NCBI GenBank assembly: GCA_016188495.1
Contig: JACPHU010000028.1
Location: forward strand, 38,325-102,324
Length of the DNA stretch: 64,000 nucleotides
Origin: Candidatus Uhrbacteria bacterium
GTDB taxonomy: Bacteria > Patescibacteriota > Patescibacteriia > UBA9934 > GWF2-40-263
Direction of reading: 5' to 3'
Shown here: positions 1 to 64,000 of the stretch, piece by piece
Numbering within the stretch: position 1 is the stretch's first letter
Layout: every line of letters starts with the position of its first letter
Made by a program: the position numbers and the translations under genes
The notes under the pieces: generated by a model
Told to the model about the DNA's origin: nothing
The model's input: the letters and a program-made list of their open reading frames with translations, nothing else
The model's database searches: none

Positions 1-534
1 CTGGGGCGGAACGTACCCTGCCTTATTCAAGAGGAGATTCTTGAGACGAAGGCTATAGGTCATAATTTCTCCCAGGTTTTGTTTGAGAGAATTCAGAATC
101 GACATGGTTACAAGGAAGCAGCAGGCCGTTCCGCCGATGCATATCGTTGTGAACCAGTCATGGTCGTAGATCATGATGGTAACGAGCATTACAATCCAAG
201 AGAGAAGAGTCACAGTGTTGCTCGCTAGTTCCACTGTGAGAACCTTTTTTTTATAACTTCCCATGTTGTATTCCAGAAGGACTTCCTGGAAACACAGTTC
301 CAGCTCATGTGGTCGATTGGCCAACAGCAGGAGTCTTTTCATTGTCTTTGCTGCAAGCGCTTCAGGAACAGAGTTGCACAGCTTGATCGCACGATCGATA
401 TTGTTCGCCAATACCAACTTTTCGATCTGTTCGTAAAACGTTGTTATCTGGATTTTTGTCCTCAGATAACCTATCGTAATCCCGATCGAGGTAGCCATGT
501 TGAGAAGCAGAATTAAACCGGCGATAATGTTCAC
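1..534 (-). CDS. Hypothetical multi-pass membrane protein; C-terminus runs off the window edge
   Basis: Minus-strand frame is open from a GTG at 534 to position 1. AAGGAG sits 6 nt upstream (535-546 on plus). Translation VNIIAGLILLLNMATSIGITIGY...MGSYKKKVLTVELASNTVTLLSWIVMLVTIMIYD is hydrophobic and helical. The ORF track misses it because it has no stop in the window; the track's 307..516 (+) is likely spurious. Confidence 0.35.
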   Translation of the reverse strand, partial: MNIIAGLILLLNMATSIGITIGYLRTKIQITTFYEQIEKLVLANNIDRAIKLCNSVPEALAAKTMKRLLLLANRPHELELCFQEVLLEYNMGSYKKKVLTVELASNTVTLLSWIVMLVTIMIYDHDWFTTICIGGTACCFLVTMSILNSLKQNLGEIMTYSLRLKNLLLNKAGYVPPQ

Positions 535-635
535 GAACGACTCCTTGTTTGAGTGTTTTCTTATCCTACACATGTACGATAAGGTGACGATAATAGGTTG
601 TTTTTGACATTTTGTCAACAGTTCTCATTGGACAA

Positions 636-664
636 TTGACATTTTACCCCTCTTCTATTACACT
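636..664 (+). promoter_or_regulatory. Putative sigma70-like promoter for rpmA
   Basis: TTGACA at 636-641, a 17-nt spacer, then TACACT at 659-664, about 34 nt before the rpmA ATG. A second TTGACA at 605 is part of the inverted repeat TTGACA-TTT-TGTCAA. Confidence 0.3.
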
Positions 665-697
665 TTTGCACGAAATCATTTCTTACTCTTACTCTCT

Positions 698-982
698 ATG
701 GCACATAAAAAGGCGGGTGGATCCACATCGCTTGGCCGTGATTCCCAGGGAAAACGCCTCGGCGTTAAAACGGGAGACGGGTCAAGCGCTCGAGCCGGAC
801 AAATTCTTGTCCGACAACGCGGAACAAAGATTCACCCAGGAAAAAACGTTCGAATCGGTGGTGATGACACGCTCTACGCAGCTGTGGGCGGAATCGTAAA
901 ATTTACACAAAAGAAAAAGGCAAATTTTCACGGAGCTCTCAAGCAACGCGTGTTTGCCAACGTTGAAGAATGGAAAAAGTAA
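698..982 (+). CDS. rpmA: 50S ribosomal protein L27
   Basis: N-terminus [24 protein letters not shown] and [28 protein letters not shown] are canonical L27; 94 aa. Confidence 0.9.
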
Positions 983-986
983 ATTA

Positions 987-1018
987 AAAAAACATTGCCT
1001 AGGCAATGTTTTTTTGTT
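987..1018 (+). terminator. Rho-independent terminator after rpmA
   Basis: Perfect hairpin AAACATTGCC-TA-GGCAATGTTT followed by TTTTTTGTTTG. Confidence 0.6.
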
Positions 1019-1055
1019 TGATTTGGATGAGAAAAAAAGCTACTATAAAATAACT

Positions 1056-1295
1056 ATGAACGAATCTATTGAACAGCAAATTGAAAAAGTATTAGAACAG
1101 GTTCGTCCTGCGTTGAGAATGGATGGGGGAGGAATCGATCTTATTTCTTTTAATCCAGAGACAGGCGTTGTCCAGGTACGCATGAAAGGTGCTTGCGTAG
1201 GATGCCCTATGTCTGAAATCACGCTAAAGATGGGGGTTGAAGCGGCTTTATGCGACGCACTTCCTGAAGTCAAGGAAGTCGTGACGGTTGAGTAG
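1056..1295 (+). CDS. NifU-like (Nfu-type) Fe-S cluster assembly domain protein
   Basis: Translation from the ATG at 1056 (MNESIEQQIEKVLEQVRPALRMDGGGIDLISF...GACVGCPMSEITLK) matches the NifU C-terminal domain with its CxxC motif. The track's start at 954 precedes the terminator and is unlikely. Confidence 0.65.
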   Translation: MNESIEQQIEKVLEQVRPALRMDGGGIDLISFNPETGVVQVRMKGACVGCPMSEITLKMGVEAALCDALPEVKEVVTVE

Positions 1296-1315
1296 ACGTT
1301 TTTTAACATTGTCTT

Positions 1316-1717
1316 GTGTCTATTCATCGCCATAAAAAAGCGCTTCAGGAAATCTGGAAGTCGTTCAAGCGAATGTTCGTAAAGAATCGATTAGTGCCTT
1401 ATACCACGGCGCTTTCCGTTCTTTTTTTATCCATTACATTTGCTCTTCCTGTGTGGCGTCTTTTGCCATTGGCAGAGCAGTCTCCTTTTATTGCTTTGCA
1501 TTATAATATTTATTTAGGTGTCGATCGTTTCGGACCGGTGTATCAGGTTTTTTTCTTGCCGGGTGTGGGTATTTTTTTTCTTTTGTTAAATCTTTTTATT
1601 CAAGCACGCGCTTACAAAAACCAAAAAATGCTTTCGCTTTTTTTTGCATCAGCCACTCCTTTGCTTGAATTTATTTTGTGTGCAGCAATGGTGTTGATTG
1701 TTTTGACCAATATATGA
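1316..1717 (+). CDS. Hypothetical integral membrane protein
   Basis: 133-aa ORF with three or four hydrophobic helices (LSVLFLSITFALPVWRLL, FFLPGVGIFFLLLNLFI, LEFILCAAMVLIVL). Its end overlaps the mraY start. Confidence 0.35.
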   Translation: MSIHRHKKALQEIWKSFKRMFVKNRLVPYTTALSVLFLSITFALPVWRLLPLAEQSPFIALHYNIYLGVDRFGPVYQVFFLPGVGIFFLLLNLFIQARAYKNQKMLSLFFASATPLLEFILCAAMVLIVLTNI

Positions 1718-2769
1718 CCCTGGAATCGTTTGAAATTGTACGTGTTCTTTTACTCAGCGCGATTGCGTTTTTGGTGGCATTTGCCTGGGCTCCCTTATTG
1801 ATTCGCGGTTTGGAACATTGGAAGGTCGGCAAGTCGATTCGTACATCCAAAGACGCTCCCGTCTTTGCCAAGCTTCACGAAAAAAAACGAGGAACTCCTA
1901 CTATGGGTGGGATACTGGTGTGGGGAACTGTTTTAGTTCTGGCTGTCGTCTTTTATTATGTGACCCCCTTTCTTTCCCCGGACTCTCTTTTTGCGCGTCT
2001 TAATTTTTTGAGCCGATCTGAAACGCTGCTTCCGCTTGGTGCGTTTGTGGCTTCAGCCATCGTGGGATTTATTGATGACTATTTTAATGTCCGAGGGATC
2101 GGTCCAAAGGGTGGGGGACTTCGGATGCGCCATCGCATATTGATTTATACCGTGATTGCCCTTGTCGGAGCTTGGTGGTTTCGTGTCAAGCTCGATTGGG
2201 ATCTTTTGCATATTCCGTTTGTGGGAGATTTCAATATCGGGTTTTGGTATGTCCCTTTTTTCCTTTTTGTCATCGTTGCCACAGCTTTTTCTGTTAACGA
2301 AACGGATGGATTGGACGGGTTAGCTGGCGGAACTCTGTTAACTTCCTTTGGTGCCTACGCTATCATCGCTTTCGCTCAAGGGCACTATGACCTCGCCGCT
2401 TTTTGCGGAGTGATTCTCGGAGCCTTACTGGCTTTTCTGTGGTTCAACATTCATCCCGCTCGATTTTTTATGGGAGATACGGGAGCTATGTCTTTAGGAG
2501 TTACGTTAGGCATTGTCGCAATGCTTACTAATTCCGCGCTCTTTTTACCGATCATCGGATTTATTTTCGTCTTAGAATCTCTTTCCGTCATTGTTCAGCT
2601 AACGTCCCGAAAGGTTTTTAACAAACGTCTTTTTAAATCTTCACCCGTGCATCATCATTTAGAAGCGATCGGATGGCCAGAACCACAAATTGTGATGCGT
2701 GCCTGGGTCATTTCCATGATCGCTGCAGCGGTGGGCGTCTCATTAGTCTTGCTCGACGTGTTAATTTAG
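1714..2769 (+). CDS. mraY: Phospho-N-acetylmuramoyl-pentapeptide transferase
   Basis: Motifs PTMGGIL, DDYFNVRGIGPKGGGL, NETDGLDGLAGG, HPARFFMGDTGAMSLG and HHHLE. Start taken at the ATG at 1714 (MTLESFEIV); the track start at 1678 adds a Cys-rich non-MraY N-terminus. Confidence 0.9.
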   Translation: MTLESFEIVRVLLLSAIAFLVAFAWAPLLIRGLEHWKVGKSIRTSKDAPVFAKLHEKKRGTPTMGGILVWGTVLVLAVVFYYVTPFLSPDSLFARLNFLSRSETLLPLGAFVASAIVGFIDDYFNVRGIGPKGGGLRMRHRILIYTVIALVGAWWFRVKLDWDLLHIPFVGDFNIGFWYVPFFLFVIVATAFSVNETDGLDGLAGGTLLTSFGAYAIIAFAQGHYDLAAFCGVILGALLAFLWFNIHPARFFMGDTGAMSLGVTLGIVAMLTNSALFLPIIGFIFVLESLSVIVQLTSRKVFNKRLFKSSPVHHHLEAIGWPEPQIVMRAWVISMIAAAVGVSLVLLDVLI

Positions 2770-2807
2770 ATTTTTTTATTCCACCACTTCACCATTTTTT
2801 ATACCCC

Positions 2808-3914
2808 ATGAATCGTCCATCCGGTACCATCGATTATCTTTTCCTCCTGATCATCGGCGTGATCATTCTTTTTGGATTAGTGATGTTACTCTCCGCCACA
2901 GCTCCCAATGGATATTCAGAATTTGGAGACAGTTATTATTTTATAAAGCACCAAATTATTTTCGGATTGATTCCAGGTATCGGAGCTCTTCTTGTTTTTT
3001 CTCGAATTCCCTATACCTTTTGGCATAAATACGCATGGAATTTTTTGATTTTTTCTATCATTCTATTGGTTCTCGTGTTTATTCCCGGACTTGCAGCCGG
3101 TATTGGTTCAGCTCATAGCTGGATTTCTATTGGTGGTCTTTTTTCTTTGCAACCTTCTGAAATTGTAAAATTGACCTTTCTTTTTTATCTTGCCGCTTGG
3201 CTTGCCGGACGTGACAAGCAGAGTGTGCGCGACGTGCATTCTGGTTTTCTTCCGTTCGTCCTTGTGCTTGGAGCCATTACCCTTCTGATGATTCTTCAGC
3301 CGGACGTTGGAACCATGTCTATTATCGGGGCCATGGCACTGGTTGTTTACTTCGTGGCCGGCGCTCCTATTGCCTATATTTCAGGTCTTATTATGGCCGG
3401 AATCGCCGCTCTGACTCTTTTGATTACCGCAGCTCCGTATCGTGCAGCTCGCTTTACTACGTTTCTTCACCCGGAACTTGATCCCCAAGGAATCGGTTAC
3501 CATATCAACCAAGCGCTTTTAGCTATCGGATCAGGAGGGTTTTTTGGTCTGGGATACGGGCATTCCCGCCAGAAGTTCCAGTATCTTCCCGAGGTGGCAG
3601 GAGATTCGATTTTTGCCGTTGTCAGCGAGGAAATGGGATTTATCATTGCCACGATGACCATTGTTCTTTTTTTGATTTTTTTGTGGCGGATTTTGGAAAT
3701 CGCAAAACACGCTCCGGATCCTTTTGCAAAGTATGTGGTCGTAGGCATCGGAGCCTGGATTGTCATTCAGGCCTTTGTGAACATCGGATCTATGGTGGCT
3801 CTCATGCCTATTACGGGCGTTCCATTGCCATTTATTAGTTATGGTGGAACGTCTTTAGCCATTTCTCTTGCAGCCATGGGCGTGATCTTGAATATTTCTC
3901 GTTACAGAAAATAA
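2808..3914 (+). CDS. ftsW: SEDS-family peptidoglycan glycosyltransferase FtsW/RodA
   Basis: Ten-TM topology with motifs LQPSE, GYHINQALLAIGSGGFFGLGYGHS, LPEVAGDSIFA and PFISYGGTSL. It sits between mraY and murG. Start at the ATG at 2808 (MNRPSG). Confidence 0.85.
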   Translation: MNRPSGTIDYLFLLIIGVIILFGLVMLLSATAPNGYSEFGDSYYFIKHQIIFGLIPGIGALLVFSRIPYTFWHKYAWNFLIFSIILLVLVFIPGLAAGIGSAHSWISIGGLFSLQPSEIVKLTFLFYLAAWLAGRDKQSVRDVHSGFLPFVLVLGAITLLMILQPDVGTMSIIGAMALVVYFVAGAPIAYISGLIMAGIAALTLLITAAPYRAARFTTFLHPELDPQGIGYHINQALLAIGSGGFFGLGYGHSRQKFQYLPEVAGDSIFAVVSEEMGFIIATMTIVLFLIFLWRILEIAKHAPDPFAKYVVVGIGAWIVIQAFVNIGSMVALMPITGVPLPFISYGGTSLAISLAAMGVILNISRYRK

Positions 3915-3961
3915 AAACCGCGTCCTGACAACTTGTCAGAACGCGGAAGACGTTCGCTTGG

Positions 3962-4270
3962 CTAGAACGAGTTGAGCCAGGCGAGGGAGATAATTGTGCT
4001 TACGAAGGCGAGTATGCCGGATAATGTGTTTCCGGCTATGTCCTCCGCACAACCCAGATAGTCTTCTCTTTTGGTCATCCTTACGATCAGGATCCCCAAC
4101 AGAATAGAGGACACAAACGCCACTATCTCGAAGACTTTGAAGACTTCTTTCGGAGACTGGTTGGATGCTACCATCAGAAATGACCAACAGATGTTGACTG
4201 TCCCGATAGCGATCATCATCCAAAAGGCGTAGTCCGTAACGATGCGGACAATGTTTCCAACTTTTTTCAT
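3962..4270 (-). CDS. Hypothetical small membrane protein
   Basis: 102 aa with three hydrophobic helices; convergent with ftsW; no recognisable motif. Confidence 0.35.
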   Translation of the reverse strand: MKKVGNIVRIVTDYAFWMMIAIGTVNICWSFLMVASNQSPKEVFKVFEIVAFVSSILLGILIVRMTKREDYLGCAEDIAGNTLSGILAFVSTIISLAWLNSF

Positions 4271-4361
4271 CGGAGTCTCCTATGTATGACGAGAATGTTT
4301 TAACACCTTGAATCAGAAACCAAGCATAATACTCTAAAATACCCATTTTGTCAATAGATTT

Positions 4362-5420
4362 ATGAAAGTTTTATTTACCGGGGGAGGAACGATGGGGCCT
4401 GTTACACCGCTTTTAGCGGTATACGAGGCTTGGAAAAAACGAGATTCTACTCTTGAGGTTTTATGGGCCGGAACCGCTCATGGTCCTGAAAAATCGGTTA
4501 TTGAAGCTCAACATATTCCTTTTTATTCCTTTCCTGTTGCGAGATTTCCTCGTTATGTGACGTGGGAATGGGTTTTAGCTCCATTTCGCTTTGTTGCAGC
4601 CCTTTATAAAGCCACACAATTGTTTCGTTTTGAACAGATTGATCTTGTGGCCTCCGCCGGAGGATATACCGCCGTTCCAGTGATTCTCGCGGCAAAAATA
4701 TACGGAGTAAAAATTTGGGTCCATCAGCAAGATGCCGAAATTCTTTTCACGAATCGTCTGACGGCTCCTTTGGCCGATTATCTGACGGTTGCCTGGGAAC
4801 GAAACAAAAAAGAGTTTGGATCCAAGGCGCGTTTAGTCGGAAATCCTGTCCGTTCCAGCGTCTTGCTTGGTTCCAAAGACCGAGGACTTGAACGATTTTT
4901 ATTAGATTCTACAAAACCCACCGTTCTGGTTTTTGGCGGGGGAGGGGGAGCTGTTTGGCTTAATCGTCTTGTACAAGAGATTGTTCCCAAGCTAGTCCAA
5001 CAAACAAATGTTATTCACATCACGGGCAAAGGAAAGAATCAAACAGGTTTTGAACACCAAAATTATTATGTTTGTGAATTTTTGGATAAGGACATGGCGG
5101 ATGCCTATGCTCTGACTGATCTTGTTGTTTGTCGTGCGGGACTGGGAACCATTACAGAATTATCCGCTCTTGCAAAACCAGCTATTTTTATTCCCTTACC
5201 GCGTTCGGCACAAGAAATGAATGCACGCATGGTCGAGTCTTCAAGCCTTGTTCTGGATCAAACCGATGTGACTCCAGAGTTGTTGTTTGAGACCATTTTA
5301 GATCTTTTGCACGACAAGACGCGTTTGTTAGAACTGGGAGAAAAACTTCACCGGGTTTTACGCACAGATGTCGCAGATGAGCTCGTCGATCTGTTATCTA
5401 ATAAAAAACAAGCTTCTTAA
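4362..5420 (+). CDS. murG: Undecaprenyldiphospho-muramoylpentapeptide beta-N-acetylglucosaminyltransferase
   Basis: MKVLFTGGGTMGPVTPLLAV N-terminal G-loop, GT-B fold length (352 aa), and C-terminal motifs VVCRAGLGTITELSALAKPAIFIPLP. Confidence 0.85.
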   Translation: MKVLFTGGGTMGPVTPLLAVYEAWKKRDSTLEVLWAGTAHGPEKSVIEAQHIPFYSFPVARFPRYVTWEWVLAPFRFVAALYKATQLFRFEQIDLVASAGGYTAVPVILAAKIYGVKIWVHQQDAEILFTNRLTAPLADYLTVAWERNKKEFGSKARLVGNPVRSSVLLGSKDRGLERFLLDSTKPTVLVFGGGGGAVWLNRLVQEIVPKLVQQTNVIHITGKGKNQTGFEHQNYYVCEFLDKDMADAYALTDLVVCRAGLGTITELSALAKPAIFIPLPRSAQEMNARMVESSSLVLDQTDVTPELLFETILDLLHDKTRLLELGEKLHRVLRTDVADELVDLLSNKKQAS

Positions 5421-5436
5421 GAAGCTTGTTTTTTGG
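5410..5436 (+). terminator. Rho-independent terminator after murG
   Basis: 18-nt perfect palindrome AAGCTTCTTAAGAAGCTT followed by GTTTTTTGG; the stem overlaps the murG stop codon. Confidence 0.6.
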
Positions 5437-5444
5437 CCCGAGCC

Positions 5445-5537
5445 CTATTCCATTTCACCAGCACATTGGGCACATTTTTGCTCACTGTTGAGCTCGACGT
5501 CGCTTGCACCACAGGTAGTGCATGTTCCTGTTCCCAT
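5445..5537 (-). CDS. Putative 30-aa CxxC...CxxC zinc-ribbon-like peptide
   Basis: The minus strand encodes MGTGTCTTCGASDVELNSEQKCAQCAGEME with two CxxC pairs. It is too short for the ORF track, has no clear SD, and is speculative. Confidence 0.2.
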   Translation of the reverse strand: MGTGTCTTCGASDVELNSEQKCAQCAGEME

Positions 5538-5666
5538 AGAGATATGTGATTATGAATTAACCATTAAAGTATAGGCCTGTAACGGATCTCTTGCAATTAT
5601 TGAAACAGACTGCTATATTTTTGACCGTTATAGAAGTATTTTTTATTACCTACACTGTGTCTGTGT

Positions 5667-5796
5667 GGAATTCTTTCAAAATTTGATGAGATTGCCTTGA
5701 ACGGGCTGGCAGCCCCAGAAGACGTACCCAAACGTACGTCTTCTGGGGTGCCTGGGTGCCCGTGAAAGGCAAGATCGCAAATTTTGAAAGAATTCC
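5667..5796 (-). repeat. Copy C of a ~130-nt palindromic repeat element family (minus orientation), 7 nt upstream of tRNA-Lys
   Basis: The reverse complement aligns with copies at 25678, 37566 and 7644. Shared cores are CGATCTTGCCTTTCACGGGC and GCCCGTTCAAGGCAATCTCATC. The terminal stem GGAATTCTTTCAAAATTTG/CAAATTTTGAAAGAATTCC covaries with GAGATCTTTGCAAAACTCG/CGAGTTTTGCAAAGATCTC in the other copies. An internal 15-bp hairpin CCCCAGAAGACGTAC/GTACGTCTTCTGGGG occupies the position of the CCCTAT/ATAGGG hairpin in copies A and B. Confidence 0.6.
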
Positions 5797-5803
5797 TCTA
5801 TGA

Positions 5804-5878
5804 GCGCTGGTAGCTCAGGGGTAGAGCAAGAGCCTTTTAAGCTCGTGGTCGCGGGTTCAAATCCCGCCCAGCGCACCA
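5804..5878 (+). tRNA. tRNA-Lys (anticodon TTT)
   Basis: Cloverleaf: acceptor GCGCTGG/CCAGCGC, D-arm GCTC-AGGGGTA-GAGC, anticodon stem AGAGC/GCTCG with loop CTTTTAA, T-arm GCGGG-TTCAAAT-CCCGC, discriminator A and an encoded CCA. Confidence 0.9.
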
Positions 5879-5930
5879 AAAACGTTTCAGGTATCCTGGA
5901 ACGTTTTTTTATTGGTACACTATCAGCAGT

Positions 5931-8732
5931 ATGAATGAACATCTTTGGCACCACCTTCCTCAGGAAGAGATATTGAACATGCTTCACAGCTCTGAACAAG
6001 GACTCACTTCGTCTGAAGTCCTGCATCAGCAGAACCGATATGGAAAAAATGAGTTTCCAAAAGAACACATAGACGGTTGGATGTCTGTTTTTTTAAGACA
6101 GGTCAAAAGTCCTCTGATCATTATTTTGATGATGGCAGGTGTGATCAGCTTCGTTCTCCAGGAATGGGTGGATGTTTGGGTTATTTTTGCCGCTGTCCTA
6201 CTCAATACCGTCATTGGATTTGTTCAAGAGTATAAAGCGAATAAGGCGTTAGAGAATATTCAGAAGCTTGTTCAACCCCGTTCGTTTGTGTACCGCGATG
6301 GAAGAAGCATCGAAATTTTTGCAGAGGACGTTGTTCCAGGCGATCTCTTGATGTTATCGATGGGTGATCGTGTGACGGCTGATGCTCGATTGCTTGAAGC
6401 GATCGAACTGACGACCAACGAATCAGCTCTGACAGGGGAATCTTTTCCTGTGGGTAAAGAAGTCGGGCTTTGTGAAGCTCAAACCTCGTTGGCTGACAGA
6501 TCGAATATGGTTTACACAGGAACCAGCGTGATTGGCGGACGCGGACGGGCCGTGGTTGTCGCCACAGGCATGCGTACAGAGTTGGGGGTGATTGCCGGGT
6601 TGGTTGAGAGCACTGTCCAAACACAAACGCCGCTTCAGGATCAGTTAACCGTTTTAGCCAGATGGCTGGCGGGTCTTGTTTTGGTTTTGGTGACCGTTCT
6701 TTTTATCATAGGGCTTCTTTCGGGAAGGGTGATCACGGAAATGTTTGAAATGTCTGTTGCTGTTGCTGTTGCGGCAATTCCAGAAGGGCTTGTTGTGTCC
6801 GTGACGATCATTCTCGCGATCGGCATGCAAAGAATTTTGCGTCGTCGCTCGCTGGTTCGTCGTCTTGTTGCTGCGGAGACTCTGGGAAGCGTCTCGGTTA
6901 TTTGTTCAGACAAGACAGGAACTCTGACAGAAGGAGAGATGCGTGTCACCCATTTGATGCATTCTGGTCAGACGAAGATGCTCCCTTTTTCTAGAGACAA
7001 CGAATCGGATGCCATCACGAAAAAAATGTTTGAAGTGATGGCACTGTGTAATGATGCGACGTTTATTGATAGCTCGGAAGGGGAACGTATCAATGGAAGC
7101 GCGACAGAGCGAGCTTTGCTAATGGCAGCTATGGATTCGGGAATAGATCTGACAGCTGTGTTAAAAACAAATCCCCGGACAGGAGAAATTCCATTTAATA
7201 GCAGTTCTAAATTCATGGCGATTGCTTGTACTTCTGTACAAGGCATACAGTTTTTGTTGAAAGGAGCTTCCGGCCCTGTCTTGGATATGTGTACGCAGGT
7301 TCAGATTGCCGGGAACATTGTTGAATTGGATTCTCAGCAAAGGAAACAATTAGAAATTCAGGAAGGGACATTAACCCAACAGGGGATTCGCTTGCTGGCA
7401 CTGGCGTTTAAAATCCCTCTGCCTTCTGAAGGGACATTGTCACGTCAATCTCTTGGCGGTTTTACGTTTTTGGGATTTGTGGGGTTACGGGATCCTTTGC
7501 GAACGCAGGCGCGCGAGCAAATTGCATCGGCTGCGCGTGCCGGAGTACGAACGGTTCTTATCACAGGCGACCATCCACAAACCGCCCGTGCGATTGCCCA
7601 AGAGGCGGGGCTCCTGTCAGATCCTGAATCTCTCCTGGTTGTGAATGACGAAACTCGCGATCTTGCGATTTACAGGCGCCCGTCGACCCCACTCTCCCTA
7701 CGTCTGAGTAGGGTTCGTGGGGATCGACAGCCCGTAAATCGCAATCTCATCGATTTTCCTCATTCACAGCTCTTGGTTGTGGGAAGCGAGTTGGACGCCT
7801 GGAGCGATGAAGAACTTTTTCAAAAAGTTAACTTGATTGGAGTCTATGCCCGTGTTGAACCGCGCCATAAAATTCGTATTGTCAAAGCTTGGCAAGCTCG
7901 TGGAGAGGTCGTGGCCATGGTCGGGGACGGAGTCAATGACGCTCCTGCGTTGAAAACGGCTGATATCGGGGTTGCACTAGGATCTGGAACCGAGGTGGCT
8001 AAGCAAGCATCGGATTTAATCCTTCTGAACAATGATTTGGGAACGATCACGGCAGCCATTGAAGAAGGTCGGGTAATTTTTGATAACATCCGCAAAACAA
8101 GTGTCTATCTACTTGCGGATAGTTTTACGGAGCTGATTCTTATCGGAGGTTCTCTGTTGATGGGATTACCTCTTCCGTTATTGCCCGTGCAAATATTATG
8201 GATCAACCTGATCGCCGATAGTTTTCCCACCATCGGCCTTACGCTTGAGCCTCCGGAAGAAGACGTCATGCGCATCCCCCCGCGTGCCCGTACGGAACCT
8301 GTGTTGAATCGGGAAATGCTTACACTCATTTTTGTCATTGGTGTTATTACGGATCTGGTGTTGTTTGTGCTCTATTTTTGGTTATTAGGTTCCATCGAAA
8401 GCATTACCGAGGTTCGTTCTATTTTGTTTGCGGCTGTTGGTATTGATTCTCTTTTTTACGTGTTTGCCGTAAAGCGGCTGCGTACGAGTATTTTTCGCTC
8501 CAATCCTTTTTCTAACCCATGGCTCTTGTTGGGAGAGGTGATTGCTTTGTCTTTGATGCTGCTGGCACTTCTTCATCCGTTCTTCCAGGTCATTTTTGAA
8601 GTGACTCCTCTTTCCTTGTATGAGTGGATGCTATTGCTTATGATGGGAATGATTAAGCTTCTGGCGATTGAAGTCGTCAAAGAGATTTTTTTAAGAAAAA
8701 AGCCAGTGCATGCTCCTCAAGCAATAAATTAA
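5931..8732 (+). CDS. P-type cation-transporting ATPase (P2A, Ca2+/Mg2+-like)
   Basis: Motifs TGES, DKTGTLT (phosphorylation site), ITGDH and GDGVNDAPALK; 10-TM architecture; 933 aa. It contains an in-frame 46-codon insertion, listed separately. Confidence 0.85.
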   Translation: MNEHLWHHLPQEEILNMLHSSEQGLTSSEVLHQQNRYGKNEFPKEHIDGWMSVFLRQVKSPLIIILMMAGVISFVLQEWVDVWVIFAAVLLNTVIGFVQEYKANKALENIQKLVQPRSFVYRDGRSIEIFAEDVVPGDLLMLSMGDRVTADARLLEAIELTTNESALTGESFPVGKEVGLCEAQTSLADRSNMVYTGTSVIGGRGRAVVVATGMRTELGVIAGLVESTVQTQTPLQDQLTVLARWLAGLVLVLVTVLFIIGLLSGRVITEMFEMSVAVAVAAIPEGLVVSVTIILAIGMQRILRRRSLVRRLVAAETLGSVSVICSDKTGTLTEGEMRVTHLMHSGQTKMLPFSRDNESDAITKKMFEVMALCNDATFIDSSEGERINGSATERALLMAAMDSGIDLTAVLKTNPRTGEIPFNSSSKFMAIACTSVQGIQFLLKGASGPVLDMCTQVQIAGNIVELDSQQRKQLEIQEGTLTQQGIRLLALAFKIPLPSEGTLSRQSLGGFTFLGFVGLRDPLRTQAREQIASAARAGVRTVLITGDHPQTARAIAQEAGLLSDPESLLVVNDETRDLAIYRRPSTPLSLRLSRVRGDRQPVNRNLIDFPHSQLLVVGSELDAWSDEELFQKVNLIGVYARVEPRHKIRIVKAWQARGEVVAMVGDGVNDAPALKTADIGVALGSGTEVAKQASDLILLNNDLGTITAAIEEGRVIFDNIRKTSVYLLADSFTELILIGGSLLMGLPLPLLPVQILWINLIADSFPTIGLTLEPPEEDVMRIPPRARTEPVLNREMLTLIFVIGVITDLVLFVLYFWLLGSIESITEVRSILFAAVGIDSLFYVFAVKRLRTSIFRSNPFSNPWLLLGEVIALSLMLLALLHPFFQVIFEVTPLSLYEWMLLLMMGMIKLLAIEVVKEIFLRKKPVHAPQAIN
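7644..7769 (+). repeat. Copy D of the palindromic repeat element, inserted in-frame within the P-type ATPase CDS
   Basis: AAACTCGCGATCTTGC...CAGCCCGTAAATCGCAATCTCATCGATTTTCC aligns with copies A and B. Covarying internal pairs: GCGATTTAC/GTAAATCGC and CCCTAC/GTAGGG. The element plus a 12-nt direct repeat CTCYTGGTTGTG (7632-7643 and 7770-7781) totals 138 nt, or 46 codons, with no stop. It encodes NDETRDLAIYRRPSTPLSLRLSRVRGDRQPVNRNLIDFPHSQLLVV, placed where homologous ATPases have the contiguous loop LLVVGSELD..SDEEL. Confidence 0.55.
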
Positions 8733-8745
8733 CACCCATTCAACT

Positions 8746-9318
8746 ATGAAACGCCCTGCTGTTTTTCAACAAATTCAAAAAAGTTATCAAACGCACAGTA
8801 AAGCTCGCCGAGAGACAATGGTTCATTCAAATGAGGCGTTGAGTAAATCAAAACGAGCCATCTTCGCTCTTCATCGAAATGATTTTACGCAGGCGCGTCA
8901 GTGCCTGAGTGAGGCTCAAGCCTTATTCAAATCGTGTGAAGCTTCCTTTCGTTCTTTTCCTGAATTAAGAGAGGAGGGAACCTACCGTGCAGGCCTGGAA
9001 GAATATGCAGAAGCCTGTCTTTTCGAGAATTATCTTCAGAAAGGATCTCTGGGAAAAATCGATGCGCGTGCCATGACGCCTTCTATTTATTTTGCGGGCT
9101 TGTGTGATGCCACAGGAGAGATGGTTCGCTATGCCGTGCGCCAGGTTACACTGGGTCACCCAGAGGTTGTCAGCCAAATTCATGAAACCGTGAGCATGGT
9201 GATCGAGTTTCTTTTGGATTTGGATTTGACGGGGTATCTGCGAACAAAATTCGATCAAGCCAAAAAGAACCTCAGTCGATTGGAAGAGATGTCCTATGAT
9301 TTGGCTATTCGTAGATAA
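8746..9318 (+). CDS. Hypothetical protein, possibly translin-like
   Basis: 190 aa, all-helical. YFAGLCDATGEMVRYAV resembles the translin-family D..GE..R motif and EEYAEACLFENYL resembles the EY.EA region. Weak, from-memory similarity only. Confidence 0.3.
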   Translation: MKRPAVFQQIQKSYQTHSKARRETMVHSNEALSKSKRAIFALHRNDFTQARQCLSEAQALFKSCEASFRSFPELREEGTYRAGLEEYAEACLFENYLQKGSLGKIDARAMTPSIYFAGLCDATGEMVRYAVRQVTLGHPEVVSQIHETVSMVIEFLLDLDLTGYLRTKFDQAKKNLSRLEEMSYDLAIRR

Positions 9319-9323
9319 CCTCT

Positions 9324-9992
9324 ATGCACGCTCACGATCAGAATTATCCGTGGATCTTTCATCGCGATGAAATCGATTTGTTAGAAGATGAGTTGGAAGA
9401 TCTGTATGAAACCTATGGTCGCGACACAGGATCCTCCAAGACGTTTGAGTCAGCGATCTTGTCTGAACAAATGGAAACAGAGGAACGGTCAGAGGCTCAG
9501 TTATCCCGTCGATTAGGCTTTGATTTTTTTCAAAAAATTTCGGAATCTTCCCCTTTTTCTTTTTCAGAAGAATCTCAACATCCTAAAGAAGATCCCCATC
9601 AACAAACCGAGTTCATTCGAAGTCATCCTCTGTATCAAAAAGCCAAGATCTGGGCGGCGTCCTTGCGCAGTGTGACCAAACAAAAGTATCAGGAGCGCGG
9701 TCCCTATGCGAGCGAATATTTTCGCATTTACGCAAATCTGAACTTGATTCCGTTAAAAATTTTTACGGCCTTAAGCGAGGAGCTCCATGAAGACCGGGTT
9801 GGATTTGAAGTGGCAAAAGAGGCGTATGAGTTGGGTCTCATCTATCTTGATCGTGTTCGCGAGTCTTTGGGGTTGGTGGGTTTTGGCGCAGAAGAAGGAG
9901 AATGGTTTGAGGAGCGTTTAAAAGAGACGTATCAGATGCAACACCTCATTGCATCGGAGTTAAATGAGCTAAAGCGTCGAAGAGGTCTCTAA
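9324..9992 (+). CDS. Hypothetical acidic protein
   Basis: 222-aa ORF immediately downstream of the previous gene; no recognisable motif. Confidence 0.4.
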   Translation: MHAHDQNYPWIFHRDEIDLLEDELEDLYETYGRDTGSSKTFESAILSEQMETEERSEAQLSRRLGFDFFQKISESSPFSFSEESQHPKEDPHQQTEFIRSHPLYQKAKIWAASLRSVTKQKYQERGPYASEYFRIYANLNLIPLKIFTALSEELHEDRVGFEVAKEAYELGLIYLDRVRESLGLVGFGAEEGEWFEERLKETYQMQHLIASELNELKRRRGL

Positions 9993-10047
9993 AAAAAATA
10001 GGTGTGTTACAATAAAATCAAGTTTATTTATAGATAATGGAAACGCT

Positions 10048-11529
10048 ATGCCACTAGATCTCTCCTCTATTCAAACGTTTCAGGATGCGACCGTCACTGT
10101 CATGGGATTGGGACGCTACAAAAAGGGAAGCGGTATTGGCGCGGCTAAGTGGCTCATGCGTCACGGAGCCCAGATCGTCATTACGGATTTAAAAGACGAA
10201 AATGAACTCCGCGAATCTATCGATGAGATCATGTATTGGTATACGCAGTATCGCCAGATGGATAAAAGCCATGATATCTATCAGCCGATCTTTGTTTTAG
10301 GTAAACATGATGCTGACAACTTTACGAATGTCGATTTAGTCCTCCAAAATCCTGGGGTACCCCGTGAATCAGAATTTGTTCAGCTTGCCAAAAACCAAGG
10401 TATTCGCGTCGAGTCCGATATCTCTTTATTTTTCCGTTACTGTCCCTTTCCCATTTTCTCCATTACAGGAACTCGTGGAAAATCAACGACCACCGCATTG
10501 CTTGGAGAAATGTTGAAGCACAAACATCCAAAAACCGTTGTGGCAGGAAATATCACTCGTTCTCCGTTGGAAGATTTAGATTGGTTGTTAGAAGAACGTG
10601 AACCGGTTCCTATTGTCCTTGAATTGTCTTCCTGGCTTTTGGAGTCTTTGGAAGGGTTAAAGCTTGGTCCTCAGATTGCTTTGCTCACCAATGCTTACAA
10701 AGATCATCTCGACCGTTATCCCTCCTTTGAGGCGTATGTGGCTGCCAAAGAGCTTATTTTCCAGGAACAAAACCAGGACCAGGCGGCAATTCTCAATGCC
10801 GATCAGGAAATCATGCATGAAATCGCCTCACGTATTCCTTCAAAGCATCTTTATTGGTTTTCAAACGCGTTTTTACCAGAAGGTGCGCAAGGCGTGTATA
10901 CACAACAGGATTCATTGGTCCGACGCATGCAAGGACAAGAAACTGTTTTTGCTCACGTGCACGATTTAAAATTAGGAGGAGATCATAATGTGATGAATGC
11001 GTTGTCCGCCTCCCTTGCCGCTCATCTGGCAGGAGTCTCAGATCAGGATATACATGAAACACTGAAAACATTTGCAGGTCTTCCTGGACGCCAAGAGATT
11101 TTGGGCGAACTCGAAGGCGTGTTATTTGTAAACGATACAACTGCCACCTCTCCTGAAGGCGTTATGGCGGCTTTGGCACGATTTGGAAGAGGAGGAAACG
11201 TCATCTTGCTTTGTGGCGGAAGCTCTAAAGGTCTTTCTTTTACCGAATTGGGAAAGATGATTGGGGAACAATGTAAGTTCGTTGTGGTGTTTGAGGGAAC
11301 GGCCGCAGCAGATATGGAAGAAGCCATTGGGGACAGTGCTCCCTCTGCGCGCGCGAATTCAATGGAAGAAGCCGTGGGTCTTGCTTATAAGAATGCAAAA
11401 TTAGGCGATGTCGTCTTGTTGTCACCTGGAACCTCCAGCTTCGGTATTTTTAAAAACGAATTTGACCGAGGAGATCAGTTTAAAGCCCAGTTTCAGAAGT
11501 TGGGAGGGGAGATTGTAGTAACAGAGTGA
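10048..11529 (+). CDS. murD: UDP-N-acetylmuramoylalanine--D-glutamate ligase
   Basis: N-terminal VTVMGLGRYKKGSGIGAAKWL...VITD Rossmann region, Mur-ligase P-loop ITGTRGKSTTTALLGEML, and a C-terminal domain of MurD length (493 aa). Confidence 0.85.
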   Translation: MPLDLSSIQTFQDATVTVMGLGRYKKGSGIGAAKWLMRHGAQIVITDLKDENELRESIDEIMYWYTQYRQMDKSHDIYQPIFVLGKHDADNFTNVDLVLQNPGVPRESEFVQLAKNQGIRVESDISLFFRYCPFPIFSITGTRGKSTTTALLGEMLKHKHPKTVVAGNITRSPLEDLDWLLEEREPVPIVLELSSWLLESLEGLKLGPQIALLTNAYKDHLDRYPSFEAYVAAKELIFQEQNQDQAAILNADQEIMHEIASRIPSKHLYWFSNAFLPEGAQGVYTQQDSLVRRMQGQETVFAHVHDLKLGGDHNVMNALSASLAAHLAGVSDQDIHETLKTFAGLPGRQEILGELEGVLFVNDTTATSPEGVMAALARFGRGGNVILLCGGSSKGLSFTELGKMIGEQCKFVVVFEGTAAADMEEAIGDSAPSARANSMEEAVGLAYKNAKLGDVVLLSPGTSSFGIFKNEFDRGDQFKAQFQKLGGEIVVTE

Positions 11530-11542
11530 TTGATCCTTCTCT

Positions 11543-11588
11543 AATATTCCCTGAGCGGAGGTTTGTTCGACAAACCGGAGTCGAAGGG
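11543..11588 (+). repeat. R1 intergenic motif, copy I (AATATTCCCTGAGCGGAGG-hairpin-GGAGTCGAAGGG)
   Basis: Shares AATATTCCCTGAGCG and GTCGAAGGG with copies at 15573, 17102, 18878 and 20644. The internal hairpin GGTTTG-TTCGA-CAAACC differs from the other copies but preserves pairing. Confidence 0.5.
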
Positions 11589-11604
11589 TTATGTGATTTG
11601 AAAC

Positions 11605-11640
11605 AAAAAATAGCCTTTTGTGAGGCTATTTTTTGTTTTT
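11605..11640 (+). terminator. Rho-independent terminator downstream of murD and R1 copy I
   Basis: AATAGCCT-TTTGTG-AGGCTATT followed by TTTTGTTTTT. Confidence 0.6.
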
Positions 11641-11655
11641 GGTATGCCATCCATA

Positions 11656-11684
11656 TTGACAAAATGTCAAAAAAAGAGTAGTTT
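11656..11684 (+). promoter_or_regulatory. Putative promoter with a TTGACA-AAA-TGTCAA inverted repeat
   Basis: TTGACA at 11656, a 17-nt spacer, then TAGTTT. The -35 hexamer lies in the inverted repeat TTGACAAAATGTCAA, the mirror of the one at 605-619. Confidence 0.3.
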
Positions 11685-11737
11685 CTTTAGTCGACTTAGA
11701 TGTTCTCAATGTAACGGATTTAAAAGAAGGAGAAAAC

Positions 11738-12562
11738 GTGGAAGAGATCATTTTTGGACTTACAAAATGGATTCCTATAAGTTTTTATAACGTTCTTTTT
11801 TTCACCGTATTCTTTTTTGGACAGGGTCGACGAATAAAGTTTGTTCTAGTTACCTTGGCGTTTGCTGGTTCAGCAGTCTATGCCATGAAGTTCGGTTATT
11901 ATCTTGGGCATGGAAATAAGCTGCTTTATCCATTCGTGATAGAACAGGAGCCAAAGTTAGTCCTCTATATCATCACGTTCTTCTTTTGGGGAATTTTGTT
12001 TGTGACCCAACTCAACTATCGTCAACCCTCTAAACCTCAAAAGGTTTTTTCCTTTGATGCAGAAACCAATGGCTTGTGGGGTCAGCCCTTTGCCATCGGT
12101 GCCATTATCTACAATGAGGAGGGGGTTGAGACTGCTCGATTTGTCGGCCGGTGTCCCATTGTGGGAGAGGTTGACCGTTGGGTGGAGGAGAATGTCCTTC
12201 CTCAGATCATCGATATTTCTGAATCTTACGAGAACTATGAGGCACTTCTTGTGGATTTTGCCCAGTTTTACTTAACCCATCAGAAAGATGATGTGGATGT
12301 GCTGGTCCATATGGGCTACGTGATCGAAGCTCGGATTTTCCGTGACATGCACGATCGCGGCCTTATCGGGGATTGGCAGGCTCCTTATCCCTTGCATGAC
12401 GTGAGTGGAAATCTTCAGGCAGCTGGGGAGGATCCAACGTCTGTAGGGAAATATCTTGCTAAGAAGCGGCTCAACGCAGGTTCTTTTGCTGGAGGGTTCC
12501 ACAATCCGCTGTATGACTGTGCCGCTGCCGCTGTCGCGTATCGCCATCTTCAGGGATGGTAA
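11738..12562 (+). CDS. DEDDh-family 3'-5' exonuclease (DnaQ-like) with N-terminal transmembrane segments
   Basis: GTG start after AAGGAG. The N-terminal ~95 aa are hydrophobic. Exo I motif FSFDAETNGLWG and Exo III motif HNPLYDCAAAAVAY (H-x4-D) are present. Confidence 0.6.
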   Translation: MEEIIFGLTKWIPISFYNVLFFTVFFFGQGRRIKFVLVTLAFAGSAVYAMKFGYYLGHGNKLLYPFVIEQEPKLVLYIITFFFWGILFVTQLNYRQPSKPQKVFSFDAETNGLWGQPFAIGAIIYNEEGVETARFVGRCPIVGEVDRWVEENVLPQIIDISESYENYEALLVDFAQFYLTHQKDDVDVLVHMGYVIEARIFRDMHDRGLIGDWQAPYPLHDVSGNLQAAGEDPTSVGKYLAKKRLNAGSFAGGFHNPLYDCAAAAVAYRHLQGW

Positions 12563-12688
12563 TCAATATTACGTTTAAACCAATGAGTTCTTAAAAGGGA
12601 TTCGTTGGTTTTTTGTTTATCTGTAGTGGATAGCAGATTTATTTGAGAGAAAATGGCTTAAAATAAGCTTATTTTTTGTTTTATTCTA

Positions 12689-12717
12689 TTGACAAAATGC
12701 CTAAAATATGGTATATT
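12689..12717 (+). promoter_or_regulatory. Putative sigma70-like promoter
   Basis: TTGACA at 12689-12694, a 17-nt spacer, then TATATT at 12712-12717. Confidence 0.4.
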
Positions 12718-12858
12718 TTCTGTACATTTTTGGGAGAGAGACGTGATCGCCACACGACCCGCCACAAGGCAAAAGGCGAAGAAATCGGTGTTTTGGATAC
12801 ACTCTCTTGCCGAGAATTGTCTAGAATATCGGTTTTTGTTTTGTTCTTAAAAATTTTG

Positions 12859-13239
12859 ATGAGAAAGGATTGGCCATGTCGAAGGTTTTTCTTTTCGGTG
12901 ACTTCGGGAATGAAGGATGTTCTTCAGCTAGAGCAGATACTTCGGATGCGTGACATCGAGGTACAGCGAACCGAAGATCCTGGGAATGTGTCCGGGTTCT
13001 GTATTGTTTGTTTCTCTGCAGATTTCCAGAGCGGCGATTTCGCTGAGAGACTTCGAGTAAGGCAGTTGAACGGAGGAAATTTGAAACTCGTTCCTGTCGT
13101 ATTGACAGGGGGAGTTGTATCGTCGTTTCTGAAGCATCTGTTTCGGGTGGATTTGTCCGAAGGAGCCGAGAGTTCTCGTTTTGTTTCTACGGATCCGGAA
13201 CTGTTCATCCTGTCAATTACCGGCGTTCGTCGTCGGTAG
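12859..13239 (+). CDS. Hypothetical protein
   Basis: ORF in the 12676 frame; start uncertain between ATG 12859 and ATG 12910. No recognisable motif; G+C is intermediate. Confidence 0.3.
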   Translation: MRKDWPCRRFFFSVTSGMKDVLQLEQILRMRDIEVQRTEDPGNVSGFCIVCFSADFQSGDFAERLRVRQLNGGNLKLVPVVLTGGVVSSFLKHLFRVDLSEGAESSRFVSTDPELFILSITGVRRR

Positions 13240-13350
13240 AGTCTTTATCCATAAACGGGCCTCCCTGCCCATTGCCCTTGTTCCTCAGTGAAGGATTGTT
13301 CCGCGAGAGCGCAGAGGGAAGTCAGCATAGCTGGCCGAGCAGGGTGGGAA

Positions 13351-15495
13351 ATGCCAACAGATGTTGGCCATGTGCGACCGCAAGGCGCACAACCCGTGTC
13401 TCGTAGGAGAAACATGTTCCATCGTGTTGTTGTGATCGCTCCGACTCGGAGCACCTGCGTCAATATTCACACTGTTCTGTCCAACGGTTCCATTCCGCCG
13501 ACTCTCCTCGTTCGCGAGAAGGGTGTGGAACTCTCTGATGCCGTCGCTCATCTCCACGAAGGTGGATTTGGGGTGGTGGCAGGGACCGGAACCGGTAAGA
13601 CAGTCGCAATCAGAAAGATCTGCTCGGACGTTCTGGGAACGGAGCTGCTCATTGACGTGGTGACACGTGAACATGAAGCCACGGAAAAAACGTGGCGTTG
13701 CAATGTTCTCGTCGTTACTCCCGGCGTGGCCCTCAACTGGCTCAAGGCTGGTCGAATCACGGCTGAGGACTTGATCGTTATCGACGAGATCCACCAGACC
13801 TCCGAGCACCTGGAGCTGTCCATGGCTCTGGGGAAGCTCGAGAAGGAAGGGGCGAAGACTGGTTGCACTTTCGTCTGGATGTCGGCGACCATCGACCCCG
13901 CGACCTATCGGGGGTACCTCAACGCCAGGACGGTGATCTCCTGTGATGCCTTCGATCCAAGTCGTAGGGCAAAGGTCGAAGTACTGTATGCGGGTGTTCA
14001 AGAGTATCTCGAAGGGGAACTCAAGAACATCCAACAGGAACAGCGGTCGGTGGCGGTGTTCGTACCGACTCGTGCCCTCGCGGAGAAACTATCTCGCGAA
14101 CTAGGAGGACGGGGAGTTCATACGGACTTCTATCACGGAGGCGAGTCCGCCGAGAAGCTCCGCCCATTCCTGACCGGCAATGTACCGCGGCCGTTCATGG
14201 TATTCATGACGATCGCGGGCGCATCGAGCCTCAACATTCTCGGACTGGACACTGTTGTCATCGTTGACCAATGGTTTACCGAAGTAATTCGGGATGGAGG
14301 AAGGAAATCTCTCGAGAAGCTCTATCTCGGAGATAACGAACTTCTCCAGATGGGAGGGCGAGTAAATGGTCGAGCCGTCAACGGCAAGATCGTGATCCTC
14401 TCCAATCGTCAGGTGGACTTCCACAGTCTCAAGCCCGTGGCCCCCCAGTTCGTTCTTGGAGGAGATCTCGAGAATACGGCACTGATCTGTGCCCGTCTGG
14501 GGATCGATGCTCGTAATCTCGACCTGATCGGAAAGATCGATCATAAGGCGTATGCCCGCGTGGTCGAACGGTTCCGTCAGCGAGGATTGCTGGTCGTCAA
14601 CGGTGAGATCCATCTCACGGCTCTGGGTGAACATGTCGAAAAGCTGCCTGTCGAGCCTCATTGGGGGGAGATGTTGGTGGCGGCTGAGGACGTCGGGGAT
14701 CGTAAACTCTTCAATCTGATTACGGTTGTTGCCTCCTGTGGACAGCTGTACCAGATGCACCGGAAGGAATGGAATCGATTCTCCGGTGTGTGCGTGAGGG
14801 GGTCCGACCACCTCACGGCCTACAATATCGTGGTTCAGGCTTTGAACCAGTTCGGGTCTATCCGACAAAGCCGTGAAGGTCGTGAAAGCGAGTACACCCT
14901 TCGTGGGGACTGGTATCGAGGCCCTGATAACAAGGGGGAGTTCGCAGAGTGGTGTGACAAGAACGGGTTCGTCGGTAAGGAGATCAAGAACGTTCTCCTG
15001 TCTATGAAATCCATTTTTCGCACGCTCCAGATGCCTCTCCCCAAACCTGAGGAGTTCGAGGTTGTGACACTGGACTCAGAGGCTCACAAGTCCTTTGTCG
15101 GTCTTCTGGCAAAAGTCCAGTCTCTCGAGTTCGTCCGTGGAGAACAGAACTCTTTTGCTGGCACCGTTTGGGCCACGCAGGGAGGTATGTCCTCGACTTC
15201 GCAGACTCTCGGTTCCATTCGGTTCTGGAAGGATAAGAGGGGGTATCTGCGTGCCAGTATGGAAGGGACGGAAATCCCAACCGACCTGGTGCAGAAGCAC
15301 TCTTTCAAAACTCCAGAGAATCTGAAGGGAATGATCCAGGACGGAGATCGTTTCCAGATTAGTTACTCCGCGACCTTTGCGGGGGAGAAGATCAATCCGA
15401 TCGAGCGGGAGCTTGATCCGGATGACGTCCCAGAAGCCTGGCAGAGCGAGCTTCCGAGTCACTTCGCCTCCTGGCTGGCGAGCCAGATGGTTTGA
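13351..15495 (+). CDS. DEAH/RHA-family ATP-dependent helicase (HrpA/HrpB-like)
   Basis: Motif I AGTGTGKT, motif II VIDEIH, SAT motif MSATIDP, motif VI QMGGRVNGRA, and an HA2-like region LTALGEHVEKLPVEPHWGEMLVAAE followed by a C-terminal OB-like region. Start at the ATG at 13351 preceded by GGGTGGGAA; the GTG at 13288 and ATG at 13414 are alternatives. The sequence is G+C-rich. Confidence 0.75.
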   Translation: MPTDVGHVRPQGAQPVSRRRNMFHRVVVIAPTRSTCVNIHTVLSNGSIPPTLLVREKGVELSDAVAHLHEGGFGVVAGTGTGKTVAIRKICSDVLGTELLIDVVTREHEATEKTWRCNVLVVTPGVALNWLKAGRITAEDLIVIDEIHQTSEHLELSMALGKLEKEGAKTGCTFVWMSATIDPATYRGYLNARTVISCDAFDPSRRAKVEVLYAGVQEYLEGELKNIQQEQRSVAVFVPTRALAEKLSRELGGRGVHTDFYHGGESAEKLRPFLTGNVPRPFMVFMTIAGASSLNILGLDTVVIVDQWFTEVIRDGGRKSLEKLYLGDNELLQMGGRVNGRAVNGKIVILSNRQVDFHSLKPVAPQFVLGGDLENTALICARLGIDARNLDLIGKIDHKAYARVVERFRQRGLLVVNGEIHLTALGEHVEKLPVEPHWGEMLVAAEDVGDRKLFNLITVVASCGQLYQMHRKEWNRFSGVCVRGSDHLTAYNIVVQALNQFGSIRQSREGRESEYTLRGDWYRGPDNKGEFAEWCDKNGFVGKEIKNVLLSMKSIFRTLQMPLPKPEEFEVVTLDSEAHKSFVGLLAKVQSLEFVRGEQNSFAGTVWATQGGMSSTSQTLGSIRFWKDKRGYLRASMEGTEIPTDLVQKHSFKTPENLKGMIQDGDRFQISYSATFAGEKINPIERELDPDDVPEAWQSELPSHFASWLASQMV

Positions 15496-15572
15496 CCCAT
15501 ACGGAGATCTGAGGACTCCTAAACAATTCCTCATCAAACGTTCCCAAGCTGCACACGCAAGCGGCTTGGGAT

Positions 15573-15670
15573 TTCAACTGGAAGACTGATTCGATCGGTC
15601 TCCTGAGAAGTCAAAACCTCGAATATTCCCTGAGCGAGGAGTTCTCGACGAGTCGAAGGGGAAATATTCG
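15573..15670 (+). repeat. R1 intergenic element, copy II (extended form)
   Basis: TTCAACTGGAAGACTGA...TCTCCTGAGAAG...GAATATTCCCTGAGCGAGGAG...GTCGAAGGGGAAATATTCG aligns over ~100 nt with copy III. It lies 45 nt upstream of the 15718 ATG. Confidence 0.55.
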
Positions 15671-15717
15671 TCAATGTTCTTTAAAACAATCCGTGAAAGC
15701 GGAAGAAGGAGAAAGAA

Positions 15718-16473
15718 ATGGTTGAGATTCAAACGATTCTTTCTGTAGAGATGGATGAGTGTGTGGAAACAGGAATGTCTTTCAAGGCTCTTCGAGGAAT
15801 TATCCGTGAATATACCGGTGAAGAATTGCCGGTGTGTCCGGATGTTCAAGATCCAGTCTATTTCTATCATGAGGAGACGGGCAATCCTATGCTCCTCACT
15901 GAGGATCTTAATTGTGGAGAGATCCGTGGAGAGCAGAAACGAGGGGTTCAGATCGGAAGTTTGCTCCTCGTTATTTCAGAAGAGAATGGGTGTGCGGATG
16001 AATGGACTCTTACGTCACCGATTCTCTCGTTTCTTTCCGTCTACCTCCTTCCCGACACTTCTACTTTCAACACTCCTGCGAAGGAGAAGGTTGTGACAAA
16101 GATCGACGATCTCGACCTCATCGGACAGGTTGTTCGTGAGAGGATCTGGATCGAGGAGGATCCGGACAACCAGTATTTCAGTGTTCCTCCGGAGGAGGGT
16201 GTGCAGATGTGGACCGAGGAGGAGGCGAGAGTCTTTTTCGTCTTTGGATTTCAGATCGAACTCCCTCCCGACACCCATCCCTGGGGTTTCTCGACTCAGG
16301 TGGGGGATCTGGGTCCAGATCCCATTGACGTTGACGTTGTTGTCTTTTGGGACGGTGACGGCACGGCGATCATTCGTCTGCGAAAGGAGGGGTGTGAGAA
16401 TATCACCCTCATAAACAGGGATTGTAAGAAGGATTACGGGTGGAAAAAGATAGGAGTCAACGATGATGTTTGA
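15718..16473 (+). CDS. Hypothetical acidic protein
   Basis: 251 aa, preceded by an AAGGAG RBS; G+C-rich codon usage; no recognised motif. Confidence 0.45.
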   Translation: MVEIQTILSVEMDECVETGMSFKALRGIIREYTGEELPVCPDVQDPVYFYHEETGNPMLLTEDLNCGEIRGEQKRGVQIGSLLLVISEENGCADEWTLTSPILSFLSVYLLPDTSTFNTPAKEKVVTKIDDLDLIGQVVRERIWIEEDPDNQYFSVPPEEGVQMWTEEEARVFFVFGFQIELPPDTHPWGFSTQVGDLGPDPIDVDVVVFWDGDGTAIIRLRKEGCENITLINRDCKKDYGWKKIGVNDDV

Positions 16474-16813
16474 GACTGCGCTTCAGTTCCTTATTCCCTA
16501 CATGGGATGGGGGATCGTGATCCTTGCCGTGATGATCGTGTTGGATGTGATCCTCACGATTCATCGGAGCCATGGAATGTTCGACCTGGAATGCCAGGCC
16601 GAGCGGATCAACGAGGACTTTGATGAGTTGGAAAAGACTCATGGCCTCGTCCGGTCCCGATGGAGGGGTCGCCTGAAATTGTTCCTCTACGTTTGCGCCT
16701 GGCCGATCGTGGTCGGGCGATGGCTCAAAGTGACTTATTACGGCGAGACAACGTTTGTTGAGAAGATTCTCGCCGGGGCTAAGAAAAAAATCAAAGAGAA
16801 GAAAGGGGAGTAA
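16463..16813 (+). CDS. Hypothetical membrane protein
   Basis: 116 aa with an N-terminal TM helix (WGIVILAVMIVLDVILTI); overlaps the upstream gene by 11 nt. Confidence 0.4.
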   Translation: MMFETALQFLIPYMGWGIVILAVMIVLDVILTIHRSHGMFDLECQAERINEDFDELEKTHGLVRSRWRGRLKLFLYVCAWPIVVGRWLKVTYYGETTFVEKILAGAKKKIKEKKGE

Positions 16814-17041
16814 ATGATAATGTTTTTGTTCATCCTGGTACTGCTTGGATTTTTCGACGGTTTGTCTGGATCTCAGGCAAGCTGGCTGATGATCAAGTTC
16901 GCACTGTTCTACTGGGTTGTGGAACTGGTCCTGGATATTACGATCGGAGATCGATTCAGGACTTGGTACAAAACGACCCGTTTGCATGGATTTTTAGTAG
17001 GAGTTCTGAAGAAAAATTTCGGGGATCATAGGATCCCATAA
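16814..17041 (+). CDS. Hypothetical small membrane protein
   Basis: 75 aa with two hydrophobic helices; its ATG immediately follows the upstream stop. Confidence 0.35.
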   Translation: MIMFLFILVLLGFFDGLSGSQASWLMIKFALFYWVVELVLDITIGDRFRTWYKTTRLHGFLVGVLKKNFGDHRIP

Positions 17042-17101
17042 CGGCTTTCGAGTCTGCATAGCGGCGGGCTCGGAGGTGGCGAGGGATTACACTCTCGCCG
17101 C

Positions 17102-17208
17102 TTCAATTGGAAGACTGAGAAAATCTCGGTTTCCTGAGAAGGTTAAATATCCGAATATTCCCTGAGCGGAGGCTCGTCAGACGAGCCGAAGTCGAAGGGG
17201 AGATATTC
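17102..17208 (+). repeat. R1 intergenic element, copy III (extended form)
   Basis: TTCAATTGGAAGACTGAGA...TTTCCTGAGAAG...GAATATTCCCTGAGCGGAGG-GCTCGTC-AGA-GACGAGC-CGAAGTCGAAGGGGAGATATTC. An AGGAGG RBS lies 9 nt upstream of the 17245 ATG. Confidence 0.55.
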
Positions 17209-17244
17209 ACCAACGTTCCTCAAATAATCAGGAGGTTCTCCGTG

Positions 17245-18726
17245 ATGCAGACTGTTATCGATCACAATCGTACTGTCGCCGCCCGTGCGGTTCAGCTCAA
17301 CATTCGGGTCGGAGAGAATCGTTTCCCGGTCATGGATCGCACTGCACTTGCAACCTGGCTCGTCAGTCGGCTCAAAGGAGCCCGTCGGGTTTCGGAAGTT
17401 CAGAATTGGGACGTTTTGCGTCTGCCGGATCTGGACCAGGCTCTGGTCGCCCAGACGCTCGCCGAGTGTCCGGACACATTGAATGTCCTGGGTGTGGATG
17501 TCCTGGTGGAATATCGGGCGCCTTACTGCGGCATACCTCAGGCTCCGCGAGTGTCTCTTCCGGAAGAATTGGTGGCCAAGATGGGTTGGACCAATCTCCC
17601 GGACGAGGGCGTCGTCCTTCCTAGCGGACGGATGGTCGAGGTGTCTTTCTCGATTCGGTCCGGTTACTACGGGACGTCTTTTTTCGGAACCGACATCCTG
17701 CAGCTCAAGGAACAGGTGAGAGATCATTTGAACCAGGGTCAGTGGGATCGCTGGGTCATCAAGCCTGAGATTGTTCTTCCGAATATGTCGGATGCGACCG
17801 TCACCATCCCCGAGATCATCGCCGACGATTATGGTCGGTGTGTGGTCACTGGGCGATATCTTTTCGCCTACGGTACGGTGCAACCCTACCGTTACTACTC
17901 TTCAGACCCGCTGACCTGGAAGTCTTTCTGGACCCGCAATTGGGCGGAGGCTGAGAAGATGCATGCCAAGGCGGTCGCGGAGTTGGAGAAGAATCGCGAA
18001 GCAATCCGTCTCGAGGCCCAGCGTGGGCAGATGATGGAGGAGGTCGAGTCTCTCAAGACCCAGGCGAGCGAGCTGTATAATCTGGCTTACAACCAGTACT
18101 ACAGCGAGTTCGATTCTGATCTGCGTACTCAGATCTACTATCTGCGCAGCCCGTCGTTTTACTCGTCCACCGGTGTGGTGGAGATTAATCGCTGGATCAA
18201 CGAGACCAAGCCGGTTCTGGCGAAGGCGCAAGCCGAAGTCGATCGGATCACTACTCAGCGTGCTGAGGCCGAACGAATTCGTTTGGAGACGGAAGAACTC
18301 GAGAAGCGAGAACTCGAGATCATTCTGCCTTTGGTAGATGATCGTATGAAGGTAGCTCGGGACATCCTTTGTTTTGCCAAGGCGGTTGAATCTCTCAAAG
18401 GGGCTGTCAAGGGAGCCTGTCTTCTTCGCGGTGAACTGTCAGCTTCGTACGGTCGAGCTCGGCGACAACAGGTGTTGCGAGAGGCTCTGCCGACTCTCGA
18501 TGAATATGACAATGCCAGTGGAGTTCTCTACTTCAATCGAGCCGCGGATGTAGATCTGTGGCTTGAAGCGGCGGCAACCTGGCTCGAGTCTCGCAATGGT
18601 GGTCCCGTGGCAGTTTCGAAGAAGTCGGTTCCGAAGCCTTCTTCTACGATATCGGCTCCAACGTCTTCCAACGGCGGTGGGTTTACCCTCGCTGATCTGG
18701 CTGGCAAGTTCAGTTCTCGACGCTAA
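17245..18726 (+). CDS. Hypothetical protein with a central coiled-coil region
   Basis: About 493 aa from the ATG at 17245 (the track starts at a GTG at 17242). Residues ~250-370 are heptad-rich (AEAEKMHAKAVAELEKNREAIRLEAQRGQMMEEVESLKTQ...), and the C-terminus is Ser/Gly-rich. Confidence 0.45.
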   Translation: MQTVIDHNRTVAARAVQLNIRVGENRFPVMDRTALATWLVSRLKGARRVSEVQNWDVLRLPDLDQALVAQTLAECPDTLNVLGVDVLVEYRAPYCGIPQAPRVSLPEELVAKMGWTNLPDEGVVLPSGRMVEVSFSIRSGYYGTSFFGTDILQLKEQVRDHLNQGQWDRWVIKPEIVLPNMSDATVTIPEIIADDYGRCVVTGRYLFAYGTVQPYRYYSSDPLTWKSFWTRNWAEAEKMHAKAVAELEKNREAIRLEAQRGQMMEEVESLKTQASELYNLAYNQYYSEFDSDLRTQIYYLRSPSFYSSTGVVEINRWINETKPVLAKAQAEVDRITTQRAEAERIRLETEELEKRELEIILPLVDDRMKVARDILCFAKAVESLKGAVKGACLLRGELSASYGRARRQQVLREALPTLDEYDNASGVLYFNRAADVDLWLEAAATWLESRNGGPVAVSKKSVPKPSSTISAPTSSNGGGFTLADLAGKFSSRR

Positions 18727-18877
18727 ACACTCCCCTCACACGAGGGGTTCACAACACGAGGAGGATCGCGCATACGCACGCGCGATCCTCTCCTCAATTT
18801 CCTCCGTCACAATAGGGTGATGTGGGATGAGAGGAAAGCAAAAAGAAAAACAACCTCAAAGTGAGATTGTTTCCACG

Positions 18878-18915
18878 CATATTCCCTGAGCGAGGAGTTC
18901 TCGACGAGTCGAAGG
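18878..18915 (+). repeat. R1 intergenic motif, copy IV
   Basis: CATATTCCCTGAGCGAGGAGTTCTCGACGAGTCGAAGGG is identical over 34 nt to the core of copy II. It sits between two convergent genes. Confidence 0.5.
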
Positions 18916-18928
18916 GTTGCATCTAGGA

Positions 18929-19486
18929 TTATGCACGCGGAAAGGGCTCCATGTTCATAATATGTTGCGCTGATTCCACAGGAAGCACTTTATATTTCAC
19001 GAGTTCCTCAACCAAGACGTTGAGTTTACGATCTTCTTTACGCATCAGAACAGTGAAGTCCCCGCGAAGATCACCAAGCTTTTCATCCAAATAGTCTTTT
19101 GTGACCATGTTTGTTTTCAGATAAGAAACGTCTGTTTCAACTCCAGAAAGTCTATTCTCAACTCCAGAAAGACGATTTTCTATCCCCGTAAAACGTTCTT
19201 CTGTATGTTGGGCGAAGGTGTTAATGGTCGATAAAATGTCGTCATTTTGTTGAGCGAGCTTGTCAGTCTCAAGAACGAGCTTATCGGTCTTAAGAACAAG
19301 TTGTTCGTTCTGTTGAGCCAGCTTATCGGTCTTAAGAACAAGTTGTTCGTTCTGTTGAGCGATTTTATCGGTCTTAAGAACAAGTTGTTCGTTCTGTTGA
19401 GCGATTTTATTGATTGCTAAAAGAATATCATTTTGAGTTGGTTCGTTCATACATTTTGGATTATAACACACAGACGCATTCCTCAT
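18929..19486 (-). CDS. Coiled-coil protein with tandem 14-aa repeats
   Basis: 185 aa. Contains AQQNEQLVLKTDK(L/I) repeated three times plus degenerate copies; lower G+C than neighbouring genes. Confidence 0.45.
   Translation of the reverse strand: MRNASVCYNPKCMNEPTQNDILLAINKIAQQNEQLVLKTDKIAQQNEQLVLKTDKLAQQNEQLVLKTDKLVLETDKLAQQNDDILSTINTFAQHTEERFTGIENRLSGVENRLSGVETDVSYLKTNMVTKDYLDEKLGDLRGDFTVLMRKEDRKLNVLVEELVKYKVLPVESAQHIMNMEPFPRA
19241..19406. repeat. Tandem 42-nt direct repeats (about 3.5 copies) inside the 18929..19486 CDS
   Basis: The unit TTATCGGTCTTAAGAACAAGTTGTTCGTTCTGTTGAGC(GATT/CAGC) recurs at 19281, 19323 and 19365, with a degenerate copy upstream. The repeats are in-frame and encode the 14-aa repeat. 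Confidence 0.6.
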
Positions 19487-19589
19487 AATTTTAGAATAAT
19501 CATCGCATTATTCTCCTCAATTTCCCTCGTCATAATAATGTGATGATGGATGAGAGGATCTTCCGGGTCAATACAACAAGGAGACACAC

Positions 19590-20477
19590 ATGAGCTTTGC
19601 TCGTGAAGTGTTTTTTGGAAAAGTTGACCTGGACACGCTTGTGACATCTCTTGTTCTAGGACTCAATCCTAGCGAGATATTGTTCAAAGCGGTTGCTGGG
19701 TCCGTGTCTGAGGTCATGCTGGCGGATACGTCCGTGATGGCCATCGAAGTCGGCGGAAGCGGAAGAGTCGCCGAGAATAACTTCGACCATCATTCTTCCA
19801 AAGGAGGGACCACTCTTTCCTCTGCAGCTCAGGCGCTTGAGCGTCTTGCTCGACTTGTCCGCTATGTGGATGAGCTCGATCGGGGTGATCGTCGTGCTGA
19901 GTATGTAAAGGACGGCGGATTTCCATCGCTGTCTCAGCTCATTTCGGGAATGCTCCTTGTTGAGCATAGTCCCAATGTCCGTATGGAAAGAGGACTGGAA
20001 CTCCTCAAAGTCGTTCTTCACAGCGGAATCGATCCGTTTGGTTCCATGGATGCTATTCTGGATTTTATTCCTCAAGGTCGTTTGTATGCCTCCACAAAAC
20101 GGGAGCATGATCGACAGTTTGAGGAAATGTCTAGAACGGCGACGTGGTACACCACAAACGAGGGTCGAAGATTTGCGGTGGTAGAAACTTCCTGGATCGG
20201 CGCGCTGGGTGTTTTATATGGGAAAGGAGCGGATATCGTTCTTGCTCTCAATCCTGAAATGTCCAAGTCGGACGGAAACGGAAGCTACAAAAAATTCACC
20301 CTCGCGGTGAATCGGTCTGTCGTAGATATCACAGTCTTTCCCGTCCTTGAAGAGCTGTTAAAACTCGAAGAGGGATGGGGCGGACCAAATCATGGAGGAA
20401 TCTGCGGGTCTCCGGTTGGAAGAAATTCTGAATTGGAGATTCAACAAGTTGTTCAGATCGTGATCGAGAAACTGTAA
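19590..20477 (+). CDS. Hypothetical protein
   Basis: 295 aa, G+C-rich, no recognised motif. Confidence 0.45.
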   Translation: MSFAREVFFGKVDLDTLVTSLVLGLNPSEILFKAVAGSVSEVMLADTSVMAIEVGGSGRVAENNFDHHSSKGGTTLSSAAQALERLARLVRYVDELDRGDRRAEYVKDGGFPSLSQLISGMLLVEHSPNVRMERGLELLKVVLHSGIDPFGSMDAILDFIPQGRLYASTKREHDRQFEEMSRTATWYTTNEGRRFAVVETSWIGALGVLYGKGADIVLALNPEMSKSDGNGSYKKFTLAVNRSVVDITVFPVLEELLKLEEGWGGPNHGGICGSPVGRNSELEIQQVVQIVIEKL

Positions 20478-20643
20478 AAGACAGAACGTTCATACTCTTG
20501 CGGAATAAAAAAGTAGCCCAAAAAGTGGCGAAATGATGTTCCAGCATGTTTCGGGTGAAAACTCCGCCCGGGACTGGTATCGTTTTGCGCTTTTGCAAGG
20601 CAAACCAGTGAGGCATTCGTGCCTAGCATGACTTCTCTTCCAT

Positions 20644-20672
20644 TTCCGGGCGGAGGCTCGGAAGAGAAGGGG
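20644..20672 (+). repeat. R1 motif, degenerate copy V, immediately upstream of the 20684 ATG
   Basis: TTCCGGGCGGAGGCTCGGAAGAGAAGGGGAG matches copy III (TTCCCTGAGCGGAGGCTCG...GAAGTCGAAGGGGAG). Confidence 0.35.
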
Positions 20673-20683
20673 AGTATGAGTAG

Positions 20684-21697
20684 ATGTCGGAGTCCATTTC
20701 TAATCGCAAGCTTCTCGTGATCGCCGGCGGTTCGCCTTCGTCTATCATCGCCACGTATCTCTATTTGAGTGACGGTGGAGTGGACCCTGAGACCGTGCTG
20801 GAGCAGATGAAGGCAGGTGAGATTCAAGTGGTCTTCACTCAGGCCTTTCAGGTCGGTGAGCATCCCAGGTTTGGAGTGAGCGAGGCGCTCAAGGCTGTGC
20901 GTGAACTGCCGAAAGATGGGCAAGTCGTCTGGATCGGACTGGGCGTGAACAACCAGGATCCCCAGATGACCGAGAACATTTTTCGTGAGATCGGCATTGA
21001 TCGCCTCCATGTGGTCTGTGATGAGCATGAGCCCGAGCGCTGGGAAGCTCTCATGGAAAAGCTTGGTTTTGTTTCCGGGCAGTTTTCTCTCAAGACCAAG
21101 CCGGAACATCGTTCGGCTGCCTCCATCGTTGCGGAGGATTTCGGTGTGCCCATTTACGAAATCTTCGTTCAGGCGGGTGATTGGGCCGACAATCGGCAGA
21201 TGGATGTTTCCGATGAGGCACAGAGAATCGCCTTTTCTATCTCGGCCGCAACTAAGCTGAGGATGGGAGACAATGCGTTTCGTGTGACAGCCCTTCTGCA
21301 TCTGTTGGGAGACCGGGAGGCGCGGAAGGAGTTCTACGTTCGTCTTGAGGCTGCGGGTCCGGTGTATGCTGCCGTGGAGGAGGCTTTGGCCAACGCTCAG
21401 ATGCAGGGCCAGATCCTGGTCGTCCATAAGAAGGAGGGCGAGGCGGGTCTGGTCTTCGATGATACCGACGCGATGAACCAGGGGTACGCTCGTGCTCCGT
21501 TTGTGGTTGTCATCGGAGAGAAGTCTGGAGAGGGTCCGTGCATTCAGGTCGGGGTGAACAACAGCCACCCGACTCTGGGCAAGACGAACCTGCTTCAGGT
21601 TCTCGCCGACTTCGGTCCCACAGGAATCGTCCCGAAGGTCGCCATCCGTGGGACCGAGAATCTTTTTGAGATTCTTGTGAGGCTCAACGCTCTGTAA
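20684..21697 (+). CDS. Hypothetical protein
   Basis: 337 aa, G+C-rich, no recognised motif. Confidence 0.45.
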   Translation: MSESISNRKLLVIAGGSPSSIIATYLYLSDGGVDPETVLEQMKAGEIQVVFTQAFQVGEHPRFGVSEALKAVRELPKDGQVVWIGLGVNNQDPQMTENIFREIGIDRLHVVCDEHEPERWEALMEKLGFVSGQFSLKTKPEHRSAASIVAEDFGVPIYEIFVQAGDWADNRQMDVSDEAQRIAFSISAATKLRMGDNAFRVTALLHLLGDREARKEFYVRLEAAGPVYAAVEEALANAQMQGQILVVHKKEGEAGLVFDDTDAMNQGYARAPFVVVIGEKSGEGPCIQVGVNNSHPTLGKTNLLQVLADFGPTGIVPKVAIRGTENLFEILVRLNAL

Positions 21698-21705
21698 TTT
21701 CATTA

Positions 21706-21791
21706 CTCAGCTCTTGTTACGTACATCTGTATGTAGCAAGGGCTTATTCTCTCAGGATCGCAGGTTCCTCGCCTGTGGTGCTGAGAGGATA
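21706..21791 (+). repeat. R2 intergenic repeat, copy a
   Basis: CTCAGCTCTT...AGGGCTTATTCTCTCAGGATCGCAGGTTCCTCGCCTGTGGTGCTGAGAGGATA. The 3' ~50 nt are near-identical to the copy at 22566. The 5' hairpin CTTGTTAC/GTAGCAAG covaries with CTTCTGT/ACAGAAG in copy b. Confidence 0.55.
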
Positions 21792-21804
21792 GAAATATCT
21801 TAAA

Positions 21805-22092
21805 ATGTTTTTTCGCAACGGAGGAATGATGAGAGTTTTTTCCTTAGCAAATTGTTTTCTTGTTACCGCATGGTTAGTGTATGTGTTTGTGGATCTGGAA
21901 AAATTCAAGGAGCCCAAGATAGTTCATTTGACATGTGCCGGAGTCTATCTCATTACGGGTGGGCTTTTCGGAGTCTCTATGTACGTCGACAGGGTGGAGA
22001 CGTATCGATCGGCACTCTGTTTGATGATCCTCTCTTTTCTTATCGTTGGTGTGGAAATCATTCGCGCCAATATGTGTAAGTCTAAGGTTTAG
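21805..22092 (+). CDS. Hypothetical membrane protein
   Basis: 95 aa with three hydrophobic helices. Confidence 0.35.
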   Translation: MFFRNGGMMRVFSLANCFLVTAWLVYVFVDLEKFKEPKIVHLTCAGVYLITGGLFGVSMYVDRVETYRSALCLMILSFLIVGVEIIRANMCKSKV

Positions 22093-22104
22093 AAAGGAAA
22101 GAAA

Positions 22105-22560
22105 ATGTATTATATCGACACAGATCGCTCACCCACGTTGAGTACGCCCGGGATGGAGTTCGATGAAGTGTATGGGCATCGAACCTATGGAGAGAGGGTG
22201 TGGAATCCTCAGATAGCAGGTCTGTACTTTTCTCGAAAACAGACTTCAGGATCGTTTATCGATCAGTATGGTATTCGTGAGGCACTCAAGACCGAGTGTC
22301 CCATGAATGCCAACATGCTGGATTTTTTTCTGGAGCATCCGGAAGAGATCCCTCCAGGATGGGGGCGTTCTTGTTACAAGACGATCTATTTCTTCGGTAC
22401 CTTGCTCAAGCGGACGGGTCGTCTATTCGTTCGATGCCTCATCCGTCAGGATGATGGGACGTACATTGGCGGGTATCACGAATTGGACTGTTCCGCTCAG
22501 GATGTACGATGGTCCAATGATCCGGTCGCGGTCCATCTCTTTTTTGACATGCTCCTTTGA
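22105..22560 (+). CDS. Hypothetical protein
   Basis: 151 aa, no recognised motif. Confidence 0.4.
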   Translation: MYYIDTDRSPTLSTPGMEFDEVYGHRTYGERVWNPQIAGLYFSRKQTSGSFIDQYGIREALKTECPMNANMLDFFLEHPEEIPPGWGRSCYKTIYFFGTLLKRTGRLFVRCLIRQDDGTYIGGYHELDCSAQDVRWSNDPVAVHLFFDMLL

Positions 22561-22565
22561 ATAAT

Positions 22566-22652
22566 CTCAGCTCTTCTGTCGTATGTACGGTATACAGAAG
22601 GGCTTATTCTCTCAGGATCGCAGGTTCTCTCGCCTGTGGTGCTGAGAGGATA
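22566..22652 (+). repeat. R2 intergenic repeat, copy b
   Basis: See copy a; it follows the 22105..22560 stop and precedes the 22726 gene. Confidence 0.55.
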
Positions 22653-22725
22653 AGAAATTATTCATTTCGAATCCTTTTTCGTACTGAATCAGTGATAGTA
22701 ACAACAGAGAAAGGAGTCCTTTAAA

Positions 22726-23145
22726 ATGGACAGGAACGATGAGGATAAGGTTTTTTCAGACGAGAAACTTTCAGACCATACGGATCATCCGGAAGTGTCT
22801 GAGTCTTTTTATGGTGCATGGGATAGGTTGATCGATCATCTGTCTTTTCGCCACTCTATAGAGAGCGATATGGATGTCGGGACTCCTCCCTATGAGGAGA
22901 GCCGATATTTCGGATGGGGAGATGAAGGTGATGAGCTCGACGATGGCTACGATGAACCTGAGTCGTGGCTCCCAGATGATTGTGAGTATGAAGATGACTA
23001 CCGCGGTCCCGATTCCATGTTGAATGAGTCGGATGATGAACCGGAAGGGGAGCACGACTGGCAGATGGAGGTGTGTGCGCATGCAATTGCAGGCTATGAA
23101 CACCTCGAAAATCTTCCTCGATTCGAAAAGATGAGAAGGTCTTGA
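22726..23145 (+). CDS. Hypothetical highly acidic protein
   Basis: 139 aa, Asp/Glu-rich (DDGYDEPESWLPDDCEYEDDYRGPDSMLNESDDEPEGEHD). Confidence 0.4.
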   Translation: MDRNDEDKVFSDEKLSDHTDHPEVSESFYGAWDRLIDHLSFRHSIESDMDVGTPPYEESRYFGWGDEGDELDDGYDEPESWLPDDCEYEDDYRGPDSMLNESDDEPEGEHDWQMEVCAHAIAGYEHLENLPRFEKMRRS

Positions 23146-23161
23146 ACATAAGGAGGGTCAT

Positions 23162-23680
23162 GTGCAGATAGGACGTCCGAAAGATCGTCTTTCCTCTGTA
23201 GAGCTTCGTGAGTTGTTTGCCAATAAAATCAGAGATTTCGACAGTGGGCGCGGGATGGAAATTCCTCATCGGTTCCCCGATGAGTTGGAAGGTCTGTGTT
23301 TCAGCCTGTGTGTCTTGGACAGAGTGATCGGAAATCTGTTTGCACGTACGGACGAATCTGCTTGCGAATACCCGGTGGTTCGCGCGTATGCTTGTTGGAC
23401 TATCGTAGCCCTCACGAGGAATCGCAGAATCACCAATGAGCATCCTGATGAGGAAGCTCAGGTTCAAGCGTTGGTTGAGTTTTTGATCAAGGAGACTCGC
23501 TGGACGGATCGTCAGATCGAATATCCGCGTTCTCAGTCAGGTTTCATGAACCTTGTTGACGAACTCAATGAGGAACAGAGACTCCTTTCTTTGGAAGAGA
23601 CAGAGCCGGGTTTGGATGAAGACTATCCAGACGAGGAAGACGATCATTTCGGTCGTCTGATCGGATGGATTGAAAAGTAA
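23162..23680 (+). CDS. Hypothetical protein with acidic C-terminus
   Basis: 172 aa, GTG start; no recognised motif. Confidence 0.4.
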   Translation: MQIGRPKDRLSSVELRELFANKIRDFDSGRGMEIPHRFPDELEGLCFSLCVLDRVIGNLFARTDESACEYPVVRAYACWTIVALTRNRRITNEHPDEEAQVQALVEFLIKETRWTDRQIEYPRSQSGFMNLVDELNEEQRLLSLEETEPGLDEDYPDEEDDHFGRLIGWIEK

Positions 23681-23689
23681 TAATCTCAC

Positions 23690-23740
23690 CCGAGTTCGTT
23701 GCATTACGCGCACGACTCGGGTTTTATTTTTATCTATCCA
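23690..23740 (+). terminator. Putative terminator at the distal end of the G+C-rich island
   Basis: Imperfect stem CCCGAGTTCGT...ACGACTCGGG followed by TTTTATTTTTAT. Confidence 0.4.
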
Positions 23741-23805
23741 CATCTTTGTTCTCCCAGAACCGTCTAAATACGTTACAATAGGGACACGCTTGAGGCGTAA
23801 CCGCC

Positions 23806-25677
23806 ATGCAACGTCTCTCTATAAAAATGACAACTTCTTTTTTGCGCACGGTTCTTCTTGCCGTTGTGGCTTTTTTGTTTTTCTTTTTTGTTTTTGCCGC
23901 ACATCCCGCACTGGCTCAACAGACAGCCTTTGAAAAATTTGGCGAGGCTTCCACGCTTCCAACCGATGATATCGCGATCATCGTTGCGCGAGTTATTCGG
24001 GCTATTTTTGGAGTTGTTGGGATTATTTTTACCGGATTAGTGATTTATGCGGGATTTCTTTATTTTCTTGCGCGCGGGGAACCAGAACCTGTCAAAAAAT
24101 CCAAAAAAATTCTTCAACAGTCCATCATCGGGTTGATTCTGATGTTTTCGTCCTACAGTATCGCAACCTATATTTTAAACCGTCTTCTTGAAGCGGCCTT
24201 CACCAGCAGTGTGTCCTCGACTGCAGAAGCTTACAGTGAACCGTTATCCGGCGCGTTGGGCGGTGGCATTATCGACGATCACTATCCAGAACGTAATGCA
24301 ACAGATATCCCTCGCAATACAAGAATTTTTGTCAGTTTTAAAGAAGCGATCGACCCTGCCAGTCTTATAGAAGGGTATGAGTCTAATCCTGATTCGACCG
24401 CGTTGAATACTGATAGCGTGCTTATTTATCCAACCGATGATGGATCCGGAAGCGCGTTGCTTTCCGATCAGGTGGTGGTGACGTTTGACGAAGAACAGAA
24501 AGTGTTCGTGTTCGATCCTGTCGGTTACTTGGGAAGTGCGGATAAAGACATCAATTACACAGTGACACTTACCACAGAAATCCAAAAAGCGGACGGAAGC
24601 GATGCTTTTACAGGAGCGTATTCGAGCGGTTATGAATGGACCTTTGAAGTTTCAACCGAAATCGATCTCACGCCTCCCTATATTACGTCCGTGGTTCCAA
24701 AACAGGATGCAAAAGAACCTCGAAATGTCACGATCGAAATAAATTTCAGCGAAGCGATGGATCCGGTGGCAAGCACTGGTTCTTATCTTGTCAGTCAGGA
24801 TCCTCTTTTTACCAATATTCAAGTTCTGGATGAAAGCGGAAAGAATGTTGAAGGAGCATTTGAAATAAGCAACGGATATCGCACTGTCAGTTTTACCACG
24901 ATCGACGCCTGCGGAGAGGATCCTTGCGGGGATACCATTTACTGTCTCCCAACCAATCAGTTGATTACATCTTTTGCCAAAGCGGCCACCTTGAATGATG
25001 CGGAAGTTCCGCAGGCAAAATCCAGCGGAGTCACATTTGACGGGTTGGTGGATTCCGCAGCCAATTCGCTTGACGGAGATCATGACGGGGATGCCTGCGG
25101 ATCTGAATTGGATACGGTCAGCTGTAAGGACGAGGAAGCAAACGACAACTATCAGTGGACGTTTACTACGACCGATGAAATCAATGACATTGTTCCTCAA
25201 GTCGTTTCTGTAAATCCTGGAATAGAAGAAGATGAAATCAGCCAGACCAATGACGTAGAAGTGAGATTTAATACGTTTCTCAAGTCTTCTACCGTAAAAA
25301 CCGACAGTGTTTCACTTTGGCCGGATCCTTATTATGAATTTTGGTTCGCTGTTAGGAAGGATAATACCGATACGGAAACAGTCGTACATCTTGAACATCC
25401 GACGTTGGTGAGCACGGATGAAGGAGGATGGGATTACTGGCCGGTACTGACTCACGAGATAAAGAGTACGTATCAGATCTGTATGTATCCTGCGATCGGC
25501 CCGAATTCTTGTCTGGATCCGGATACAGGTCGTAGGTCAGCCAATGCTCCTTATTGCTGCAACGGGGTTCCTTCCGCTTCACAGTGTCAGACGGATACAC
25601 AGGACGAAGTGGATGGAACACTCTATCCGGTACCGAACGATTACGTTTTGCCTAATAATACAGAAACTGAATTGTAA
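23806..25677 (+). CDS. Secreted/cell-surface protein with Ig-like (bacterial Ig/SbsA-type) domains and a TrbC/VirB2-pilin-like N-terminal module
   Basis: Signal peptide ending AHPALAQ. A conserved ~110-aa module with two hydrophobic helices is shared with the N-terminus of the next gene. Repeated beta-rich segments such as TPPYITSVVPKQDAKEPRNVTIEINFSEAMDPVASTGSYLV are typical of bacterial Ig-like domains. Confidence 0.55.
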   Translation: MQRLSIKMTTSFLRTVLLAVVAFLFFFFVFAAHPALAQQTAFEKFGEASTLPTDDIAIIVARVIRAIFGVVGIIFTGLVIYAGFLYFLARGEPEPVKKSKKILQQSIIGLILMFSSYSIATYILNRLLEAAFTSSVSSTAEAYSEPLSGALGGGIIDDHYPERNATDIPRNTRIFVSFKEAIDPASLIEGYESNPDSTALNTDSVLIYPTDDGSGSALLSDQVVVTFDEEQKVFVFDPVGYLGSADKDINYTVTLTTEIQKADGSDAFTGAYSSGYEWTFEVSTEIDLTPPYITSVVPKQDAKEPRNVTIEINFSEAMDPVASTGSYLVSQDPLFTNIQVLDESGKNVEGAFEISNGYRTVSFTTIDACGEDPCGDTIYCLPTNQLITSFAKAATLNDAEVPQAKSSGVTFDGLVDSAANSLDGDHDGDACGSELDTVSCKDEEANDNYQWTFTTTDEINDIVPQVVSVNPGIEEDEISQTNDVEVRFNTFLKSSTVKTDSVSLWPDPYYEFWFAVRKDNTDTETVVHLEHPTLVSTDEGGWDYWPVLTHEIKSTYQICMYPAIGPNSCLDPDTGRRSANAPYCCNGVPSASQCQTDTQDEVDGTLYPVPNDYVLPNNTETEL

Positions 25678-25807
25678 GAGATCTTTGCAAAACTCGCGAT
25701 CTTGCCCTTCACGGGCGCCCGTTGACCACACTCTCCCTATGAGGAATAGGCTTCGTGCGGCAGGGCAGCCCGTTCAAGACAATCTCATCGAGTTTTGTAA
25801 AGATCTC
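25678..25807 (+). repeat. Copy A of the palindromic repeat element, filling the spacer between the 23806 gene stop and the giant-gene start
   Basis: GAGATCTTTGCAAAACTCG...CGATCTTGCCCTTCACGGGCGCCCG...CCCTATGAGGAATAGG...GCAGCCCGTTCAAGACAATCTCATCGAGTTTTGTAAAGATCTC. The terminal 19-bp stem has one G-U wobble (GCAAAAC vs GTTTTGT), allowed only in plus-strand RNA. The copy has no stop in one frame. Confidence 0.6.
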
Positions 25808-25816
25808 ATAAACCAC

Positions 25817-28800
25817 ATGCATATCAGACGTTTTTCTCTCATTGCGGGTTTTTTCTTGGCACTGTGCCTCAGTGTCGGAATTTTTGTTGCCCCTCCCGTC
25901 TTTGCGCAGGAAGTGGATTTGGAAAGTTTTGCCCAAACCGCTGGGTTTTCTACCGATGCGGACATTACGGTCATTATCGCCAGGCTTATTCGCACCGCCA
26001 TCACGCTGGTTGGGGTCGTGACGGTTGTTTTTATCGTGTACGGAGGATTTGTCTTAACAACCGCTGGCGGAAATCCGGAACGTGTCAAAACAGCAAAGAA
26101 AATTATTACCAATGCGGTTTTAGGCCTTGTTTTAGTCTTCGCTTCTTTTGCGATCGTCCAATTTATTTTGAATGCTCTTGTTTCAGCCACAACAGCAACG
26201 ACAGAGACTTCCTCTGACAGTTCCTCTTCTTCTTATTCTGATGGCGGAGAAAGTTCTGTCTTTTATCTTTACTCCGTTAATACACAGTGCGCGGAGGCTC
26301 TGCAAAATTTTGAGCTCCAATTTGTTTTTTCTAAAAAGGTTGATCCCGATACTGTTTCAAACGGTATTACTGTGATACAGGGAACAGCAGAAACTGGAGG
26401 ACCGGTCGTGAGCGGAACATTCTCTACTTCAGGAAGCACTGTGACGTTTGTTCCTTCTCAGTTGTGCGATTCTCCTTATGAGACCGAACATTGTTTTGAT
26501 CCCAATACCGATTATTTGATAGGCATAGATTCTTATTACATTAAATCCACCTCTTCCCAGTCTTTGACGTGTACTACCAGCTATCCTTGTTCTTTTTCTT
26601 TCACCACAGGCGATCAAATAGATGTGGATGATCCATCCGTAACGATGGATGCTCCAGAGGACGGAGAGAGTTTTTACGCAGGTTCCATAGAACTTTTACA
26701 AGCTCTAACGACAGACGATAGCGGAGTTTCCAAAGTTGATTTTTATGTGATTGACGATGAGGAAGCGATCTATTCTTCCGGAGTTAATTTTTCTACCGCC
26801 GGAGCCCTCTTAGGAGAGAATCAGGAAAATGCTTTTTTTACAGATACAACGCAGGAGTGGGCTACGCAAGGTTATACAACAAATCAAGAGTATGATATTT
26901 GGGCAAAGGGATCTGATTGTGCCGGAAATACTGATACCGCTTCGCACATAAGCATTGTGTTGCGCGCGGCAAACTGCAATAACGGCGTCCTGGATTCCGA
27001 TTTGGGCGAGACAGATGTGGATTGCGGAGGCGAAACATCAAGTGCTTATTATTGCGGGGCCTGTGAAGGAGATGAGTGTACAGAGAATGCAGATTGTTCC
27101 ACCGGACAATGCCAAGACGGGCAGTGCATCGTCACTCCTAAAATAGAAAGCGTGTCTCCAGGGGATGGCGCCCCAAATAATTTGATGACGATTTCCGGGG
27201 AAGGTTTTGGGGAGGTAGCCGGAACCATCACTTTTTTGGGTACGGAAAGCGGAGATGAAGTACAGGTCAGTGCGTATTCTTGTAATAGCGTTGTCCAGTG
27301 GTCCGATGACGAGATCATCGTTCAGTTGCCTGTGGGGGCCGTTGACGGACCTCTCTTGGTTACCACTGCCGATGTTGAACCTGAATTCGACCGAACGGAT
27401 GACGATTATGGACCTTCTATTGCAGATGTTGATGTCAACGCGATTGTTCGGCCCGGCATCTGTCTTTTAGATCCTAAGACGGATGTTGCCGGAAGTTCGG
27501 TTGATGTTTATGGAAACGGTTTCGGAGATGCTCAAGGTTCATCCATGTTTTATTTCAGCAGTTACAAAACGAGCTCCTATCTTTCTTGGGAAAATACGCT
27601 GTTGGGCGTTGCTGTCCCGACGATCAATTCTGGAAAATATTCTACGCAAGTATTTACGGGCGACTATACATGTATTGATACGTCCGGAGTTTCCACAGGC
27701 ATTGTCTGTTTAGAAGACAGTGATTGCCACACAGACGAAGGGGAGACCTGCGCCACCTCTTGGTGTTCTGAAACGTTGGAGTACTGTACGGACGATGATT
27801 CCTGCGCAGACACGGATGGAACTTGCGAATCAGTTCGTGTGGGATCCAATAAAGTCTCTTTTACCGTTAAAGATACCTCGACGGAAACCGTACCTATTAT
27901 TTCTTCTGTCGATTCCGGATGGATGGCCTGTTCTGGAGGCTCTAATGATGGAGGACAATGTGGAGAAGATACCGATTGTCCTGATGGAGGCACCTGTGAA
28001 GATGCTTCGAACTGGGGTCCTCCGGGCCAATACGTCACTATTTACGGAACGAATTTTGGTACCTCTACAGGTTCTGTGTATTGGTATAACGAAGACTTAG
28101 GTTATCTGGCGCTGGGGGATACGGATTTTCCAGATGCCTGCGGAGATGATTTTTGGCACGATACGTCTATTACCGTGAAGGTTCCTGAAACCTATTTAAC
28201 CGAACAACAAGATGCCATTAAACCCCTCACGCACGCTCTTTTTGTTGAACGTTCTGACGGGGCAAAGTCCGAGACTCAGGATTTTGTGGTATTAGACGAT
28301 CAACCAGGTCCGTCGATTTGTGAGATCAACCCATCTTCTGGTCCGGTTGGCACAAAACTGACGTTGTACGGGGATCATTTTGGCACAGGCGAAGGATCTG
28401 TGATGTTCTATTCCGAAAAAACAGCTTCTTACGGTTTGTGGGAAAACGATGAAATTTCTTCCGTGTATGTCCCTTCCGATTCTGAAACGGGACCTGTGTA
28501 TGTCAAAGAAGAGAGTCATGGGTACACATCCAACTCTGTTAATTTTAGCGTGGGAGATTGCCGTGAAGAGAGTGATCTGTGCGAAGAGGGCGAATCTTGC
28601 TGTTCCAATGGAGCCTGTTCGACCAGTTGTGAAACGCAAAACGCGGTTGCTGCCCACTATGCCTTTAAAATAACCACAGGCATCACTCCCAATACTCCGC
28701 ACGTGGTGATTGAGTGTACCGAAAACGGCGTTTCGCCTTCTCCATGGGAAGGATGGAGCGATCCGGAAGATATCTGCGTGACCGCTTCTGTTCAGGCTGA

Positions 28801-31800
28801 ATTTGATCGGACCATGAATCAAAGCACGGTGAATACATCTACAGTGGTTGTAGAAAAATGTATAGAAGTATACACAGCAACAGACGAGAGTTCAGGATTG
28901 GGAGAAGAGGGGGAATGTAAAACTTGGGAAGCATTGGTTCCTTCCGATTTTGATACCGATGAAACCGGTTTTTCGTGGGACCCGCCTTCCGGAGGATTTG
29001 CCACGAGCACTCTTCATCGGGTGACTTTGAAAGGAGTCAATCAGATTCAGGCGGACGAAAGCGAAGGAGGAGGATATCTTGAACAAGATTACCAATGGGA
29101 ATTTACCACCAGTTCTTCCGGAGCTTTGTGCGAAGTGGGTGAGGTGAACGTTCGCCCGGATGAATACACGCAAACAGAACAAGAGGACGTGAATTATTCT
29201 GCCCAACTTATTGCTCAAAATGACCGTTGCGTGGCCATGAGCTGTTCCGGTTATGCCTTACATTGGCAGTCAGATTTTGACGGAGCCCTTATTGCCGTTG
29301 CAGAACCTGGCGAAGGAGTCTGCGAAAATGACGTCTCAGCTGTTGACGAGACGCCAGCAAATGATCCTGCCCTTATTACGACAACTGTGACAAACGCTGC
29401 CAGCAAGCCTTCCGGTACAGGCGCCTTGACGATTAATTTTATTGATCCGCAGATCAACGATTATTTCCCGCAGTGTTCGACCGCTTGCGTGAACGCCTTG
29501 CCGTGGGCAGAATTTAATACGGTGATGTCAGCATCCACGATCAATGAGAACAGCGTCAAACTTTATTCTTGTCTCAATTCTTTGTGCGAGCCTTCTCAAA
29601 TAACGCAAGTTTCTTTTATTGATTCAATTAGCGTTAACGAGGCAGCCGATCGTTTCTCTATCCATTTTAAAGATACTGAAACCATGACAGCGAATACGTG
29701 GTATCGCATCGTTGTGGATGGGGACGCGATTACTTCCCAAACAGGCGTTCCTCTTTCAGAGTCCGGTTCAAATGAAGGTTCGGACGATAACCGTTATTTC
29801 CCAAATGACTTTTCTTGGATTTTTAAAACCAAAGACGATGCGGTGAGCTGTAAGGTGGATACGGTTTCTTTAGATCCAGACCTTGCCGACATGAACTACG
29901 TCGGAGAGCGTCAGGAGTTTGAAGCTACGCCAAAAGGGGAGCCTGATGACTGTTCCGAGCAAGGGCAAACGCTCCAGTCCGGATCTTATGTATGGGAAGC
30001 ATGGAGCGCAAAAGATGATCCAAATACCGTAGGAGCCAGTTCAGGAGGCGAGAATGAGCAGGATGAACTTGTTGCTTACATGATCCAAGATGGAGCCATT
30101 GAGCTCACCTCAGAACTCCCTGCGTACTGTACGGCCAGCTGTCTGAATGCGGGAGCTCCTGTGACCAGTGCACAGGGCGTGTGTGGCAATGGAGTTGTTG
30201 AAAGCTCTGAAGAGTGCGATGACGGAGTTACGACCGCCGGCGACGGATGCTCTTCGTTCTGTTTGGACGAGGGTTCGACCAGTTACGGATCTGTTTGTGG
30301 CGATAAGGTTAGAAATTATTTTGCTGACGAAGGAGGGGAAGACTGCGATGACGGCAATACAACCAATGGCGACGGATGTTCTGCCGAATGTCTGGATGAG
30401 GGGGCTCGAGCCATTAGTTCTGTTTGCGGTGATGGGACCAGAGACTGGGCTGAGAATACCGGAGGAGAAGACTGTGATGATGGAAATAAAATAAGCGGAG
30501 ACGGCTGTTCTCAAAATTGTTTGAAGGAGGGCTCTCTTTCTGAAGAAAATGTATATGCTGTTTGCGGAGACGGAACCGTGAGCGATGGAGAAGATTGCGA
30601 GGATGGGAATACAGTCAGCGCAGATGGCTGTTCTTCTGCCTGTTTAAATGAAGGAACCAAAGCATGTCCCACGTCCGCCTCTACAGGAAATTGCTGCGGA
30701 AATGGAATCAGGGGAACAGGTGAAGAATGCGATGGGGAAGAAGGATGTTCCAGCGCCTGTTTGTGGGCAGGTTCTTCTTATCTTTATGAAGCCGCTTCCT
30801 TTTGTGGAGATGGAGACAAAGAAACAGGTGAGGAATGCGATGCGCAAACGTCCTCAAGCTTCAAGACTGGAGATTACGGCGTCGCTCAAGTAGCAAGCGG
30901 TGCTCCTTTGGAAGTGAATAGCGAAACTCACTATGCGTTATCTACTGTTTCTGTCACGGTTGATAGCGATGTCAGCGGCGAAGCGACGTTACAGTTAGAA
31001 TGTTCTTGTACGACCGACGAGTCTTGCGGCGAGACAGGTTTGGGATGCGGCGCAAGCAATTGCTGTTATGAACGTCCTGCTATTGTTGATGGACAGGTCT
31101 ATCCTGCCGATAATACAGCCAGTTTTAGTGCTGGCGACGACGAAGGGTACTGCCGCAATTCCGCTATCTGGATTGAGTTTACTCAAGTCATGGATGAAGC
31201 GACCTTTGACCTGACGGAAGATTCCGATGGAGACGGAATGATCGATCAAGAGGAATTTAAAGGTAATCTTTATTTGGACTTGGTTTCTGTTGATACCAAT
31301 GAAGATGGCATACAAGAAACGGTTGACGAACAGAAAGAGTGTCCTCAAGGATATGAAGGAGCGGCCGCTTCTGCTCAGGGAACGGTTTTACGCGTTTGGA
31401 ATTGGTTGAAGGATCTCGTTTTGGGATGGTTTGGACGCGATGCTGAGGCGTCTTCCGTTTTTGCTTGTCATGTTCCTATTCATTATGAGATGTATCAAAA
31501 TTCTGATGAAACTTTCCATGTTTATTTAAGATACGGATCTTTGCTTGAAAAAAATGCGATCTATCGGTTAGTCGTTGTTGGCGATAACCAAGCGGACGAT
31601 TCTGAGAAGACGGGGGTATTGAGCCAACAGCAGGTCACCGTATGCTTAGGAGATGATTGCGAAAATGCGAGTTTCGAACAGTCGTTTGCTATCGGAGACG
31701 ATATCTGTGATTTGGACCGCGTGTTGGTTGAAGATCAGGGTAATGTTGATGCTACGGAGTATGAATCAGCCAGTATTGGATTTTTTAGTTCTACCAACGA

Positions 31801-34800
31801 AGAGCACGCCTTTATTGCCACACCGCAGACGTATCATGCAGGAAGCGGCTATCAAGAAATTTCTCCGTTAGCCGATTTGTATGAATGGACGTGGGCTTGG
31901 GGTTCTTCCAAGACTGACGAAACAGAATCAGATATCGTGGCGATTACCGAAGGGGATGCAGCAGATGATACAACGACCCATTATTCCGCTTCCGGCGCCA
32001 CAGGATACGAAACTGTCTTAACTTCGGCGGAAATTACGGTTGATGAACTTTTTACTCCCACTACCCAATCAACGATCGTGACAGGAACACAGGAAGTGTC
32101 CGCTTTGGTGTGCGAGAATCCTTGGCCAGCATTGGATTCTGCTTCAGGATTTCCTTATGTAGAAGATCTTATTCCAACCAATTTTTCTTTCTATTATTGT
32201 CGTGATGCCGGAGATTTTGGAACAGATGACGACCTTCCTGCGCTCGGAGACCCGATCGACGTCAGTTCCCTTTCCTCTTCAGGGATTATTCAGGAATTGA
32301 TTTTTAAGATAGAGGATTCAAGCGATGCTATCGGTGTACGCGTGGTATCCAATGACACCTATCTTTCGCCTTCCTCGTGGGTAGAAGCGCAAGGATTTAC
32401 CGGCTCATTTTCACAAACCCAGTTAGACGGGTATGAGGCGGTTGAGTCTGGCACCACGGTGTATACCTCCGCGGCCAACCAAAGCTTAGGATCGGTTTAT
32501 CCGAATGTCTATGTTGTGTCTTATAACCAAGACGCAGGGGAAGAAGCACAGCAGATTTTTGATCAAATTTTGGAAAACTGGAGATTTAATGCCAATACGG
32601 ATGAAGTGACGGATATCAATCTGTGTTCAGTGGATGGGGATTATGTAACCGATGAAGAAGGAAATTTTCTTACCTGTAGCTGGAATGGGGATTGTTTGGA
32701 GACCTGTCAGGACAACGTTTGTTCTGTTTCTGGAGATACGTGTGAGGCAGATGCGGATTGTCCTCTGGCATTAAATACAAGCACTCCTGTGGTGTGTGAT
32801 GCACAAAAAGCTAAACTCACACGCGACACCAAGCGTCTTACCGATATCACGGACATTCAGTCCACGCTTGAAACCTTTGGAGAAAATAACAGGCATTGTT
32901 CTGTGACAAAAGGGCAGAGTTGCGAAGAAGACGCAGATTGTCCTGGAACGGAAGAGTGTGTCGCGGGATTTCCTGCCGTTCAATCAGGAACGTTTGTTCC
33001 GGCGCTTTCCAATTCTCTTTGGGGATCTTGGAATGCTTCTTTGGCCAATGAACTAGGAACAACGCTTCCGACAGATCCTGTTAACGCGTTTTACGATTGT
33101 TCAGAAGAGGGATTTGACTCAGCTTCTTGTTGGAACGGAGAAAGCGGAATGTTCATATGTCCGGAGGATTCTCATGTGTACGGCTATCAGAGCATTGGAG
33201 GAGAGTCCTATATGTTGTATGCGCAGCTTGAGACTTCGGGCAATGTGGCTTGGGCCTATGATATAGACACCGATACCTCGGATGAAGCTGGGATTGTGGT
33301 TGAATATCCAACCGGGTACGCTCCAACGAGCACCCCTTTGGAGGATGGGTTTGAATCCACTCCCCAATTTTGCGATGCAGGAACATGGGGAGACTCAGCT
33401 TTGTGCGGTGATGGAACGCAAGGAGCAACAGAAACATGTGAAATAGGAGATACGAAATCGATTGCTTGTACGGACGATGTGACAAGTGAATTGGGAACGA
33501 TCACCTCCGCTTGTCTAACGGATTGTTCTCAATACCAAACAGAGGTTCAGGCCGAGACTGCGGGCGCTGACTGTATTGCCTATGAATGCGGAAACGGCGT
33601 TGTGGAGGATTTAGAATCCTGTGATGACGGTTCGTTAAACGGAACTTACGGTCATTGCAGCGATACCTGTACGTTTACAGGTGCATTTTATTGCGGAGAC
33701 GGTTATTTGGCGGATTCTGAGCAGTGCGACTGTGCTACAACCACCAACTATAGCAGTGTAATCACCGATACAAGCAGTTGGGCCTACGGCAACAGCTGTG
33801 TGGTTTCCAACGGCCAATACGCTTCCAATATCGATGTGAGTTGTGCGTACAACTGCACGGAACCAGGACCTTCTTGTGGAGACAAGGTCGTAAATGGTGG
33901 CGAGGCCTGCGATGGGGATTATGAAGAATGGAGTGGAGCTCTTTGTGCAGACGCAACGACTTGTTCAACTGATAGTGATTGCGAGACGGGGTCTTGCGGC
34001 GATGGAAACGTTTCTTGCGGAGTCGGAGATATCTGTACCGATTTCACGGACGTGGGAGAAACTTGTACCTCGGACAGTCAATGCGATTCACGTGAATGTT
34101 TAGCAGGAGTTTGTACAAGCGCGACGGATGCCGGATCTGTGTGCGTCGTTACAACGTCAGATCCAACCGGCGGTTGCGAATCTGGCTTGTGCGGAGATTT
34201 TAATTACACTCTTTTCCGTTATCGAACCTGCAGCAGTACGTGCGGTTGGAACAGTTGGTCGGAATGCGTAGGCGGAACACAAATTTGCGGAAACGGCACG
34301 CTGGAAGGTAATGAAGCGTGCGATGACGGAAACACTTCAAACAATGACGCTTGTTTAAATACCTGTCAGGTAAACGTCTGCGGAGATGACGCAGTGTACG
34401 TGGGTGTTGAGTCGTGTGATAACGGTTCTTCCAACGGAACGACGTGCGAGGCCTCTTATGACGGCACGTGTAACTACTGTAATTCAACCTGCCAATATAA
34501 AACTCAGTCAGGAGGATATTGCGGAGATGGAGTGCTCAATGGCACAGAGGTCTGTGACGGAGGGTATTCTACACAATTAAAATATTTTGACGTTGAAAAC
34601 CAGAAAACAACCGGGGCTTGTACAACTCATGGTGCGACAACCACAGACGCAAGCGATACGTATACGTGTCGGTGGTTAGGTGTGTGCGATGGGGGTTCAG
34701 AAAATGGAGATTTTTGCACGCTTGATGTAACGACTTACAATTCAAGCGGGATCGTGCAACCGCTTTCAAGTGGTACGGATACCAACACATGTACAGATGG

Positions 34801-36046
34801 AGAGTGTGTTGCTCCTATTTGTGCCGATAATTGCGCATCTTCTTGTCCTGTGAGTTATCAAACAACAGGCGTCCTTGTTCAAAGCGAAATTTCCGGAAGC
34901 GAACCTGCTGAATTTATCGATTTGTATAGCTTTTTGAATGACGAAGGCGATTCGCCGGATAACGCCACGCTTTATATCCCTGCCTGTAATGTGGCGACGG
35001 TATTAACCGCAGATCTTGATGATCAAAATATTACGCCACCGGACGTGGATATCGTGTTTGTGACGGATCTTACCGGAAGTATGGGTTGGACTTTGGATGG
35101 TTCTCGAAAGATTGATTTGGCGGTTAATTCGACTATCAATGCGATCGAGGAGTTATTCGATGCCTACCGTTCTACAGATGCCACAATGAAGATAGGCTTG
35201 GTTTCCTATACGGTTGATTATGGAGGCGGCGCATTTTGTAACAGCGCTTCCGCTCAAACCGATGGAGCGTACACGGATTCAGTTCTGGTAGATGATTCGT
35301 CTGAGGCAGCTCTTATCAGCTATGTCCAAAGTTACTCCACATGCGTTACTTCCAGTAACGGTTCCACACCTACCTACAATGGTATTGAAGAAGCTGTCAG
35401 TCTCCTTAAGAGCTCATCATCGACCGCTGCGGTGAAGATCGTCATTGTCTTGGCAGACGGAGATTATGACTGGATTGATTCCGCGTTGAGTACAGATGGT
35501 TGGGATGACACTACCGATTCCGTGACCAACGAAGCGTGTAACAGTACGTATTCGAAGGTCTACAACGGAAATACATACACAGAGAAACCTGCCTGCGCTG
35601 CTGACATGTACGATGATTTTGTTGACAGTTCAGATATTCTTTTCTATACCGCCGCGATCACGAGCGATTCAACCTATCAAGGGTACACTTCCCATATCTC
35701 AAGCAATGACTGCGCATGGGAGACTTCCAGTTCAGCCTCTAAAACTTCGGATTGTACAGGTAATTACGCCTTTGCAGGGGCAACAGAGGATGAAATTGAT
35801 CAAATGTACGAATCCATCGTCGATTCCATTTTAGGAACGAACGTTACCTTTACGGCCACGGATGAAGATGGCGATACCCATACCACCACCGGTGAGGTTC
35901 AAGCAGGGTCTGATGTTGAACTTCCGTTTCCAGAAGGATTCGTCTGCCAAAGCACGCAGCAAAGCATTCCTTTGCGCAACGCCTTTTACGGTGAGGGATT
36001 CATCAGCTTTAGCGATTTTAACCTGACCTATTGTCCTTACCAATAG
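25817..36046 (+). CDS. Giant (3409 aa) cell-surface adhesin-like protein with a pilin-like N-terminal module, IPT/TIG repeats, Cys-rich repeats and a C-terminal VWA domain
   Basis: Start at the ATG at 25817 (MHIRRFSLIAGFFLALCLSVGIFVAPPVFAQ signal peptide); the track's upstream extension runs through repeat A. IPT/TIG-like repeats include PKIESVSPGDGAPNNLMTISGEGFG and ICEINPSSGPVGTKLTLYGDHFG. More than 8 Cys-rich repeats have the form CGDG...GE.CDDGN...GDGCS..CL.EG (Myxococcus-type cysteine-rich repeat). The VWA domain carries the MIDAS motif DIVFVTDLTGSM. Confidence 0.7.
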   Translation: MHIRRFSLIAGFFLALCLSVGIFVAPPVFAQEVDLESFAQTAGFSTDADITVIIARLIRTAITLVGVVTVVFIVYGGFVLTTAGGNPERVKTAKKIITNAVLGLVLVFASFAIVQFILNALVSATTATTETSSDSSSSSYSDGGESSVFYLYSVNTQCAEALQNFELQFVFSKKVDPDTVSNGITVIQGTAETGGPVVSGTFSTSGSTVTFVPSQLCDSPYETEHCFDPNTDYLIGIDSYYIKSTSSQSLTCTTSYPCSFSFTTGDQIDVDDPSVTMDAPEDGESFYAGSIELLQALTTDDSGVSKVDFYVIDDEEAIYSSGVNFSTAGALLGENQENAFFTDTTQEWATQGYTTNQEYDIWAKGSDCAGNTDTASHISIVLRAANCNNGVLDSDLGETDVDCGGETSSAYYCGACEGDECTENADCSTGQCQDGQCIVTPKIESVSPGDGAPNNLMTISGEGFGEVAGTITFLGTESGDEVQVSAYSCNSVVQWSDDEIIVQLPVGAVDGPLLVTTADVEPEFDRTDDDYGPSIADVDVNAIVRPGICLLDPKTDVAGSSVDVYGNGFGDAQGSSMFYFSSYKTSSYLSWENTLLGVAVPTINSGKYSTQVFTGDYTCIDTSGVSTGIVCLEDSDCHTDEGETCATSWCSETLEYCTDDDSCADTDGTCESVRVGSNKVSFTVKDTSTETVPIISSVDSGWMACSGGSNDGGQCGEDTDCPDGGTCEDASNWGPPGQYVTIYGTNFGTSTGSVYWYNEDLGYLALGDTDFPDACGDDFWHDTSITVKVPETYLTEQQDAIKPLTHALFVERSDGAKSETQDFVVLDDQPGPSICEINPSSGPVGTKLTLYGDHFGTGEGSVMFYSEKTASYGLWENDEISSVYVPSDSETGPVYVKEESHGYTSNSVNFSVGDCREESDLCEEGESCCSNGACSTSCETQNAVAAHYAFKITTGITPNTPHVVIECTENGVSPSPWEGWSDPEDICVTASVQAEFDRTMNQSTVNTSTVVVEKCIEVYTATDESSGLGEEGECKTWEALVPSDFDTDETGFSWDPPSGGFATSTLHRVTLKGVNQIQADESEGGGYLEQDYQWEFTTSSSGALCEVGEVNVRPDEYTQTEQEDVNYSAQLIAQNDRCVAMSCSGYALHWQSDFDGALIAVAEPGEGVCENDVSAVDETPANDPALITTTVTNAASKPSGTGALTINFIDPQINDYFPQCSTACVNALPWAEFNTVMSASTINENSVKLYSCLNSLCEPSQITQVSFIDSISVNEAADRFSIHFKDTETMTANTWYRIVVDGDAITSQTGVPLSESGSNEGSDDNRYFPNDFSWIFKTKDDAVSCKVDTVSLDPDLADMNYVGERQEFEATPKGEPDDCSEQGQTLQSGSYVWEAWSAKDDPNTVGASSGGENEQDELVAYMIQDGAIELTSELPAYCTASCLNAGAPVTSAQGVCGNGVVESSEECDDGVTTAGDGCSSFCLDEGSTSYGSVCGDKVRNYFADEGGEDCDDGNTTNGDGCSAECLDEGARAISSVCGDGTRDWAENTGGEDCDDGNKISGDGCSQNCLKEGSLSEENVYAVCGDGTVSDGEDCEDGNTVSADGCSSACLNEGTKACPTSASTGNCCGNGIRGTGEECDGEEGCSSACLWAGSSYLYEAASFCGDGDKETGEECDAQTSSSFKTGDYGVAQVASGAPLEVNSETHYALSTVSVTVDSDVSGEATLQLECSCTTDESCGETGLGCGASNCCYERPAIVDGQVYPADNTASFSAGDDEGYCRNSAIWIEFTQVMDEATFDLTEDSDGDGMIDQEEFKGNLYLDLVSVDTNEDGIQETVDEQKECPQGYEGAAASAQGTVLRVWNWLKDLVLGWFGRDAEASSVFACHVPIHYEMYQNSDETFHVYLRYGSLLEKNAIYRLVVVGDNQADDSEKTGVLSQQQVTVCLGDDCENASFEQSFAIGDDICDLDRVLVEDQGNVDATEYESASIGFFSSTNEEHAFIATPQTYHAGSGYQEISPLADLYEWTWAWGSSKTDETESDIVAITEGDAADDTTTHYSASGATGYETVLTSAEITVDELFTPTTQSTIVTGTQEVSALVCENPWPALDSASGFPYVEDLIPTNFSFYYCRDAGDFGTDDDLPALGDPIDVSSLSSSGIIQELIFKIEDSSDAIGVRVVSNDTYLSPSSWVEAQGFTGSFSQTQLDGYEAVESGTTVYTSAANQSLGSVYPNVYVVSYNQDAGEEAQQIFDQILENWRFNANTDEVTDINLCSVDGDYVTDEEGNFLTCSWNGDCLETCQDNVCSVSGDTCEADADCPLALNTSTPVVCDAQKAKLTRDTKRLTDITDIQSTLETFGENNRHCSVTKGQSCEEDADCPGTEECVAGFPAVQSGTFVPALSNSLWGSWNASLANELGTTLPTDPVNAFYDCSEEGFDSASCWNGESGMFICPEDSHVYGYQSIGGESYMLYAQLETSGNVAWAYDIDTDTSDEAGIVVEYPTGYAPTSTPLEDGFESTPQFCDAGTWGDSALCGDGTQGATETCEIGDTKSIACTDDVTSELGTITSACLTDCSQYQTEVQAETAGADCIAYECGNGVVEDLESCDDGSLNGTYGHCSDTCTFTGAFYCGDGYLADSEQCDCATTTNYSSVITDTSSWAYGNSCVVSNGQYASNIDVSCAYNCTEPGPSCGDKVVNGGEACDGDYEEWSGALCADATTCSTDSDCETGSCGDGNVSCGVGDICTDFTDVGETCTSDSQCDSRECLAGVCTSATDAGSVCVVTTSDPTGGCESGLCGDFNYTLFRYRTCSSTCGWNSWSECVGGTQICGNGTLEGNEACDDGNTSNNDACLNTCQVNVCGDDAVYVGVESCDNGSSNGTTCEASYDGTCNYCNSTCQYKTQSGGYCGDGVLNGTEVCDGGYSTQLKYFDVENQKTTGACTTHGATTTDASDTYTCRWLGVCDGGSENGDFCTLDVTTYNSSGIVQPLSSGTDTNTCTDGECVAPICADNCASSCPVSYQTTGVLVQSEISGSEPAEFIDLYSFLNDEGDSPDNATLYIPACNVATVLTADLDDQNITPPDVDIVFVTDLTGSMGWTLDGSRKIDLAVNSTINAIEELFDAYRSTDATMKIGLVSYTVDYGGGAFCNSASAQTDGAYTDSVLVDDSSEAALISYVQSYSTCVTSSNGSTPTYNGIEEAVSLLKSSSSTAAVKIVIVLADGDYDWIDSALSTDGWDDTTDSVTNEACNSTYSKVYNGNTYTEKPACAADMYDDFVDSSDILFYTAAITSDSTYQGYTSHISSNDCAWETSSSASKTSDCTGNYAFAGATEDEIDQMYESIVDSILGTNVTFTATDEDGDTHTTTGEVQAGSDVELPFPEGFVCQSTQQSIPLRNAFYGEGFISFSDFNLTYCPYQ

Positions 36047-36049
36047 ACT

Positions 36050-36877
36050 ATGGACCTGAATGACTATCCCACAGGACGTCGCCTGTTTGCCTGGAAACCC
36101 GCCCTTCTCATTGCTGGTGGTGCCGTCTTTTTGATTGTGGTGGTTTTTATTCTTGTCCGAATGTTTTTTGGAAATGCTTCAGAAGAGTTTTTGCTCCAGA
36201 ATTTAGAAACTTCATCGAGTTCTGTATTGGATGCCTGTAATAACACGGATAATCCGGAAAGATGTCGCGCAGGATACCTTTCCGATTTAGCTCAACAAGA
36301 AATCTCAGCGCAAGCGTGCGATCTGCTTGAAACGGATGCACAAAAAGATAATTGTTATTGGAGTATTGCCCATGTCTCTTTAGATTCTGCTTACTGCCAG
36401 AACATTTCAGATGCCGCTTCGCTTTCACGATGCAAAGACGATGTGACAGAATCTCAGGCCATTGATCAGGCTAGTGTTCTTTTATGCGAGCAAATGATTG
36501 ACGAACATCGTCGAGAGCGTTGCGTGTATGCCGTTTCCGGACCCATTACCAGTCAAAATTGTCTCGAACGTGATCCGGGTTTGTGTGACGATATTTCCTT
36601 GTTCGAGCAGGCAACCGTAGCTGTAGATGTTGTCTATTGTCGAGAGATTGTTGACGAATATTTAGCTCTTTCCTGTGTTGATGCCGTTGAAGATCTTCTT
36701 GCGGTACAGATGGTTGATGAAGGAGAAAGGGATTCTGACCAAGACGGGCTTACCGATTCACAAGAACAGACCTACGGATCGGATCCTCAAAATCCTGATA
36801 CCGATGGAGACGGATATCTGGATGGAGCTGAAGTTTCTTCGGGGTATAATCCAATAGGCTCCGGTTCCCTAGAGTAA
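36050..36877 (+). CDS. Membrane-anchored protein with a C-terminal TSP3-like calcium-binding Asp-rich module
   Basis: N-terminal signal anchor LLIAGGAVFLIVVVFILV. C-terminal DSDQDGLTDSQEQTYGSDPQNPDTDGDGYLDGAEVSSGYNPIGSGSLE has D-x-D-x-DG repeats like thrombospondin type 3 repeats. Start is 4 nt after the giant-gene stop. Confidence 0.5.
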   Translation: MDLNDYPTGRRLFAWKPALLIAGGAVFLIVVVFILVRMFFGNASEEFLLQNLETSSSSVLDACNNTDNPERCRAGYLSDLAQQEISAQACDLLETDAQKDNCYWSIAHVSLDSAYCQNISDAASLSRCKDDVTESQAIDQASVLLCEQMIDEHRRERCVYAVSGPITSQNCLERDPGLCDDISLFEQATVAVDVVYCREIVDEYLALSCVDAVEDLLAVQMVDEGERDSDQDGLTDSQEQTYGSDPQNPDTDGDGYLDGAEVSSGYNPIGSGSLE

Positions 36878-36907
36878 TTAATCGCGGAACATTTTTATTT
36901 TCACTTT

Positions 36908-37567
36908 ATGTTTGATGATATTCATCCCGAACCTGAGGATATGTTCGATGAGACCGACAAGGTAGCTCCTCAATTGAATCCGCCCACGGCTCCTTCAATA
37001 GGTGTTTCTTCACAGGGTTCTGCCTCTGGGGTTGCAAATCCTCCATCATCTTCTGACGGGTCTCTTTCAATGGGGGAATTGAGCGAACCTAAAAAAACAG
37101 GTCCATGGAAAGCCGTTCTTCTTATTGTGGGCATTGTAGTGGTTGTAGCAGGCGCCCTGTTTCTTTCCATGAAAATTTTAAGTTCCAAAACAGATGTTGT
37201 TCCAGAACCTCCCGTCGTTACTGACATTCAAACTCAGCCTCCCGTATCAGACACAGCTCCTACCCAAGAACAGCCCGATCAGCAAGAACCGGTCATCACA
37301 AAGGAACCTGAAAAAACGTCTTCGCGTGTAGATACCGACAAGGATGGACTTACTGATGAAGAAGAAACGGAATTAGGTACAAGCTCGAAGACGGCAGATA
37401 CGGACAGTGACGGATTGTTTGACTTTGAGGAAGTCAAGACATGGGGAACAGATCCCGTTAATCCTGATACGGATGCAGACGGATATCTGGATGGGGCAGA
37501 AGTGAAAGCGGGTTATAATCCAAATGGGCAAGGGTCATTACGTGAAGCGCCTTCAGAATCTTCCTAG
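36908..37567 (+). CDS. Membrane-anchored paralog with a TSP3-like Asp-rich C-terminal module
   Basis: TM helix AVLLIVGIVVVVAGALFLSM, a Pro/Gln-rich linker, then DTDKDGLTDEEE...DTDSDGLFDFEEVKTWGTDPVNPDTDADGYLDGAEVKAGYNPNGQGSL, paralogous to the C-terminus of 36050..36877. Confidence 0.5.
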   Translation: MFDDIHPEPEDMFDETDKVAPQLNPPTAPSIGVSSQGSASGVANPPSSSDGSLSMGELSEPKKTGPWKAVLLIVGIVVVVAGALFLSMKILSSKTDVVPEPPVVTDIQTQPPVSDTAPTQEQPDQQEPVITKEPEKTSSRVDTDKDGLTDEEETELGTSSKTADTDSDGLFDFEEVKTWGTDPVNPDTDADGYLDGAEVKAGYNPNGQGSLREAPSESS

Positions 37568-37694
37568 ATCTTTGCAAAACTCGCGATCTTGCCTTTCACG
37601 GGCGCCCACCCTCCACACTTTCCCTATTGTGAATAGGGTTCGTGCGGCAGGGCAGCCCGTTCAAGGCAATCTCATCGAGTTTTGCAAAGATCTC
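37566..37694 (+). repeat. Copy B of the palindromic repeat element, overlapping the stop codon of the upstream gene
   Basis: AGATCTTTGCAAAACTCG...CGAGTTTTGCAAAGATCT is a perfect 18-bp terminal stem. The internal hairpin CCCTATT-GTG-AATAGGG covaries with CCCTAT-GAGGA-ATAGG in copy A. Confidence 0.6.
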
Positions 37695-37710
37695 CCTAAT
37701 TTTTACCACT

Positions 37711-38781
37711 ATGGCTCAGGATCATTCACAAAAAATCGAACAGCCAACGCAGATTCAGACACAGCCTGGTTTGGAGGCTCGTATTTTTACGATGCCTGAG
37801 CCCTATCGCCATGGAGCACAAGGCAGCTTGCATCAGCCGGAGACGAAAACTCCTCCAACGCCTCCTGTTCAAACTCAACCCCCCGCAGCACCGGTTGCCT
37901 CAACGTTGACCAAGCCTTCTGTTCCTGCAAAGAAACGTTCCGCAAGGAAAATTATCCTTTTTTCAGGAGTGATGGTTTTGGCACTGTTGAGCGTGGGGGG
38001 ATATGTTCTTGTTCAACAGAACAAAAAGGCAACCCAGACACCTGTGGTGACGCCCGCCCCAACTCCTAGACCGGCTCCTGACGTACAGCCTGAACCAGTC
38101 AAAGAACCTGTGGTGAAAGAACCCGAAACAGAGGAACCGGAGGTTTTTCCTGTGGAGATTGTTCCTGGAGTCGATTCTGATTCAGACGGTTTATCAGACA
38201 TAGAAGAAACACTCGTGTATAAGACCGATCCACGTTTGCCCGATACAGATTCGGATGGCTTTTTGGACGGAAATGAAGTGTTTCATCGCTATAATCCTGG
38301 AGGCACGGCTCCTGGAACTCTTTTGGGTTCAGGTTCGGTAAAGATTTATAAGGGTACGGCCATAGAGATTTTGTATGAATTTTATTATCCTTCCGGTTGG
38401 AGTTATCAAGAGGTTCAAAACGAGGTCATTTTAGATGCCCAAACGGGAGAAGGATTCCATGTCTCGGTTTTCTCCAATCCAGAAAAACTGAGCTTCAAAG
38501 ACTGGATAAAAGAGAATTTTCCTACCGCAACCTTTGTCAGCGGGGTCACCAAGAACGGTTTGCCGATGATGCAGGGCGAGGATCAGAGGACGGTTTATCT
38601 TGATTTGAATTCGGTTATTTTGAGCTTTGTCTACGATCCAGGAATAAAGACACGTGTGGATTATCTTCAAACGTTCCAAATGATGTTGAACAGCGTTCAG
38701 GTCGTGGGAGCTGTTGAAAACATCGAAAATAACCCTGAGGCATCGGCGATTCAACCGGAAGAATCAGAAACAGCTCTATGA
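37711..38781 (+). CDS. Membrane-anchored paralog with an internal TSP3-like Asp-rich module and a unique C-terminal domain
   Basis: Start at the ATG at 37711 (MAQDHSQK); the track's GTG at 37642 lies inside repeat B. TM helix IILFSGVMVLALLSVGGYVLV; the module DSDSDGLSDIEETLVYKTDPRLPDTDSDGFLDGNEVFHRYNPGG; then ~170 aa of unique sequence. Confidence 0.5.
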   Translation: MAQDHSQKIEQPTQIQTQPGLEARIFTMPEPYRHGAQGSLHQPETKTPPTPPVQTQPPAAPVASTLTKPSVPAKKRSARKIILFSGVMVLALLSVGGYVLVQQNKKATQTPVVTPAPTPRPAPDVQPEPVKEPVVKEPETEEPEVFPVEIVPGVDSDSDGLSDIEETLVYKTDPRLPDTDSDGFLDGNEVFHRYNPGGTAPGTLLGSGSVKIYKGTAIEILYEFYYPSGWSYQEVQNEVILDAQTGEGFHVSVFSNPEKLSFKDWIKENFPTATFVSGVTKNGLPMMQGEDQRTVYLDLNSVILSFVYDPGIKTRVDYLQTFQMMLNSVQVVGAVENIENNPEASAIQPEESETAL

Positions 38782-39215
38782 TTACGGCTGAATTGAATCA
38801 GGCAGGTTTAAGAGGGGGACAGTGTTTGCCAAAGAAACGTCTTCAAGAAGTGCTTTCGGCCTGTGCTCGCATTCTTGGTGTGAAAAAGCAGATCGTTCTT
38901 TCTATCGGTTTTGTTTCTGAAAAACAGATTCGAACGCTTAATAAAATCTGGCGACAGAAAGATCGCGTGACAGATGTTCTCTCCTTCGAGTTAGATGACG
39001 TGTTCTTAAAGGGGGAGGTCTTACTCAATTATGAACAAGCAAAACGTCAGGCTCTTGCTTTGAAACACTCAACTCGAGATGAACTGTGTTTTTTGATCGT
39101 TCATGGCGTGCTTCATCTTTTCGGACACGACCACGAGAAACAACAGGATGCCCAGCGTATGTTTGCTCTTCAGACAAAGATCCTCAAATCCCTTGGCATT
39201 GATAGCCGAATATGA
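38778..39215 (+). CDS. ybeY: Endoribonuclease YbeY (rRNA maturation factor)
   Basis: Zinc-binding motif HGVLHLFGHDHE (H..LH..G.DH), 145 aa; start overlaps the upstream stop (ATGA). Confidence 0.85.
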   Translation: MITAELNQAGLRGGQCLPKKRLQEVLSACARILGVKKQIVLSIGFVSEKQIRTLNKIWRQKDRVTDVLSFELDDVFLKGEVLLNYEQAKRQALALKHSTRDELCFLIVHGVLHLFGHDHEKQQDAQRMFALQTKILKSLGIDSRI

Positions 39216-39589
39216 TCGAACTTCACCGTCTTCTAAAGAGTTTTTCCCATGCGTTACGTGGCGTGGGTGTTGTGTTCAAGACCGAACAAAGTTTCAGGAT
39301 ACAAATAGGTGTTGCGATACTCGTCCTTTTTTTGGCTCTTTTTTTTCGTATTCAGGCATTTGAATGGATTATTTTGTTTCTTCTTGTGGGATCTGTCTTA
39401 ATCCTTGAGCTTATTAACAGTATTTTTGAACGCATTGTGGATACGTTTAAACCTAGAATCCATCCTGTGGTAAAGGATATTAAAGATATTATGGCCGGAG
39501 CGGTTTTATTAGGATCTCTTATTTCTTTGTTCATAGGTATTGTTATTTTTTTACCGCACGTCTTAGAGCTTGTTCGTAGCTTTGCTTAA
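39212..39589 (+). CDS. dgkA: Diacylglycerol kinase / undecaprenol kinase family membrane protein
   Basis: 125 aa with three TM helices; the ELINSIFERIVD motif matches the DgkA E(L)xNTAIE..VD signature. Confidence 0.7.
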   Translation: MIELHRLLKSFSHALRGVGVVFKTEQSFRIQIGVAILVLFLALFFRIQAFEWIILFLLVGSVLILELINSIFERIVDTFKPRIHPVVKDIKDIMAGAVLLGSLISLFIGIVIFLPHVLELVRSFA

Positions 39590-39609
39590 GGTTATACTTG
39601 ATATAATGT

Positions 39610-40869
39610 ATGTCAGATGAGATTTTTACAGGGCTTGATGTTGGAACGTACGCGATTCGCGTTGCTGTAGGCAGACTTGTGCCCTCACCAGAAGGAGGTG
39701 AACAAATTCATATTATTGGTGCCGTAGAAGTTCCTTCTGCTGGTGTCAATAAAGGAACCATTACGAATCTAGAAGATGCGGTCTCTTCTATTTCTCGAGC
39801 TCTTGAACAAGCAGAACGAATTACTGGGGTTCCATTGGGCAAAGCCTGGGTAGGAATCAATGGAAGCCATATTATTTCTCAGGAATCTCGGGGAGTTGTC
39901 GGAGTTGGACGAAGCGACGGAGAAATTCGTGACGAGGATGTTGAACGTTCCATTGAAGCCGCCCGAACAGTAGCAACCCCAACCAACTACGAGATTATTC
40001 ACGTCATTCCGAAAAGTTTTACGGTTGACGGCCAGCGTGGAGTCAAAGACCCTGTGGGAATGAACGGCATTCGTCTTGAGGTCGATGCGATTATCATTCA
40101 AGGATTGGGTTCTCAAATTAAGAATTTGACCAAGGCCGTGTATCGTACAGGCCTTGATATCGAGGATTTGGTCTTTGCGGTTCTTGCCACGGCTGAGGCG
40201 GTTGTTTCAGATCGTCAAAAGGAACTTGGGGTGTGTGTGGTGAATATTGGTGCCTCTACAACCAATGTGGTTGTGTACGAAGAAGGGGACATCCTCCACA
40301 CAGCCGTGTTGCCTATCGGATCAGATCATGTGACTTCAGACATTGCCATCGGGCTGAGAACTTCCATCGAAGTTGCCGAACAGGTCAAATTGCATCATGC
40401 CACATGTCTACCTGAGGAAGTAAATAAAAAAGAAGAAATTAATCTTGGTGAACTGGGAGCTCCTGAAGAAGAAATTGTAGGAAGAAGATTTATCGCAGAT
40501 ATTACAGAAGCTCGCATTCAAGAAATTTTTGAACACGTGGACCGTGAACTTAAAAAGGTTGATCGTTCTGGCATGCTTCCTGCCGGAGTCGTTTTGACCG
40601 GCGGGGGAGCAAAATTAAGTGGTATTTTGGAGGCAGCCAAATCGGCTTTCCGACTTCCTGTTTCCTTGGGGACTCCCATTGGCATCACAAGTGTCATTGA
40701 TCGGATCAACGATCCATCCATGAGTACAGCCATGGGCTTGGTCCTATGGGGCCATCATATTCGAGGAGCAGGAACACGAGGTGGAATCAGTCATTTTCTT
40801 TCTCGTTTTGGAGACATGAATAAAATCACCTCAGGGTTTAAGAAGATTTTTCAATCTCTCAAACCATGA
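39610..40869 (+). CDS. ftsA: Cell division protein FtsA
   Basis: Actin-like ATPase motifs GLDVGTYAIRVAVG, IHIIGAVEVPSAGVNKG, VVNIGASTTNVVVYEEG and GVVLTGGGAKLSGI; sits upstream of ftsZ. Confidence 0.85.
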   Translation: MSDEIFTGLDVGTYAIRVAVGRLVPSPEGGEQIHIIGAVEVPSAGVNKGTITNLEDAVSSISRALEQAERITGVPLGKAWVGINGSHIISQESRGVVGVGRSDGEIRDEDVERSIEAARTVATPTNYEIIHVIPKSFTVDGQRGVKDPVGMNGIRLEVDAIIIQGLGSQIKNLTKAVYRTGLDIEDLVFAVLATAEAVVSDRQKELGVCVVNIGASTTNVVVYEEGDILHTAVLPIGSDHVTSDIAIGLRTSIEVAEQVKLHHATCLPEEVNKKEEINLGELGAPEEEIVGRRFIADITEARIQEIFEHVDRELKKVDRSGMLPAGVVLTGGGAKLSGILEAAKSAFRLPVSLGTPIGITSVIDRINDPSMSTAMGLVLWGHHIRGAGTRGGISHFLSRFGDMNKITSGFKKIFQSLKP

Positions 40870-40900
40870 GGCTTTCAGGGTGGAATTTAAGCGATATGTT

Positions 40901-40930
40901 AAAAAGAAGATATACACATCTTCTTTTTTC
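40901..40930 (+). terminator. Rho-independent terminator after ftsA
   Basis: GAAGAT-ATACAC-ATCTTC hairpin flanked by an A-run and a T-run (AAAAAGAAGATATACACATCTTCTTTTTTC). Confidence 0.5.
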
Positions 40931-41076
40931 TTTTCTTGACAGCAAAGGTACCGGTGTTAAAGTGTGAATGATTTTTGTGCTCAGTAGAGCGAATTTTGAG
41001 CACATTATGTGTTCAAGCGACAGTATTTTTGTAAGTAAGACTCGTAACTTGTACCTAAATTTTGTTCACTACTTCT

Positions 41077-42318
41077 ATGGCCCAAGTCAAACCAGAAATT
41101 GAAACCTTTGCTAAGATTAAGGTGGTTGGTATTGGAGGAGGCGGTGGTGCAGCGGTTAATCGCATGATCAGCGATAACATTAAAGGCGTTGAATTTATCG
41201 TGATCAACACCGATGTCCAGGCGCTTAATCAAAATTTAGCTGCCCGTAAGATTCCTATTGGAAAAACAATCACCCGTGGATTAGGCGCAGGAATGAATCC
41301 TGAAGTCGGATCAAAAGCAGCCGAAGAAAATCAAAACGAAATCAGAGAGGCTCTCACAGGTTCCGACATGGTCTTCCTTACGTGCGGACTCGGTGGAGGA
41401 ACAGGAACAGGCGCCATTCCAGAAGTGGCAAAGCTCGCCAAAGACATCGGTGCGCTCACTGTTGCGGTGGTCACCAAGCCTTTTACGTTTGAAGGAGCCC
41501 AACGAAGACGTATTGCAGAGGAAGGGTTTGAACGTCTTTTGAAACATGTCGATGCTATTATTACCATTCCAAACGATAGAGTCCTTCAAATTATTGATAA
41601 GAAAACGTCTTTGATGGATGCCTTTAATGTCGTTGACGATGTGTTAAGACAGGGTGTCCAGGGGATTGCTGAGCTTATTACCATTCCTGGTTTGATCAAC
41701 GTGGATTATGCGGATGTGAAAGCGATTATGGAATGTTCGGGATCGGCACTTATGGGTATCGGTCGCGCTACTGGGGAAAATCGCGCGGTCGAAGCGGCAA
41801 AGCAAGCGATCGCCAGTCCATTGCTTGAACTTTCTGTCGATGGAGCCAGAGGCATTTTGTTTACGATTTCGGGAGGAAGCGATTTGGGAATGCACGAGGT
41901 GGCAGAAGCCGCAAAGGTGATTACCAGTTCTGCTGACGAAGACGCCCGTGTCATTTTTGGAGCGAACATTAACGATGACATGAATGAGGAGGTTCGTATT
42001 ACGGTCGTTGCCACAGGATTTGATTCTCGTGAACGCCGCACCAAGACTCCTGGAACCGTTGAGGTTCAGGCACAAAGCATCTGGTCTTCCAACGCGCCCC
42101 TTCGTATGCGTGAAGATGAACCCATGGCTCAAAAACCCAAAGTAAATTTTCAGGCACCTATGGCGGAGCGTCCTTCCATGATGGTGGAACGTCCACCTGT
42201 TTCTAAAATGGAGTTTCCCAAACCCGCACCTAAACCAAGCATGCCTGTTCAGCCTCCCGCACAGAAAGAAGAGGATGAAATCGAAATTCCAGCGTTTATT
42301 CGTAAGAAGATGATGTAA
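41077..42318 (+). CDS. ftsZ: Cell division protein FtsZ
   Basis: IKVVGIGGGGGAAVNRM, the tubulin signature GLGGGTGTGAIPEVAK, NTDVQAL and VVTKPFTFEG. Start at the ATG at 41077 (MAQVKPEIE); the track's TTG at 41062 is an alternative. Confidence 0.85.
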   Translation: MAQVKPEIETFAKIKVVGIGGGGGAAVNRMISDNIKGVEFIVINTDVQALNQNLAARKIPIGKTITRGLGAGMNPEVGSKAAEENQNEIREALTGSDMVFLTCGLGGGTGTGAIPEVAKLAKDIGALTVAVVTKPFTFEGAQRRRIAEEGFERLLKHVDAIITIPNDRVLQIIDKKTSLMDAFNVVDDVLRQGVQGIAELITIPGLINVDYADVKAIMECSGSALMGIGRATGENRAVEAAKQAIASPLLELSVDGARGILFTISGGSDLGMHEVAEAAKVITSSADEDARVIFGANINDDMNEEVRITVVATGFDSRERRTKTPGTVEVQAQSIWSSNAPLRMREDEPMAQKPKVNFQAPMAERPSMMVERPPVSKMEFPKPAPKPSMPVQPPAQKEEDEIEIPAFIRKKMM

Positions 42319-42338
42319 CCCTATTTTTACAGGGATAT

Positions 42339-42376
42339 AAAAACAGCCACTGTTGTGGCTGTTTTTTTGGTATAAT
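42339..42376 (+). promoter_or_regulatory. ftsZ terminator hairpin overlapping an extended -10 promoter (TGgTATAAT) for nrdR
   Basis: AAAAACAGCCAC-TGTT-GTGGCTGTTTTTTT, then TGGTATAAT at 42368-42376, 27 nt upstream of the nrdR ATG. Confidence 0.5.
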
Positions 42377-42402
42377 AGAACTTATTGAATTTGATTGAAT
42401 GT

Positions 42403-42888
42403 ATGTATTGCGCTGTTTGTAACCATAAAGATACAAAAGTGGTTGATTCCCGTATTTCTTCCGATGGTGCCAGTGTTCGTCGTCGTCGCGAGTGTGAGAA
42501 ATGCGGTTTCCGCTTTTCTACATTAGAAGAAGTGGAGCTTCTTGATTTGACCATTGTGAAGCGTGATGGCCGGCGTGAATCATACTCACGAGAGAAGCTG
42601 ATTCGAGGTCTTGAGAAATCGCTTGAAAAACGTCCGTTTACGGACCAAGCATTTCAGAAATTGGTGCACAAAATAGAACGGGATGTCCAGAAAAAACGAC
42701 GCGGCCAATTAACCACGCAGGAGCTTGGTGAAATTGTCATGAAGCATTTAAAAGTTTTTGATAAAGTGGCTTACATTCGTTTTGCTTCCGTCTATCGTTC
42801 TTTTGAAGACGTGCAAACATTTGAATCAGAGTTACAAAAATTGAGCCAGAAAGAGAAAGGGGCGAGAAAAGGAAGAACAAAAAAATAA
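42403..42888 (+). CDS. nrdR: Transcriptional repressor NrdR
   Basis: MYCAVCNHKDTKVVDSRISSDGASVRRRRECEKCGFRFSTLEE is the NrdR zinc-ribbon signature; it is followed by an ATP-cone. Start at the ATG at 42403. Confidence 0.85.
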   Translation: MYCAVCNHKDTKVVDSRISSDGASVRRRRECEKCGFRFSTLEEVELLDLTIVKRDGRRESYSREKLIRGLEKSLEKRPFTDQAFQKLVHKIERDVQKKRRGQLTTQELGEIVMKHLKVFDKVAYIRFASVYRSFEDVQTFESELQKLSQKEKGARKGRTKK

Positions 42889-42898
42889 AGATTGTTTT

Positions 42899-44125
42899 AT
42901 GACGGAATTTAAACAACCAAAAACAAAAACCATTATTATTTTTTGTCTTATTGCATCGACCGTTTTTGGCGCTTTGGCAGGAGGGTTTACCACTTTTTTT
43001 CTCACAACAGATCTTAAACGCTCGATTGTCGGAGATATCAAGGACGGACAGATGAGCCAACAGGCCGTTCAATCTCGTATTGTCGAACTTATCGAAGATG
43101 AAACAGCGAGTATTGCTGTAGTTGAACAGGTGACCCCTGCGGTTGTGAGTATTGTTGTAAAGAAAAATCCAGGAGACCTGGAAGGATATCAAAAAGAATA
43201 TTTTTTGAATGATTCTTTCTATCAAGCCCAATCTCTTGAGGATGGATTCGTTTCGCCATTGGTTGAGGTAAGCAGCGGAACCGGTTTTTTTGTCACAGCA
43301 GACGGATATGTCTTAACCAACCGGCATGTGGTCTCTGAAGAGAATGGTCTTTTTTTTGTTGTGACAAACGATGGAGAAGAACTCCCTGCAACTTTGGTTG
43401 ATGTTGATCCTCTTCAAGATATCGCTATTTTGCATGTTGAAGGCGAGGCCTTTGCCACCGTTACTCTTGCAGATTCTGAAGATATCCGTATCGGCCAAAC
43501 GGTTATTGCTATTGGAAATACTCTTTCTGAGTTTCGCAACACGGTAACCAAGGGGGTTGTTTCGGGGATTAATCGCCGTGTCACCGCAGGGGATGCGTAT
43601 AACTCTGAGGTGATTGAACAGGCTATTCAAACAGACGCTGCTATTAACCCAGGAAATTCAGGTGGGCCGCTCATCAATTTGTTAGGAGAGGTCATCGGTA
43701 TCAATACAGCCGTGAGTTTTCAGGGCGAGTCTGTTGCATTTGCAATCCCTATTAACGAAGCAAAGCGTGCTGTGGAGGATGTGAGATTGTATGGCCGGAT
43801 CCTGCGTCCTTGGTTGGGTATTCGTTATGTCTTGGTAACTCCTGAAAAGATCGGAAGTGCCTTACCAGTATATGATGTGGGTGCACTCGTTGTTTCGGGA
43901 GAACAACCCGGAGAAGAGGGTATTTTCGAAGGTTCTCCTGCTGATTTGGGTGGGCTTCAGGAGGGGGATATCATTGGGTCTGTGAATGGCGAATTGTTTA
44001 CCCAAGACCATGCATTGGCAGAACGGATTTCCGCATTCCGACCAGGAGACGTTGTGCGTCTTGATGTATTACGAAATCAAGAGTGGTTAGAAATCACACT
44101 AACCCTTGCCGAATACGGTGAATAA
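42899..44125 (+). CDS. HtrA/DegP-family trypsin-like serine protease with a C-terminal PDZ domain
   Basis: N-terminal TM anchor; catalytic-triad contexts TNRHVV (His), DIAIL (Asp) and GNSGGPL (Ser); PDZ-like C-terminus (GDIIGSVNGELF). Confidence 0.8.
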   Translation: MTEFKQPKTKTIIIFCLIASTVFGALAGGFTTFFLTTDLKRSIVGDIKDGQMSQQAVQSRIVELIEDETASIAVVEQVTPAVVSIVVKKNPGDLEGYQKEYFLNDSFYQAQSLEDGFVSPLVEVSSGTGFFVTADGYVLTNRHVVSEENGLFFVVTNDGEELPATLVDVDPLQDIAILHVEGEAFATVTLADSEDIRIGQTVIAIGNTLSEFRNTVTKGVVSGINRRVTAGDAYNSEVIEQAIQTDAAINPGNSGGPLINLLGEVIGINTAVSFQGESVAFAIPINEAKRAVEDVRLYGRILRPWLGIRYVLVTPEKIGSALPVYDVGALVVSGEQPGEEGIFEGSPADLGGLQEGDIIGSVNGELFTQDHALAERISAFRPGDVVRLDVLRNQEWLEITLTLAEYGE

Positions 44126-44140
44126 TATTTTTACGAATTT

Positions 44141-45544
44141 ATGAATAAACGAACAAAAATTATTTGTACGGTCGGTCCTGCCAGTGCGAGTGCTTCCATC
44201 CTTGAATCGATGATGCGTGCTGGAATGGACGTGGCACGACTCAATTTTTCTCATGCGACCTATGCCGATCATAAACGTCTTATTCGTGCGATTCGAACCG
44301 CATCAAAAAAAGCAGGAGTCCATGTTCCTCTCCTTGGAGATCTTCAAGGTCCTAAGATTCGCCTCGGCCAACTTCCAGAAGCGGGCGTTGAACTCATGAA
44401 TGGTTCAGAGATTATTTTGACAACAGCTACCAACCGATATACGGAAGGGTTCATTCCTGTGACGTATAAAAATCTCCATAAGGATCTCAAAAAAGGAGAT
44501 CGGATGTTAATTGATGATGGAATTTTGGAACTTCATGTTCGAGAGATTAACGGCAAACAGATCCGAGCGCTCATCGTCAATGGGGGAACGGTGACTTCGC
44601 ATAAAGGAATGAATTTTCCGGATTCAACCCTTCATGTTTCTGCCTTTACCAAAAAAGATCGAGAAGATACGTTGTTTGCCATTGAACAGGGAGTCGAATG
44701 GATTGCCTTGTCTTTTGTGACAGGCCCCAAAGAAATTTTGTTGTTAAAGCGACTCATTAAACAACATACTCCCAAAGGCATCGCTCCAGCGCGTGTCATT
44801 GTAAAAATTGAAAAACACGAAGCCATTAATCGATTTGATGAAATTCTTTCCGTGACCGATGCGGTCATGATTGCTCGCGGGGATTTAGGCGTTGAGATTA
44901 ACGCGCAAGAAGTTCCTTTGAGACAAAAAGAGATTATTGAAAAATGCCGTCAGGCAGGCAAACCCGTGGTTGTGGCTACACAGATGCTTGATTCAATGAT
45001 TCGCAATCCTCGTCCAACGCGTGCGGAAGTGTCAGACGTGGCAAACGCCGTGTTTGATCATACGGATGCCGTGATGCTTTCCGGAGAATCTGCCACAGGA
45101 AAGTTTCCGTTAAAAGCGGTAAAGATGATGGCTTCAATCATTAAGGAAGCGGAAGCCTCTGTGTTTGATGACGTTCCTCTTTTTTTGGATATAAGCCAAG
45201 AACCGGTTACAGCTTCTTCGCAGAGTATTAAATTGTTGACGATAGAAGGTTCTATCCACGGCGTTCTCGCTTCCCATACGTTGGCTCCGTGGTCAGAAAT
45301 GGCATTGAAGACCCGACCAGAAGTTCCGATGTTTATTGCTGTATCCTCTGAAAGGGAAGCAAGGCAGCTTACGATCCGTTGGGGGGTCCATCCTTTTGTC
45401 TTAAAAAAACAACAAGAAAAAACGTTTGTTCGTTTAGGTCTTCAGAAATTGAAAAAGGATCGAATGGTAAAAAAGAACATGCGTCTGGCCGTCATATTAG
45501 GAAAACAGCACGGAGAGGGATTTGATCTTGTCACTGTTGCTTAA
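44141..45544 (+). CDS. pyk: Pyruvate kinase
   Basis: MNKRTKIICTVGPAS, ARLNFSHA and MIARGDLGVEI motifs; 467 aa. Confidence 0.85.
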   Translation: MNKRTKIICTVGPASASASILESMMRAGMDVARLNFSHATYADHKRLIRAIRTASKKAGVHVPLLGDLQGPKIRLGQLPEAGVELMNGSEIILTTATNRYTEGFIPVTYKNLHKDLKKGDRMLIDDGILELHVREINGKQIRALIVNGGTVTSHKGMNFPDSTLHVSAFTKKDREDTLFAIEQGVEWIALSFVTGPKEILLLKRLIKQHTPKGIAPARVIVKIEKHEAINRFDEILSVTDAVMIARGDLGVEINAQEVPLRQKEIIEKCRQAGKPVVVATQMLDSMIRNPRPTRAEVSDVANAVFDHTDAVMLSGESATGKFPLKAVKMMASIIKEAEASVFDDVPLFLDISQEPVTASSQSIKLLTIEGSIHGVLASHTLAPWSEMALKTRPEVPMFIAVSSEREARQLTIRWGVHPFVLKKQQEKTFVRLGLQKLKKDRMVKKNMRLAVILGKQHGEGFDLVTVA

Positions 45545-45546
45545 AC

Positions 45547-45578
45547 AAAAAGAGATTCGGAATCGAATCTCTTTTTCG
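45547..45578. terminator. Bidirectional terminator hairpin between pyk and the convergent 45584 gene
   Basis: AGAGATTCG-GAAT-CGAATCTCT flanked by A-runs and T-runs. Confidence 0.5.
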
Positions 45579-45583
45579 TTGTG

Positions 45584-46078
45584 TTACTGCGTGATTAACT
45601 CCGTGTTTTCTTCTGGTTGAGGTTGTGGTTCTTCTGCCGGACCCGTTGTTCCTCGAGATTCCTCTGTCCCTATGAGCCATTTTTCACAACGAGGATCTAG
45701 ACAGGCTTGAATGGCGAAGACGTATTCGGTTTCAGGTGTTAATCCATCCGGATCAAGGCTTACGCGATCGTGTTCGCCTGATTCTGTGCGTGTGTATCCT
45801 GAAAGAGGTTCTGTGACGGTGATGACAAAGTGATTATAGGGTTGCTCGGGTTTGCTCCATTCAAGACGCAACTGCGTAGGAAATCCAACCGTTACTCCAT
45901 TTACCTCTTTTGGACGGAAGGGGAGAACCTGCATCTGAGCATCCCAGGTACCGCTGGCATTTTCAAACAACGCTGGGTGAACCTTCGGGATCGCTTCTTC
46001 CCGTTCTCGATTCCAGAGCACAAACCCCAGGACTCCAAGAATAATCAAAACAACAGCGACTTTAAAATAGGATTTCAT
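45584..46078 (-). CDS. Hypothetical membrane-anchored extracytoplasmic protein
   Basis: 164 aa, N-terminal signal anchor VAVVLIILGVLGFVLW, beta-rich body, Pro/Glu-rich C-terminal tail. Confidence 0.4.
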   Translation of the reverse strand: MKSYFKVAVVLIILGVLGFVLWNREREEAIPKVHPALFENASGTWDAQMQVLPFRPKEVNGVTVGFPTQLRLEWSKPEQPYNHFVITVTEPLSGYTRTESGEHDRVSLDPDGLTPETEYVFAIQACLDPRCEKWLIGTEESRGTTGPAEEPQPQPEENTELITQ

Positions 46079-46279
46079 ATAACGCCATTTTAGCTTGATT
46101 AAGGGTATTTGACGAGATCAGCTCATGGAGTTATGGTTAAAAGGCTATGATCACCTCTACCACACATTCAGCTTGGTGGCGCGACCTTTCCTAAGGAAGG
46201 TCGATGGTTTGTCTTATTCAAAAACCACTCAGATCTTCCTGGGTGGTTTTTGTTTTTTTACACACGAGGAGAAAGAATC

Positions 46280-46864
46280 ATGGACTACATTAAAAAGAAT
46301 CCGACACTGGATGAGTTGGTGTATCTGGCCTCGCAAGGGTTCTGCAAACCCGTCACAGAAGCGCTCGTTCAGGATGTTTCACAGCATCTTGCAGACACGG
46401 ATTTTTGCTTGTGCGTGGAAGATCAAGGAAAGCTTGTGGGGTGTATGCTCTGTAAGATTCCTTTGTCTGGAGTACTTTACATTGCCGGGACGCTTATTCT
46501 TCCTGAGTATCAAGGGGAGAGAATTAAAGCTCAGGCAACACTGTTCCTTCTTCGTGAACATCCTGAGCTTAAGTGGTTCTCAGGTCGAACCCAGTCGCCG
46601 ATTGTCTGGTCCTCTGTCCGCTCCATTGCTCGGGAGATGCTTCCTTATCCAGACATCAGAGAGGTATCGCAAGAGGCCTTTAATCACCTGCAGCAACTCG
46701 TAAACGCTCTTGGCATGAGCGCTCCGATCCAGCAGGGATTTTACGGAGGGTCTTTGTACGGAAAAAAACCTCTGAATCGAGATCCAAACATCCAAACTTG
46801 GTGGGATGGTTTATGCGATTTTGAACGCGGAGACGCCGTGCTCTACATCGCCCGTCTTAATTGA
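46280..46864 (+). CDS. Hypothetical protein (acetyltransferase-like fold is a guess)
   Basis: ATG at 46280 preceded by GAGGAGAAAG; 194 aa; no clear motif. The track start at 46250 lacks an RBS. Confidence 0.35.
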   Translation: MDYIKKNPTLDELVYLASQGFCKPVTEALVQDVSQHLADTDFCLCVEDQGKLVGCMLCKIPLSGVLYIAGTLILPEYQGERIKAQATLFLLREHPELKWFSGRTQSPIVWSSVRSIAREMLPYPDIREVSQEAFNHLQQLVNALGMSAPIQQGFYGGSLYGKKPLNRDPNIQTWWDGLCDFERGDAVLYIARLN

Positions 46865-46964
46865 AAACACTCCTTGCTTACTGGTTCACAAAAGCCAGTT
46901 TTATTTTTATCTAGATACAGATAAGCCTTAATTTAGATCTTTTTTAAGCTGTGGGTTTCTAGGG

Positions 46965-46993
46965 TTGCCTCCTGAAACGTCCTATGCTACTAT
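46965..46993 (+). promoter_or_regulatory. Putative promoter for tRNA-Asp
   Basis: TTGCCT, a 17-nt spacer, then TACTAT, ending 17 nt upstream of the tRNA 5' end. Confidence 0.35.
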
Positions 46994-47010
46994 TTTCCCG
47001 CTATCAATTT

Positions 47011-47088
47011 GGGCCGGTGGTGTAGCCCGGTTAACACGTCGCCCTGTCACGGCGAAGTTCGCGGGTTCGAATCCCGTCCGGCCCGCCA
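47011..47088 (+). tRNA. tRNA-Asp (anticodon GTC)
   Basis: Acceptor GGGCCGG/CCGGCCC, anticodon stem TCGCC/GGCGA with loop CTGTCAC, T-arm GCGGG-TTCGAAT-CCCGT, discriminator G and an encoded CCA. Confidence 0.85.
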
Positions 47089-47162
47089 GGACAACTTCTT
47101 ATCGGAGCGACCCGTAGGCCTCAAGCCATACGGGGCGACCCATAGGGATATGTCCCCAGTAC

Positions 47163-47190
47163 AAAACCGCCTTCACGGGCGGTTTTGTTA
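47163..47190 (+). terminator. Rho-independent terminator downstream of tRNA-Asp
   Basis: AAAACCGCC-TTCACG-GGCGGTTTT followed by GTTATT. Confidence 0.55.
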
Positions 47191-47252
47191 TTGGTCGAAC
47201 AAATGTAATGTGGATATGTAGGAGGCGGAAGAGTGATTTGTAATTTCTTGTT

Positions 47253-48977
47253 ATGGAAAATCAGTACGATCAAATACTAGTTACTTTTGGTCACAACAAC
47301 CTTTTTGGATGGAGGATTACTCGTGAAGAACTTATCGCGTGCATAGCTCCATATCCAGCATCACAATGGCTTGAACTCTGTGCAAAAGTTGAGGGCTTTC
47401 TTTCTATTAAGAGAAACGATCCAGAAGACCCGCAATCATTTCTTGCTCAGACATTTTTCCCACCAAGCACCTTAGACAGGGTCAAGCGATGCACCAAAGA
47501 AAAAATAATCCTTTTCTCGCTCGGTCAGCTGAATGTTTTGAGGAAGATGGCCATTGTCTACGGAAGAAATGACGGCGATGAAACCGAGCTTCCGATGCAA
47601 AAAGTTGCGCTCTCAAAAGCATTTCTCGCGACACAAGATCTTCATAACGATTACGATGAAATCGTAGGAAAAAACGGAGACTTAGAAAGCTTTTGTCAAT
47701 TCATCATCCGCAACGGCTACCTAAATGGCAGTTTGAATGCAGCCGATCTTTTTGTGCGTACTCATCAAATACATACTCTGCATGGACAAAACGTCCGATT
47801 CCGAGAATCGGAGAGTTTCTCAGATTTCTTTTCAAAAACCGTGGGGCTTACCGTAGATCAAGCAATGGCATTGTGTTTTTCATTAGCGATCAATTATTTT
47901 CAAGATAAGAACGTCCTTATTACGCAAACTACTGTAATCAATCCGACCACCTATTATGAAAATCTGGTTATCGATCCTCGATTAACAGAATCGATTGTAG
48001 AAAATTTAGTGATTGATTTTTCCGAGGCTAAAGAAAAAATTTCAGAGGAAATTACTGACAGCGAGTGCTCCAATACTCCAATCGGATATAATCTTGGCAT
48101 TTTTCGGAAGACACCCTTTATTCGGTTGGGTAATGGAAAGTTGGTTTGCGCAAACCTTTCGTGTCTTCTCGAGAAAACTACACAGAACATAATCTGGTTG
48201 CCTAAGAGCAAAGTAACTGGGCTAACTAAAGAACAGATGGATAAACTTGTAATAGAGCTGACTAGTTACCGTGGAAAACTGTTCGAAGAACACGTAAAAA
48301 AACTATGCGTCGAAATGGTGAATAAAAATACAAAAACTGTGTTTCATTATATTCCACCAGAAGCAACGAAGACACATGAGGAGGTCGGTGATTCACTCCT
48401 AGTACAGGGCGATACGCTTGTTATTTTAGAAGCAAAGTCCCGTCAGTTTAATGAAAGTTTTAAGTATACAGGGGAGTGGAGCGCGGACAAACAGTTTATT
48501 GATGAGTTAACGAAAAAAGCAGTTGAACAAATTGAAACTGCTGCCAGAAAAATCCGAGGAGGCGAAATTGGCGGGCTATCCATAAAACCAGAGGCCATCA
48601 AACGAATTTATCCCGTGATTGTAGCTTACGAACCAATTCCAATGCATGGAAAAATGCAGAGATACATTCGTCAGCAAGTCAATGAATCCGGATGTCTCAC
48701 AGATTCAATATTCGCACCCTTGGAGATTATATATGTGGGAGACTTGGAGAATGTGATGGATGGTGTAGAGAGCTACACTCTTATTGACGTGCTTGAAGCG
48801 AAGGACTCGAGTGATCCACATGCAAGCGAGACAAATTTCAATAACTTTTATTCCCACTTTGTAACATCCAAAGGTGTACTTAGTAATGGTTGGGGCAAGG
48901 AAAACTTCAGCACGTTTTGGAAAAAAGTTTTTACACCCAACTTCATTTTTAAATCATCTCCTACTTCAAAAGACTAA
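47253..48977 (+). CDS. Hypothetical protein with a possible C-terminal PD-(D/E)xK nuclease-like motif
   Basis: 574 aa. GDTLVILEAKSRQF near residue 390 fits a D...E.K core; no other recognised motifs. It is the first gene of the island beside tRNA-Asp. Confidence 0.35.
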   Translation: MENQYDQILVTFGHNNLFGWRITREELIACIAPYPASQWLELCAKVEGFLSIKRNDPEDPQSFLAQTFFPPSTLDRVKRCTKEKIILFSLGQLNVLRKMAIVYGRNDGDETELPMQKVALSKAFLATQDLHNDYDEIVGKNGDLESFCQFIIRNGYLNGSLNAADLFVRTHQIHTLHGQNVRFRESESFSDFFSKTVGLTVDQAMALCFSLAINYFQDKNVLITQTTVINPTTYYENLVIDPRLTESIVENLVIDFSEAKEKISEEITDSECSNTPIGYNLGIFRKTPFIRLGNGKLVCANLSCLLEKTTQNIIWLPKSKVTGLTKEQMDKLVIELTSYRGKLFEEHVKKLCVEMVNKNTKTVFHYIPPEATKTHEEVGDSLLVQGDTLVILEAKSRQFNESFKYTGEWSADKQFIDELTKKAVEQIETAARKIRGGEIGGLSIKPEAIKRIYPVIVAYEPIPMHGKMQRYIRQQVNESGCLTDSIFAPLEIIYVGDLENVMDGVESYTLIDVLEAKDSSDPHASETNFNNFYSHFVTSKGVLSNGWGKENFSTFWKKVFTPNFIFKSSPTSKD

Positions 48978-50397
48978 CCGTTTTATTTCCATAAACGAGT
49001 CGGCTCCTCAGATTCCCTAGCAATTCCCGTTTCTCCGATACACTCCCTTCACGCAACAAGTACTTCATATACGCACGAACATCCATTTCCTCAGTCGTAC
49101 CTTCCGGTACAGACGTTCCACCACGGAACAGTCGTTCGAACCGACTGAACCGTTTTATCTCTTCTTCCAGCTTCGTCTTCAATCCAATCTCATTGATATC
49201 AATCTGGTCGATGATCTTCAATAGTTCGTTGATCAATTCGTCCTCACGGATGTAAACATTCTTGCAGTTGCGATCTCTTGCTCGCGTGCATCCATAGTAG
49301 ACATACCGCGTATGACCGCCGTCCTTTCGTTGTTTATATTTCTCCTCCGCCGATACTCCCGATCCACACAACCCGCACGTGAACAATTTAGTGAAGGCGA
49401 ATTCTTTGTTCTCCCGCACTATCTGGTCGCGTTTAAGTTGAACGTGTGCTAGGTCGAATAACTCTTTCGTGATGATTGGTTTGTGTTTACCTTCGTACCA
49501 GTTTCCGCTATTGCGCGGGAACTCGAAGCGTCCGTAGTAGAAAGGATTTTCGAAGATGCGGTAGATACCGCTCAGCGTCAGTGTTTTATTGCCTCGCGTC
49601 TTGAAGTTCAGATCATGCTTCAACCAGTTGTAAAGTTTGCGACCGCTGAATTTTTCGTACGCCACTTTTTCAAACATTTGTTTCACAATAGGAGCACGAA
49701 CAGAATCAAGAATTTTCTGACATTTTTTGTCCATCCGTTTTTGATCCGAATATCCAATAGGTGCCATGCCCGGCCAGTGACCCATCTCCACTCGCGTGCG
49801 AAGCCCACGTTTCACGTTCTCTCCTCGGTGATCGTTTTCAAGTTTTGCCGTTGAGCCAAGAATCATCAGCAAGTATTTCTCATTCGGATTGTTTCCGAAC
49901 GTCTGTCCGTGCGTTCGAATCTCCGCGAGCAGTCCTTGGTCGATGAGATCAACGACCGCACCCAAGTCACCGGCGTTACGACTCAATCGATCCGGTGCCC
50001 AGGTCAGAATCCCATTAAACTTTTTATCGCGGATATCGTTCAGTAGTTCATTGAAGATTGGTCGTTGACCTGTAGATTTTGCTGAATGGCTTTCTCGTTT
50101 GATCTCCACTACGTTAAGTCCATCCCGTACCGCGATCTGGAGCATTTCCTTCGCCTGCGAATCAATAGAAAGAACTTGCCGCTCAGCCGACTCACTACTC
50201 TTGCGAGCGTACAGGCAGTACTTGATTCCCTCAGGAGCCACTGGCTGTTCGTGTTTTGTGCGTGTCAGCCCAGTCTGAGTCACCACGCCTCCTTGTGTGT
50301 TTTTCATACAACACATCAATGACGCAACCCCCGCGGGGCGTCCAGTGCGCCTTGGTGTTGGTAACATTATCTCTATTAATCCCTTATAATCACCCAC
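48961..50397 (-). CDS. Large serine recombinase (resolvase/invertase-type N-terminal domain plus recombinase and zinc-ribbon domains)
   Basis: YCLYARKSSESAERQVLSIDSQ carries the catalytic-Ser context of serine recombinases. A recombinase-domain region (GILTWAPDRLSRNAGDLGAVVDLIDQG) and a Cys zinc ribbon (CGLCGSG...YYGCTRARDRNC) follow. GTG start at 50397; an internal ATG at 50367 is an alternative. Confidence 0.8.
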   Translation of the reverse strand: MGDYKGLIEIMLPTPRRTGRPAGVASLMCCMKNTQGGVVTQTGLTRTKHEQPVAPEGIKYCLYARKSSESAERQVLSIDSQAKEMLQIAVRDGLNVVEIKRESHSAKSTGQRPIFNELLNDIRDKKFNGILTWAPDRLSRNAGDLGAVVDLIDQGLLAEIRTHGQTFGNNPNEKYLLMILGSTAKLENDHRGENVKRGLRTRVEMGHWPGMAPIGYSDQKRMDKKCQKILDSVRAPIVKQMFEKVAYEKFSGRKLYNWLKHDLNFKTRGNKTLTLSGIYRIFENPFYYGRFEFPRNSGNWYEGKHKPIITKELFDLAHVQLKRDQIVRENKEFAFTKLFTCGLCGSGVSAEEKYKQRKDGGHTRYVYYGCTRARDRNCKNVYIREDELINELLKIIDQIDINEIGLKTKLEEEIKRFSRFERLFRGGTSVPEGTTEEMDVRAYMKYLLREGSVSEKRELLGNLRSRLVYGNKTVSLLK

Positions 50398-50441
50398 GAA
50401 TTGCCACGGGATGCGAATTTTGAGAGAATAACTTCAATTAT

Positions 50442-51377
50442 ATGTCTCTTCTTCGTATTAAAGGTGGCAAACTGGAGCAGATCAAAGAAACGGAATTGAA
50501 ACTCGAAAAGGATTTGCAAAAGCTCACCGAGACAAACCTCGAAACAGTTTTTGGATTGCAGTTTGTTTCAACGGAATTTGCCTTGAATAATCTACGCATT
50601 GATACGTTGGCATACGACACGGAAACCGGTTCCTTCGTGATTATTGAGTACAAGCGAGATCGAAGCTTTAGTGTGATCGACCAAGGTTTCGCCTATCTAT
50701 CCTTGATGTTGAATAATAAAGCAGACTTCATTTTGGAATACAGCGAAAGGATCGGCAAACATCTGCGACGCGACGATATCGACTGGTCACAAAGTCGTGT
50801 GTTGTTTGTTGCTCAAAGTTTTACCAATCACCAATTGCAAGCGATCAACTTTAAGGATTTACCGATTGAACTTTGGGAAGCCAAGAAATACAGCGACGAT
50901 CTTATTTCGTTTAACCAAATCAAGGCGCTGCAATCTGCCGAATCCATCAAGACCGTTTCCAAGAACGAAAATGTTTCAACAGTAAGTAAAGAGGTGCAAA
51001 CGTACTCTCCAGAAGAAATCCTTGCGCGATTTAAGGGTGATGCACACGAACTTTCTTTGGAAATACGACGAAGAATTCTTGACGTCAGCGGACGTTTTGA
51101 AGAAAAGCCAACGAAGAGATACTTGGGTTACAAAATCGAAGGGAAAAATATCGTTGCTATCGACTCTTCGGAAGGGAACGTAAGAATTACTTTTACTCGC
51201 ACTCGACCGGAAGACCTTAATGACCCAGAGAAAAAGACGAGTCTACGAAAGAAGTCTCTAGAACATTACAATCAATATCTTACAGACATCATCATCAGAA
51301 AACAGGATGATATTGACTATGCGATGTTCTTATTGAAGCAAGTCATGACACGTTTTCAGAAAGAGAAAATAATTTAA
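50442..51377 (+). CDS. Hypothetical protein with an N-terminal PD-(D/E)xK (RecB/Cas4-like) nuclease motif
   Basis: RIDTLAYDTETGSFVIIEYKRD...VIDQGFAYLS fits D...E.K plus a Q...Y motif. Confidence 0.4.
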   Translation: MSLLRIKGGKLEQIKETELKLEKDLQKLTETNLETVFGLQFVSTEFALNNLRIDTLAYDTETGSFVIIEYKRDRSFSVIDQGFAYLSLMLNNKADFILEYSERIGKHLRRDDIDWSQSRVLFVAQSFTNHQLQAINFKDLPIELWEAKKYSDDLISFNQIKALQSAESIKTVSKNENVSTVSKEVQTYSPEEILARFKGDAHELSLEIRRRILDVSGRFEEKPTKRYLGYKIEGKNIVAIDSSEGNVRITFTRTRPEDLNDPEKKTSLRKKSLEHYNQYLTDIIIRKQDDIDYAMFLLKQVMTRFQKEKII

Positions 51378-51413
51378 TCAAAAACTGACGTTCAAACGTC
51401 AGTTTTTGATTCA

Positions 51414-52115
51414 TCAGAGAAAGCGCGTTTCCAACTTTTCTTTTACTCGCTCCCAATCGGGACATTTTTCTGCTAAGAGTCTATAAAATGCATTGCTATG
51501 CTTTTTATATCTGAAGTGACAAAGTTCGTGAATGATCACGTAGTCAATACAGTCTTTTGATGCGTGAATGAGCTTCTCATTCAGAATAATGCGTTTGTTA
51601 TCTATAAAACTGCCCCAACGCTTTGCCATGTTCTTAATGCTGATTACAGGACGATTGGAGAGTTCAAACTTCCCAAGAACGGCATCAAGGCGACTGTTAA
51701 ATACGTCGAGTGTTTTATCCTTAAACCATTGATGAAGGATGCGTTTATTGGTATCTCCGTCGGTTACTCCAACGTTTGTTGTCAGCATCAACTTTCCTCG
51801 TTGCAATGAAACATCCCTTTCCTTGCCGCGTTGTACGATCAGTTGGTACTGCCTCCCAAGATAGAAGAAACTTTCTCCTGAGATGTACTCCCTCCGATAA
51901 ACTTTCTTCTTAAACTTACTGAAGTATCGAACCTGTTTTTCCAACCACACCCATTTTCTTCGAAGGAAAGATTCTATCTTTTCACATTCTGTATCAATAG
52001 GAGCCTTCACGATAAGTTTAATGTCCGAAGTAACTGTTAGGCTCAATGTCTTGCGGATTTCAAATTTCAGTACGTAGTCATAGAGATACTTTCCGTATTG
52101 AAATTGTTTTTTCAT
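51414..52115 (-). CDS. YgjP-like (DUF45/WLM-type) zinc metallohydrolase, as commonly found beside type I R-M loci
   Basis: HExxH motif in IIHELCHFRYKKHS; 233 aa; its start overlaps the hsdR stop. Confidence 0.55.
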   Translation of the reverse strand: MKKQFQYGKYLYDYVLKFEIRKTLSLTVTSDIKLIVKAPIDTECEKIESFLRRKWVWLEKQVRYFSKFKKKVYRREYISGESFFYLGRQYQLIVQRGKERDVSLQRGKLMLTTNVGVTDGDTNKRILHQWFKDKTLDVFNSRLDAVLGKFELSNRPVISIKNMAKRWGSFIDNKRIILNEKLIHASKDCIDYVIIHELCHFRYKKHSNAFYRLLAEKCPDWERVKEKLETRFL

Positions 52116-55100
52116 AGTGTGAAGAGGTCGTGATTATTCTCTGCAAGACTGATCACGGCATCCTCGATATTTCGCATCTGTTCTGCAGAAAGATCAATGC
52201 CGAGTTCAAGCTTCACGAAATCGTAAAGATAATCATCTATACGGTTCGCGATAACGCGCTTTACTTCAGTGTTTTTGTGCCAGTCCACAACCGCCTCAAC
52301 ACGAAGGACTTCAAGTAATCCCACAATCACCTGAGCATATTGCTCATCTGAGAGCCTTGCTGCCACGAACTGTTCCTTGAGGTTTCTGTAGAAAATGGAT
52401 GCCCCTTTTATTTGTTGGATTGAATCAGGAGATGCATCATCTGTTTTATTCATGACATCATCCTTAATCAGACGCATCTGCCCAAGAGCGTCAGCATCAG
52501 ACATCTTTCCGTCACGCATACTCTGAAGAATCTGTTGAATTTTTTCAGAAAAACGCTGATAAAATTCAGGGTCAGTGTCCATACGTTCGCGAATGGTGCG
52601 GTCGGTATGAGCGGCGATTGCTTCCGCTTTCGACTTATCTGATCCCAGTTCTTTGATTGCGGTCGCAAATCGTTCTGGATCAGTAATGTCGATTTGTGCA
52701 GTAAGTAACTCGACCCCTTTTGCGTCAATATACTTATCCAGCAACTGGATAAGCGGTTTCTTGTATTCATCCAAGTCGATCTGGTCGGCATATCGAAGAC
52801 GCACCGAACTACGAAGCTCGGTGAACTTCTTTAACTCCCGCTTATACACATCCGTGTGCTTGAAAGTCGTAGCGAAGTCCTTGAGCGACAAGCATTCATT
52901 GAACGCCCGGATAAACGCATTGTAGCTATCGTAGAACAATCTGCGCTCGGGTTCATCCTGAAGGCGCTGGATGTACGCCTCGTCGTCTGCTGGCAAACCG
53001 TTAAACATGTCGTGCAGATTCGAGTAGTTTTGTTCAAGTTCCTGAACCTTGTCACTCACATCGACAAGTGCACCCTTAACATCCTCTTCCGCGTAATTAC
53101 CGAACAACTTCATTGCCCGATCAAGGTTCTTGGCGTTTTCCGAGTAGTCGATAATAAATCCGGATGTCTTCGGGATTGTCTTATTTTCGAAGAGACGATT
53201 AACGCGTGCAATCGCCTGAAGAAGGTTGTGATCTTTCAGGTCTTTCGCGAGGTAGAGCACGGTATTTCGAGGCGCATCAAATCCTGTAAGCAACTTGTCG
53301 ACTACGATAATAATTTCGATACCATCGGCATTGTTCTTGAAGTTATCAATAACCTCATCTTCGTAGGACTTGAGACTCGAATACTTATGGCTCACCTCAT
53401 CCAGATATTCGATGACTTCTTTTTTATGGGTATCATCCTCACTAACAATTCCAGACTCATCAGAAATAATAACCGCCGTACGTACTTTTCCGTTCTTCTC
53501 GAACAGACGCTGGAAAAGAACCGCCGAAAACTTTGACGGAGCAACTAATTGTGCCTTCAACCCTGTTCCCTGAAACCGCTCAACGTAATGTTGCTCAACG
53601 TCATACGCAATTTCTGTAATGCGCTGAGGATTGTCTTTAATAATTTGGCGATCAACGTATCGTTGTAGATGCTGTTTATTCGCATCGCTCAGATTCTCGG
53701 TGATACGATCCATGTGACGATCAATCTGTTCGGTATTCTGCTCGAGGTCAACATAGCGACCTTCGTAAATGAGTGGCAAGATAATTTTGTCCTTGATTGC
53801 GTCATCGATAGTGTATTTATCAATATAGCCTCCAAACTTGAGATAGCTCGCTCGTTCCTTCTTCATGAGTGGCGTTCCGGTGAATGCGATGTAACAAGCA
53901 TTCGGGAGAACGCGTGACATTTCTAAGTTCGCCATACCGCCTTGGGTTCGGTGGGCTTCATCGATCAAGATAAAGACGTTCTTGTCATCATCGATAAACC
54001 CTCCACGCTTTTTGGAAGCCGCCTCGAACTTATGCACGAGTGTTGTTACCACGTTCAACTCCTTGTCTTTGATGAGTCTCAAGAGGTGCTCGCCACTGGT
54101 CGCGCGAACAACATCTTTCTTGAGACCACAGTTTCGGAACGTATCACCAATTTGTTTATCGAGGTCGCGACGATCCGTAACGAGAATGATGCGGGGATTA
54201 TTGATATCTGGATTATCAATCAACGCCCTAACGAACATCACCATGGTAAGCGACTTACCCGACCCCTGCGTGTGCCATACAAGCCCTCCCTGACGCTTTG
54301 TACCTGTCTCAGCCTCGTCTTCCTTGGCAATGCGATCAAGGATCTTTTTAATGGCAAAATACTGCTGGTAACGTCCAAGTTTCTTAACGCCCGCATCGTA
54401 AAGAACGAAGTTGCGTGACAAGTCGAGCAAGCGAGCCTTATCAAATAACGCAATAATCGAACGATCTTGTTCAGTTGGTAGTCGTTCTGTTGATTGCTTG
54501 AGACCAGATGTCGCCCCATTAAGGTCAAGGCAGAGCTGACGATAAGTTTCTCTGTCGATCTTTTTAGCGACGAGTTCCTTAACACGTTTATCCTGCGTTT
54601 CGAGCGAAGTATCTTTCTCCTTCCACGTTGCGTAGAACTTAAAAGGAGTAGCGGTCGTTCCGTAGGACATATCCTTACCGTTGGTCCCGACAAGCAACTG
54701 CGGATAGGTGTAAAGCTTTGGACAATAATCGATCTGCTGGTTTCGCAAGTGCTGGTTGACAGCTTCTTTCACCTCAACACTCGATTTCTTATTTTCAACA
54801 ATGGTAAACGGGATGCCATTCACAAAGACCACAATGTCTGGACGAATTGAACCCTTGCCTTCAGCAGGGAATTCTACCGTTACATGAAAAGCATTATTTT
54901 CTGGATGAATAAAGTCCACGAATCGAATATTCTTCGAAACACTCTTTCCATCATGGAAGACTTTCACCGCCTTTGATCCCGTCATCGGCATGATGAGGTT
55001 AAAGACCTTTCTCGAGGTATCAATCAGTCCTTCATAAGGAACATTCTCCAGCTCCTCAAGAGCTTCAAGGATATCCTTATCTGCAAATTTATATTCCTGA

Positions 55101-55303
55101 CCCTTATGCTCGTAAGAGTTTATTTCTTTCAGTTTCCCGAATGCAATGTCTTTCAGGATAAACTTTGAAAGATCACCCCGTCGCTGACGTTCGACTTCTT
55201 CAGAAGAAAGATATGTGTAGCCGAGATTGATAAGTAACTCAACAAACGGCAATTGCGATTGCCGTGCTTCGTCAAAATTTACTTGGAGGATGTTGCTATT
55301 CAT
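52112..55303 (-). CDS. hsdR: Type I restriction enzyme R subunit
   Basis: N-terminal PD-(D/E)xK nuclease motif RPDIVVFVNGIPFTIVENK, SF2 helicase motifs TQGSGKSLTMVMF (I), FILIDEAHRTQ (II) and a motif VI region; 1063 aa. Confidence 0.85.
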   Translation of the reverse strand: MNSNILQVNFDEARQSQLPFVELLINLGYTYLSSEEVERQRRGDLSKFILKDIAFGKLKEINSYEHKGQEYKFADKDILEALEELENVPYEGLIDTSRKVFNLIMPMTGSKAVKVFHDGKSVSKNIRFVDFIHPENNAFHVTVEFPAEGKGSIRPDIVVFVNGIPFTIVENKKSSVEVKEAVNQHLRNQQIDYCPKLYTYPQLLVGTNGKDMSYGTTATPFKFYATWKEKDTSLETQDKRVKELVAKKIDRETYRQLCLDLNGATSGLKQSTERLPTEQDRSIIALFDKARLLDLSRNFVLYDAGVKKLGRYQQYFAIKKILDRIAKEDEAETGTKRQGGLVWHTQGSGKSLTMVMFVRALIDNPDINNPRIILVTDRRDLDKQIGDTFRNCGLKKDVVRATSGEHLLRLIKDKELNVVTTLVHKFEAASKKRGGFIDDDKNVFILIDEAHRTQGGMANLEMSRVLPNACYIAFTGTPLMKKERASYLKFGGYIDKYTIDDAIKDKIILPLIYEGRYVDLEQNTEQIDRHMDRITENLSDANKQHLQRYVDRQIIKDNPQRITEIAYDVEQHYVERFQGTGLKAQLVAPSKFSAVLFQRLFEKNGKVRTAVIISDESGIVSEDDTHKKEVIEYLDEVSHKYSSLKSYEDEVIDNFKNNADGIEIIIVVDKLLTGFDAPRNTVLYLAKDLKDHNLLQAIARVNRLFENKTIPKTSGFIIDYSENAKNLDRAMKLFGNYAEEDVKGALVDVSDKVQELEQNYSNLHDMFNGLPADDEAYIQRLQDEPERRLFYDSYNAFIRAFNECLSLKDFATTFKHTDVYKRELKKFTELRSSVRLRYADQIDLDEYKKPLIQLLDKYIDAKGVELLTAQIDITDPERFATAIKELGSDKSKAEAIAAHTDRTIRERMDTDPEFYQRFSEKIQQILQSMRDGKMSDADALGQMRLIKDDVMNKTDDASPDSIQQIKGASIFYRNLKEQFVAARLSDEQYAQVIVGLLEVLRVEAVVDWHKNTEVKRVIANRIDDYLYDFVKLELGIDLSAEQMRNIEDAVISLAENNHDLFTL

Positions 55304-55547
55304 ATTGTCTGTAGCGATCTTCGTAATTCTTCCTCACATTGCTTGAGATGTAGCCACCAAGACCCCTACCGAGCAATGCTAACTGTTTCAATTGCTGAAG
55401 GTGGTATGACCCAGGCTTAAAATTTCCATACTTGTAATAACGATATCCATCCTTATTCGCCTCCGAGAATTTCACGATAATCGCATCGCTTTGTATTTCG
55501 TAGGCTTCGACGTCGGAATTACCATTGAGATTTCTATATCGTTCCAT
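55296..55547 (-). CDS. KTSC-domain small protein
   Basis: 83 aa; SDVEAYEIQSDAIIVKFSEANKDGYRYYKYGNFKPGSYHLQQLK...GGYISSNVRKNY matches the KTSC domain pattern (from memory). Confidence 0.4.
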   Translation of the reverse strand: MERYRNLNGNSDVEAYEIQSDAIIVKFSEANKDGYRYYKYGNFKPGSYHLQQLKQLALLGRGLGGYISSNVRKNYEDRYRQYE

Positions 55548-55549
55548 AC

Positions 55550-56776
55550 TTATGGATTAACTTTGATGAATTCGGTGGTTCGTATCTTGCCAGTCACGAG
55601 GTTGTTAAGCAAAAACTTCTTTTGAAATTTCAGGGCTTTCAACTTCCTCTCCAAAATCTCCAATTCTTCTTCAGCAAGTGCGAGTATTTTTCCAATTGCC
55701 ACCTGTTCTTCGTAAGCAGGAACAGGACATTTAACCAGTTTAAAATCTTTATATTTACAGTTCAAAGTATCGCTTACGATGCCTTGTGAATTCTGATAAA
55801 AAGAGTGGATGAGGCGTGGGGTTTTAAAGAGATAGGCAAAAAACAAGGGATCAACGTCTTTTCTTGGAGACACTACTGTGTAAGCAGGACTAACAATACC
55901 GTCGTACTTAGATAGGGCACTCCGTCCTTGCCACATTCGCATGGTGTTGTAGCCGATGTCCCCCGGACAAATACGCTTATATTTTGATTTATCAGTGTTA
56001 GAAGAATCTTTCTTATATGAGTTTGCTTGATAGATGATGCCTTTACGTGCCGCGATTGATAAAAGCGGTAGATCGCCACGACCAATTTCTTTTCGCTCCT
56101 TAAATAAGTCAGCCAGGCGCGATAAATTCCATTGTTTTGAAAAATTACGAAGTCGAATCTTTCCGTGCAATAGCTGTTGGCAAAGTCCGTTCTGAATCAT
56201 CTTCTTAAGATCAATCTTTTTAGATAGCTTCTCTATGGCACTGTCCCATGCTTCTAACACGGTAACGATGCGCGCCTGTTCGTCGACTGGAGGAATCAGT
56301 ATATAAACATCACGTAAATCTTCCTGCCCTATGTTAGAACGTACGGCACCTTGTCCTCGTTTAATAATTTCACCGCGAACCTCACTCGAAGAAAAACAGT
56401 ATTTCTTAAAGCAATCGTCAAGATCTTTTGTTTTTGATCGTGCACGAATAACAAAACCACCAAATATAACCTCCTCATTATCTAGATAAATCGAGGATAA
56501 ACCAATTTCTTCGGGTGTTTCAGACGTTCTATTAAATAATACGTCCCCGTATTTGACCCTATTCTTAGCTAAAGTTTTCGCATCAACCGCAACCATTCCT
56601 GGAATTAATTCAGATGTCAGTGAACTATGTTTGATGACCTCCATGACATTGATAAATCGAGTTCCTGACCCATATTGTGTCTTATCTGCATTGACGCCGT
56701 TTTTAAAATCAAATAAATCTCCCATCTTCATGGTCTTCCAGTCACTAGGGATCTTTTTTGATGGGGTATTTTGCAT
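55550..56776 (-). CDS. hsdS: Type I restriction-modification specificity subunit (two target-recognition domains)
   Basis: 408 aa with two TRD-like halves separated and followed by conserved coiled-coil spacers (EQARIVTVLEAWDSAIEKLSKKIDLKK, EEQVAIGKILALAEEELEILERKLKALK). Confidence 0.8.
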   Translation of the reverse strand: MQNTPSKKIPSDWKTMKMGDLFDFKNGVNADKTQYGSGTRFINVMEVIKHSSLTSELIPGMVAVDAKTLAKNRVKYGDVLFNRTSETPEEIGLSSIYLDNEEVIFGGFVIRARSKTKDLDDCFKKYCFSSSEVRGEIIKRGQGAVRSNIGQEDLRDVYILIPPVDEQARIVTVLEAWDSAIEKLSKKIDLKKMIQNGLCQQLLHGKIRLRNFSKQWNLSRLADLFKERKEIGRGDLPLLSIAARKGIIYQANSYKKDSSNTDKSKYKRICPGDIGYNTMRMWQGRSALSKYDGIVSPAYTVVSPRKDVDPLFFAYLFKTPRLIHSFYQNSQGIVSDTLNCKYKDFKLVKCPVPAYEEQVAIGKILALAEEELEILERKLKALKFQKKFLLNNLVTGKIRTTEFIKVNP

Positions 56777-56790
56777 AAGGTTTGATTGGA

Positions 56791-57264
56791 TTAGACTAGA
56801 AAAACATCAATGAGAGCAAAAATCACACCGAGAATCACGAACGTAATCTGTAGATAGGTGGTTGCTTCAACGGACGTTTTTGAGAGATCAGAAAGTTCGT
56901 TCAAAATCTCTTTTGCATCGGAAATTGCCTCTGGGTCTTCGTGATTCACACTGAACCACTTCCACACATCAGTAGCCTTGGTTAACAAAAATCCATGCTT
57001 TCTAAAATATGTACGGTCGATCATCATTTGAACTCCACCAAAGACTACAGACATCCCAAAAAAGATTAGACCCCACTTTGAATATAAAAGATCATGCACC
57101 CCACCATCACTAACTATTCGAGTGGCGGCAAGACCTCCAATAGCAAAAGCAATCTTTATCAGTAAGTCTGAAAACTTAAACGCTTGAGCATTCGCCTCGT
57201 GAAGGGATTCTCTTGCGGCAGATTCGAGAGTTTCGGCATTTCTGATTATAAGCTCCTTGTCCAT
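56791..57264 (-). CDS. Hypothetical three-TM membrane protein embedded between hsdM and hsdS
   Basis: 157 aa with hydrophobic helices IAFAIGGLAATRIV, LIFFGMSVVFGGVQMMI and ITFVILGVIFALIDVFLV; no recognised motif. Confidence 0.4.
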   Translation of the reverse strand: MDKELIIRNAETLESAARESLHEANAQAFKFSDLLIKIAFAIGGLAATRIVSDGGVHDLLYSKWGLIFFGMSVVFGGVQMMIDRTYFRKHGFLLTKATDVWKWFSVNHEDPEAISDAKEILNELSDLSKTSVEATTYLQITFVILGVIFALIDVFLV

Positions 57265-57424
57265 ACTATTTTTTGTCCTCTATTTTAGGAGGAATAGGAG
57301 GTTTGGAATCCTGTTTGAAAGGAAACAACGAGACTGGAACGCCATCTGATTTTTGACTCGTCTTTGGATTACGCACCTCAATAAGTTTTTTTGTTTCCGC
57401 TTTCTTATCCATACTGTGTGGAGA

Positions 57425-58207
57425 CTATGTTTTTGACTTTATCGTTTGATTTATTTTATCGAGTTCTTTCTTAACTTGTGCGTCTTTCTCTGACTTTTGC
57501 TTGATTTCAATTTTTTGATCCAAGATCAGTTCAATAGAGAGTCTAATTGGAGAAAAATACTCAAGACACTCTTCCTCTGTCAGCTCATGGACTCCTTTGC
57601 TTAGAATTCCGTAGACAGATTTCATTTGTACTAATTGACTCGGGAGCACAGTTTTCAGAGCGTCCACCTTTTCTTCCATTCGCTTTCTAAGAAAAATAAC
57701 GTCATCAAGACCGAGTGCTGATTTGTTAGCTTTATAAGTTTCAATGATAAGATTTTCAAATATTCTCCGAAGGTAGACAAAAGACCCAGCCCCTACACCA
57801 TGTGCCCTCAAACCAATCGCTTTTTTGTAATTTCTCAAGTCTTCTTCTGAAAGAAGCTTGTCGTATCGCTTACCGATCTCAGCAAATTGGATATCGGCTA
57901 GTGATGGAAACTGCCCCACCTTCATTATCCTTCCACCCTCAAGATCAACGATGAAGAATCTTAATATTGTTGGACCATCACGTTTGCAGGAAAGAGCGAC
58001 ACGTCTAAAAGATTCCCACCCATGGTAATCGTTAACCGTACTTGCACTAATTTCGTAAGTTGTATCGAACCCATCCAAAGAGTTATAGGCGTTGACTGTG
58101 CCTGAATAGATATTGCCTTGTATCTCAGCTTTCGTTACTGGTTCATAAAGCGCGATCTCAAAATAGAATTCGTGCTTGGATATTTTCTTTTCTTCTTCTT
58201 CATCCAT
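57425..58207 (-). CDS. Hypothetical cytoplasmic protein embedded between hsdM and hsdS (possibly DUF4145-like)
   Basis: 260 aa, helical C-terminal half, GLRAHGVGAGSFVYLRRIFENLI. Proteins of unknown function are often embedded in type I R-M operons; the family assignment is a guess. Confidence 0.35.
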   Translation of the reverse strand: MDEEEEKKISKHEFYFEIALYEPVTKAEIQGNIYSGTVNAYNSLDGFDTTYEISASTVNDYHGWESFRRVALSCKRDGPTILRFFIVDLEGGRIMKVGQFPSLADIQFAEIGKRYDKLLSEEDLRNYKKAIGLRAHGVGAGSFVYLRRIFENLIIETYKANKSALGLDDVIFLRKRMEEKVDALKTVLPSQLVQMKSVYGILSKGVHELTEEECLEYFSPIRLSIELILDQKIEIKQKSEKDAQVKKELDKINQTIKSKT

Positions 58208-58212
58208 ACGTA

Positions 58213-59724
58213 TTATTTGATGCCGAGCTGTTTTAAGTACTCGCTCATCTCTTTTTCGAGTTTCTGCAATTCTGGCTCAAGAGCAGCGAGTTCCTTAAGG
58301 TTTGCAGAAATATCAATCTCACCCTCCTCTTCGAAGGTGTCCACGTAGCGGGTGATGTTCAGGTTGTAATCGTTTTCCTTAATTTCATCTAAAGAAATGA
58401 GCCGAGAAAACTTTTCAACCTCTTTGCGATCAGCGTAAGTGTTTACAATTTTGTCCGTGTTTTCATCTGTAAGAATATTCTGCTTCTTGCCAGACTTGAA
58501 TTCCTTGGACGCTTCAATGAAGAGAACGTCTTTGCGGTTTTCGTTTGCTCCGCCTTTTTCGCGGGAACGGTCGAGAATAAGAATGGCGACAGGAATTCCC
58601 GTTGTTTGGAACAGGCTCGCTGGGAGACCGATCACGGCATCAATCATGTTTTCCTCAATGAGTGCTTGGCGAATGCGACCTTCGGCACCGCTTCGGAAAA
58701 GCACACCGTGCGGAACGATAACTGCGACACGTCCAGTCTTTGGTTTCGCAGTCTCAACCATATGCGTAATAAACGCATAGTCGCCTTTTTCGCCTGGTGG
58801 GATACCACGGTGGAAACGCTTGTACTTATCGCCCTCGGCATTCTCCGCACCCCATTTTTTCAAGCTAAAGGGTGGGTTTGCTACAACCACGTCAAACTTC
58901 ATCAAGTGGTCATTCTCAACCAAGAGTGGATTGTTCAAGGTATCACCCCATTCAAGACGTGCGGTGTCCTTGCCGTGCAAGAACATGTTCATCTGGGCGA
59001 GGTGGTACGTTGAACCCGTGCTTTCCTGTCCATACAACGCATAGTTCTTCGATCCCTGCTTTTCAACCTCAGCACCAGCCAAGAGCAGGAGACCACCTGA
59101 ACCCATCGCAGGGTCGCAAATGCGATCGCCCTCCTTTGGTTGTGCGAGACGAGCAAGAAGTCGAGCTACAGGAGTCGGAGTGAAAAATTCACCCGCTTTT
59201 TTACCTGCGTCCGCTCCGAACTTCTCAATCATGTACATGTATGAGTTACCAATGATGTCCTCATTGGTTTCAGACAAGTCAATTTTGTGAAAATCCTGAA
59301 TAAGATGACGGAGCATCTTATTACGTTGTTCTAGCTTGCCGAGCGTTGATTCCGAGTTGAAGTCCACACTGAAGACTCCTTCGAGCTTCGAGCGGTTTTC
59401 CTCTTCGATGCGATGGAATACTTTGTTTAGCTCTTCGCCGATATTGTCCTGTTCATGGATGCTATAGATGTAGTCGAAGGTTGTCTTCGGGGGGAGATAG
59501 AAACGATCAAGCTTCATCTTTTCCTGAATCCGAGCCTCGTCGCTCCCAAAACGTTCCTTGTTTTTCTCATACTGTTTCTTGGAACGGTCGCTCAAGTATT
59601 TAAAGAAGAGCATTGTCAGAACATAGTCCTTGTAAACACCCGCATCAACGGACGTTCGTGACGAGTCCGCGGCCGACCAAAGAACTTTATTGAGGTCGTC
59701 TTGTGAAAATGGTTTGTTGGTCAT
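58213..59724 (-). CDS. hsdM: Type I restriction-modification DNA methyltransferase (N6-adenine) M subunit
   Basis: HsdM N-terminal domain, AdoMet motif DPAMGSGGLLL, catalytic motif VVANPPFS; 503 aa. Confidence 0.85.
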   Translation of the reverse strand: MTNKPFSQDDLNKVLWSAADSSRTSVDAGVYKDYVLTMLFFKYLSDRSKKQYEKNKERFGSDEARIQEKMKLDRFYLPPKTTFDYIYSIHEQDNIGEELNKVFHRIEEENRSKLEGVFSVDFNSESTLGKLEQRNKMLRHLIQDFHKIDLSETNEDIIGNSYMYMIEKFGADAGKKAGEFFTPTPVARLLARLAQPKEGDRICDPAMGSGGLLLLAGAEVEKQGSKNYALYGQESTGSTYHLAQMNMFLHGKDTARLEWGDTLNNPLLVENDHLMKFDVVVANPPFSLKKWGAENAEGDKYKRFHRGIPPGEKGDYAFITHMVETAKPKTGRVAVIVPHGVLFRSGAEGRIRQALIEENMIDAVIGLPASLFQTTGIPVAILILDRSREKGGANENRKDVLFIEASKEFKSGKKQNILTDENTDKIVNTYADRKEVEKFSRLISLDEIKENDYNLNITRYVDTFEEEGEIDISANLKELAALEPELQKLEKEMSEYLKQLGIK

Positions 59725-59729
59725 ACGAG

Positions 59730-60386
59730 TTATTCGGATTTTTTGATAACGATTGAAGAGATGAGTTCGTTGAGCAGGGAGTCGCGTTGCTGGAGTAACT
59801 TTTGTTGAGAAATAACATTGCGGACGAGTTCGACGATGGTGCGTTGCGTTTCGATTGGAGGAACAGGTATCTCTAGTAATGAAAGGTTTTTGGTGAGGAT
59901 GGTTCGGATCGTTGATCCTGACGCGATGCGTTGGAGCTGTTGCTGTCCTTTTGGGGTATTGAGATAGGCACAGACAAATTCGGGAAGAACGTCATCGCGG
60001 TTCACTCGAATGATATGGAGTGACGATGATGCTATGAGGGGAAATCGTTTCTCGTTCACAAACGCAGCTTTGAACCCTCCGCTTGATGTGCCACGCGAGA
60101 CAAGTAGAACATCACCCTTTGACACCATGACCGAATCCGCACGACCGATCACCTTGATTCGTTTGAGACCGTTCTCATCGGCAATCGACCCGTTACCCAG
60201 AAGGTTTGCCGCTTGTACAACCCTTGTGTCTCCATTCGGATCTTGCGGGATCGATCCCCGAAAGCTGAATCCTGTTGAAATAGTTGAAATTTCTTCTAGT
60301 GTTTTATTCACAAGTAAGTCGTTACTGTTTGATAAAGCGACGATACTCCCCCTTGTATTAAGAGTCAAGTTTTTACTTGTACACAT
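59730..60386 (-). CDS. Half-size type I R-M specificity subunit (single TRD)
   Basis: 218 aa, one TRD plus a C-terminal conserved helix (ETQRTIVELVRNVISQQKLLQQRDSLLNELI); directly upstream of hsdM in the same orientation. Confidence 0.6.
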   Translation of the reverse strand: MCTSKNLTLNTRGSIVALSNSNDLLVNKTLEEISTISTGFSFRGSIPQDPNGDTRVVQAANLLGNGSIADENGLKRIKVIGRADSVMVSKGDVLLVSRGTSSGGFKAAFVNEKRFPLIASSSLHIIRVNRDDVLPEFVCAYLNTPKGQQQLQRIASGSTIRTILTKNLSLLEIPVPPIETQRTIVELVRNVISQQKLLQQRDSLLNELISSIVIKKSE

Positions 60387-60686
60387 CCTCCTACTGCATA
60401 TTTATATTTACCAAGTGGTCACACAGACCTCAGTTTTTCCAATAAAGTGGCAGAAGAAGTAGTCAAAACTGACTTTACTTTGGGGTGTTTGTAAGCTATT
60501 CTAGCCCTGACGAAACCCAACCTCCTTACAGGGGATTTTTTCCTTACCGGATCGCACGCATTGAACGGCATCCGGTTAAAACAATTCTCGTACGATCCGT
60601 ACGGGGGTTGGGTTTCGTCACCACCGGGTGTCGTTTTTGTTTTAGCGGCATATGTGTGGACATTACTCTTCACCCCAAACAATCGT

Positions 60687-61739
60687 ATGGCCATCATCAT
60701 TTCATCCAACGGCGGGAAAGCCGTGAAGATAGAAAAATCCTCCTTTGAGAAAGAGGATTATCTACAGCAATACATCTACGAGAATCCGGAGAGCATTCCT
60801 TTGTATGAAATCAAGGAAGACATCCGTCTGCTCATTCTCGCACGCGAGTTTCCTACCAACAGTGGTCCCATCGATGCGATCGGCATTGATAAGTATGGGG
60901 AGCTCTACATTGTTGAAACGAAGCTCTATGCAAATGCAGACAAGAGAAGGGTCATTGCCCAATCGCTTGATTACGGCGCGGCACTCTGGAAACACTCCAA
61001 CGATTTCAATGAATTTTTGAAGATCTTAGATCAGCACACACAGAAGGTATTCAAGCTCCGGACAACGGAAAAAATCAGTGAGTTTTTCGAGCTTGAAACG
61101 GAAGACGTTGATGCAATCTTTGAGAAAGTTCGTGACAATCTCAATAACGGCGTCTTTCATTTCGTCGTCCTCATGGACAAACTCGACGACAGGCTCAAGG
61201 ATCTTATTTTGTACGTGAATCAAAATAGCCAGTTTGATGTCTACGCGGTTGAATTTGAATACTACAAACACGATACGTACGAGATCATCATTCCAAAACT
61301 ATTCGGCACGGAAGTAAAGAAGGATATTGCCGTATCCACATCAGGCATCACACGCAGAAAATGGACGGAGGAACTGATGCTTCAGGATGCAAAACAAAGG
61401 CTCTCTCCAGATGAATTCAAAGGCTTTGAGCAGATCTATGCCTTTTCAAAACAACACGCCAGCGAAATTCGTTTCGGAACAGGTGCCTATGGAACGTTCA
61501 TCCCTATTTTTGGAACGATCTGCGAACGGTCGTTGTTCACTCTTTCAACGGACAAGAGACTTATATTCAATTTCGAATGGATGGAGAAACGGCTCGCCGA
61601 GCTATTCAAAGAAAAATTGGAAACGATCGGCTTCTCATTTTTAGAGAATTATAAAGAATCCAAACCAAGCGTTCTCCCAGAGGAATGGTTGCCAAAGACC
61701 TCTCCGTTTCTTCATGTTATCGAGGAACTTTTGTCTTAA
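60687..61739 (+). CDS. PD-(D/E)xK nuclease-superfamily protein (RecB/Cas4-like fold), hypothetical
   Basis: GPIDAIGIDKYGELYIVETKLYANADKRRVIAQSLDYGAALW contains D, E.K and Q...Y motifs in the right order and spacing. Start at the ATG at 60687; the track start at 60561 precedes a hydrophobic, probably non-coding extension. Confidence 0.45.
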   Translation: MAIIISSNGGKAVKIEKSSFEKEDYLQQYIYENPESIPLYEIKEDIRLLILAREFPTNSGPIDAIGIDKYGELYIVETKLYANADKRRVIAQSLDYGAALWKHSNDFNEFLKILDQHTQKVFKLRTTEKISEFFELETEDVDAIFEKVRDNLNNGVFHFVVLMDKLDDRLKDLILYVNQNSQFDVYAVEFEYYKHDTYEIIIPKLFGTEVKKDIAVSTSGITRRKWTEELMLQDAKQRLSPDEFKGFEQIYAFSKQHASEIRFGTGAYGTFIPIFGTICERSLFTLSTDKRLIFNFEWMEKRLAELFKEKLETIGFSFLENYKESKPSVLPEEWLPKTSPFLHVIEELLS

Positions 61740-61802
61740 ATTCATAAATCAAGATACGATTGGCTACTGCGATCGTATTTTTTAAATCACTCACTTCATT
61801 TC

Positions 61803-62408
61803 ATGGACACCGAAAAGTTATACGTTCGAAAACAAGCCATTAAACTTTCGGGAGGAGAGCGTTTTTCAATTCATAAGGTAAAAGCGCCTACTGTTTTAGA
61901 TTTTTGGCAGTATGGATTCTCGAATCTTAACTCCAACGTCTTGCGCGGAGCACTGGCTGAATTTCTTGTTGAGTGTGCTCTTAAAGAACTGGATGCAATC
62001 GAGATTCGCAATCCGTGGGGGGATTACGATGTTGAGTACAACGGCAAAAAAATTGAAGTGAAGTCCTGTTCGTATCTTCAAGACTGGGATCAACCAAAAC
62101 TTTCCGTCATCAGGTGGGCGGGGCTTAAAGCGAAGTCGCTTTATTGGTCCTCTGCCGTTGGTGATTTTCAGAAGAATGAACAGAAGGAGTACAAGTCAGA
62201 CATTTACGTACTCGCACTTTTAAACCACATGGAGACAGAAACTCTAGATATTCTAGATTTGAATCAATGGTGTTTCTACGTTCTCTCAAAGGAGACACTC
62301 AAGGTCATTTCCCGTGATAAAAGCGCGGTCTCGCTGTCGACGCTACAAAAACACAATGTTGAACCCGTTGGGTTTGATGCATTGAAAACAAAGATCGAAT
62401 CGCTCTAG
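61803..62408 (+). CDS. Hypothetical protein with a PD-(D/E)xK-like motif
   Basis: LAEFLVECALKELD...GDYDVEYNGKKIEVKS fits an E...D...E.K core; 201 aa. Confidence 0.35.
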   Translation: MDTEKLYVRKQAIKLSGGERFSIHKVKAPTVLDFWQYGFSNLNSNVLRGALAEFLVECALKELDAIEIRNPWGDYDVEYNGKKIEVKSCSYLQDWDQPKLSVIRWAGLKAKSLYWSSAVGDFQKNEQKEYKSDIYVLALLNHMETETLDILDLNQWCFYVLSKETLKVISRDKSAVSLSTLQKHNVEPVGFDALKTKIESL

Positions 62409-62923
62409 TCTTTTTCTTCCTCAGACAGATCATGTTCTGATTCATAATCTTCGTTTCGTTCATCCTCCTCTTCTATTACATGATCGATGCCCGCCGCATT
62501 GGCCATTTGTTTCATCATCTCCTCTGTCAATACAGACTCTGACTCGGACAAACCTTTATTGTTTTCACGATAGCGCTTGTGATTATTAGACAGGTAGTAT
62601 TTTTGTGCCTGCACGCTTCCATCGCGAGCTTTTCCAAGAAGAGCGAGCTCAACATTGTCTGCCGTTTTTTCAATCCCACGCCCAATCGCTTCGTCGGCTT
62701 CTATCGTAAAAACCTCATCGTCTGCTCTCCAGCGGCTATAGGTTGAACGGTTGATTCCGATCCGCGAAAGGGCTGCACCAATGTTGGGTGCTTCCTCGAG
62801 GTACTCAAGAAGTTTGGTTTTTTGAGCGCTCTGTCTTTTCTCTATGGTTTCTGCTTTTTTCTTCGCACCACGCTGTCCTTTTGAGAGTTTCTTTTTGATT
62901 GCCATAGAGCACGAACCTTTCAA
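62405..62923 (-). CDS. HTH DNA-binding protein (phage terminase small-subunit-like or regulator)
   Basis: Lys-rich N-terminus, a helix-turn-helix-like LLEYLEEAPNIGAALSRIGINRSTYSRWR, and an acidic C-terminal tail; 172 aa. Confidence 0.35.
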   Translation of the reverse strand: MKGSCSMAIKKKLSKGQRGAKKKAETIEKRQSAQKTKLLEYLEEAPNIGAALSRIGINRSTYSRWRADDEVFTIEADEAIGRGIEKTADNVELALLGKARDGSVQAQKYYLSNNHKRYRENNKGLSESESVLTEEMMKQMANAAGIDHVIEEEDERNEDYESEHDLSEEEKD

Positions 62924-63696
62924 GTCTTATACACCGCAAGGGAGCCGGTCTTTTTCTCCCATCGGTCGATTATGCTCTGACAATACTCAGGATCAATTTC
63001 AATCCCCACACAAACACGCCTTACAACATCACACGCAAACAAGCATGTTCCAGACCCAAGAAAGCCATCGTAGACGATATCTCCAGAGGACGAACTGTTA
63101 AGGATGAGTCGTTGAATGAGATTGATCGGCTTGGTGGTTGGATGGTTGGAACTCTTCCTCGGCTTTGGACAAATGAGAAGCGACTTGTCCGTTGGTTTGT
63201 AGAATGTATGTGTTCCATACCATCCGTAGGCAACCAGTTCGTGTTGTGGAGCATAATCAAGTCTTGCCATCGTTGCTGAAGTTTTGACCCAAATGAGCAG
63301 TTGAGAAAATTTGAACATCTCAGCCAGAATTGCCTGGTGCAAAGACCAGATCATTTTGTCTGAGTTGAAGATGTAGTACGTATTCTTGTCAGTGAGATGT
63401 GGCTTTACGGCACTCAACCATTCTTGCATGAAGGATTGGTACTCCTCATCACTTTGGAGATGGTCTGCTTCTATCACCTTATTTTTAGACAGTGTTTTGA
63501 ATCCACGTGCTCCTTCAACCAGAGCAACGCCGTATGGGGGATCTGTGCAGATAAGAGATACTTTTTTGTCCTGAAGAACCTGCGCAACAAACTGCTTGTC
63601 GCGTGAATCTCCACAACCAAGCGCGTGAGCACCAAGCATCACAATGTCTCCTTTTTTAATCAATCTTTTTTGCTTTTTTGTTTGTGAGTTGTTCAT
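62920..63696 (-). CDS. DNA methyltransferase, beta-class N6-adenine/N4-cytosine (DPPY before the AdoMet motif)
   Basis: Catalytic motif IV LICTDPPYG, then the C-terminal AdoMet motif YDGFLGSGTCLFAC. Start uncertain among Met codons at 63750, 63696 and 63639. Confidence 0.7.
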   Translation of the reverse strand: MNNSQTKKQKRLIKKGDIVMLGAHALGCGDSRDKQFVAQVLQDKKVSLICTDPPYGVALVEGARGFKTLSKNKVIEADHLQSDEEYQSFMQEWLSAVKPHLTDKNTYYIFNSDKMIWSLHQAILAEMFKFSQLLIWVKTSATMARLDYAPQHELVAYGWYGTHTFYKPTDKSLLICPKPRKSSNHPTTKPINLIQRLILNSSSSGDIVYDGFLGSGTCLFACDVVRRVCVGIEIDPEYCQSIIDRWEKKTGSLAVYKT

Positions 63697-64000
63697 ATCG
63701 ATGAATAATAAGTTGAGTAAAGATGGGTTCGATTTCACACAGTCGGGCAACTCGATTCATCTGCTCGCAGGCGATGAGCAAACTGCCCGAGCCTGCGGTC
63801 ATGTCTAAAACAACATCGCCTGATTTTGTGCATCGTCGCAGGAATTTTTCGTAGAGAGCTGGAGGCTTTTGTGTGGGATGTTCGTACTCTTGTCCCGGTA
63901 GTCGACCCACCAGCCAGATGTTAAACAAATCCACAATGTCTGATATTTGTCGGCTTCCCGTTCCAACCTCTTTGTTCATGACTTCCGTAAGATTCGTGAC
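63656..64000 (-). CDS. Second DNA methyltransferase (C-terminal part only; its start lies beyond the window)
   Basis: The C-terminal AdoMet motif VVLDMTAGSGSLLIACEQ and the tail IIHRYEQL are paralogous to the preceding MTase; the minus-strand frame stays open to position 64000. Confidence 0.5.
   Translation of the reverse strand, partial: VTNLTEVMNKEVGTGSRQISDIVDLFNIWLVGRLPGQEYEHPTQKPPALYEKFLRRCTKSGDVVLDMTAGSGSLLIACEQMNRVARLCEIEPIFTQLIIHRYEQLTNKKAKKID

Follow-up and report, generated by a model that had tools for sequence, protein, structure and literature searches.

The ERIC sequences (also known as IRU), which are 127-bp repeats of the enterobacteria, and the Correia elements (also known as NEMIS) of Neisseria are small, non-coding DNA sequences with inverted ends that can fold over their whole length into a hairpin. 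Elements of both kinds occur in dozens of copies, are accompanied by a target-site duplication, lie between genes and are co-transcribed. For the MITEs of prokaryotes, effects of RNase III and RNase E on transcripts have been reported, and the CPR/Patescibacteria are absent from the taxonomic list of a 2024 review of these elements (PMC10969869). About half of the Rickettsia palindromic elements (RPEs) are reported to lie within genes, where they encode a conserved peptide (PMC10969869). In REPINs, invariant blocks are found in the two arms, and the intervening sequence keeps the hairpin via 'common compensatory changes' (PMC3116915).

In this paper, we have analysed a 64-kb stretch of DNA from a Candidatus Uhrbacteria bacterium (the window), the genes of which match Uhrbacteria proteins. 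It contains four copies of a hairpin repeat that belongs to a large, undescribed family, a new example of the familiar MITE/REPIN-like class of selfish repeats; a targeted search of the literature on MITEs or palindromic repeats in Uhrbacteria, Patescibacteria or CPR bacteria did not find this family. We have compared the copies with those of related genomes, and have weighed whether the family is better regarded as mobile DNA or as a structured RNA.

Results

Four copies of the element in the window

The four palindromic copies of about 130 nt that a first-pass annotation had described from the letters alone were read directly from the window:

Copy A, 25678..25807, + strand: full element, 19-bp terminal stem including a G.T wobble (25687/25798); 120 bits
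Copy B, 37566..37694, + strand: full element, perfect 18-bp terminal stem; 122 bits
Copy C, 5667..5796, - strand: full element of another subfamily, 19-bp terminal stem and 15-bp apical stem; 123 bits
Copy D, 7644..7769, + strand: diverged element, in frame within a P-type ATPase gene; 108 bits

These copies align over their whole length with a mean column identity of 79%. Two cores had been described as common to all four; when up to one mismatch is allowed, each has three occurrences in the window, in A, B and C, and 0 in 100 shuffles, whereas D is more diverged and yet a full-length member at 108 bits. A filter-free covariance-model scan of the window returned exactly these four copies and no fifth, its weak matches being short unrelated hairpins. 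Each copy forms a single long imperfect hairpin, with z scores of -7.8, -11.0, -13.9 and -8.4 (aligned strand against shuffles), and the opposite strand of each folds better still. The terminal stems are as first described, i.e. a perfect 19-bp stem in C (GGAATTCTTTCAAAATTTG/CAAATTTTGAAAGAATTCC), a perfect 18-bp stem in B and a stem with the G25687-T25798 wobble in A, and the apical hairpins, which are unlike one another, are indeed paired in each fold.

Copies A and B are located among clustered genes for giant surface proteins (pilin-like, Ig-like and TSP3), in the spacers that had been assigned to them. Copy A directly follows the TAA stop (25675-25677) of a T4SS-pilin/Big_5 protein and fills the spacer up to the ATG at 25817 of a giant surface protein of ~3,410 codons. 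The first bases of copy B complete, and thus overlap, the TAG stop (37565-37567) with which the TSP3-repeat gene upstream of it ends, and the gene 3' of the copy begins with an ATG at 37711. No promoter-like or terminator-like signals were found adjoining A or B.

A family of copies in Candidatus Uhrbacteria

The blocks common to all four copies were used as a search pattern (CGCGATCTTGC, 55-85 nt, CAATCTCATC) with one genome per species, and the scan of these species-representative genomes matched 95 DNA stretches. Outside the window, 60 of the matches are flanked by the terminal stem as well, and nearly all of the 15 assemblies that contain them are labelled Candidatus Uhrbacteria or Patescibacteria. 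The other 36 pattern matches, which have no stem and come from unrelated taxa, were rejected as chance. Together with the four window copies, the 60 copies from the 15 assemblies gave an alignment of 64 distinct full copies. The family proposed from four copies has thus gained 60 additional full copies in 15 assemblies of related genomes; the covariance model adds further diverged copies beyond the pattern matches. The family is found in at least 17 genomes of Candidatus Uhrbacteria, its density there being roughly 15-60 copies per Mb, and in JAHFIQ01 (~1 Mb in a few contigs) 17 or more copies match the exact pattern. The window is syntenic with the metagenome contig L098 at ~80% nucleotide identity, and L098 holds another copy, beyond the 64 aligned. 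The pattern scan of viral contigs gave 4 matches, 0 of them fitting the model, and hence no sign of a phage vector.

When the whole window was compared with Rfam 15 at gathering scores, only two tRNAs reached the score, and the best matches of copy A at E up to 10 had 14 bits against cut-offs of 50-61. Members of a subfamily that lie at non-orthologous sites in different species are 92-98% identical, and the syntenic DNA of JACRJW01 and JAHFIQ01, both of which have shared subfamilies, is ~75-80% identical. This near-identity could point either way, to a recent exchange among Uhrbacteria that occur together or to a constraint acting over the full element.

Anatomy of the element and its invariant motif

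The outermost part of the element is a terminal inverted repeat of ~19 bp, commonly GAGACCTCTGCAAAAC/GT, the sequence of which is very variable (GGGACTGTTCCCGAATG, GGAACTATTTCCAAATT, AAGTCGCCCCGAAACT and others) while its complementarity is kept. Inward of this repeat lies an invariant asymmetric motif, in which CGATCT of the 5' arm stands opposite ATCTCAT of the 3' arm:

5'-arm motif CGATCT: copy A, 25697..25702 (+); copy B, 37584-37589; copy C, 5772-5777 (minus strand); copy D, 7658-7663
3'-arm motif ATCTCAT: copy A, 25782..25788 (+); copy B, 37669-37675; copy C, 5686-5692 (minus strand); copy D, 7744-7750

The motif forms 1x2 and 2x2 internal loops flanking two base pairs; read on the opposite strand, the pair is AUGAGAU/AGAUCG, with a bulged A and tandem G.A. 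It is kept in subfamilies with otherwise unrecognisable stems (L068, L059, L051 and L039). Interior to it are more paired, covarying segments, followed by the variable apical hairpin. The elements are 126-170 bp long, and the variants of 155-170 nt (two in L032, and those in L059 and L070) carry an extra internal hairpin. It had been argued that the ends are not the terminal inverted repeats of a transposase. This holds for the outer repeats, which are too variable, but not for the invariant asymmetric subterminal motif, which is an obvious candidate for the recognition site.

Several known structures were considered and rejected. The bases at the stem foot vary (CGAGTTTTG, CGACTTTTG, CGAATTTGG, CGCATTCGG) and include no R''/R' core sites (RYYYAAC ... 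GTTRRRY) of an integron attC site, and the copies are dispersed and form no arrays. As to the invariant core, inspection by eye ruled out a hammerhead, the three-way junction being absent, a k-turn, the tandem G.A having no adjoining 3-nt bulge, and a bulge-helix-bulge splice motif.

Conservation of pairing and the favoured strand

That pairing rather than sequence is conserved, as first proposed from the window, holds throughout the family. Among the 64 copies, 96.1% of the cells pair, compared with 80.0% in shuffles, and 0 of 500 shuffles reach the observed value; double-sided changes, among them transversion swaps (CG to GC, for example), occupy 287 cells (78 in shuffles) and are found in 22 of the 30 consensus pairs, wobble intermediates being few (20 cells). 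In a control in which the partner was slid by 1-3 columns, pairing dropped to 33-46%. Single copies with decayed or broken terminal stems also occur (L003, L011, L028, L035 and L048). Compensation between subfamilies and uncompensated change within copies is the pattern expected if only hairpin-competent lineages keep multiplying. Strong covariation is equally expected of a hairpin-dependent mobile element, and does not discriminate RNA from mobile DNA. Furthermore, template-switch repair in quasi-palindromes could restore symmetry without selection on RNA. Of the earlier proposal of a structured RNA or a hairpin-forming mobile element, the second half is retained, while the compensatory changes do not show the first.

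Each of the 74 copies examined folds more stably on the strand that is not the aligned one, with a mean of -85.3 kcal/mol against -73.2 kcal/mol on the aligned strand. In addition, isolated mismatches on the aligned strand comprise 44 A.C/C.A and 9 G.U/U.G, and the former would be wobbles on the other strand; these counts include positions inherited within subfamilies and come in part from the invariant core, so that independent events are fewer. The wobble of copy A, which had been taken as a sign of a plus-strand RNA, is therefore outweighed across the family, where 44 A.C against 9 G.U favour the other strand. A mutational bias is unlikely to lie behind the A.C excess, since, with orientations of 29 vs 16 (see below), deamination on the coding or leading strand would shift the counts the other way. 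The asymmetry suggests that the folded form under selection is a single strand, either of DNA or of RNA.

Target-site duplications and empty sites

With the outermost pair of the 19-bp stem taken as the element boundary, the flanks of 73 copies were compared, and the expectation was derived from re-paired flanks. At least four identical flanking bases were found in 25 of the 73 copies, where 1.0 was expected; the match is exactly 4 nt long in 19 copies, 5 nt in 5 and 6 nt in 1. The commonest target-site duplication is thus 4 bp long and variable in sequence, and such 4-bp duplications imply insertion through a staggered cut. In 26 of the 73 copies a duplication is absent at the canonical boundary.

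Comparison of syntenic loci has revealed both filled and empty sites. L077 is filled (CCA-TATT-[element]-TATT-TAG), and the empty sites of L011 and L051 have TATT or TACT only once. L098 is filled at a second site, GAAAATA-[AAGACC...GGTCTT]-AATAAAAATCC, where the window is empty, GAAAATAAAAACC, the duplication being AATA. Conversely, copy D of the window is a filled site, and the syntenic site of L098 is empty. Insertion of the element is therefore supported by three clean filled/empty comparisons (L077, L098 and copy D), two of them with a 4-bp duplication. In addition, copy C is missing from the syntenic part of L098, neither L051 nor L077 has the copy of L011, and L011 does not have the copy at L051:7267. 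Between the window and L098 there are three gains or losses within 11.5 kb, at ~80% identity of the two genomes. Contigs of independent assemblies break off within copies (L001 and L100), as a dispersed repeat would lead one to expect.

Placement at stop codons and tRNA genes

The copies lie overwhelmingly in tiny intergenic spacers of compact genomes. In 34 of 72 copies, an ORF with 80 codons or more has its stop codon overlapping an element end or within 9 nt of it, compared with 2.4% of random positions, and the canonical ends of the element carry an outward GAGG. The element junctions T/GAGACC and TA/AGACC (the slash marking the junction) often rebuild a stop codon, and duplicated bases in several copies show that the original stop was split by the insertion. 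Such split and regenerated stops are found in L006 (GAAG-T/GAGACC..., downstream .../GAAGTAA), L039 (GTC-T/GAG..., downstream .../GTCTGA), L062, L098 and copy B of the window (TCC-T/AG, downstream .../CCTAA). In copy B, the flanks CCT/.../CCTAA suggest that the original stop was a TAA that the insertion split. This placement may reflect either a target preference or survivorship where spacers are only 10-20 nt long. Between co-directional genes both orientations occur (29 vs 16), and copies are also found between convergent (7) and divergent (8) genes.

Four copies lie 4-7 nt upstream of a tRNA gene (copy C of the window, L046, L087 and L051:7267). The neighbourhood of C, which had been described as abutting tRNA-Lys and ends 7 nt from it, includes the following features:

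tRNA-Lys(UUU), 5804..5878, + strand: copy C lies in its leader region
Promoter-like site TTGCAA-17-TATATT, 5591..5619, + strand: in L098 it is directly upstream of tRNA-Lys

In the window, copy C and 35 nt separate the promoter-like site from tRNA-Lys. Since this conserved site now lies upstream of C, the hairpin should be in the pre-tRNA leader.

Copy D within a P-type ATPase gene

The first-pass annotation had not recognised copy D as genic; it is in fact intragenic, placed in frame and free of stops within the ORF 5931-8732. The features of this locus are as follows:

P-type (Ca2+-type) ATPase gene hosting copy D, 5931..8732, + strand: 933 codons, all catalytic motifs intact
Left 12-nt direct repeat flanking D (CTCCTGGTTGTG), 7632..7643, + strand: a single GTGGTTGT at the empty site of the relative
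Right 12-nt direct repeat flanking D (CTCTTGGTTGTG), 7770..7781, + strand

The insertion is 138 bp long, comprising the element of 126 bp and the 12-nt direct repeat, which has one mismatch, and the empty site syntenic to D in L098 reads GAATCCAACGTGGTTGTCGGAAGC. Copy D and the second direct repeat add 46 codons, NDETRDLAIYRRPSTPLSLRLSRVRGDRQPVNRNLIDFPHSQLLVV, to the protein. All 15 aligned ATPase homologues, including one 79% identical, are without these 46 residues, and read ...SES-NVVVGSELD where the window has ...PESLLVV[NDETRD...PHSQLLVV]GSELD. Copy D survives within the gene because it was inserted in frame and has no stop codon. The 12-nt repeat around it departs from the 4-bp rule of the family; we speculate that the reading frame was regained through a later duplication of 8 bp (130 to 138 bp). 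Of the 74 copies examined, D alone is demonstrably intragenic.

A stop-free frame with a shared peptide had been noticed in the window. It is true of the four window copies, but not of the family: in 8 of the 64 copies each of the six frames contains a stop, at least one forward frame is open in 54 of the 64, and over its 5' half the frame of D differs from that of A and B. When the insert of D and the open frame of the commonest subfamily were searched against 5.8 billion proteins, no candidate with three shared 5-residue words was returned. Apparent read-through ORFs in L082, L078, L039, L060, L003 and L061 were rejected, being arginine-rich junk or genes that start past the element.

Search for a partner enzyme, and a second repeat system

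The window and ~0.45 Mb of Uhrbacteria DNA, consisting of 8-kb windows around known copies, yielded neither an autonomous element nor a transposase with matching ends, although with this range the absence is weak evidence, and all-against-all comparison of the loci revealed no multi-copy IS. The inverted repeats that enclose ORFs comprise only ordinary genes between two copies and two unrelated Y1_Tnp units. Searches for half-sites and solo terminal repeats were too permissive to inform on a partner.

The Y1_Tnp (IS200/RAYT-like) genes are in L022 and L085, from two genomes with the 130-nt family, and that of L085 is 61 nt from a copy. These genes are flanked by another repeat with the head GGGGTCAGGTC, which is absent from the 130-nt family. 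The same head also bounds separate palindromes of 56-61 nt, the one examined (L045) having no duplication. The GGGGTCAGGTC repeats are a second, REP/RAYT-like system, the link of which to the 130-nt family is not obvious.

Discussion

We consider it likely that the copies are non-autonomous mobile DNA elements of ~130 bp, MITE-like and sharing the REPIN design, that populate Candidatus Uhrbacteria. An enzyme supplied in trans would move the element, making 4-bp staggered cuts, and it would recognise not the terminal sequence but the invariant motif as presented by an element that is folded or paired. Transposition would continue solely in lineages with an intact hairpin, which would leave compensated differences between subfamilies and uncompensated decay in copies. 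The folded strand that matters would be the one opposite to A, B and D as written, on which the mismatches would become G.U/G.T wobbles and tandem G.A. Once inserted, copies would be co-transcribed with their neighbours as mostly neutral passengers, with possible effects on mRNA processing or stability. The duplications, the turnover of sites, the presence of both orientations and the decay of copies together agree better with selection on the transposing lineage than with a host RNA function at each locus.

Several observations run against reading the family as a mobile element, i.e. that no partner was found in the window or in the 8-kb windows around known copies, the free variation of the terminal repeats, the 12-nt repeat of D and the 26 of 73 copies without a duplication. 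It is unusual for an element that a DDE transposase moves to have terminal inverted repeats with so much freedom to vary. Likewise, the near-identity of subfamily members from different species, the invariant motif and the wobble asymmetry are also compatible with purifying selection on a functional RNA.

A role of the hairpin repeat as RNA is possible, and the family could be a host-beneficial structured or cis-regulatory RNA module for which mobility is merely dispersal, acting either as a hairpin for processing or stabilisation between cistrons or as an RNA to which a protein binds through the tandem G.A and bulged-A loops of the opposite strand. The very strong covariation would suit such a module, as would an asymmetric motif invariant in at least 17 genomes, the bias of both wobbles and stability towards one strand, and subfamilies that are 92-98% identical across species with genes ~75-80% identical. 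So would the placement at the 3' ends and stops of genes and just upstream of starts, the outward GAGG, and the orientation of the four tRNA-leader copies, which puts the better-folding strand in the transcript. However, both orientations occur between co-directional genes (29 vs 16), and the commoner one gives the mRNA the weaker-folding strand; copies are not retained at orthologous sites, decay singly and in one case (D) lie within coding sequence; no Rfam match appears even at E = 10; A and B have no adjoining promoter-like or terminator-like signal; and where spacers are very short, purifying selection should leave copies at stop codons. We therefore regard a host RNA module as unlikely. 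Less probable still is a REPIN-like unit moved as single-stranded DNA by a Y1 (HUH) transposase of the RAYT/IS200 type. Y1 transposition (IS200/IS605) is not known to make target-site duplications, whereas the 130-nt family has 4-bp duplications of variable sequence, and the examined GGGGTCAGGTC palindrome (L045) has none. Moreover, the repeats on either side of the Y1 genes are of the GGGGTCAGGTC type and differ from the CGATCT/ATCTCAT element, and the arms of the element are not themselves conserved REP-like hairpins. These points outweigh the strand asymmetry, which suits a folded single strand, the presence of Y1_Tnp genes in two of the same genomes, one of them 61 nt from a copy (L085), and the common design of invariant arm blocks, a hairpin kept by compensation and extragenic location (PMC3116915).

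The insertion of D, an in-frame, stop-free addition of 46 codons to an otherwise intact P-type ATPase, could also suggest an RPE-like selfish element that lives within protein genes by way of a tolerated peptide, and both the 54 of 64 copies with at least one open forward frame and the reduced genome of the host agree with this. Yet demonstrably intragenic copies number 1 in 74, 8 of 64 copies are closed in six frames, the frames of D and A/B differ over the 5' half and the search of 5.8 billion proteins gave no peptide candidate, which makes an RPE-like life style hardly credible. A bolder proposal, which we regard as doubtful, is that of a structure-specified replicator: a CPR enzyme, or an RNA- or DNA-binding protein, would recognise one folded strand by its bulged-A/tandem-G.A core and insert it with a 4-bp duplication, and/or copies would have been co-opted as portable intercistronic RNA modules. 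Such modules would rebuild the upstream stop, provide an outward GAGG, and control the processing of polycistronic mRNAs and tRNA leaders in these minimal genomes. If true, recognition of a folded strand combined with 4-bp staggered insertion would set the family apart from both DDE-type MITEs and Y1/REPIN systems as described so far.

Under the mobile-element reading that we prefer, the family bears on several aspects of these bacteria. The genomes of CPR/Patescibacteria are of ~1 Mb with almost no spare intergenic DNA, and yet a single selfish hairpin of 130 bp reaches dozens of copies in them. Its turnover is fast, with three gains or losses in 11.5 kb at ~80% identity, and the family is a convenient marker of strain and species dynamics, as well as a cause of assembly breaks in Uhrbacteria MAGs. 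It also illustrates how an insertion can be harmless in a compact genome, where stop codons are hit and rebuilt, or a reading frame is kept as in the P-type ATPase. For annotation, the copies should be masked, and neither small ORFs nor N-terminal extensions should be called in them. Finally, the family calls for caution in RNA discovery: very strong compensatory covariation can stem from a hairpin-dependent mobile element, and is not in itself a sign of a functional RNA.

Comparison with known systems

Of the features of a functional RNA, covariation is present in the family, while a fixed orientation (29 vs 16) and retention at orthologous sites are absent. With REPINs, the family shares the arm-block design, the extragenic location and a hairpin proposed to matter in the single strand; unlike them, it has a 4-bp duplication and an extra, variable outer stem. 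As in the REPIN-RAYT system, invariant arm motifs and compensated stems are present, but the arms form no conserved REP hairpins, and the RAYT-like genes found in L022 and L085 carry a different flanking repeat. Like the Rickettsia palindromic elements, the copies are palindromic, of a similar length (~130-150 bp in RPEs), found in a reduced genome and able to sit in frame (copy D); unlike RPEs, 1 of 74 copies is intragenic here, and no peptide is conserved.

The family has the structural features of a MITE, namely small size, no coding capacity of its own, terminal inverted repeats, a target duplication, many copies and presence/absence differences between genomes. The search for a cognate autonomous IS, in the window and the ~0.45 Mb of loci around copies, returned none. 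The variable sequence of its terminal repeats is atypical for a MITE. In its location the Uhrbacteria element resembles the ERIC and Correia elements, and in the constraint on its sequence it resembles REPINs. The structural properties of ERIC and Correia elements given at the outset are likewise those of the Uhrbacteria element, although there is no sequence relationship with either, and the terminal repeats of the Uhrbacteria element are not conserved in sequence, only its subterminal asymmetric motif. Correia elements duplicate TA, whereas the Uhrbacteria element duplicates 4 bp of variable sequence. The enlarged ERICs resemble the variants of 155-170 nt described here, size variants arising from internal insertions in both, and by analogy effects of RNase III and RNase E on transcripts are a plausible consequence of the Uhrbacteria element, too.

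Insertion sites and their genomic surroundings

Syntenic comparison of the window with L098, a related metagenome contig, revealed a family copy at L098:4288-4423, between FtsW and MurG, which is absent from the window (~3915-3925). The TAA stop of FtsW is split by this insertion and then restored, and AATA is duplicated. At another locus, the tRNA gene beside the copy at L051:7267 is flipped in orientation relative to its orthologue in L011 (L011 compared as its reverse complement with L051 around L051:7180-7270); this inversion is a small rearrangement at the site of element insertion. In the window, about 35 nt (AGAAGTATTTTTTATTACCTACACTGTGTCTGTGT, 5632-5666) without an L098 counterpart lie between copy C and the conserved tRNA-Lys promoter region, and the site of copy C together with this segment may reflect two events.

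Copies A and B occupy spacers of a giant surface-protein cluster typical of CPR. Two neighbouring genes (window 23806-36046), the second of ~3,410 codons, encode proteins whose Ig-like domains come after a T4SS-pilin-like N-terminus, and are followed by genes encoding TSP3-repeat proteins.

Typical copies were also seen on contigs of MAGs from unrelated phyla: L004 belongs to a MAG labelled as Lentisphaerae (MHBF01), L090 to one labelled as Gammaproteobacteria (CAYHRJ01). These are likely mis-binned Uhrbacteria contigs, horizontal transfer being the less likely explanation.

Other palindromic sequences

Perfect or near-perfect short palindromes flanked by A/T, which look like ordinary bidirectional terminators and bear no relation to the ~130-nt family, are found at gene ends in the window:
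977-1024
5403-5434
11601-11638
51376-51411

A unique 113-nt hairpin (window 60508-60620; 22-nt arms, 91% complementary; MFE -55 kcal/mol) sits in an apparent intergenic gap, with no repeat among the loci retrieved and no Rfam entry.

The same Uhrbacteria genomes also harbour a second repeat system, unrelated to the family:
L022:474-1421, Y1_Tnp gene unit
L085:4498-5413, Y1_Tnp gene unit
L045:11-66, palindrome
L060:7921-7981, palindrome
L014, L028 and L088, solo copies

The Y1_Tnp genes (IS200/RAYT-like, ~280 aa, Pfam E = 4e-13) are flanked on both sides by inverted repeats of 29-30 nt starting with GGGGTCAGGTCT, and the identical 11-mer head bounds palindromes of 56-61 nt, whose interiors are wholly dissimilar among themselves, yet perfectly paired. 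Together, these genes and repeats resemble a REP/REPIN-RAYT system, here in CPR bacteria.

Enlarged variants of the family

Some family members are enlarged to 155-170 nt by an extra GC-rich hairpin at one internal position, which in both L032 copies starts with CCCGCCCGAACGAACG:
L032:2555-2722
L032:5931-6099
L059:1173-1342
L070:991-1145

Similar enlarged variants are known for ERIC, an enterobacterial MITE.

What the first reader, a model, noticed from the sequence alone, without database searches (positions are those of the whole stretch)
56791..58207. Two unknown genes (260-aa cytoplasmic protein plus 157-aa three-TM protein) embedded between hsdM and hsdS of a type I R-M operon
The operon order on the minus strand is half-hsdS, hsdM, X (57425-58207), Y (56791-57264), hsdS, KTSC, hsdR, ygjP-like. 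Type I hsd loci are known hotspots for embedded anti-phage cargo, for example prrC/rloC anticodon nucleases and Abi genes. A soluble sensor-like protein paired with a small membrane protein resembles abortive-infection modules. I do not recognise either protein, so this may be an undescribed embedded defence pair.
Basis: inference. Interest (0 to 1): 0.6.

Follow-up and report, generated by a model that had tools for sequence, protein, structure and literature searches.

The report
Swappable cargo genes inside a restriction operon
Three small genes, not two, sit between hsdM and hsdS of a type I restriction operon in a Candidatus Uhrbacteria genome; they are two independent swappable cargo cassettes in a defence-gene hotspot, one of them from a large unnamed family laid out like the phage-sensing RNase RAZR.

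Summary

X and Y are not a pair. X has about 3,400 homologs and Y has 14. Y is preceded by Z in the 7 other contexts where it was looked for, and X is next to Y only in this window.

A contig with 93-94% identical DNA on both flanks carries one DUF6119 gene where X-Z-Y sit here. Another relative (hsdM 96% aa) keeps Z-Y but has a TIR-like pair instead of X.

In every surveyed relative with hsdM at 73% identity or more and a detectable hsdS, the hsdM-hsdS slot is occupied. The cargo is highly diverse and rich in defence genes: Bro-N, RhuM/Fic, SMODS/patatin, TIR, Abi_2 and PADLOC candidates.

X matches nothing in Pfam, NCBIfam, PADLOC or PDB sequences. It has a variable N-terminal beta domain, which is a CxxC zinc ribbon in 32 of 74 relatives but degenerate here. 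A near-invariant linker follows, then a helical domain whose only consistent fold matches are HEPN proteins, with an invariant His but no Rx4-6H arginine.

That layout resembles RAZR/PD-T7-4, but the membership tests fail. Defence function is inferred, not shown.

Interest is moderate.

The parts
59730..60386 (-). Half-size HsdS (218 aa), first gene of the operon. A half-S gene upstream of hsdM is conserved across this R-M lineage.
   Evidence: Pfam Methylase_S 3.9e-12. tblastn hits upstream of hsdM in most of the 80 related loci.
58213..59724 (-). HsdM (503 aa), the left border of the cargo slot.
   Evidence: Pfam N6_Mtase 2e-101 and HsdM_N 4e-24. Homology to L100, L101 and L094 ends at the hsdM stop codon, at 58205-58214.
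57425..58207 (-). X (260 aa): degenerate zinc-ribbon beta domain (about residues 30-95), invariant linker K96-x-G-Q-x-P-S, HEPN-like helical domain (about 103-235) with invariant H207, and a charged C-terminal helix. It is an independent single-gene cassette.
   Evidence: The cassette is replaced in L094 and L100.
57266..57412 (-). Z (48 aa): hydrophilic, basic, proline-rich peptide. It is missed in the finding and is the constant upstream partner of Y.
   Evidence: Read from the sequence. Conserved 44-48-aa ORF upstream of Y in L004, L085/86, L088-90, L091-93, L094, L095 and L096/97. pN 0.12-0.13 against pS 0.77-0.79.
56791..57264 (-). Y (157 aa): three-TM membrane protein with an N-terminal cytoplasmic helix and a soluble helix between TM2 and TM3. 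It forms the two-gene Z-Y cassette.
   Evidence: Hydropathy peaks at 34-52, 64-82 and 132-157. 14 clusters in total. Alignment A6. dN/dS 0.06-0.07.
55550..56776 (-). Full-length HsdS (408 aa), the right border of the cargo slot.
   Evidence: Pfam Methylase_S with two stretches, and PADLOC Specificity_I 1.5e-76. Homology to L100 resumes at 56759.
55296..55547 (-). 83-aa ORF (KTSC-like by eye only) in a second, smaller variable slot between hsdS and hsdR.
   Evidence: No Pfam hit at E<=0.1. phrog_17428 at 2e-15. Present in L100 (99%) and L094 (81%). Absent in L101 and L095. A KilA-N gene occupies this position in L004.
52112..55303 (-). HsdR (1063 aa).
   Evidence: Pfam SWI2_SNF2 4e-77, HSDR_N 2e-32 and T1R_D3-like.
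51414..52115 (-). YgjP-like metallopeptidase (233 aa), last gene of the operon.
   Evidence: Pfam YgjP-like 2e-51. It follows hsdR in related loci.
51376..51411 (-). Intrinsic-terminator-like hairpin (16-pair stem plus T-run) closing the operon.
56760..58204 (-). The cargo slot as defined by comparison with L100: a 1,445-bp segment holding X-Z-Y. In a contig 93-94% identical on both flanks it is replaced by 1,521 bp holding one DUF6119 gene.
   Evidence: blastn breakpoints. DUF6119 at 7.7e-22.

Best explanation
The hsdM-hsdS junction of this Patescibacteria (CPR) type I R-M operon is a hypervariable cargo slot. In this genome it holds two unrelated accessory cassettes, co-transcribed with the hsd genes.

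Cassette 1 is X. It belongs to a large, unnamed, phylum-spanning family with three parts:
- a fast-evolving N-terminal beta domain, which is a C-x2-C...C...H zinc ribbon in many relatives but has lost its ligands in the CPR/Bacteroidota clade, including here;
- a near-invariant linker (KxGQxPS);
- a conserved HEPN-like helical domain with invariant R147, H207 and C214 and near-invariant R148, E151, Y199 and S203.

The most likely function (inferred) is a stand-alone, single-protein phage-sensing abortive-infection effector built like RAZR/PD-T7-4. In that model the variable N-domain recognises a phage protein and the HEPN-like domain, probably as a dimer or oligomer, attacks RNA or blocks translation.

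Cassette 2 is Z-Y, a 48-aa soluble proline-rich peptide plus a 3-TM protein. It is a rare mobile two-gene module. It is inferred to be a membrane-acting toxin/neutraliser or exclusion module that works independently of X.

Shown here: gene reality, independence of the cassettes, cassette swapping, the defence-rich content of the slot, and the domain layout of X. Inferred: anti-phage function, RNase chemistry, and any role for Z-Y.
For: Slot and cassette behaviour:
- L100 is 93-94% DNA-identical across window 61500-58205 and 56759-51308, yet carries a DUF6119 gene instead of X-Z-Y.
- L094 (HsdM and HsdR 96% aa) has a 154-aa gene plus a ThsB-TIR-like gene instead of X and keeps Z-Y.
- L101 (HsdM 97%) has a metallo-beta-lactamase-fold gene.
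- All surveyed relatives with HsdM at 73% identity or more and a detectable hsdS have an occupied slot of 0.8-4.1 kb. The 79 slot proteins (3 of them the window's own) fall into 46 clusters.
- Among the 68 cargo proteins scanned, the content is defence-rich: Bro-N 11, RhuM 6, SMODS 5, AGS_C 4, Fic 4, patatin 2, YhcG 2, AAA_21 2, ThsB_TIR 2 and Abi_2 1, plus PADLOC PDC-S05, S13 and S23.

X:
- The family is large: 3,397 hits and 2,485 clusters at 50% identity.
- The models are confident: pLDDT 88 for the full length and 91 for the C-domain.
- In the C-domain search, every Foldseek match with TM>0.45 is a HEPN protein: 2q00 (TM 0.56/0.63), 1o3u (0.53/0.60) and 1ufb (0.46/0.49). 1jog and HepT 6m6u score lower (about 0.4). 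RnlA and 2q00 (prob 0.97) appear with the full-length model.
- 32 of 74 relatives have CxxC at aligned positions 42 and 45, and C74 is present in 73 of 74.
- The N-domain is the most variable part (24% mean pairwise identity), against 73% for the linker and 52% for the helical domain. RAZR shows the same pattern (PMC13017515).
- X sits directly after hsdM, with start/stop spacing or overlap of a few nucleotides, in two distinct type I lineages: HsdM 78-81% identical in L001-3, L026 and L030, and MerR-fused HsdM at about 40% in L005, L008, L011 and L013.
- Other homologs lie next to type III/II methylases, SNF2/ResIII helicases, Mrr, Abi_alpha, HicB, and integrase or primase genes.
- One homolog is on a 9.7-kb plasmid next to a 'super-infection exclusion protein B' gene, and another is in a prophage-like part of a B. 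cereus megaplasmid. There is a PHROG hit and one phage hit.

Z-Y:
- Z precedes Y in the 7 other contexts where it was looked for.
- Four of the nine contexts are directly upstream of hsdS (window, L004, L094, L095). One is next to AAA_13, ResIII, Band_7 and RhuM/Fic genes, and one is next to a reverse transcriptase.
- Both genes are under purifying selection.
Against: - There is no experimental or direct computational evidence of anti-phage activity for X, Z or Y.
- None of the 74 X homologs hits any PADLOC model, including the embedded-candidate (PDC) models. None hits DUF4145 or any HEPN Pfam model at E<=1.
- All Foldseek E-values are poor: above 0.06 for the full-length model and above 1 for the C-domain. 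The HEPN assignment therefore rests on the consistency of the matches and on TM scores of about 0.5-0.6.
- The canonical HEPN arginine is absent. Y199 (73 of 74) sits where RAZR has R146, eight residues before the His, so RNase chemistry is uncertain.
- The window's X has lost the zinc ligands, so its 'sensor' domain may work differently or not at all.
- About 80% of species-representative X loci are not next to recognisable R-M genes, and some CPR copies sit among housekeeping genes such as Cpn60, GatB, MetK and DnaN.
- Two Y contexts (L088, L091) look non-defensive.
Confidence: 0.5

Rival explanations
1. One reading: X (soluble sensor) and Y (membrane effector) form one two-component abortive-infection system.
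For: They are adjacent and co-oriented in one operon. L100 lacks all three genes together.
Against: The family sizes differ by more than 200-fold. X is absent from all 8 other Y contexts. Y and Z are absent from 80 X loci and from 80 hsdM-related loci. L094 replaces X alone and keeps Z-Y. L001-3, L026 and L030 have X alone between hsdM and hsdS.
Confidence: 0.05
2. X is a PrrC-like second-line guard that is functionally coupled to the Hsd complex. It is held inactive by HsdM/HsdS and released when a phage anti-restriction protein disables the R-M enzyme.
For: In the CPR clade, 8 of about 27 species-representative X loci are inside type I operons, always between hsdM and hsdS. In 6 of them X lies directly after hsdM, often with overlapping stop and start codons, and this occurs in two different HsdM lineages. 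X has a HEPN-like domain, as PrrC does. The PrrC precedent is described in PMC3710099.
Against: Most family members, including all 53 more distant species representatives, are not in type I operons. Near-identical operons work without X. X has no ABC ATPase regulatory domain.
Confidence: 0.12
3. X is a non-catalytic nucleic-acid- or protein-binding regulator or adaptor, for example controlling expression or maintenance of the mobile element or operon it rides in. Its HEPN-like domain would be catalytically dead.
For: The HEPN Rx4-6H arginine is missing. The HEPN review notes non-catalytic HEPN domains such as MtlR (PMC3710099). The most common cargo at the same position in relatives is Bro-N, a DNA-binding antirepressor-type domain.
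Against: A constellation of invariant or near-invariant polar residues (K96, Q99, R147, R148, E151, Y199, S203, H207, E211, C214) is kept across phyla. This is more typical of an enzyme or a precise interaction site. HEPN families with His but no Arg are still considered potentially active (PMC3710099).
Confidence: 0.15
4. X and/or Z-Y are selfish addiction or hitch-hiking genes (toxin-antitoxin-like or neutral passengers) that stabilise the island or merely ride in it, without protecting against phage.
For: Z-Y looks like a small-protein plus membrane-protein pair. Some contexts are non-defensive. The island carries a large serine recombinase. X homologs occur on plasmids next to TA genes.
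Against: Strong purifying selection acts on Y and Z, and X is conserved across phyla. The slot is otherwise filled with known defence modules. Many TA-like modules are themselves abortive-infection systems, so this rival overlaps with the main explanation.
Confidence: 0.15

Closest known systems
RAZR / PD-T7-4 (ring-activated zinc-finger RNase; Nature 2026, PMC13017515; PDB 9Y9C, 9Y6U)
   Same: Both are single proteins of about 220-280 aa. Both have an N-terminal zinc-ribbon-type domain that is the most variable part, then a conserved linker, then a C-terminal divergent HEPN-type helical domain with an essential or invariant His. In X, the conserved residue eight positions upstream of the His matches the spacing of RAZR R146...H154. 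Both occur sporadically across phyla on mobile or defence loci.
   Different: No sequence relationship is detectable. There is no DUF4145 Pfam hit and no PADLOC hit for 74 members, and no PDB sequence hit. RAZR entries are not among the listed Foldseek matches. X has Tyr instead of the catalytic Arg. The window's X has lost the zinc ligands. X carries an extra charged C-terminal helix.
PrrC / RloC and the 'restriction-linked ORFs' of type I hsd loci
   Same: These are also accessory genes inserted inside a type I hsd operon, and PrrC and RloC carry a HEPN-type effector domain. PrrC is the paradigm of a back-up defence embedded in hsdMSR (PMC3710099; Payne et al.).
   Different: X has no ABC-ATPase domain and no Rx4-6H motif. 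It is not restricted to hsd loci, and close relatives of this operon function without it.
Guilt-by-embedding candidates (HEC/PDC families; Payne et al. 2024 bioRxiv 10.1101/2024.01.29.577857) and TgvAB in the V. cholerae VPI-2 type I operon (PMC11411939)
   Same: The genetic logic is the same: variable cassettes embedded in type I R-M, BREX or DISARM operons are frequently independent defence systems. Relatives' cargo at this very slot hits PDC-S05, S13 and S23.
   Different: Neither X nor Z-Y matches any HEC or PDC model in PADLOC-DB v2. Neither has been tested.
RnlA/LsoA (RNase LS) toxins and HEPN-T/PaREP1 (2q00) proteins
   Same: These are the best structural neighbours. PaREP1-type HEPN 'lacks R but H is conserved' (PMC3710099), as X does. 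RnlA combines N-terminal alpha/beta domains with a HEPN domain and acts on phage infection.
   Different: The TM scores are modest (0.28 for RnlA, 0.56-0.63 for 2q00) and the E-values are non-significant. There is no cognate antitoxin gene next to X.
HEC-08 and DS-38 (HEPN plus zinc-finger defence proteins)
   Same: They combine a HEPN domain with zinc-ribbon or zinc-finger domains in a single validated defence protein.
   Different: The domain order is reversed: N-terminal HEPN with a canonical R-x4-H motif, and C-terminal zinc fingers. hhalign of the X family against DS-38 gives probability 0.14.

Membership tests
RAZR / PD-T7-4 | C-terminal DUF4145 (PF13643) domain | tested here: not met
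   No DUF4145 hit at E<=1 for the window's X or for any of 74 diverse family members.
RAZR / PD-T7-4 | N-terminal Cys4-type zinc ribbon | tested here: not met
   The window's X has N42 and D45 where 32 of 74 relatives have C-x2-C, and only C74 is retained. The feature is present in the distant half of the family, with a C-x2-C...C...H pattern.
RAZR / PD-T7-4 | Catalytic Arg and His (R146, H154) | tested here: not met
   H207 is invariant, but the residue eight positions upstream is Tyr in 73 of 74 members. The RAZR residues are taken from PMC13017515.
RAZR / PD-T7-4 | Match to the family's sequence or structure models | tested here: not met
   There is no PADLOC hit of any kind for 74 members. 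That PADLOC-DB v2 contains a PD-T7-4 model is from my own knowledge. There is no PDB sequence hit at E<=10. 9Y9C and 9Y6U are absent from the listed Foldseek matches. A direct pairwise alignment could not be made because the RAZR sequence was not obtainable.
RAZR / PD-T7-4 | Activation by assembly around ring-shaped phage proteins; RNA cleavage | not testable with these tools
   This needs biochemistry or cryo-EM.
HEPN superfamily | Four-helix up-and-down HEPN fold | tested here: inconclusive
   The C-domain model has pLDDT 91. All Foldseek matches with TM>0.45 are HEPN proteins (2q00, 1o3u, 1ufb), and 1jog and HepT 6m6u score about 0.4. E-values are 1.3-6. With the full-length model, 2q00 has probability 0.97 and RnlA 0.51.
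HEPN superfamily | Rx4-6H motif at the start of the last core helix | tested here: not met
   Only the His is present (H207, just before helix 211-259). No Arg lies 5-8 residues upstream in 74 members. Families that keep the His but lack the Arg are recognised in PMC3710099.
PrrC/RloC anticodon nucleases | N-terminal ABC/Rad50-like ATPase fused to HEPN | tested here: not met
   X is 260 aa. It has no ATPase Pfam or PADLOC hit, and the model shows a beta domain plus a helical domain only.
PrrC/RloC anticodon nucleases | Embedded in a type I hsd operon (PrrC) | tested here: met
   X lies between hsdM and hsdS here and in L001-3, L005, L008, L011, L013, L026 and L030.
Embedded defence cargo (guilt-by-embedding) | Lies co-oriented inside a multi-gene defence operon, in a slot that varies between close relatives | tested here: met
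   Clean cassette replacements are seen in L100, L101 and L094. The 79 slot proteins form 46 clusters.
Embedded defence cargo (guilt-by-embedding) | The same slot in relatives holds known defence genes | tested here: met
   SMODS/AGS_C/patatin, ThsB_TIR, Abi_2, RhuM/Fic, AAA_21 and YhcG, plus PDC-S05, S13 and S23.
Embedded defence cargo (guilt-by-embedding) | Homologs elsewhere are enriched next to defence genes | tested here: inconclusive
   For X, roughly 14 of 80 species-representative loci are adjacent to R-M genes (8 type I, all in the CPR clade), and others are near Mrr, Abi_alpha, HicB, integrases or housekeeping genes. For Z-Y, 6 of 9 contexts are R-M or defence-like. No formal background statistic was computed.
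Embedded defence cargo (guilt-by-embedding) | Confers phage resistance | not testable with these tools
   This needs phage challenge assays.
Type I R-M system (host operon) | HsdM, HsdS and HsdR with their diagnostic domains in one operon | tested here: met
   Pfam and PADLOC hits.

The most novel reading that the evidence does not exclude
X would represent a new, very widespread family of single-protein antiviral sensor-effectors (about 2,500 clusters at 50% identity, from CPR to Bacillus, Pseudomonas, Bacteroidota and cyanobacteria). It would be convergent with, or anciently related to, RAZR. It would use a HEPN-like domain with an unconventional active site (Tyr/His plus a helix-1 Arg pair), and in CPR bacteria it would have dispensed with zinc.

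Z-Y would be a previously unseen two-gene membrane-acting immunity module of CPR bacteria. Together they would show that the hsdM-hsdS junction of CPR type I systems is a dedicated, rapidly exchanged 'defence cassette dock'.
Probability: 0.35. Interest if true: 0.65.

Novelty: new variant of a known kind. Interest (0 to 1): 0.45.

Why it matters
Embedded cassettes in R-M operons are a productive source of new immune systems, and Patescibacteria (CPR) immunity beyond R-M is poorly charted.

This locus offers three things:
- A clean natural experiment. Near-identical operons carry at least four different cargos, which pins the cassette boundaries to within about 20 nt.
- A large protein family that is absent from Pfam, NCBIfam and PADLOC and is mislabelled 'short-chain dehydrogenase' in RefSeq. 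Its layout mirrors the recently solved RAZR sensor-RNase but with a different putative active site. Homologs exist in culturable Bacillus, Pseudomonas and Chryseobacterium.
- A tiny peptide plus membrane-protein module with no known relatives.

If X is shown to defend, it would add a major family to defence catalogues. It would also extend the 'variable zinc-ribbon sensor plus HEPN effector' design principle. If X does not defend, the slot survey still documents a cargo dock in a type I lineage.

Tried and rejected
- Pfam, NCBIfam, PADLOC and PHROGs scans of X, Y and Z gave nothing, except an unannotated PHROG (phrog_25239, 3e-13) for X.
- Pfam and PADLOC scans of 30 and 74 X homologs gave only scattered sub-threshold noise: DUF1488, YtxK_like and DUF5677 at E>0.01.
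- PDB sequence searches with two X profiles gave zero hits at E<=10.
- Foldseek against viral BFVD models gave only coiled-coil and tape-measure noise.
- A profile search for distant Y relatives added one sequence only.
- DS-38, a validated HEPN plus zinc-finger defence protein, was considered as a possible identity for X. It was rejected because the domain order is reversed and hhalign probability is 0.14.
- A blastn search for an E. coli homolog using the Pseudomonas X gene gave no match.
- The RAZR sequence could not be obtained from the papers or supplements held, only its accession RRL46918.1. No direct alignment was therefore possible.
- No meaningful direct or inverted repeats flank the cassettes, and no internal promoter or terminator signals rise above the shuffled expectation. 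The mechanism of cassette exchange remains unknown. Homologous recombination through the conserved hsdM and hsdS flanks is the simplest guess.
- The three longer X relatives I read (P0145, P0223, P0247) carry N-terminal extensions that were uninformative.
Full report
**1. Observation**

- half-size hsdS, 59730-60386
- hsdM, 58213-59724
- X, 57425-58207 (260 aa)
- Y, 56791-57264 (157 aa)
- hsdS, 55550-56776
- an 83-aa ORF, 55296-55547
- hsdR, 52112-55303
- a YgjP-like gene, 51414-52115

Pfam and PADLOC confirm the Hsd and YgjP assignments. The 83-aa ORF gets no KTSC hit.

Reading the sequence shows a third gene that the finding missed. Z (57266-57412) encodes a 48-aa hydrophilic, basic, proline-rich peptide. 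It starts 12 nt after the X stop and ends 1 nt before the Y start.

All junctions from hsdM to hsdS are 1-14 nt. No terminator-like hairpin lies inside the operon on this strand, and a strong one follows YgjP at 51376-51411. The nine genes therefore look like one transcription unit.

X has no hydrophobic segment. Y has three, at 34-52, 64-82 and 132-157. The exact proteins are on record as hypothetical proteins HYV70_05300 and HYV70_05295 of a Candidatus Uhrbacteria MAG.

**2. X and Y are not partners; Y's partner is Z**

X has 3,397 homologs in the word-index search. A profile search finds 2,485 clusters at 50% identity. Y has 13 homologs, and only 14 after a profile search.

I looked up eight other independent genomic contexts of Y.
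- In none of them is X present.

Conversely, none of the 80 species-representative X loci has a Y or Z hit. Nor does any of the 80 loci with relatives of this hsdM.

**3. The hsdM-hsdS junction is a cargo dock**

Three close relatives carry different cargo at this junction.
- L100 is 93% identical in DNA to window 61500-58205 and 94% identical to 56759-51308. Between these points it carries 1,521 bp encoding a single 506-aa DUF6119 protein, where the window has the 1,445 bp of X-Z-Y.
- L094 (HsdM and HsdR 96% aa identity) loses homology at the hsdM stop and regains it inside Z. In place of X it has a 154-aa gene and a ThsB-TIR-like gene, and it keeps Z-Y at 77% and 89% aa identity.
- L101 (HsdM 97%) has a metallo-beta-lactamase-fold gene.

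Among the surveyed loci, every relative with HsdM at 73% identity or more and a detectable hsdS has an occupied slot of 0.8-4.1 kb. Many relatives at 51-57% identity have hsdS abutting hsdM.

The 79 slot proteins (three of them the window's own) fall into 46 clusters. The largest cluster holds Bro-N proteins (15), and X forms a cluster of 4.

Pfam and PADLOC scans of 68 cargo proteins give the following:
- Bro-N 11, RhuM 6, SMODS 5, AGS_C 4, Fic 4
- patatin 2, YhcG/DUF1016 2, AAA_21 2, ThsB_TIR 2
- Abi_2, NYN, DUF6161 and AAA_15 (1 each)
- many hits to the embedded-candidate families PDC-S05, PDC-S13 and PDC-S23

This is the 'guilt-by-embedding' situation described by Payne et al., and exemplified by TgvAB and PrrC.

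A second, smaller variable slot lies between hsdS and hsdR. It holds the 83-aa ORF here and in L100 and L094, nothing in L101 and L095, KilA-N in L004, and a 342-aa gene in L030.

**4. What X is**

X matches nothing in Pfam, NCBIfam, PADLOC or PDB sequences. This holds for the window protein, for 30 close homologs and for 74 diverse homologs. The only hit is an unannotated PHROG.

AlphaFold2 with a 30-sequence alignment gives a confident two-domain model (pLDDT 88). It has a five-stranded beta domain (about residues 36-100) and a helical domain (103-259). The helical domain alone models at pLDDT 91.

Foldseek E-values are poor, but the matches are consistent.
- With the C-domain, all hits with TM above 0.45 are HEPN proteins: 2q00 PaREP1 (TM 0.56/0.63), 1o3u (0.53/0.60) and 1ufb (0.46/0.49). 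1jog and HepT 6m6u score about 0.4.
- With the full model, 2q00 has probability 0.97 and the HEPN toxin RnlA 0.51.

An alignment of 74 homologs from GTDB species shows three things.
- The N-domain carries C-x2-C at aligned positions 42 and 45 in 32 of 74 members, mainly Bacillota, Pseudomonadota, Cyanobacteriota and Chloroflexota. C74 is present in 73 of 74, and a His lies a few residues later in the CxxC-bearing sequences inspected by eye. This is a zinc-ribbon-like site.
- The CPR and Bacteroidota clade, including the window (N42, D45), has lost this site.
- Several positions are invariant across the 74: K96, G98 and Q99 (linker KxGQxPS), G139, G141, Y145, L146, R147, I149, F150, P189, G205, H207, C214 and L229. 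Near-invariant positions include R148, E151, Y199, S203 and E211.

H207 sits just before the last long helix, where HEPN domains place their catalytic His. No Arg lies 5-8 residues upstream. Y199 occupies the position eight residues before the His.

Mean pairwise identity is 24% in the N-domain, 73% in the linker and 52% in the helical domain.

**5. Comparison with RAZR**

The recently characterised RAZR/PD-T7-4 (PMC13017515) has this same layout:
- an N-terminal zinc ribbon that is the most variable region and determines phage specificity;
- a conserved linker that packs on the HEPN domain;
- a C-terminal divergent HEPN (DUF4145) with catalytic R146 and H154, which are also eight residues apart.

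RAZR polymerises around ring-shaped phage proteins and then cleaves RNA.

X works like this on paper, but it fails the membership tests.
- There is no DUF4145 hit, no PADLOC hit and no PDB sequence hit.
- The RAZR entries are not among the listed Foldseek matches.
- X has Tyr instead of the Arg.
- The window copy has no zinc ligands.

I could not obtain the RAZR sequence for a direct alignment.

Other HEPN plus zinc-finger defence proteins have the opposite domain order: HEC-08 and DS-38. DS-38 shows no profile similarity to X.

**6. Where X lives**

In the CPR clade, 8 of about 27 species-representative loci have X inside a type I operon, always downstream of hsdM.
- In six of them X is immediately downstream, often overlapping hsdS by about 10 nt.
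- This occurs in two HsdM lineages: one 78-81% identical to the window's, and a MerR-fused HsdM at about 40% identity.

The 53 more distant representatives are never in type I operons. Several follow type III/II methylases or SNF2/ResIII helicases. Others neighbour Mrr, Abi_alpha, HicB, NA-iREase, integrase, resolvase or primase genes. Some sit among housekeeping genes.

Plasmid records annotate homologs as 'short-chain dehydrogenase'. Neither the sequence nor the model supports that name.
- One homolog is on a 9.7-kb Pelagovum plasmid, between the rep gene and a 'super-infection exclusion protein B' gene.
- Another is in a prophage-like stretch of a B. cereus megaplasmid.
- One Rhizobium phage carries a distant homolog.

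**7. What Z-Y is**

Z-Y is a rare module, found as far as seen only on metagenomic contigs and MAGs. Its nine contexts are as follows:
- four times immediately upstream of hsdS (window, L004, L094, L095);
- once after AAA_13 and ResIII genes and before Band_7 and RhuM/Fic genes (L085);
- once near a reverse transcriptase (L096);
- twice in uninformative or housekeeping-like surroundings (L088, L091);
- once on a 2.1-kb contig with unannotated neighbours (L087).

No homology or fold evidence bears on its function. A membrane-acting toxin/neutraliser or exclusion module is the best guess, and it is inference only.

**8. Verdict**

These genes are embedded cargo in a true defence hotspot, but they are two independent cassettes (X, and Z-Y), not a sensor-effector pair.

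X is best described as a member of a large, unnamed family with a RAZR-like layout and an unconventional HEPN-like domain. Z-Y is a new, tiny family.

Anti-phage function is plausible for both: I put it at about 0.45-0.5 for X and lower for Z-Y. It is untested. RNase chemistry for X is less certain, at about 0.3.

Novelty: a new variant of a known kind. Interest is moderate, at 0.45.

Noticed in passing
window 50442-51377 (+): This 311-aa protein matches the PADLOC embedded-candidate family PDC-S18 almost end to end (4e-104). It also has weak NucS_C and DUF5655 Pfam hits. It sits just downstream of the R-M operon's terminator.
   Followed up: partly
window 60561-61739 (+): A 392-aa NucS-like protein, divergently placed upstream of the operon. 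It hits PDC-S11 (5.6e-17) and PDC-S18 models. The R-M operon is therefore flanked on both sides by candidate-defence genes.
   Followed up: partly
window 48961-50397 (-): A large serine recombinase (Resolvase, Recombinase and Zn_ribbon_recom domains) lies next to the defence cluster. The whole region may be an integrated island.
   Followed up: partly
window 47253-48977 (+): A 574-aa protein with a weak, sub-threshold NCBIfam hit to the antiphage GapS1 family (1.2e-09, 37.5 bits against a cutoff of 320). It has no Pfam hit.
   Followed up: no
window 62405-63979 (-): Two overlapping N6_N4_Mtase ORFs (276 aa at 62920-63750 and 107 aa at 63656-63979) lie upstream of an HTH_Tnp_1_2 protein (62405-62923). 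The 107-aa ORF looks like the C-terminal part of a second methylase, so this may be a frameshifted or duplicated gene.
   Followed up: no
window 55296-55547 (-); L004, L030, L094, L095, L100, L101: There is a second variable slot between hsdS and hsdR. It holds an 83-aa ORF (phrog_17428 hit, no Pfam KTSC hit) here and in L100 and L094, nothing in L101 and L095, a KilA-N gene in L004, and a 342-aa gene in L030.
   Followed up: partly
window 59730-60386 (-) and most of L100-L179: A half-size HsdS gene directly upstream of hsdM is conserved across this type I lineage, in addition to the full-length hsdS. Some relatives insert genes between the half-S and hsdM: Trypsin_2 in L001-3 and DUF3892 in L004.
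   Followed up: no
L098 (NZ_CP065917.1) and L099 (NZ_CP045607.2): RefSeq names X homologs 'short-chain dehydrogenase'. Nothing in the sequence, the Pfam scans or the structure model supports this name, and it looks like a propagated misannotation.
   Followed up: yes
L094 755-1897 and L107 7081-8372: A two-gene cassette (a 154-200-aa unknown protein plus a 224-228-aa ThsB-TIR-like protein) recurs in the same hsdM-hsdS slot in two relatives. It may be another uncharacterised embedded pair.
   Followed up: no
L034 (Candidatus Absconditabacterales), L028, L031: The X gene could not be called as one ORF with the standard code in these loci. For the Absconditabacterales locus this probably reflects the alternative genetic code 25 (UGA = Gly).
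   Followed up: no
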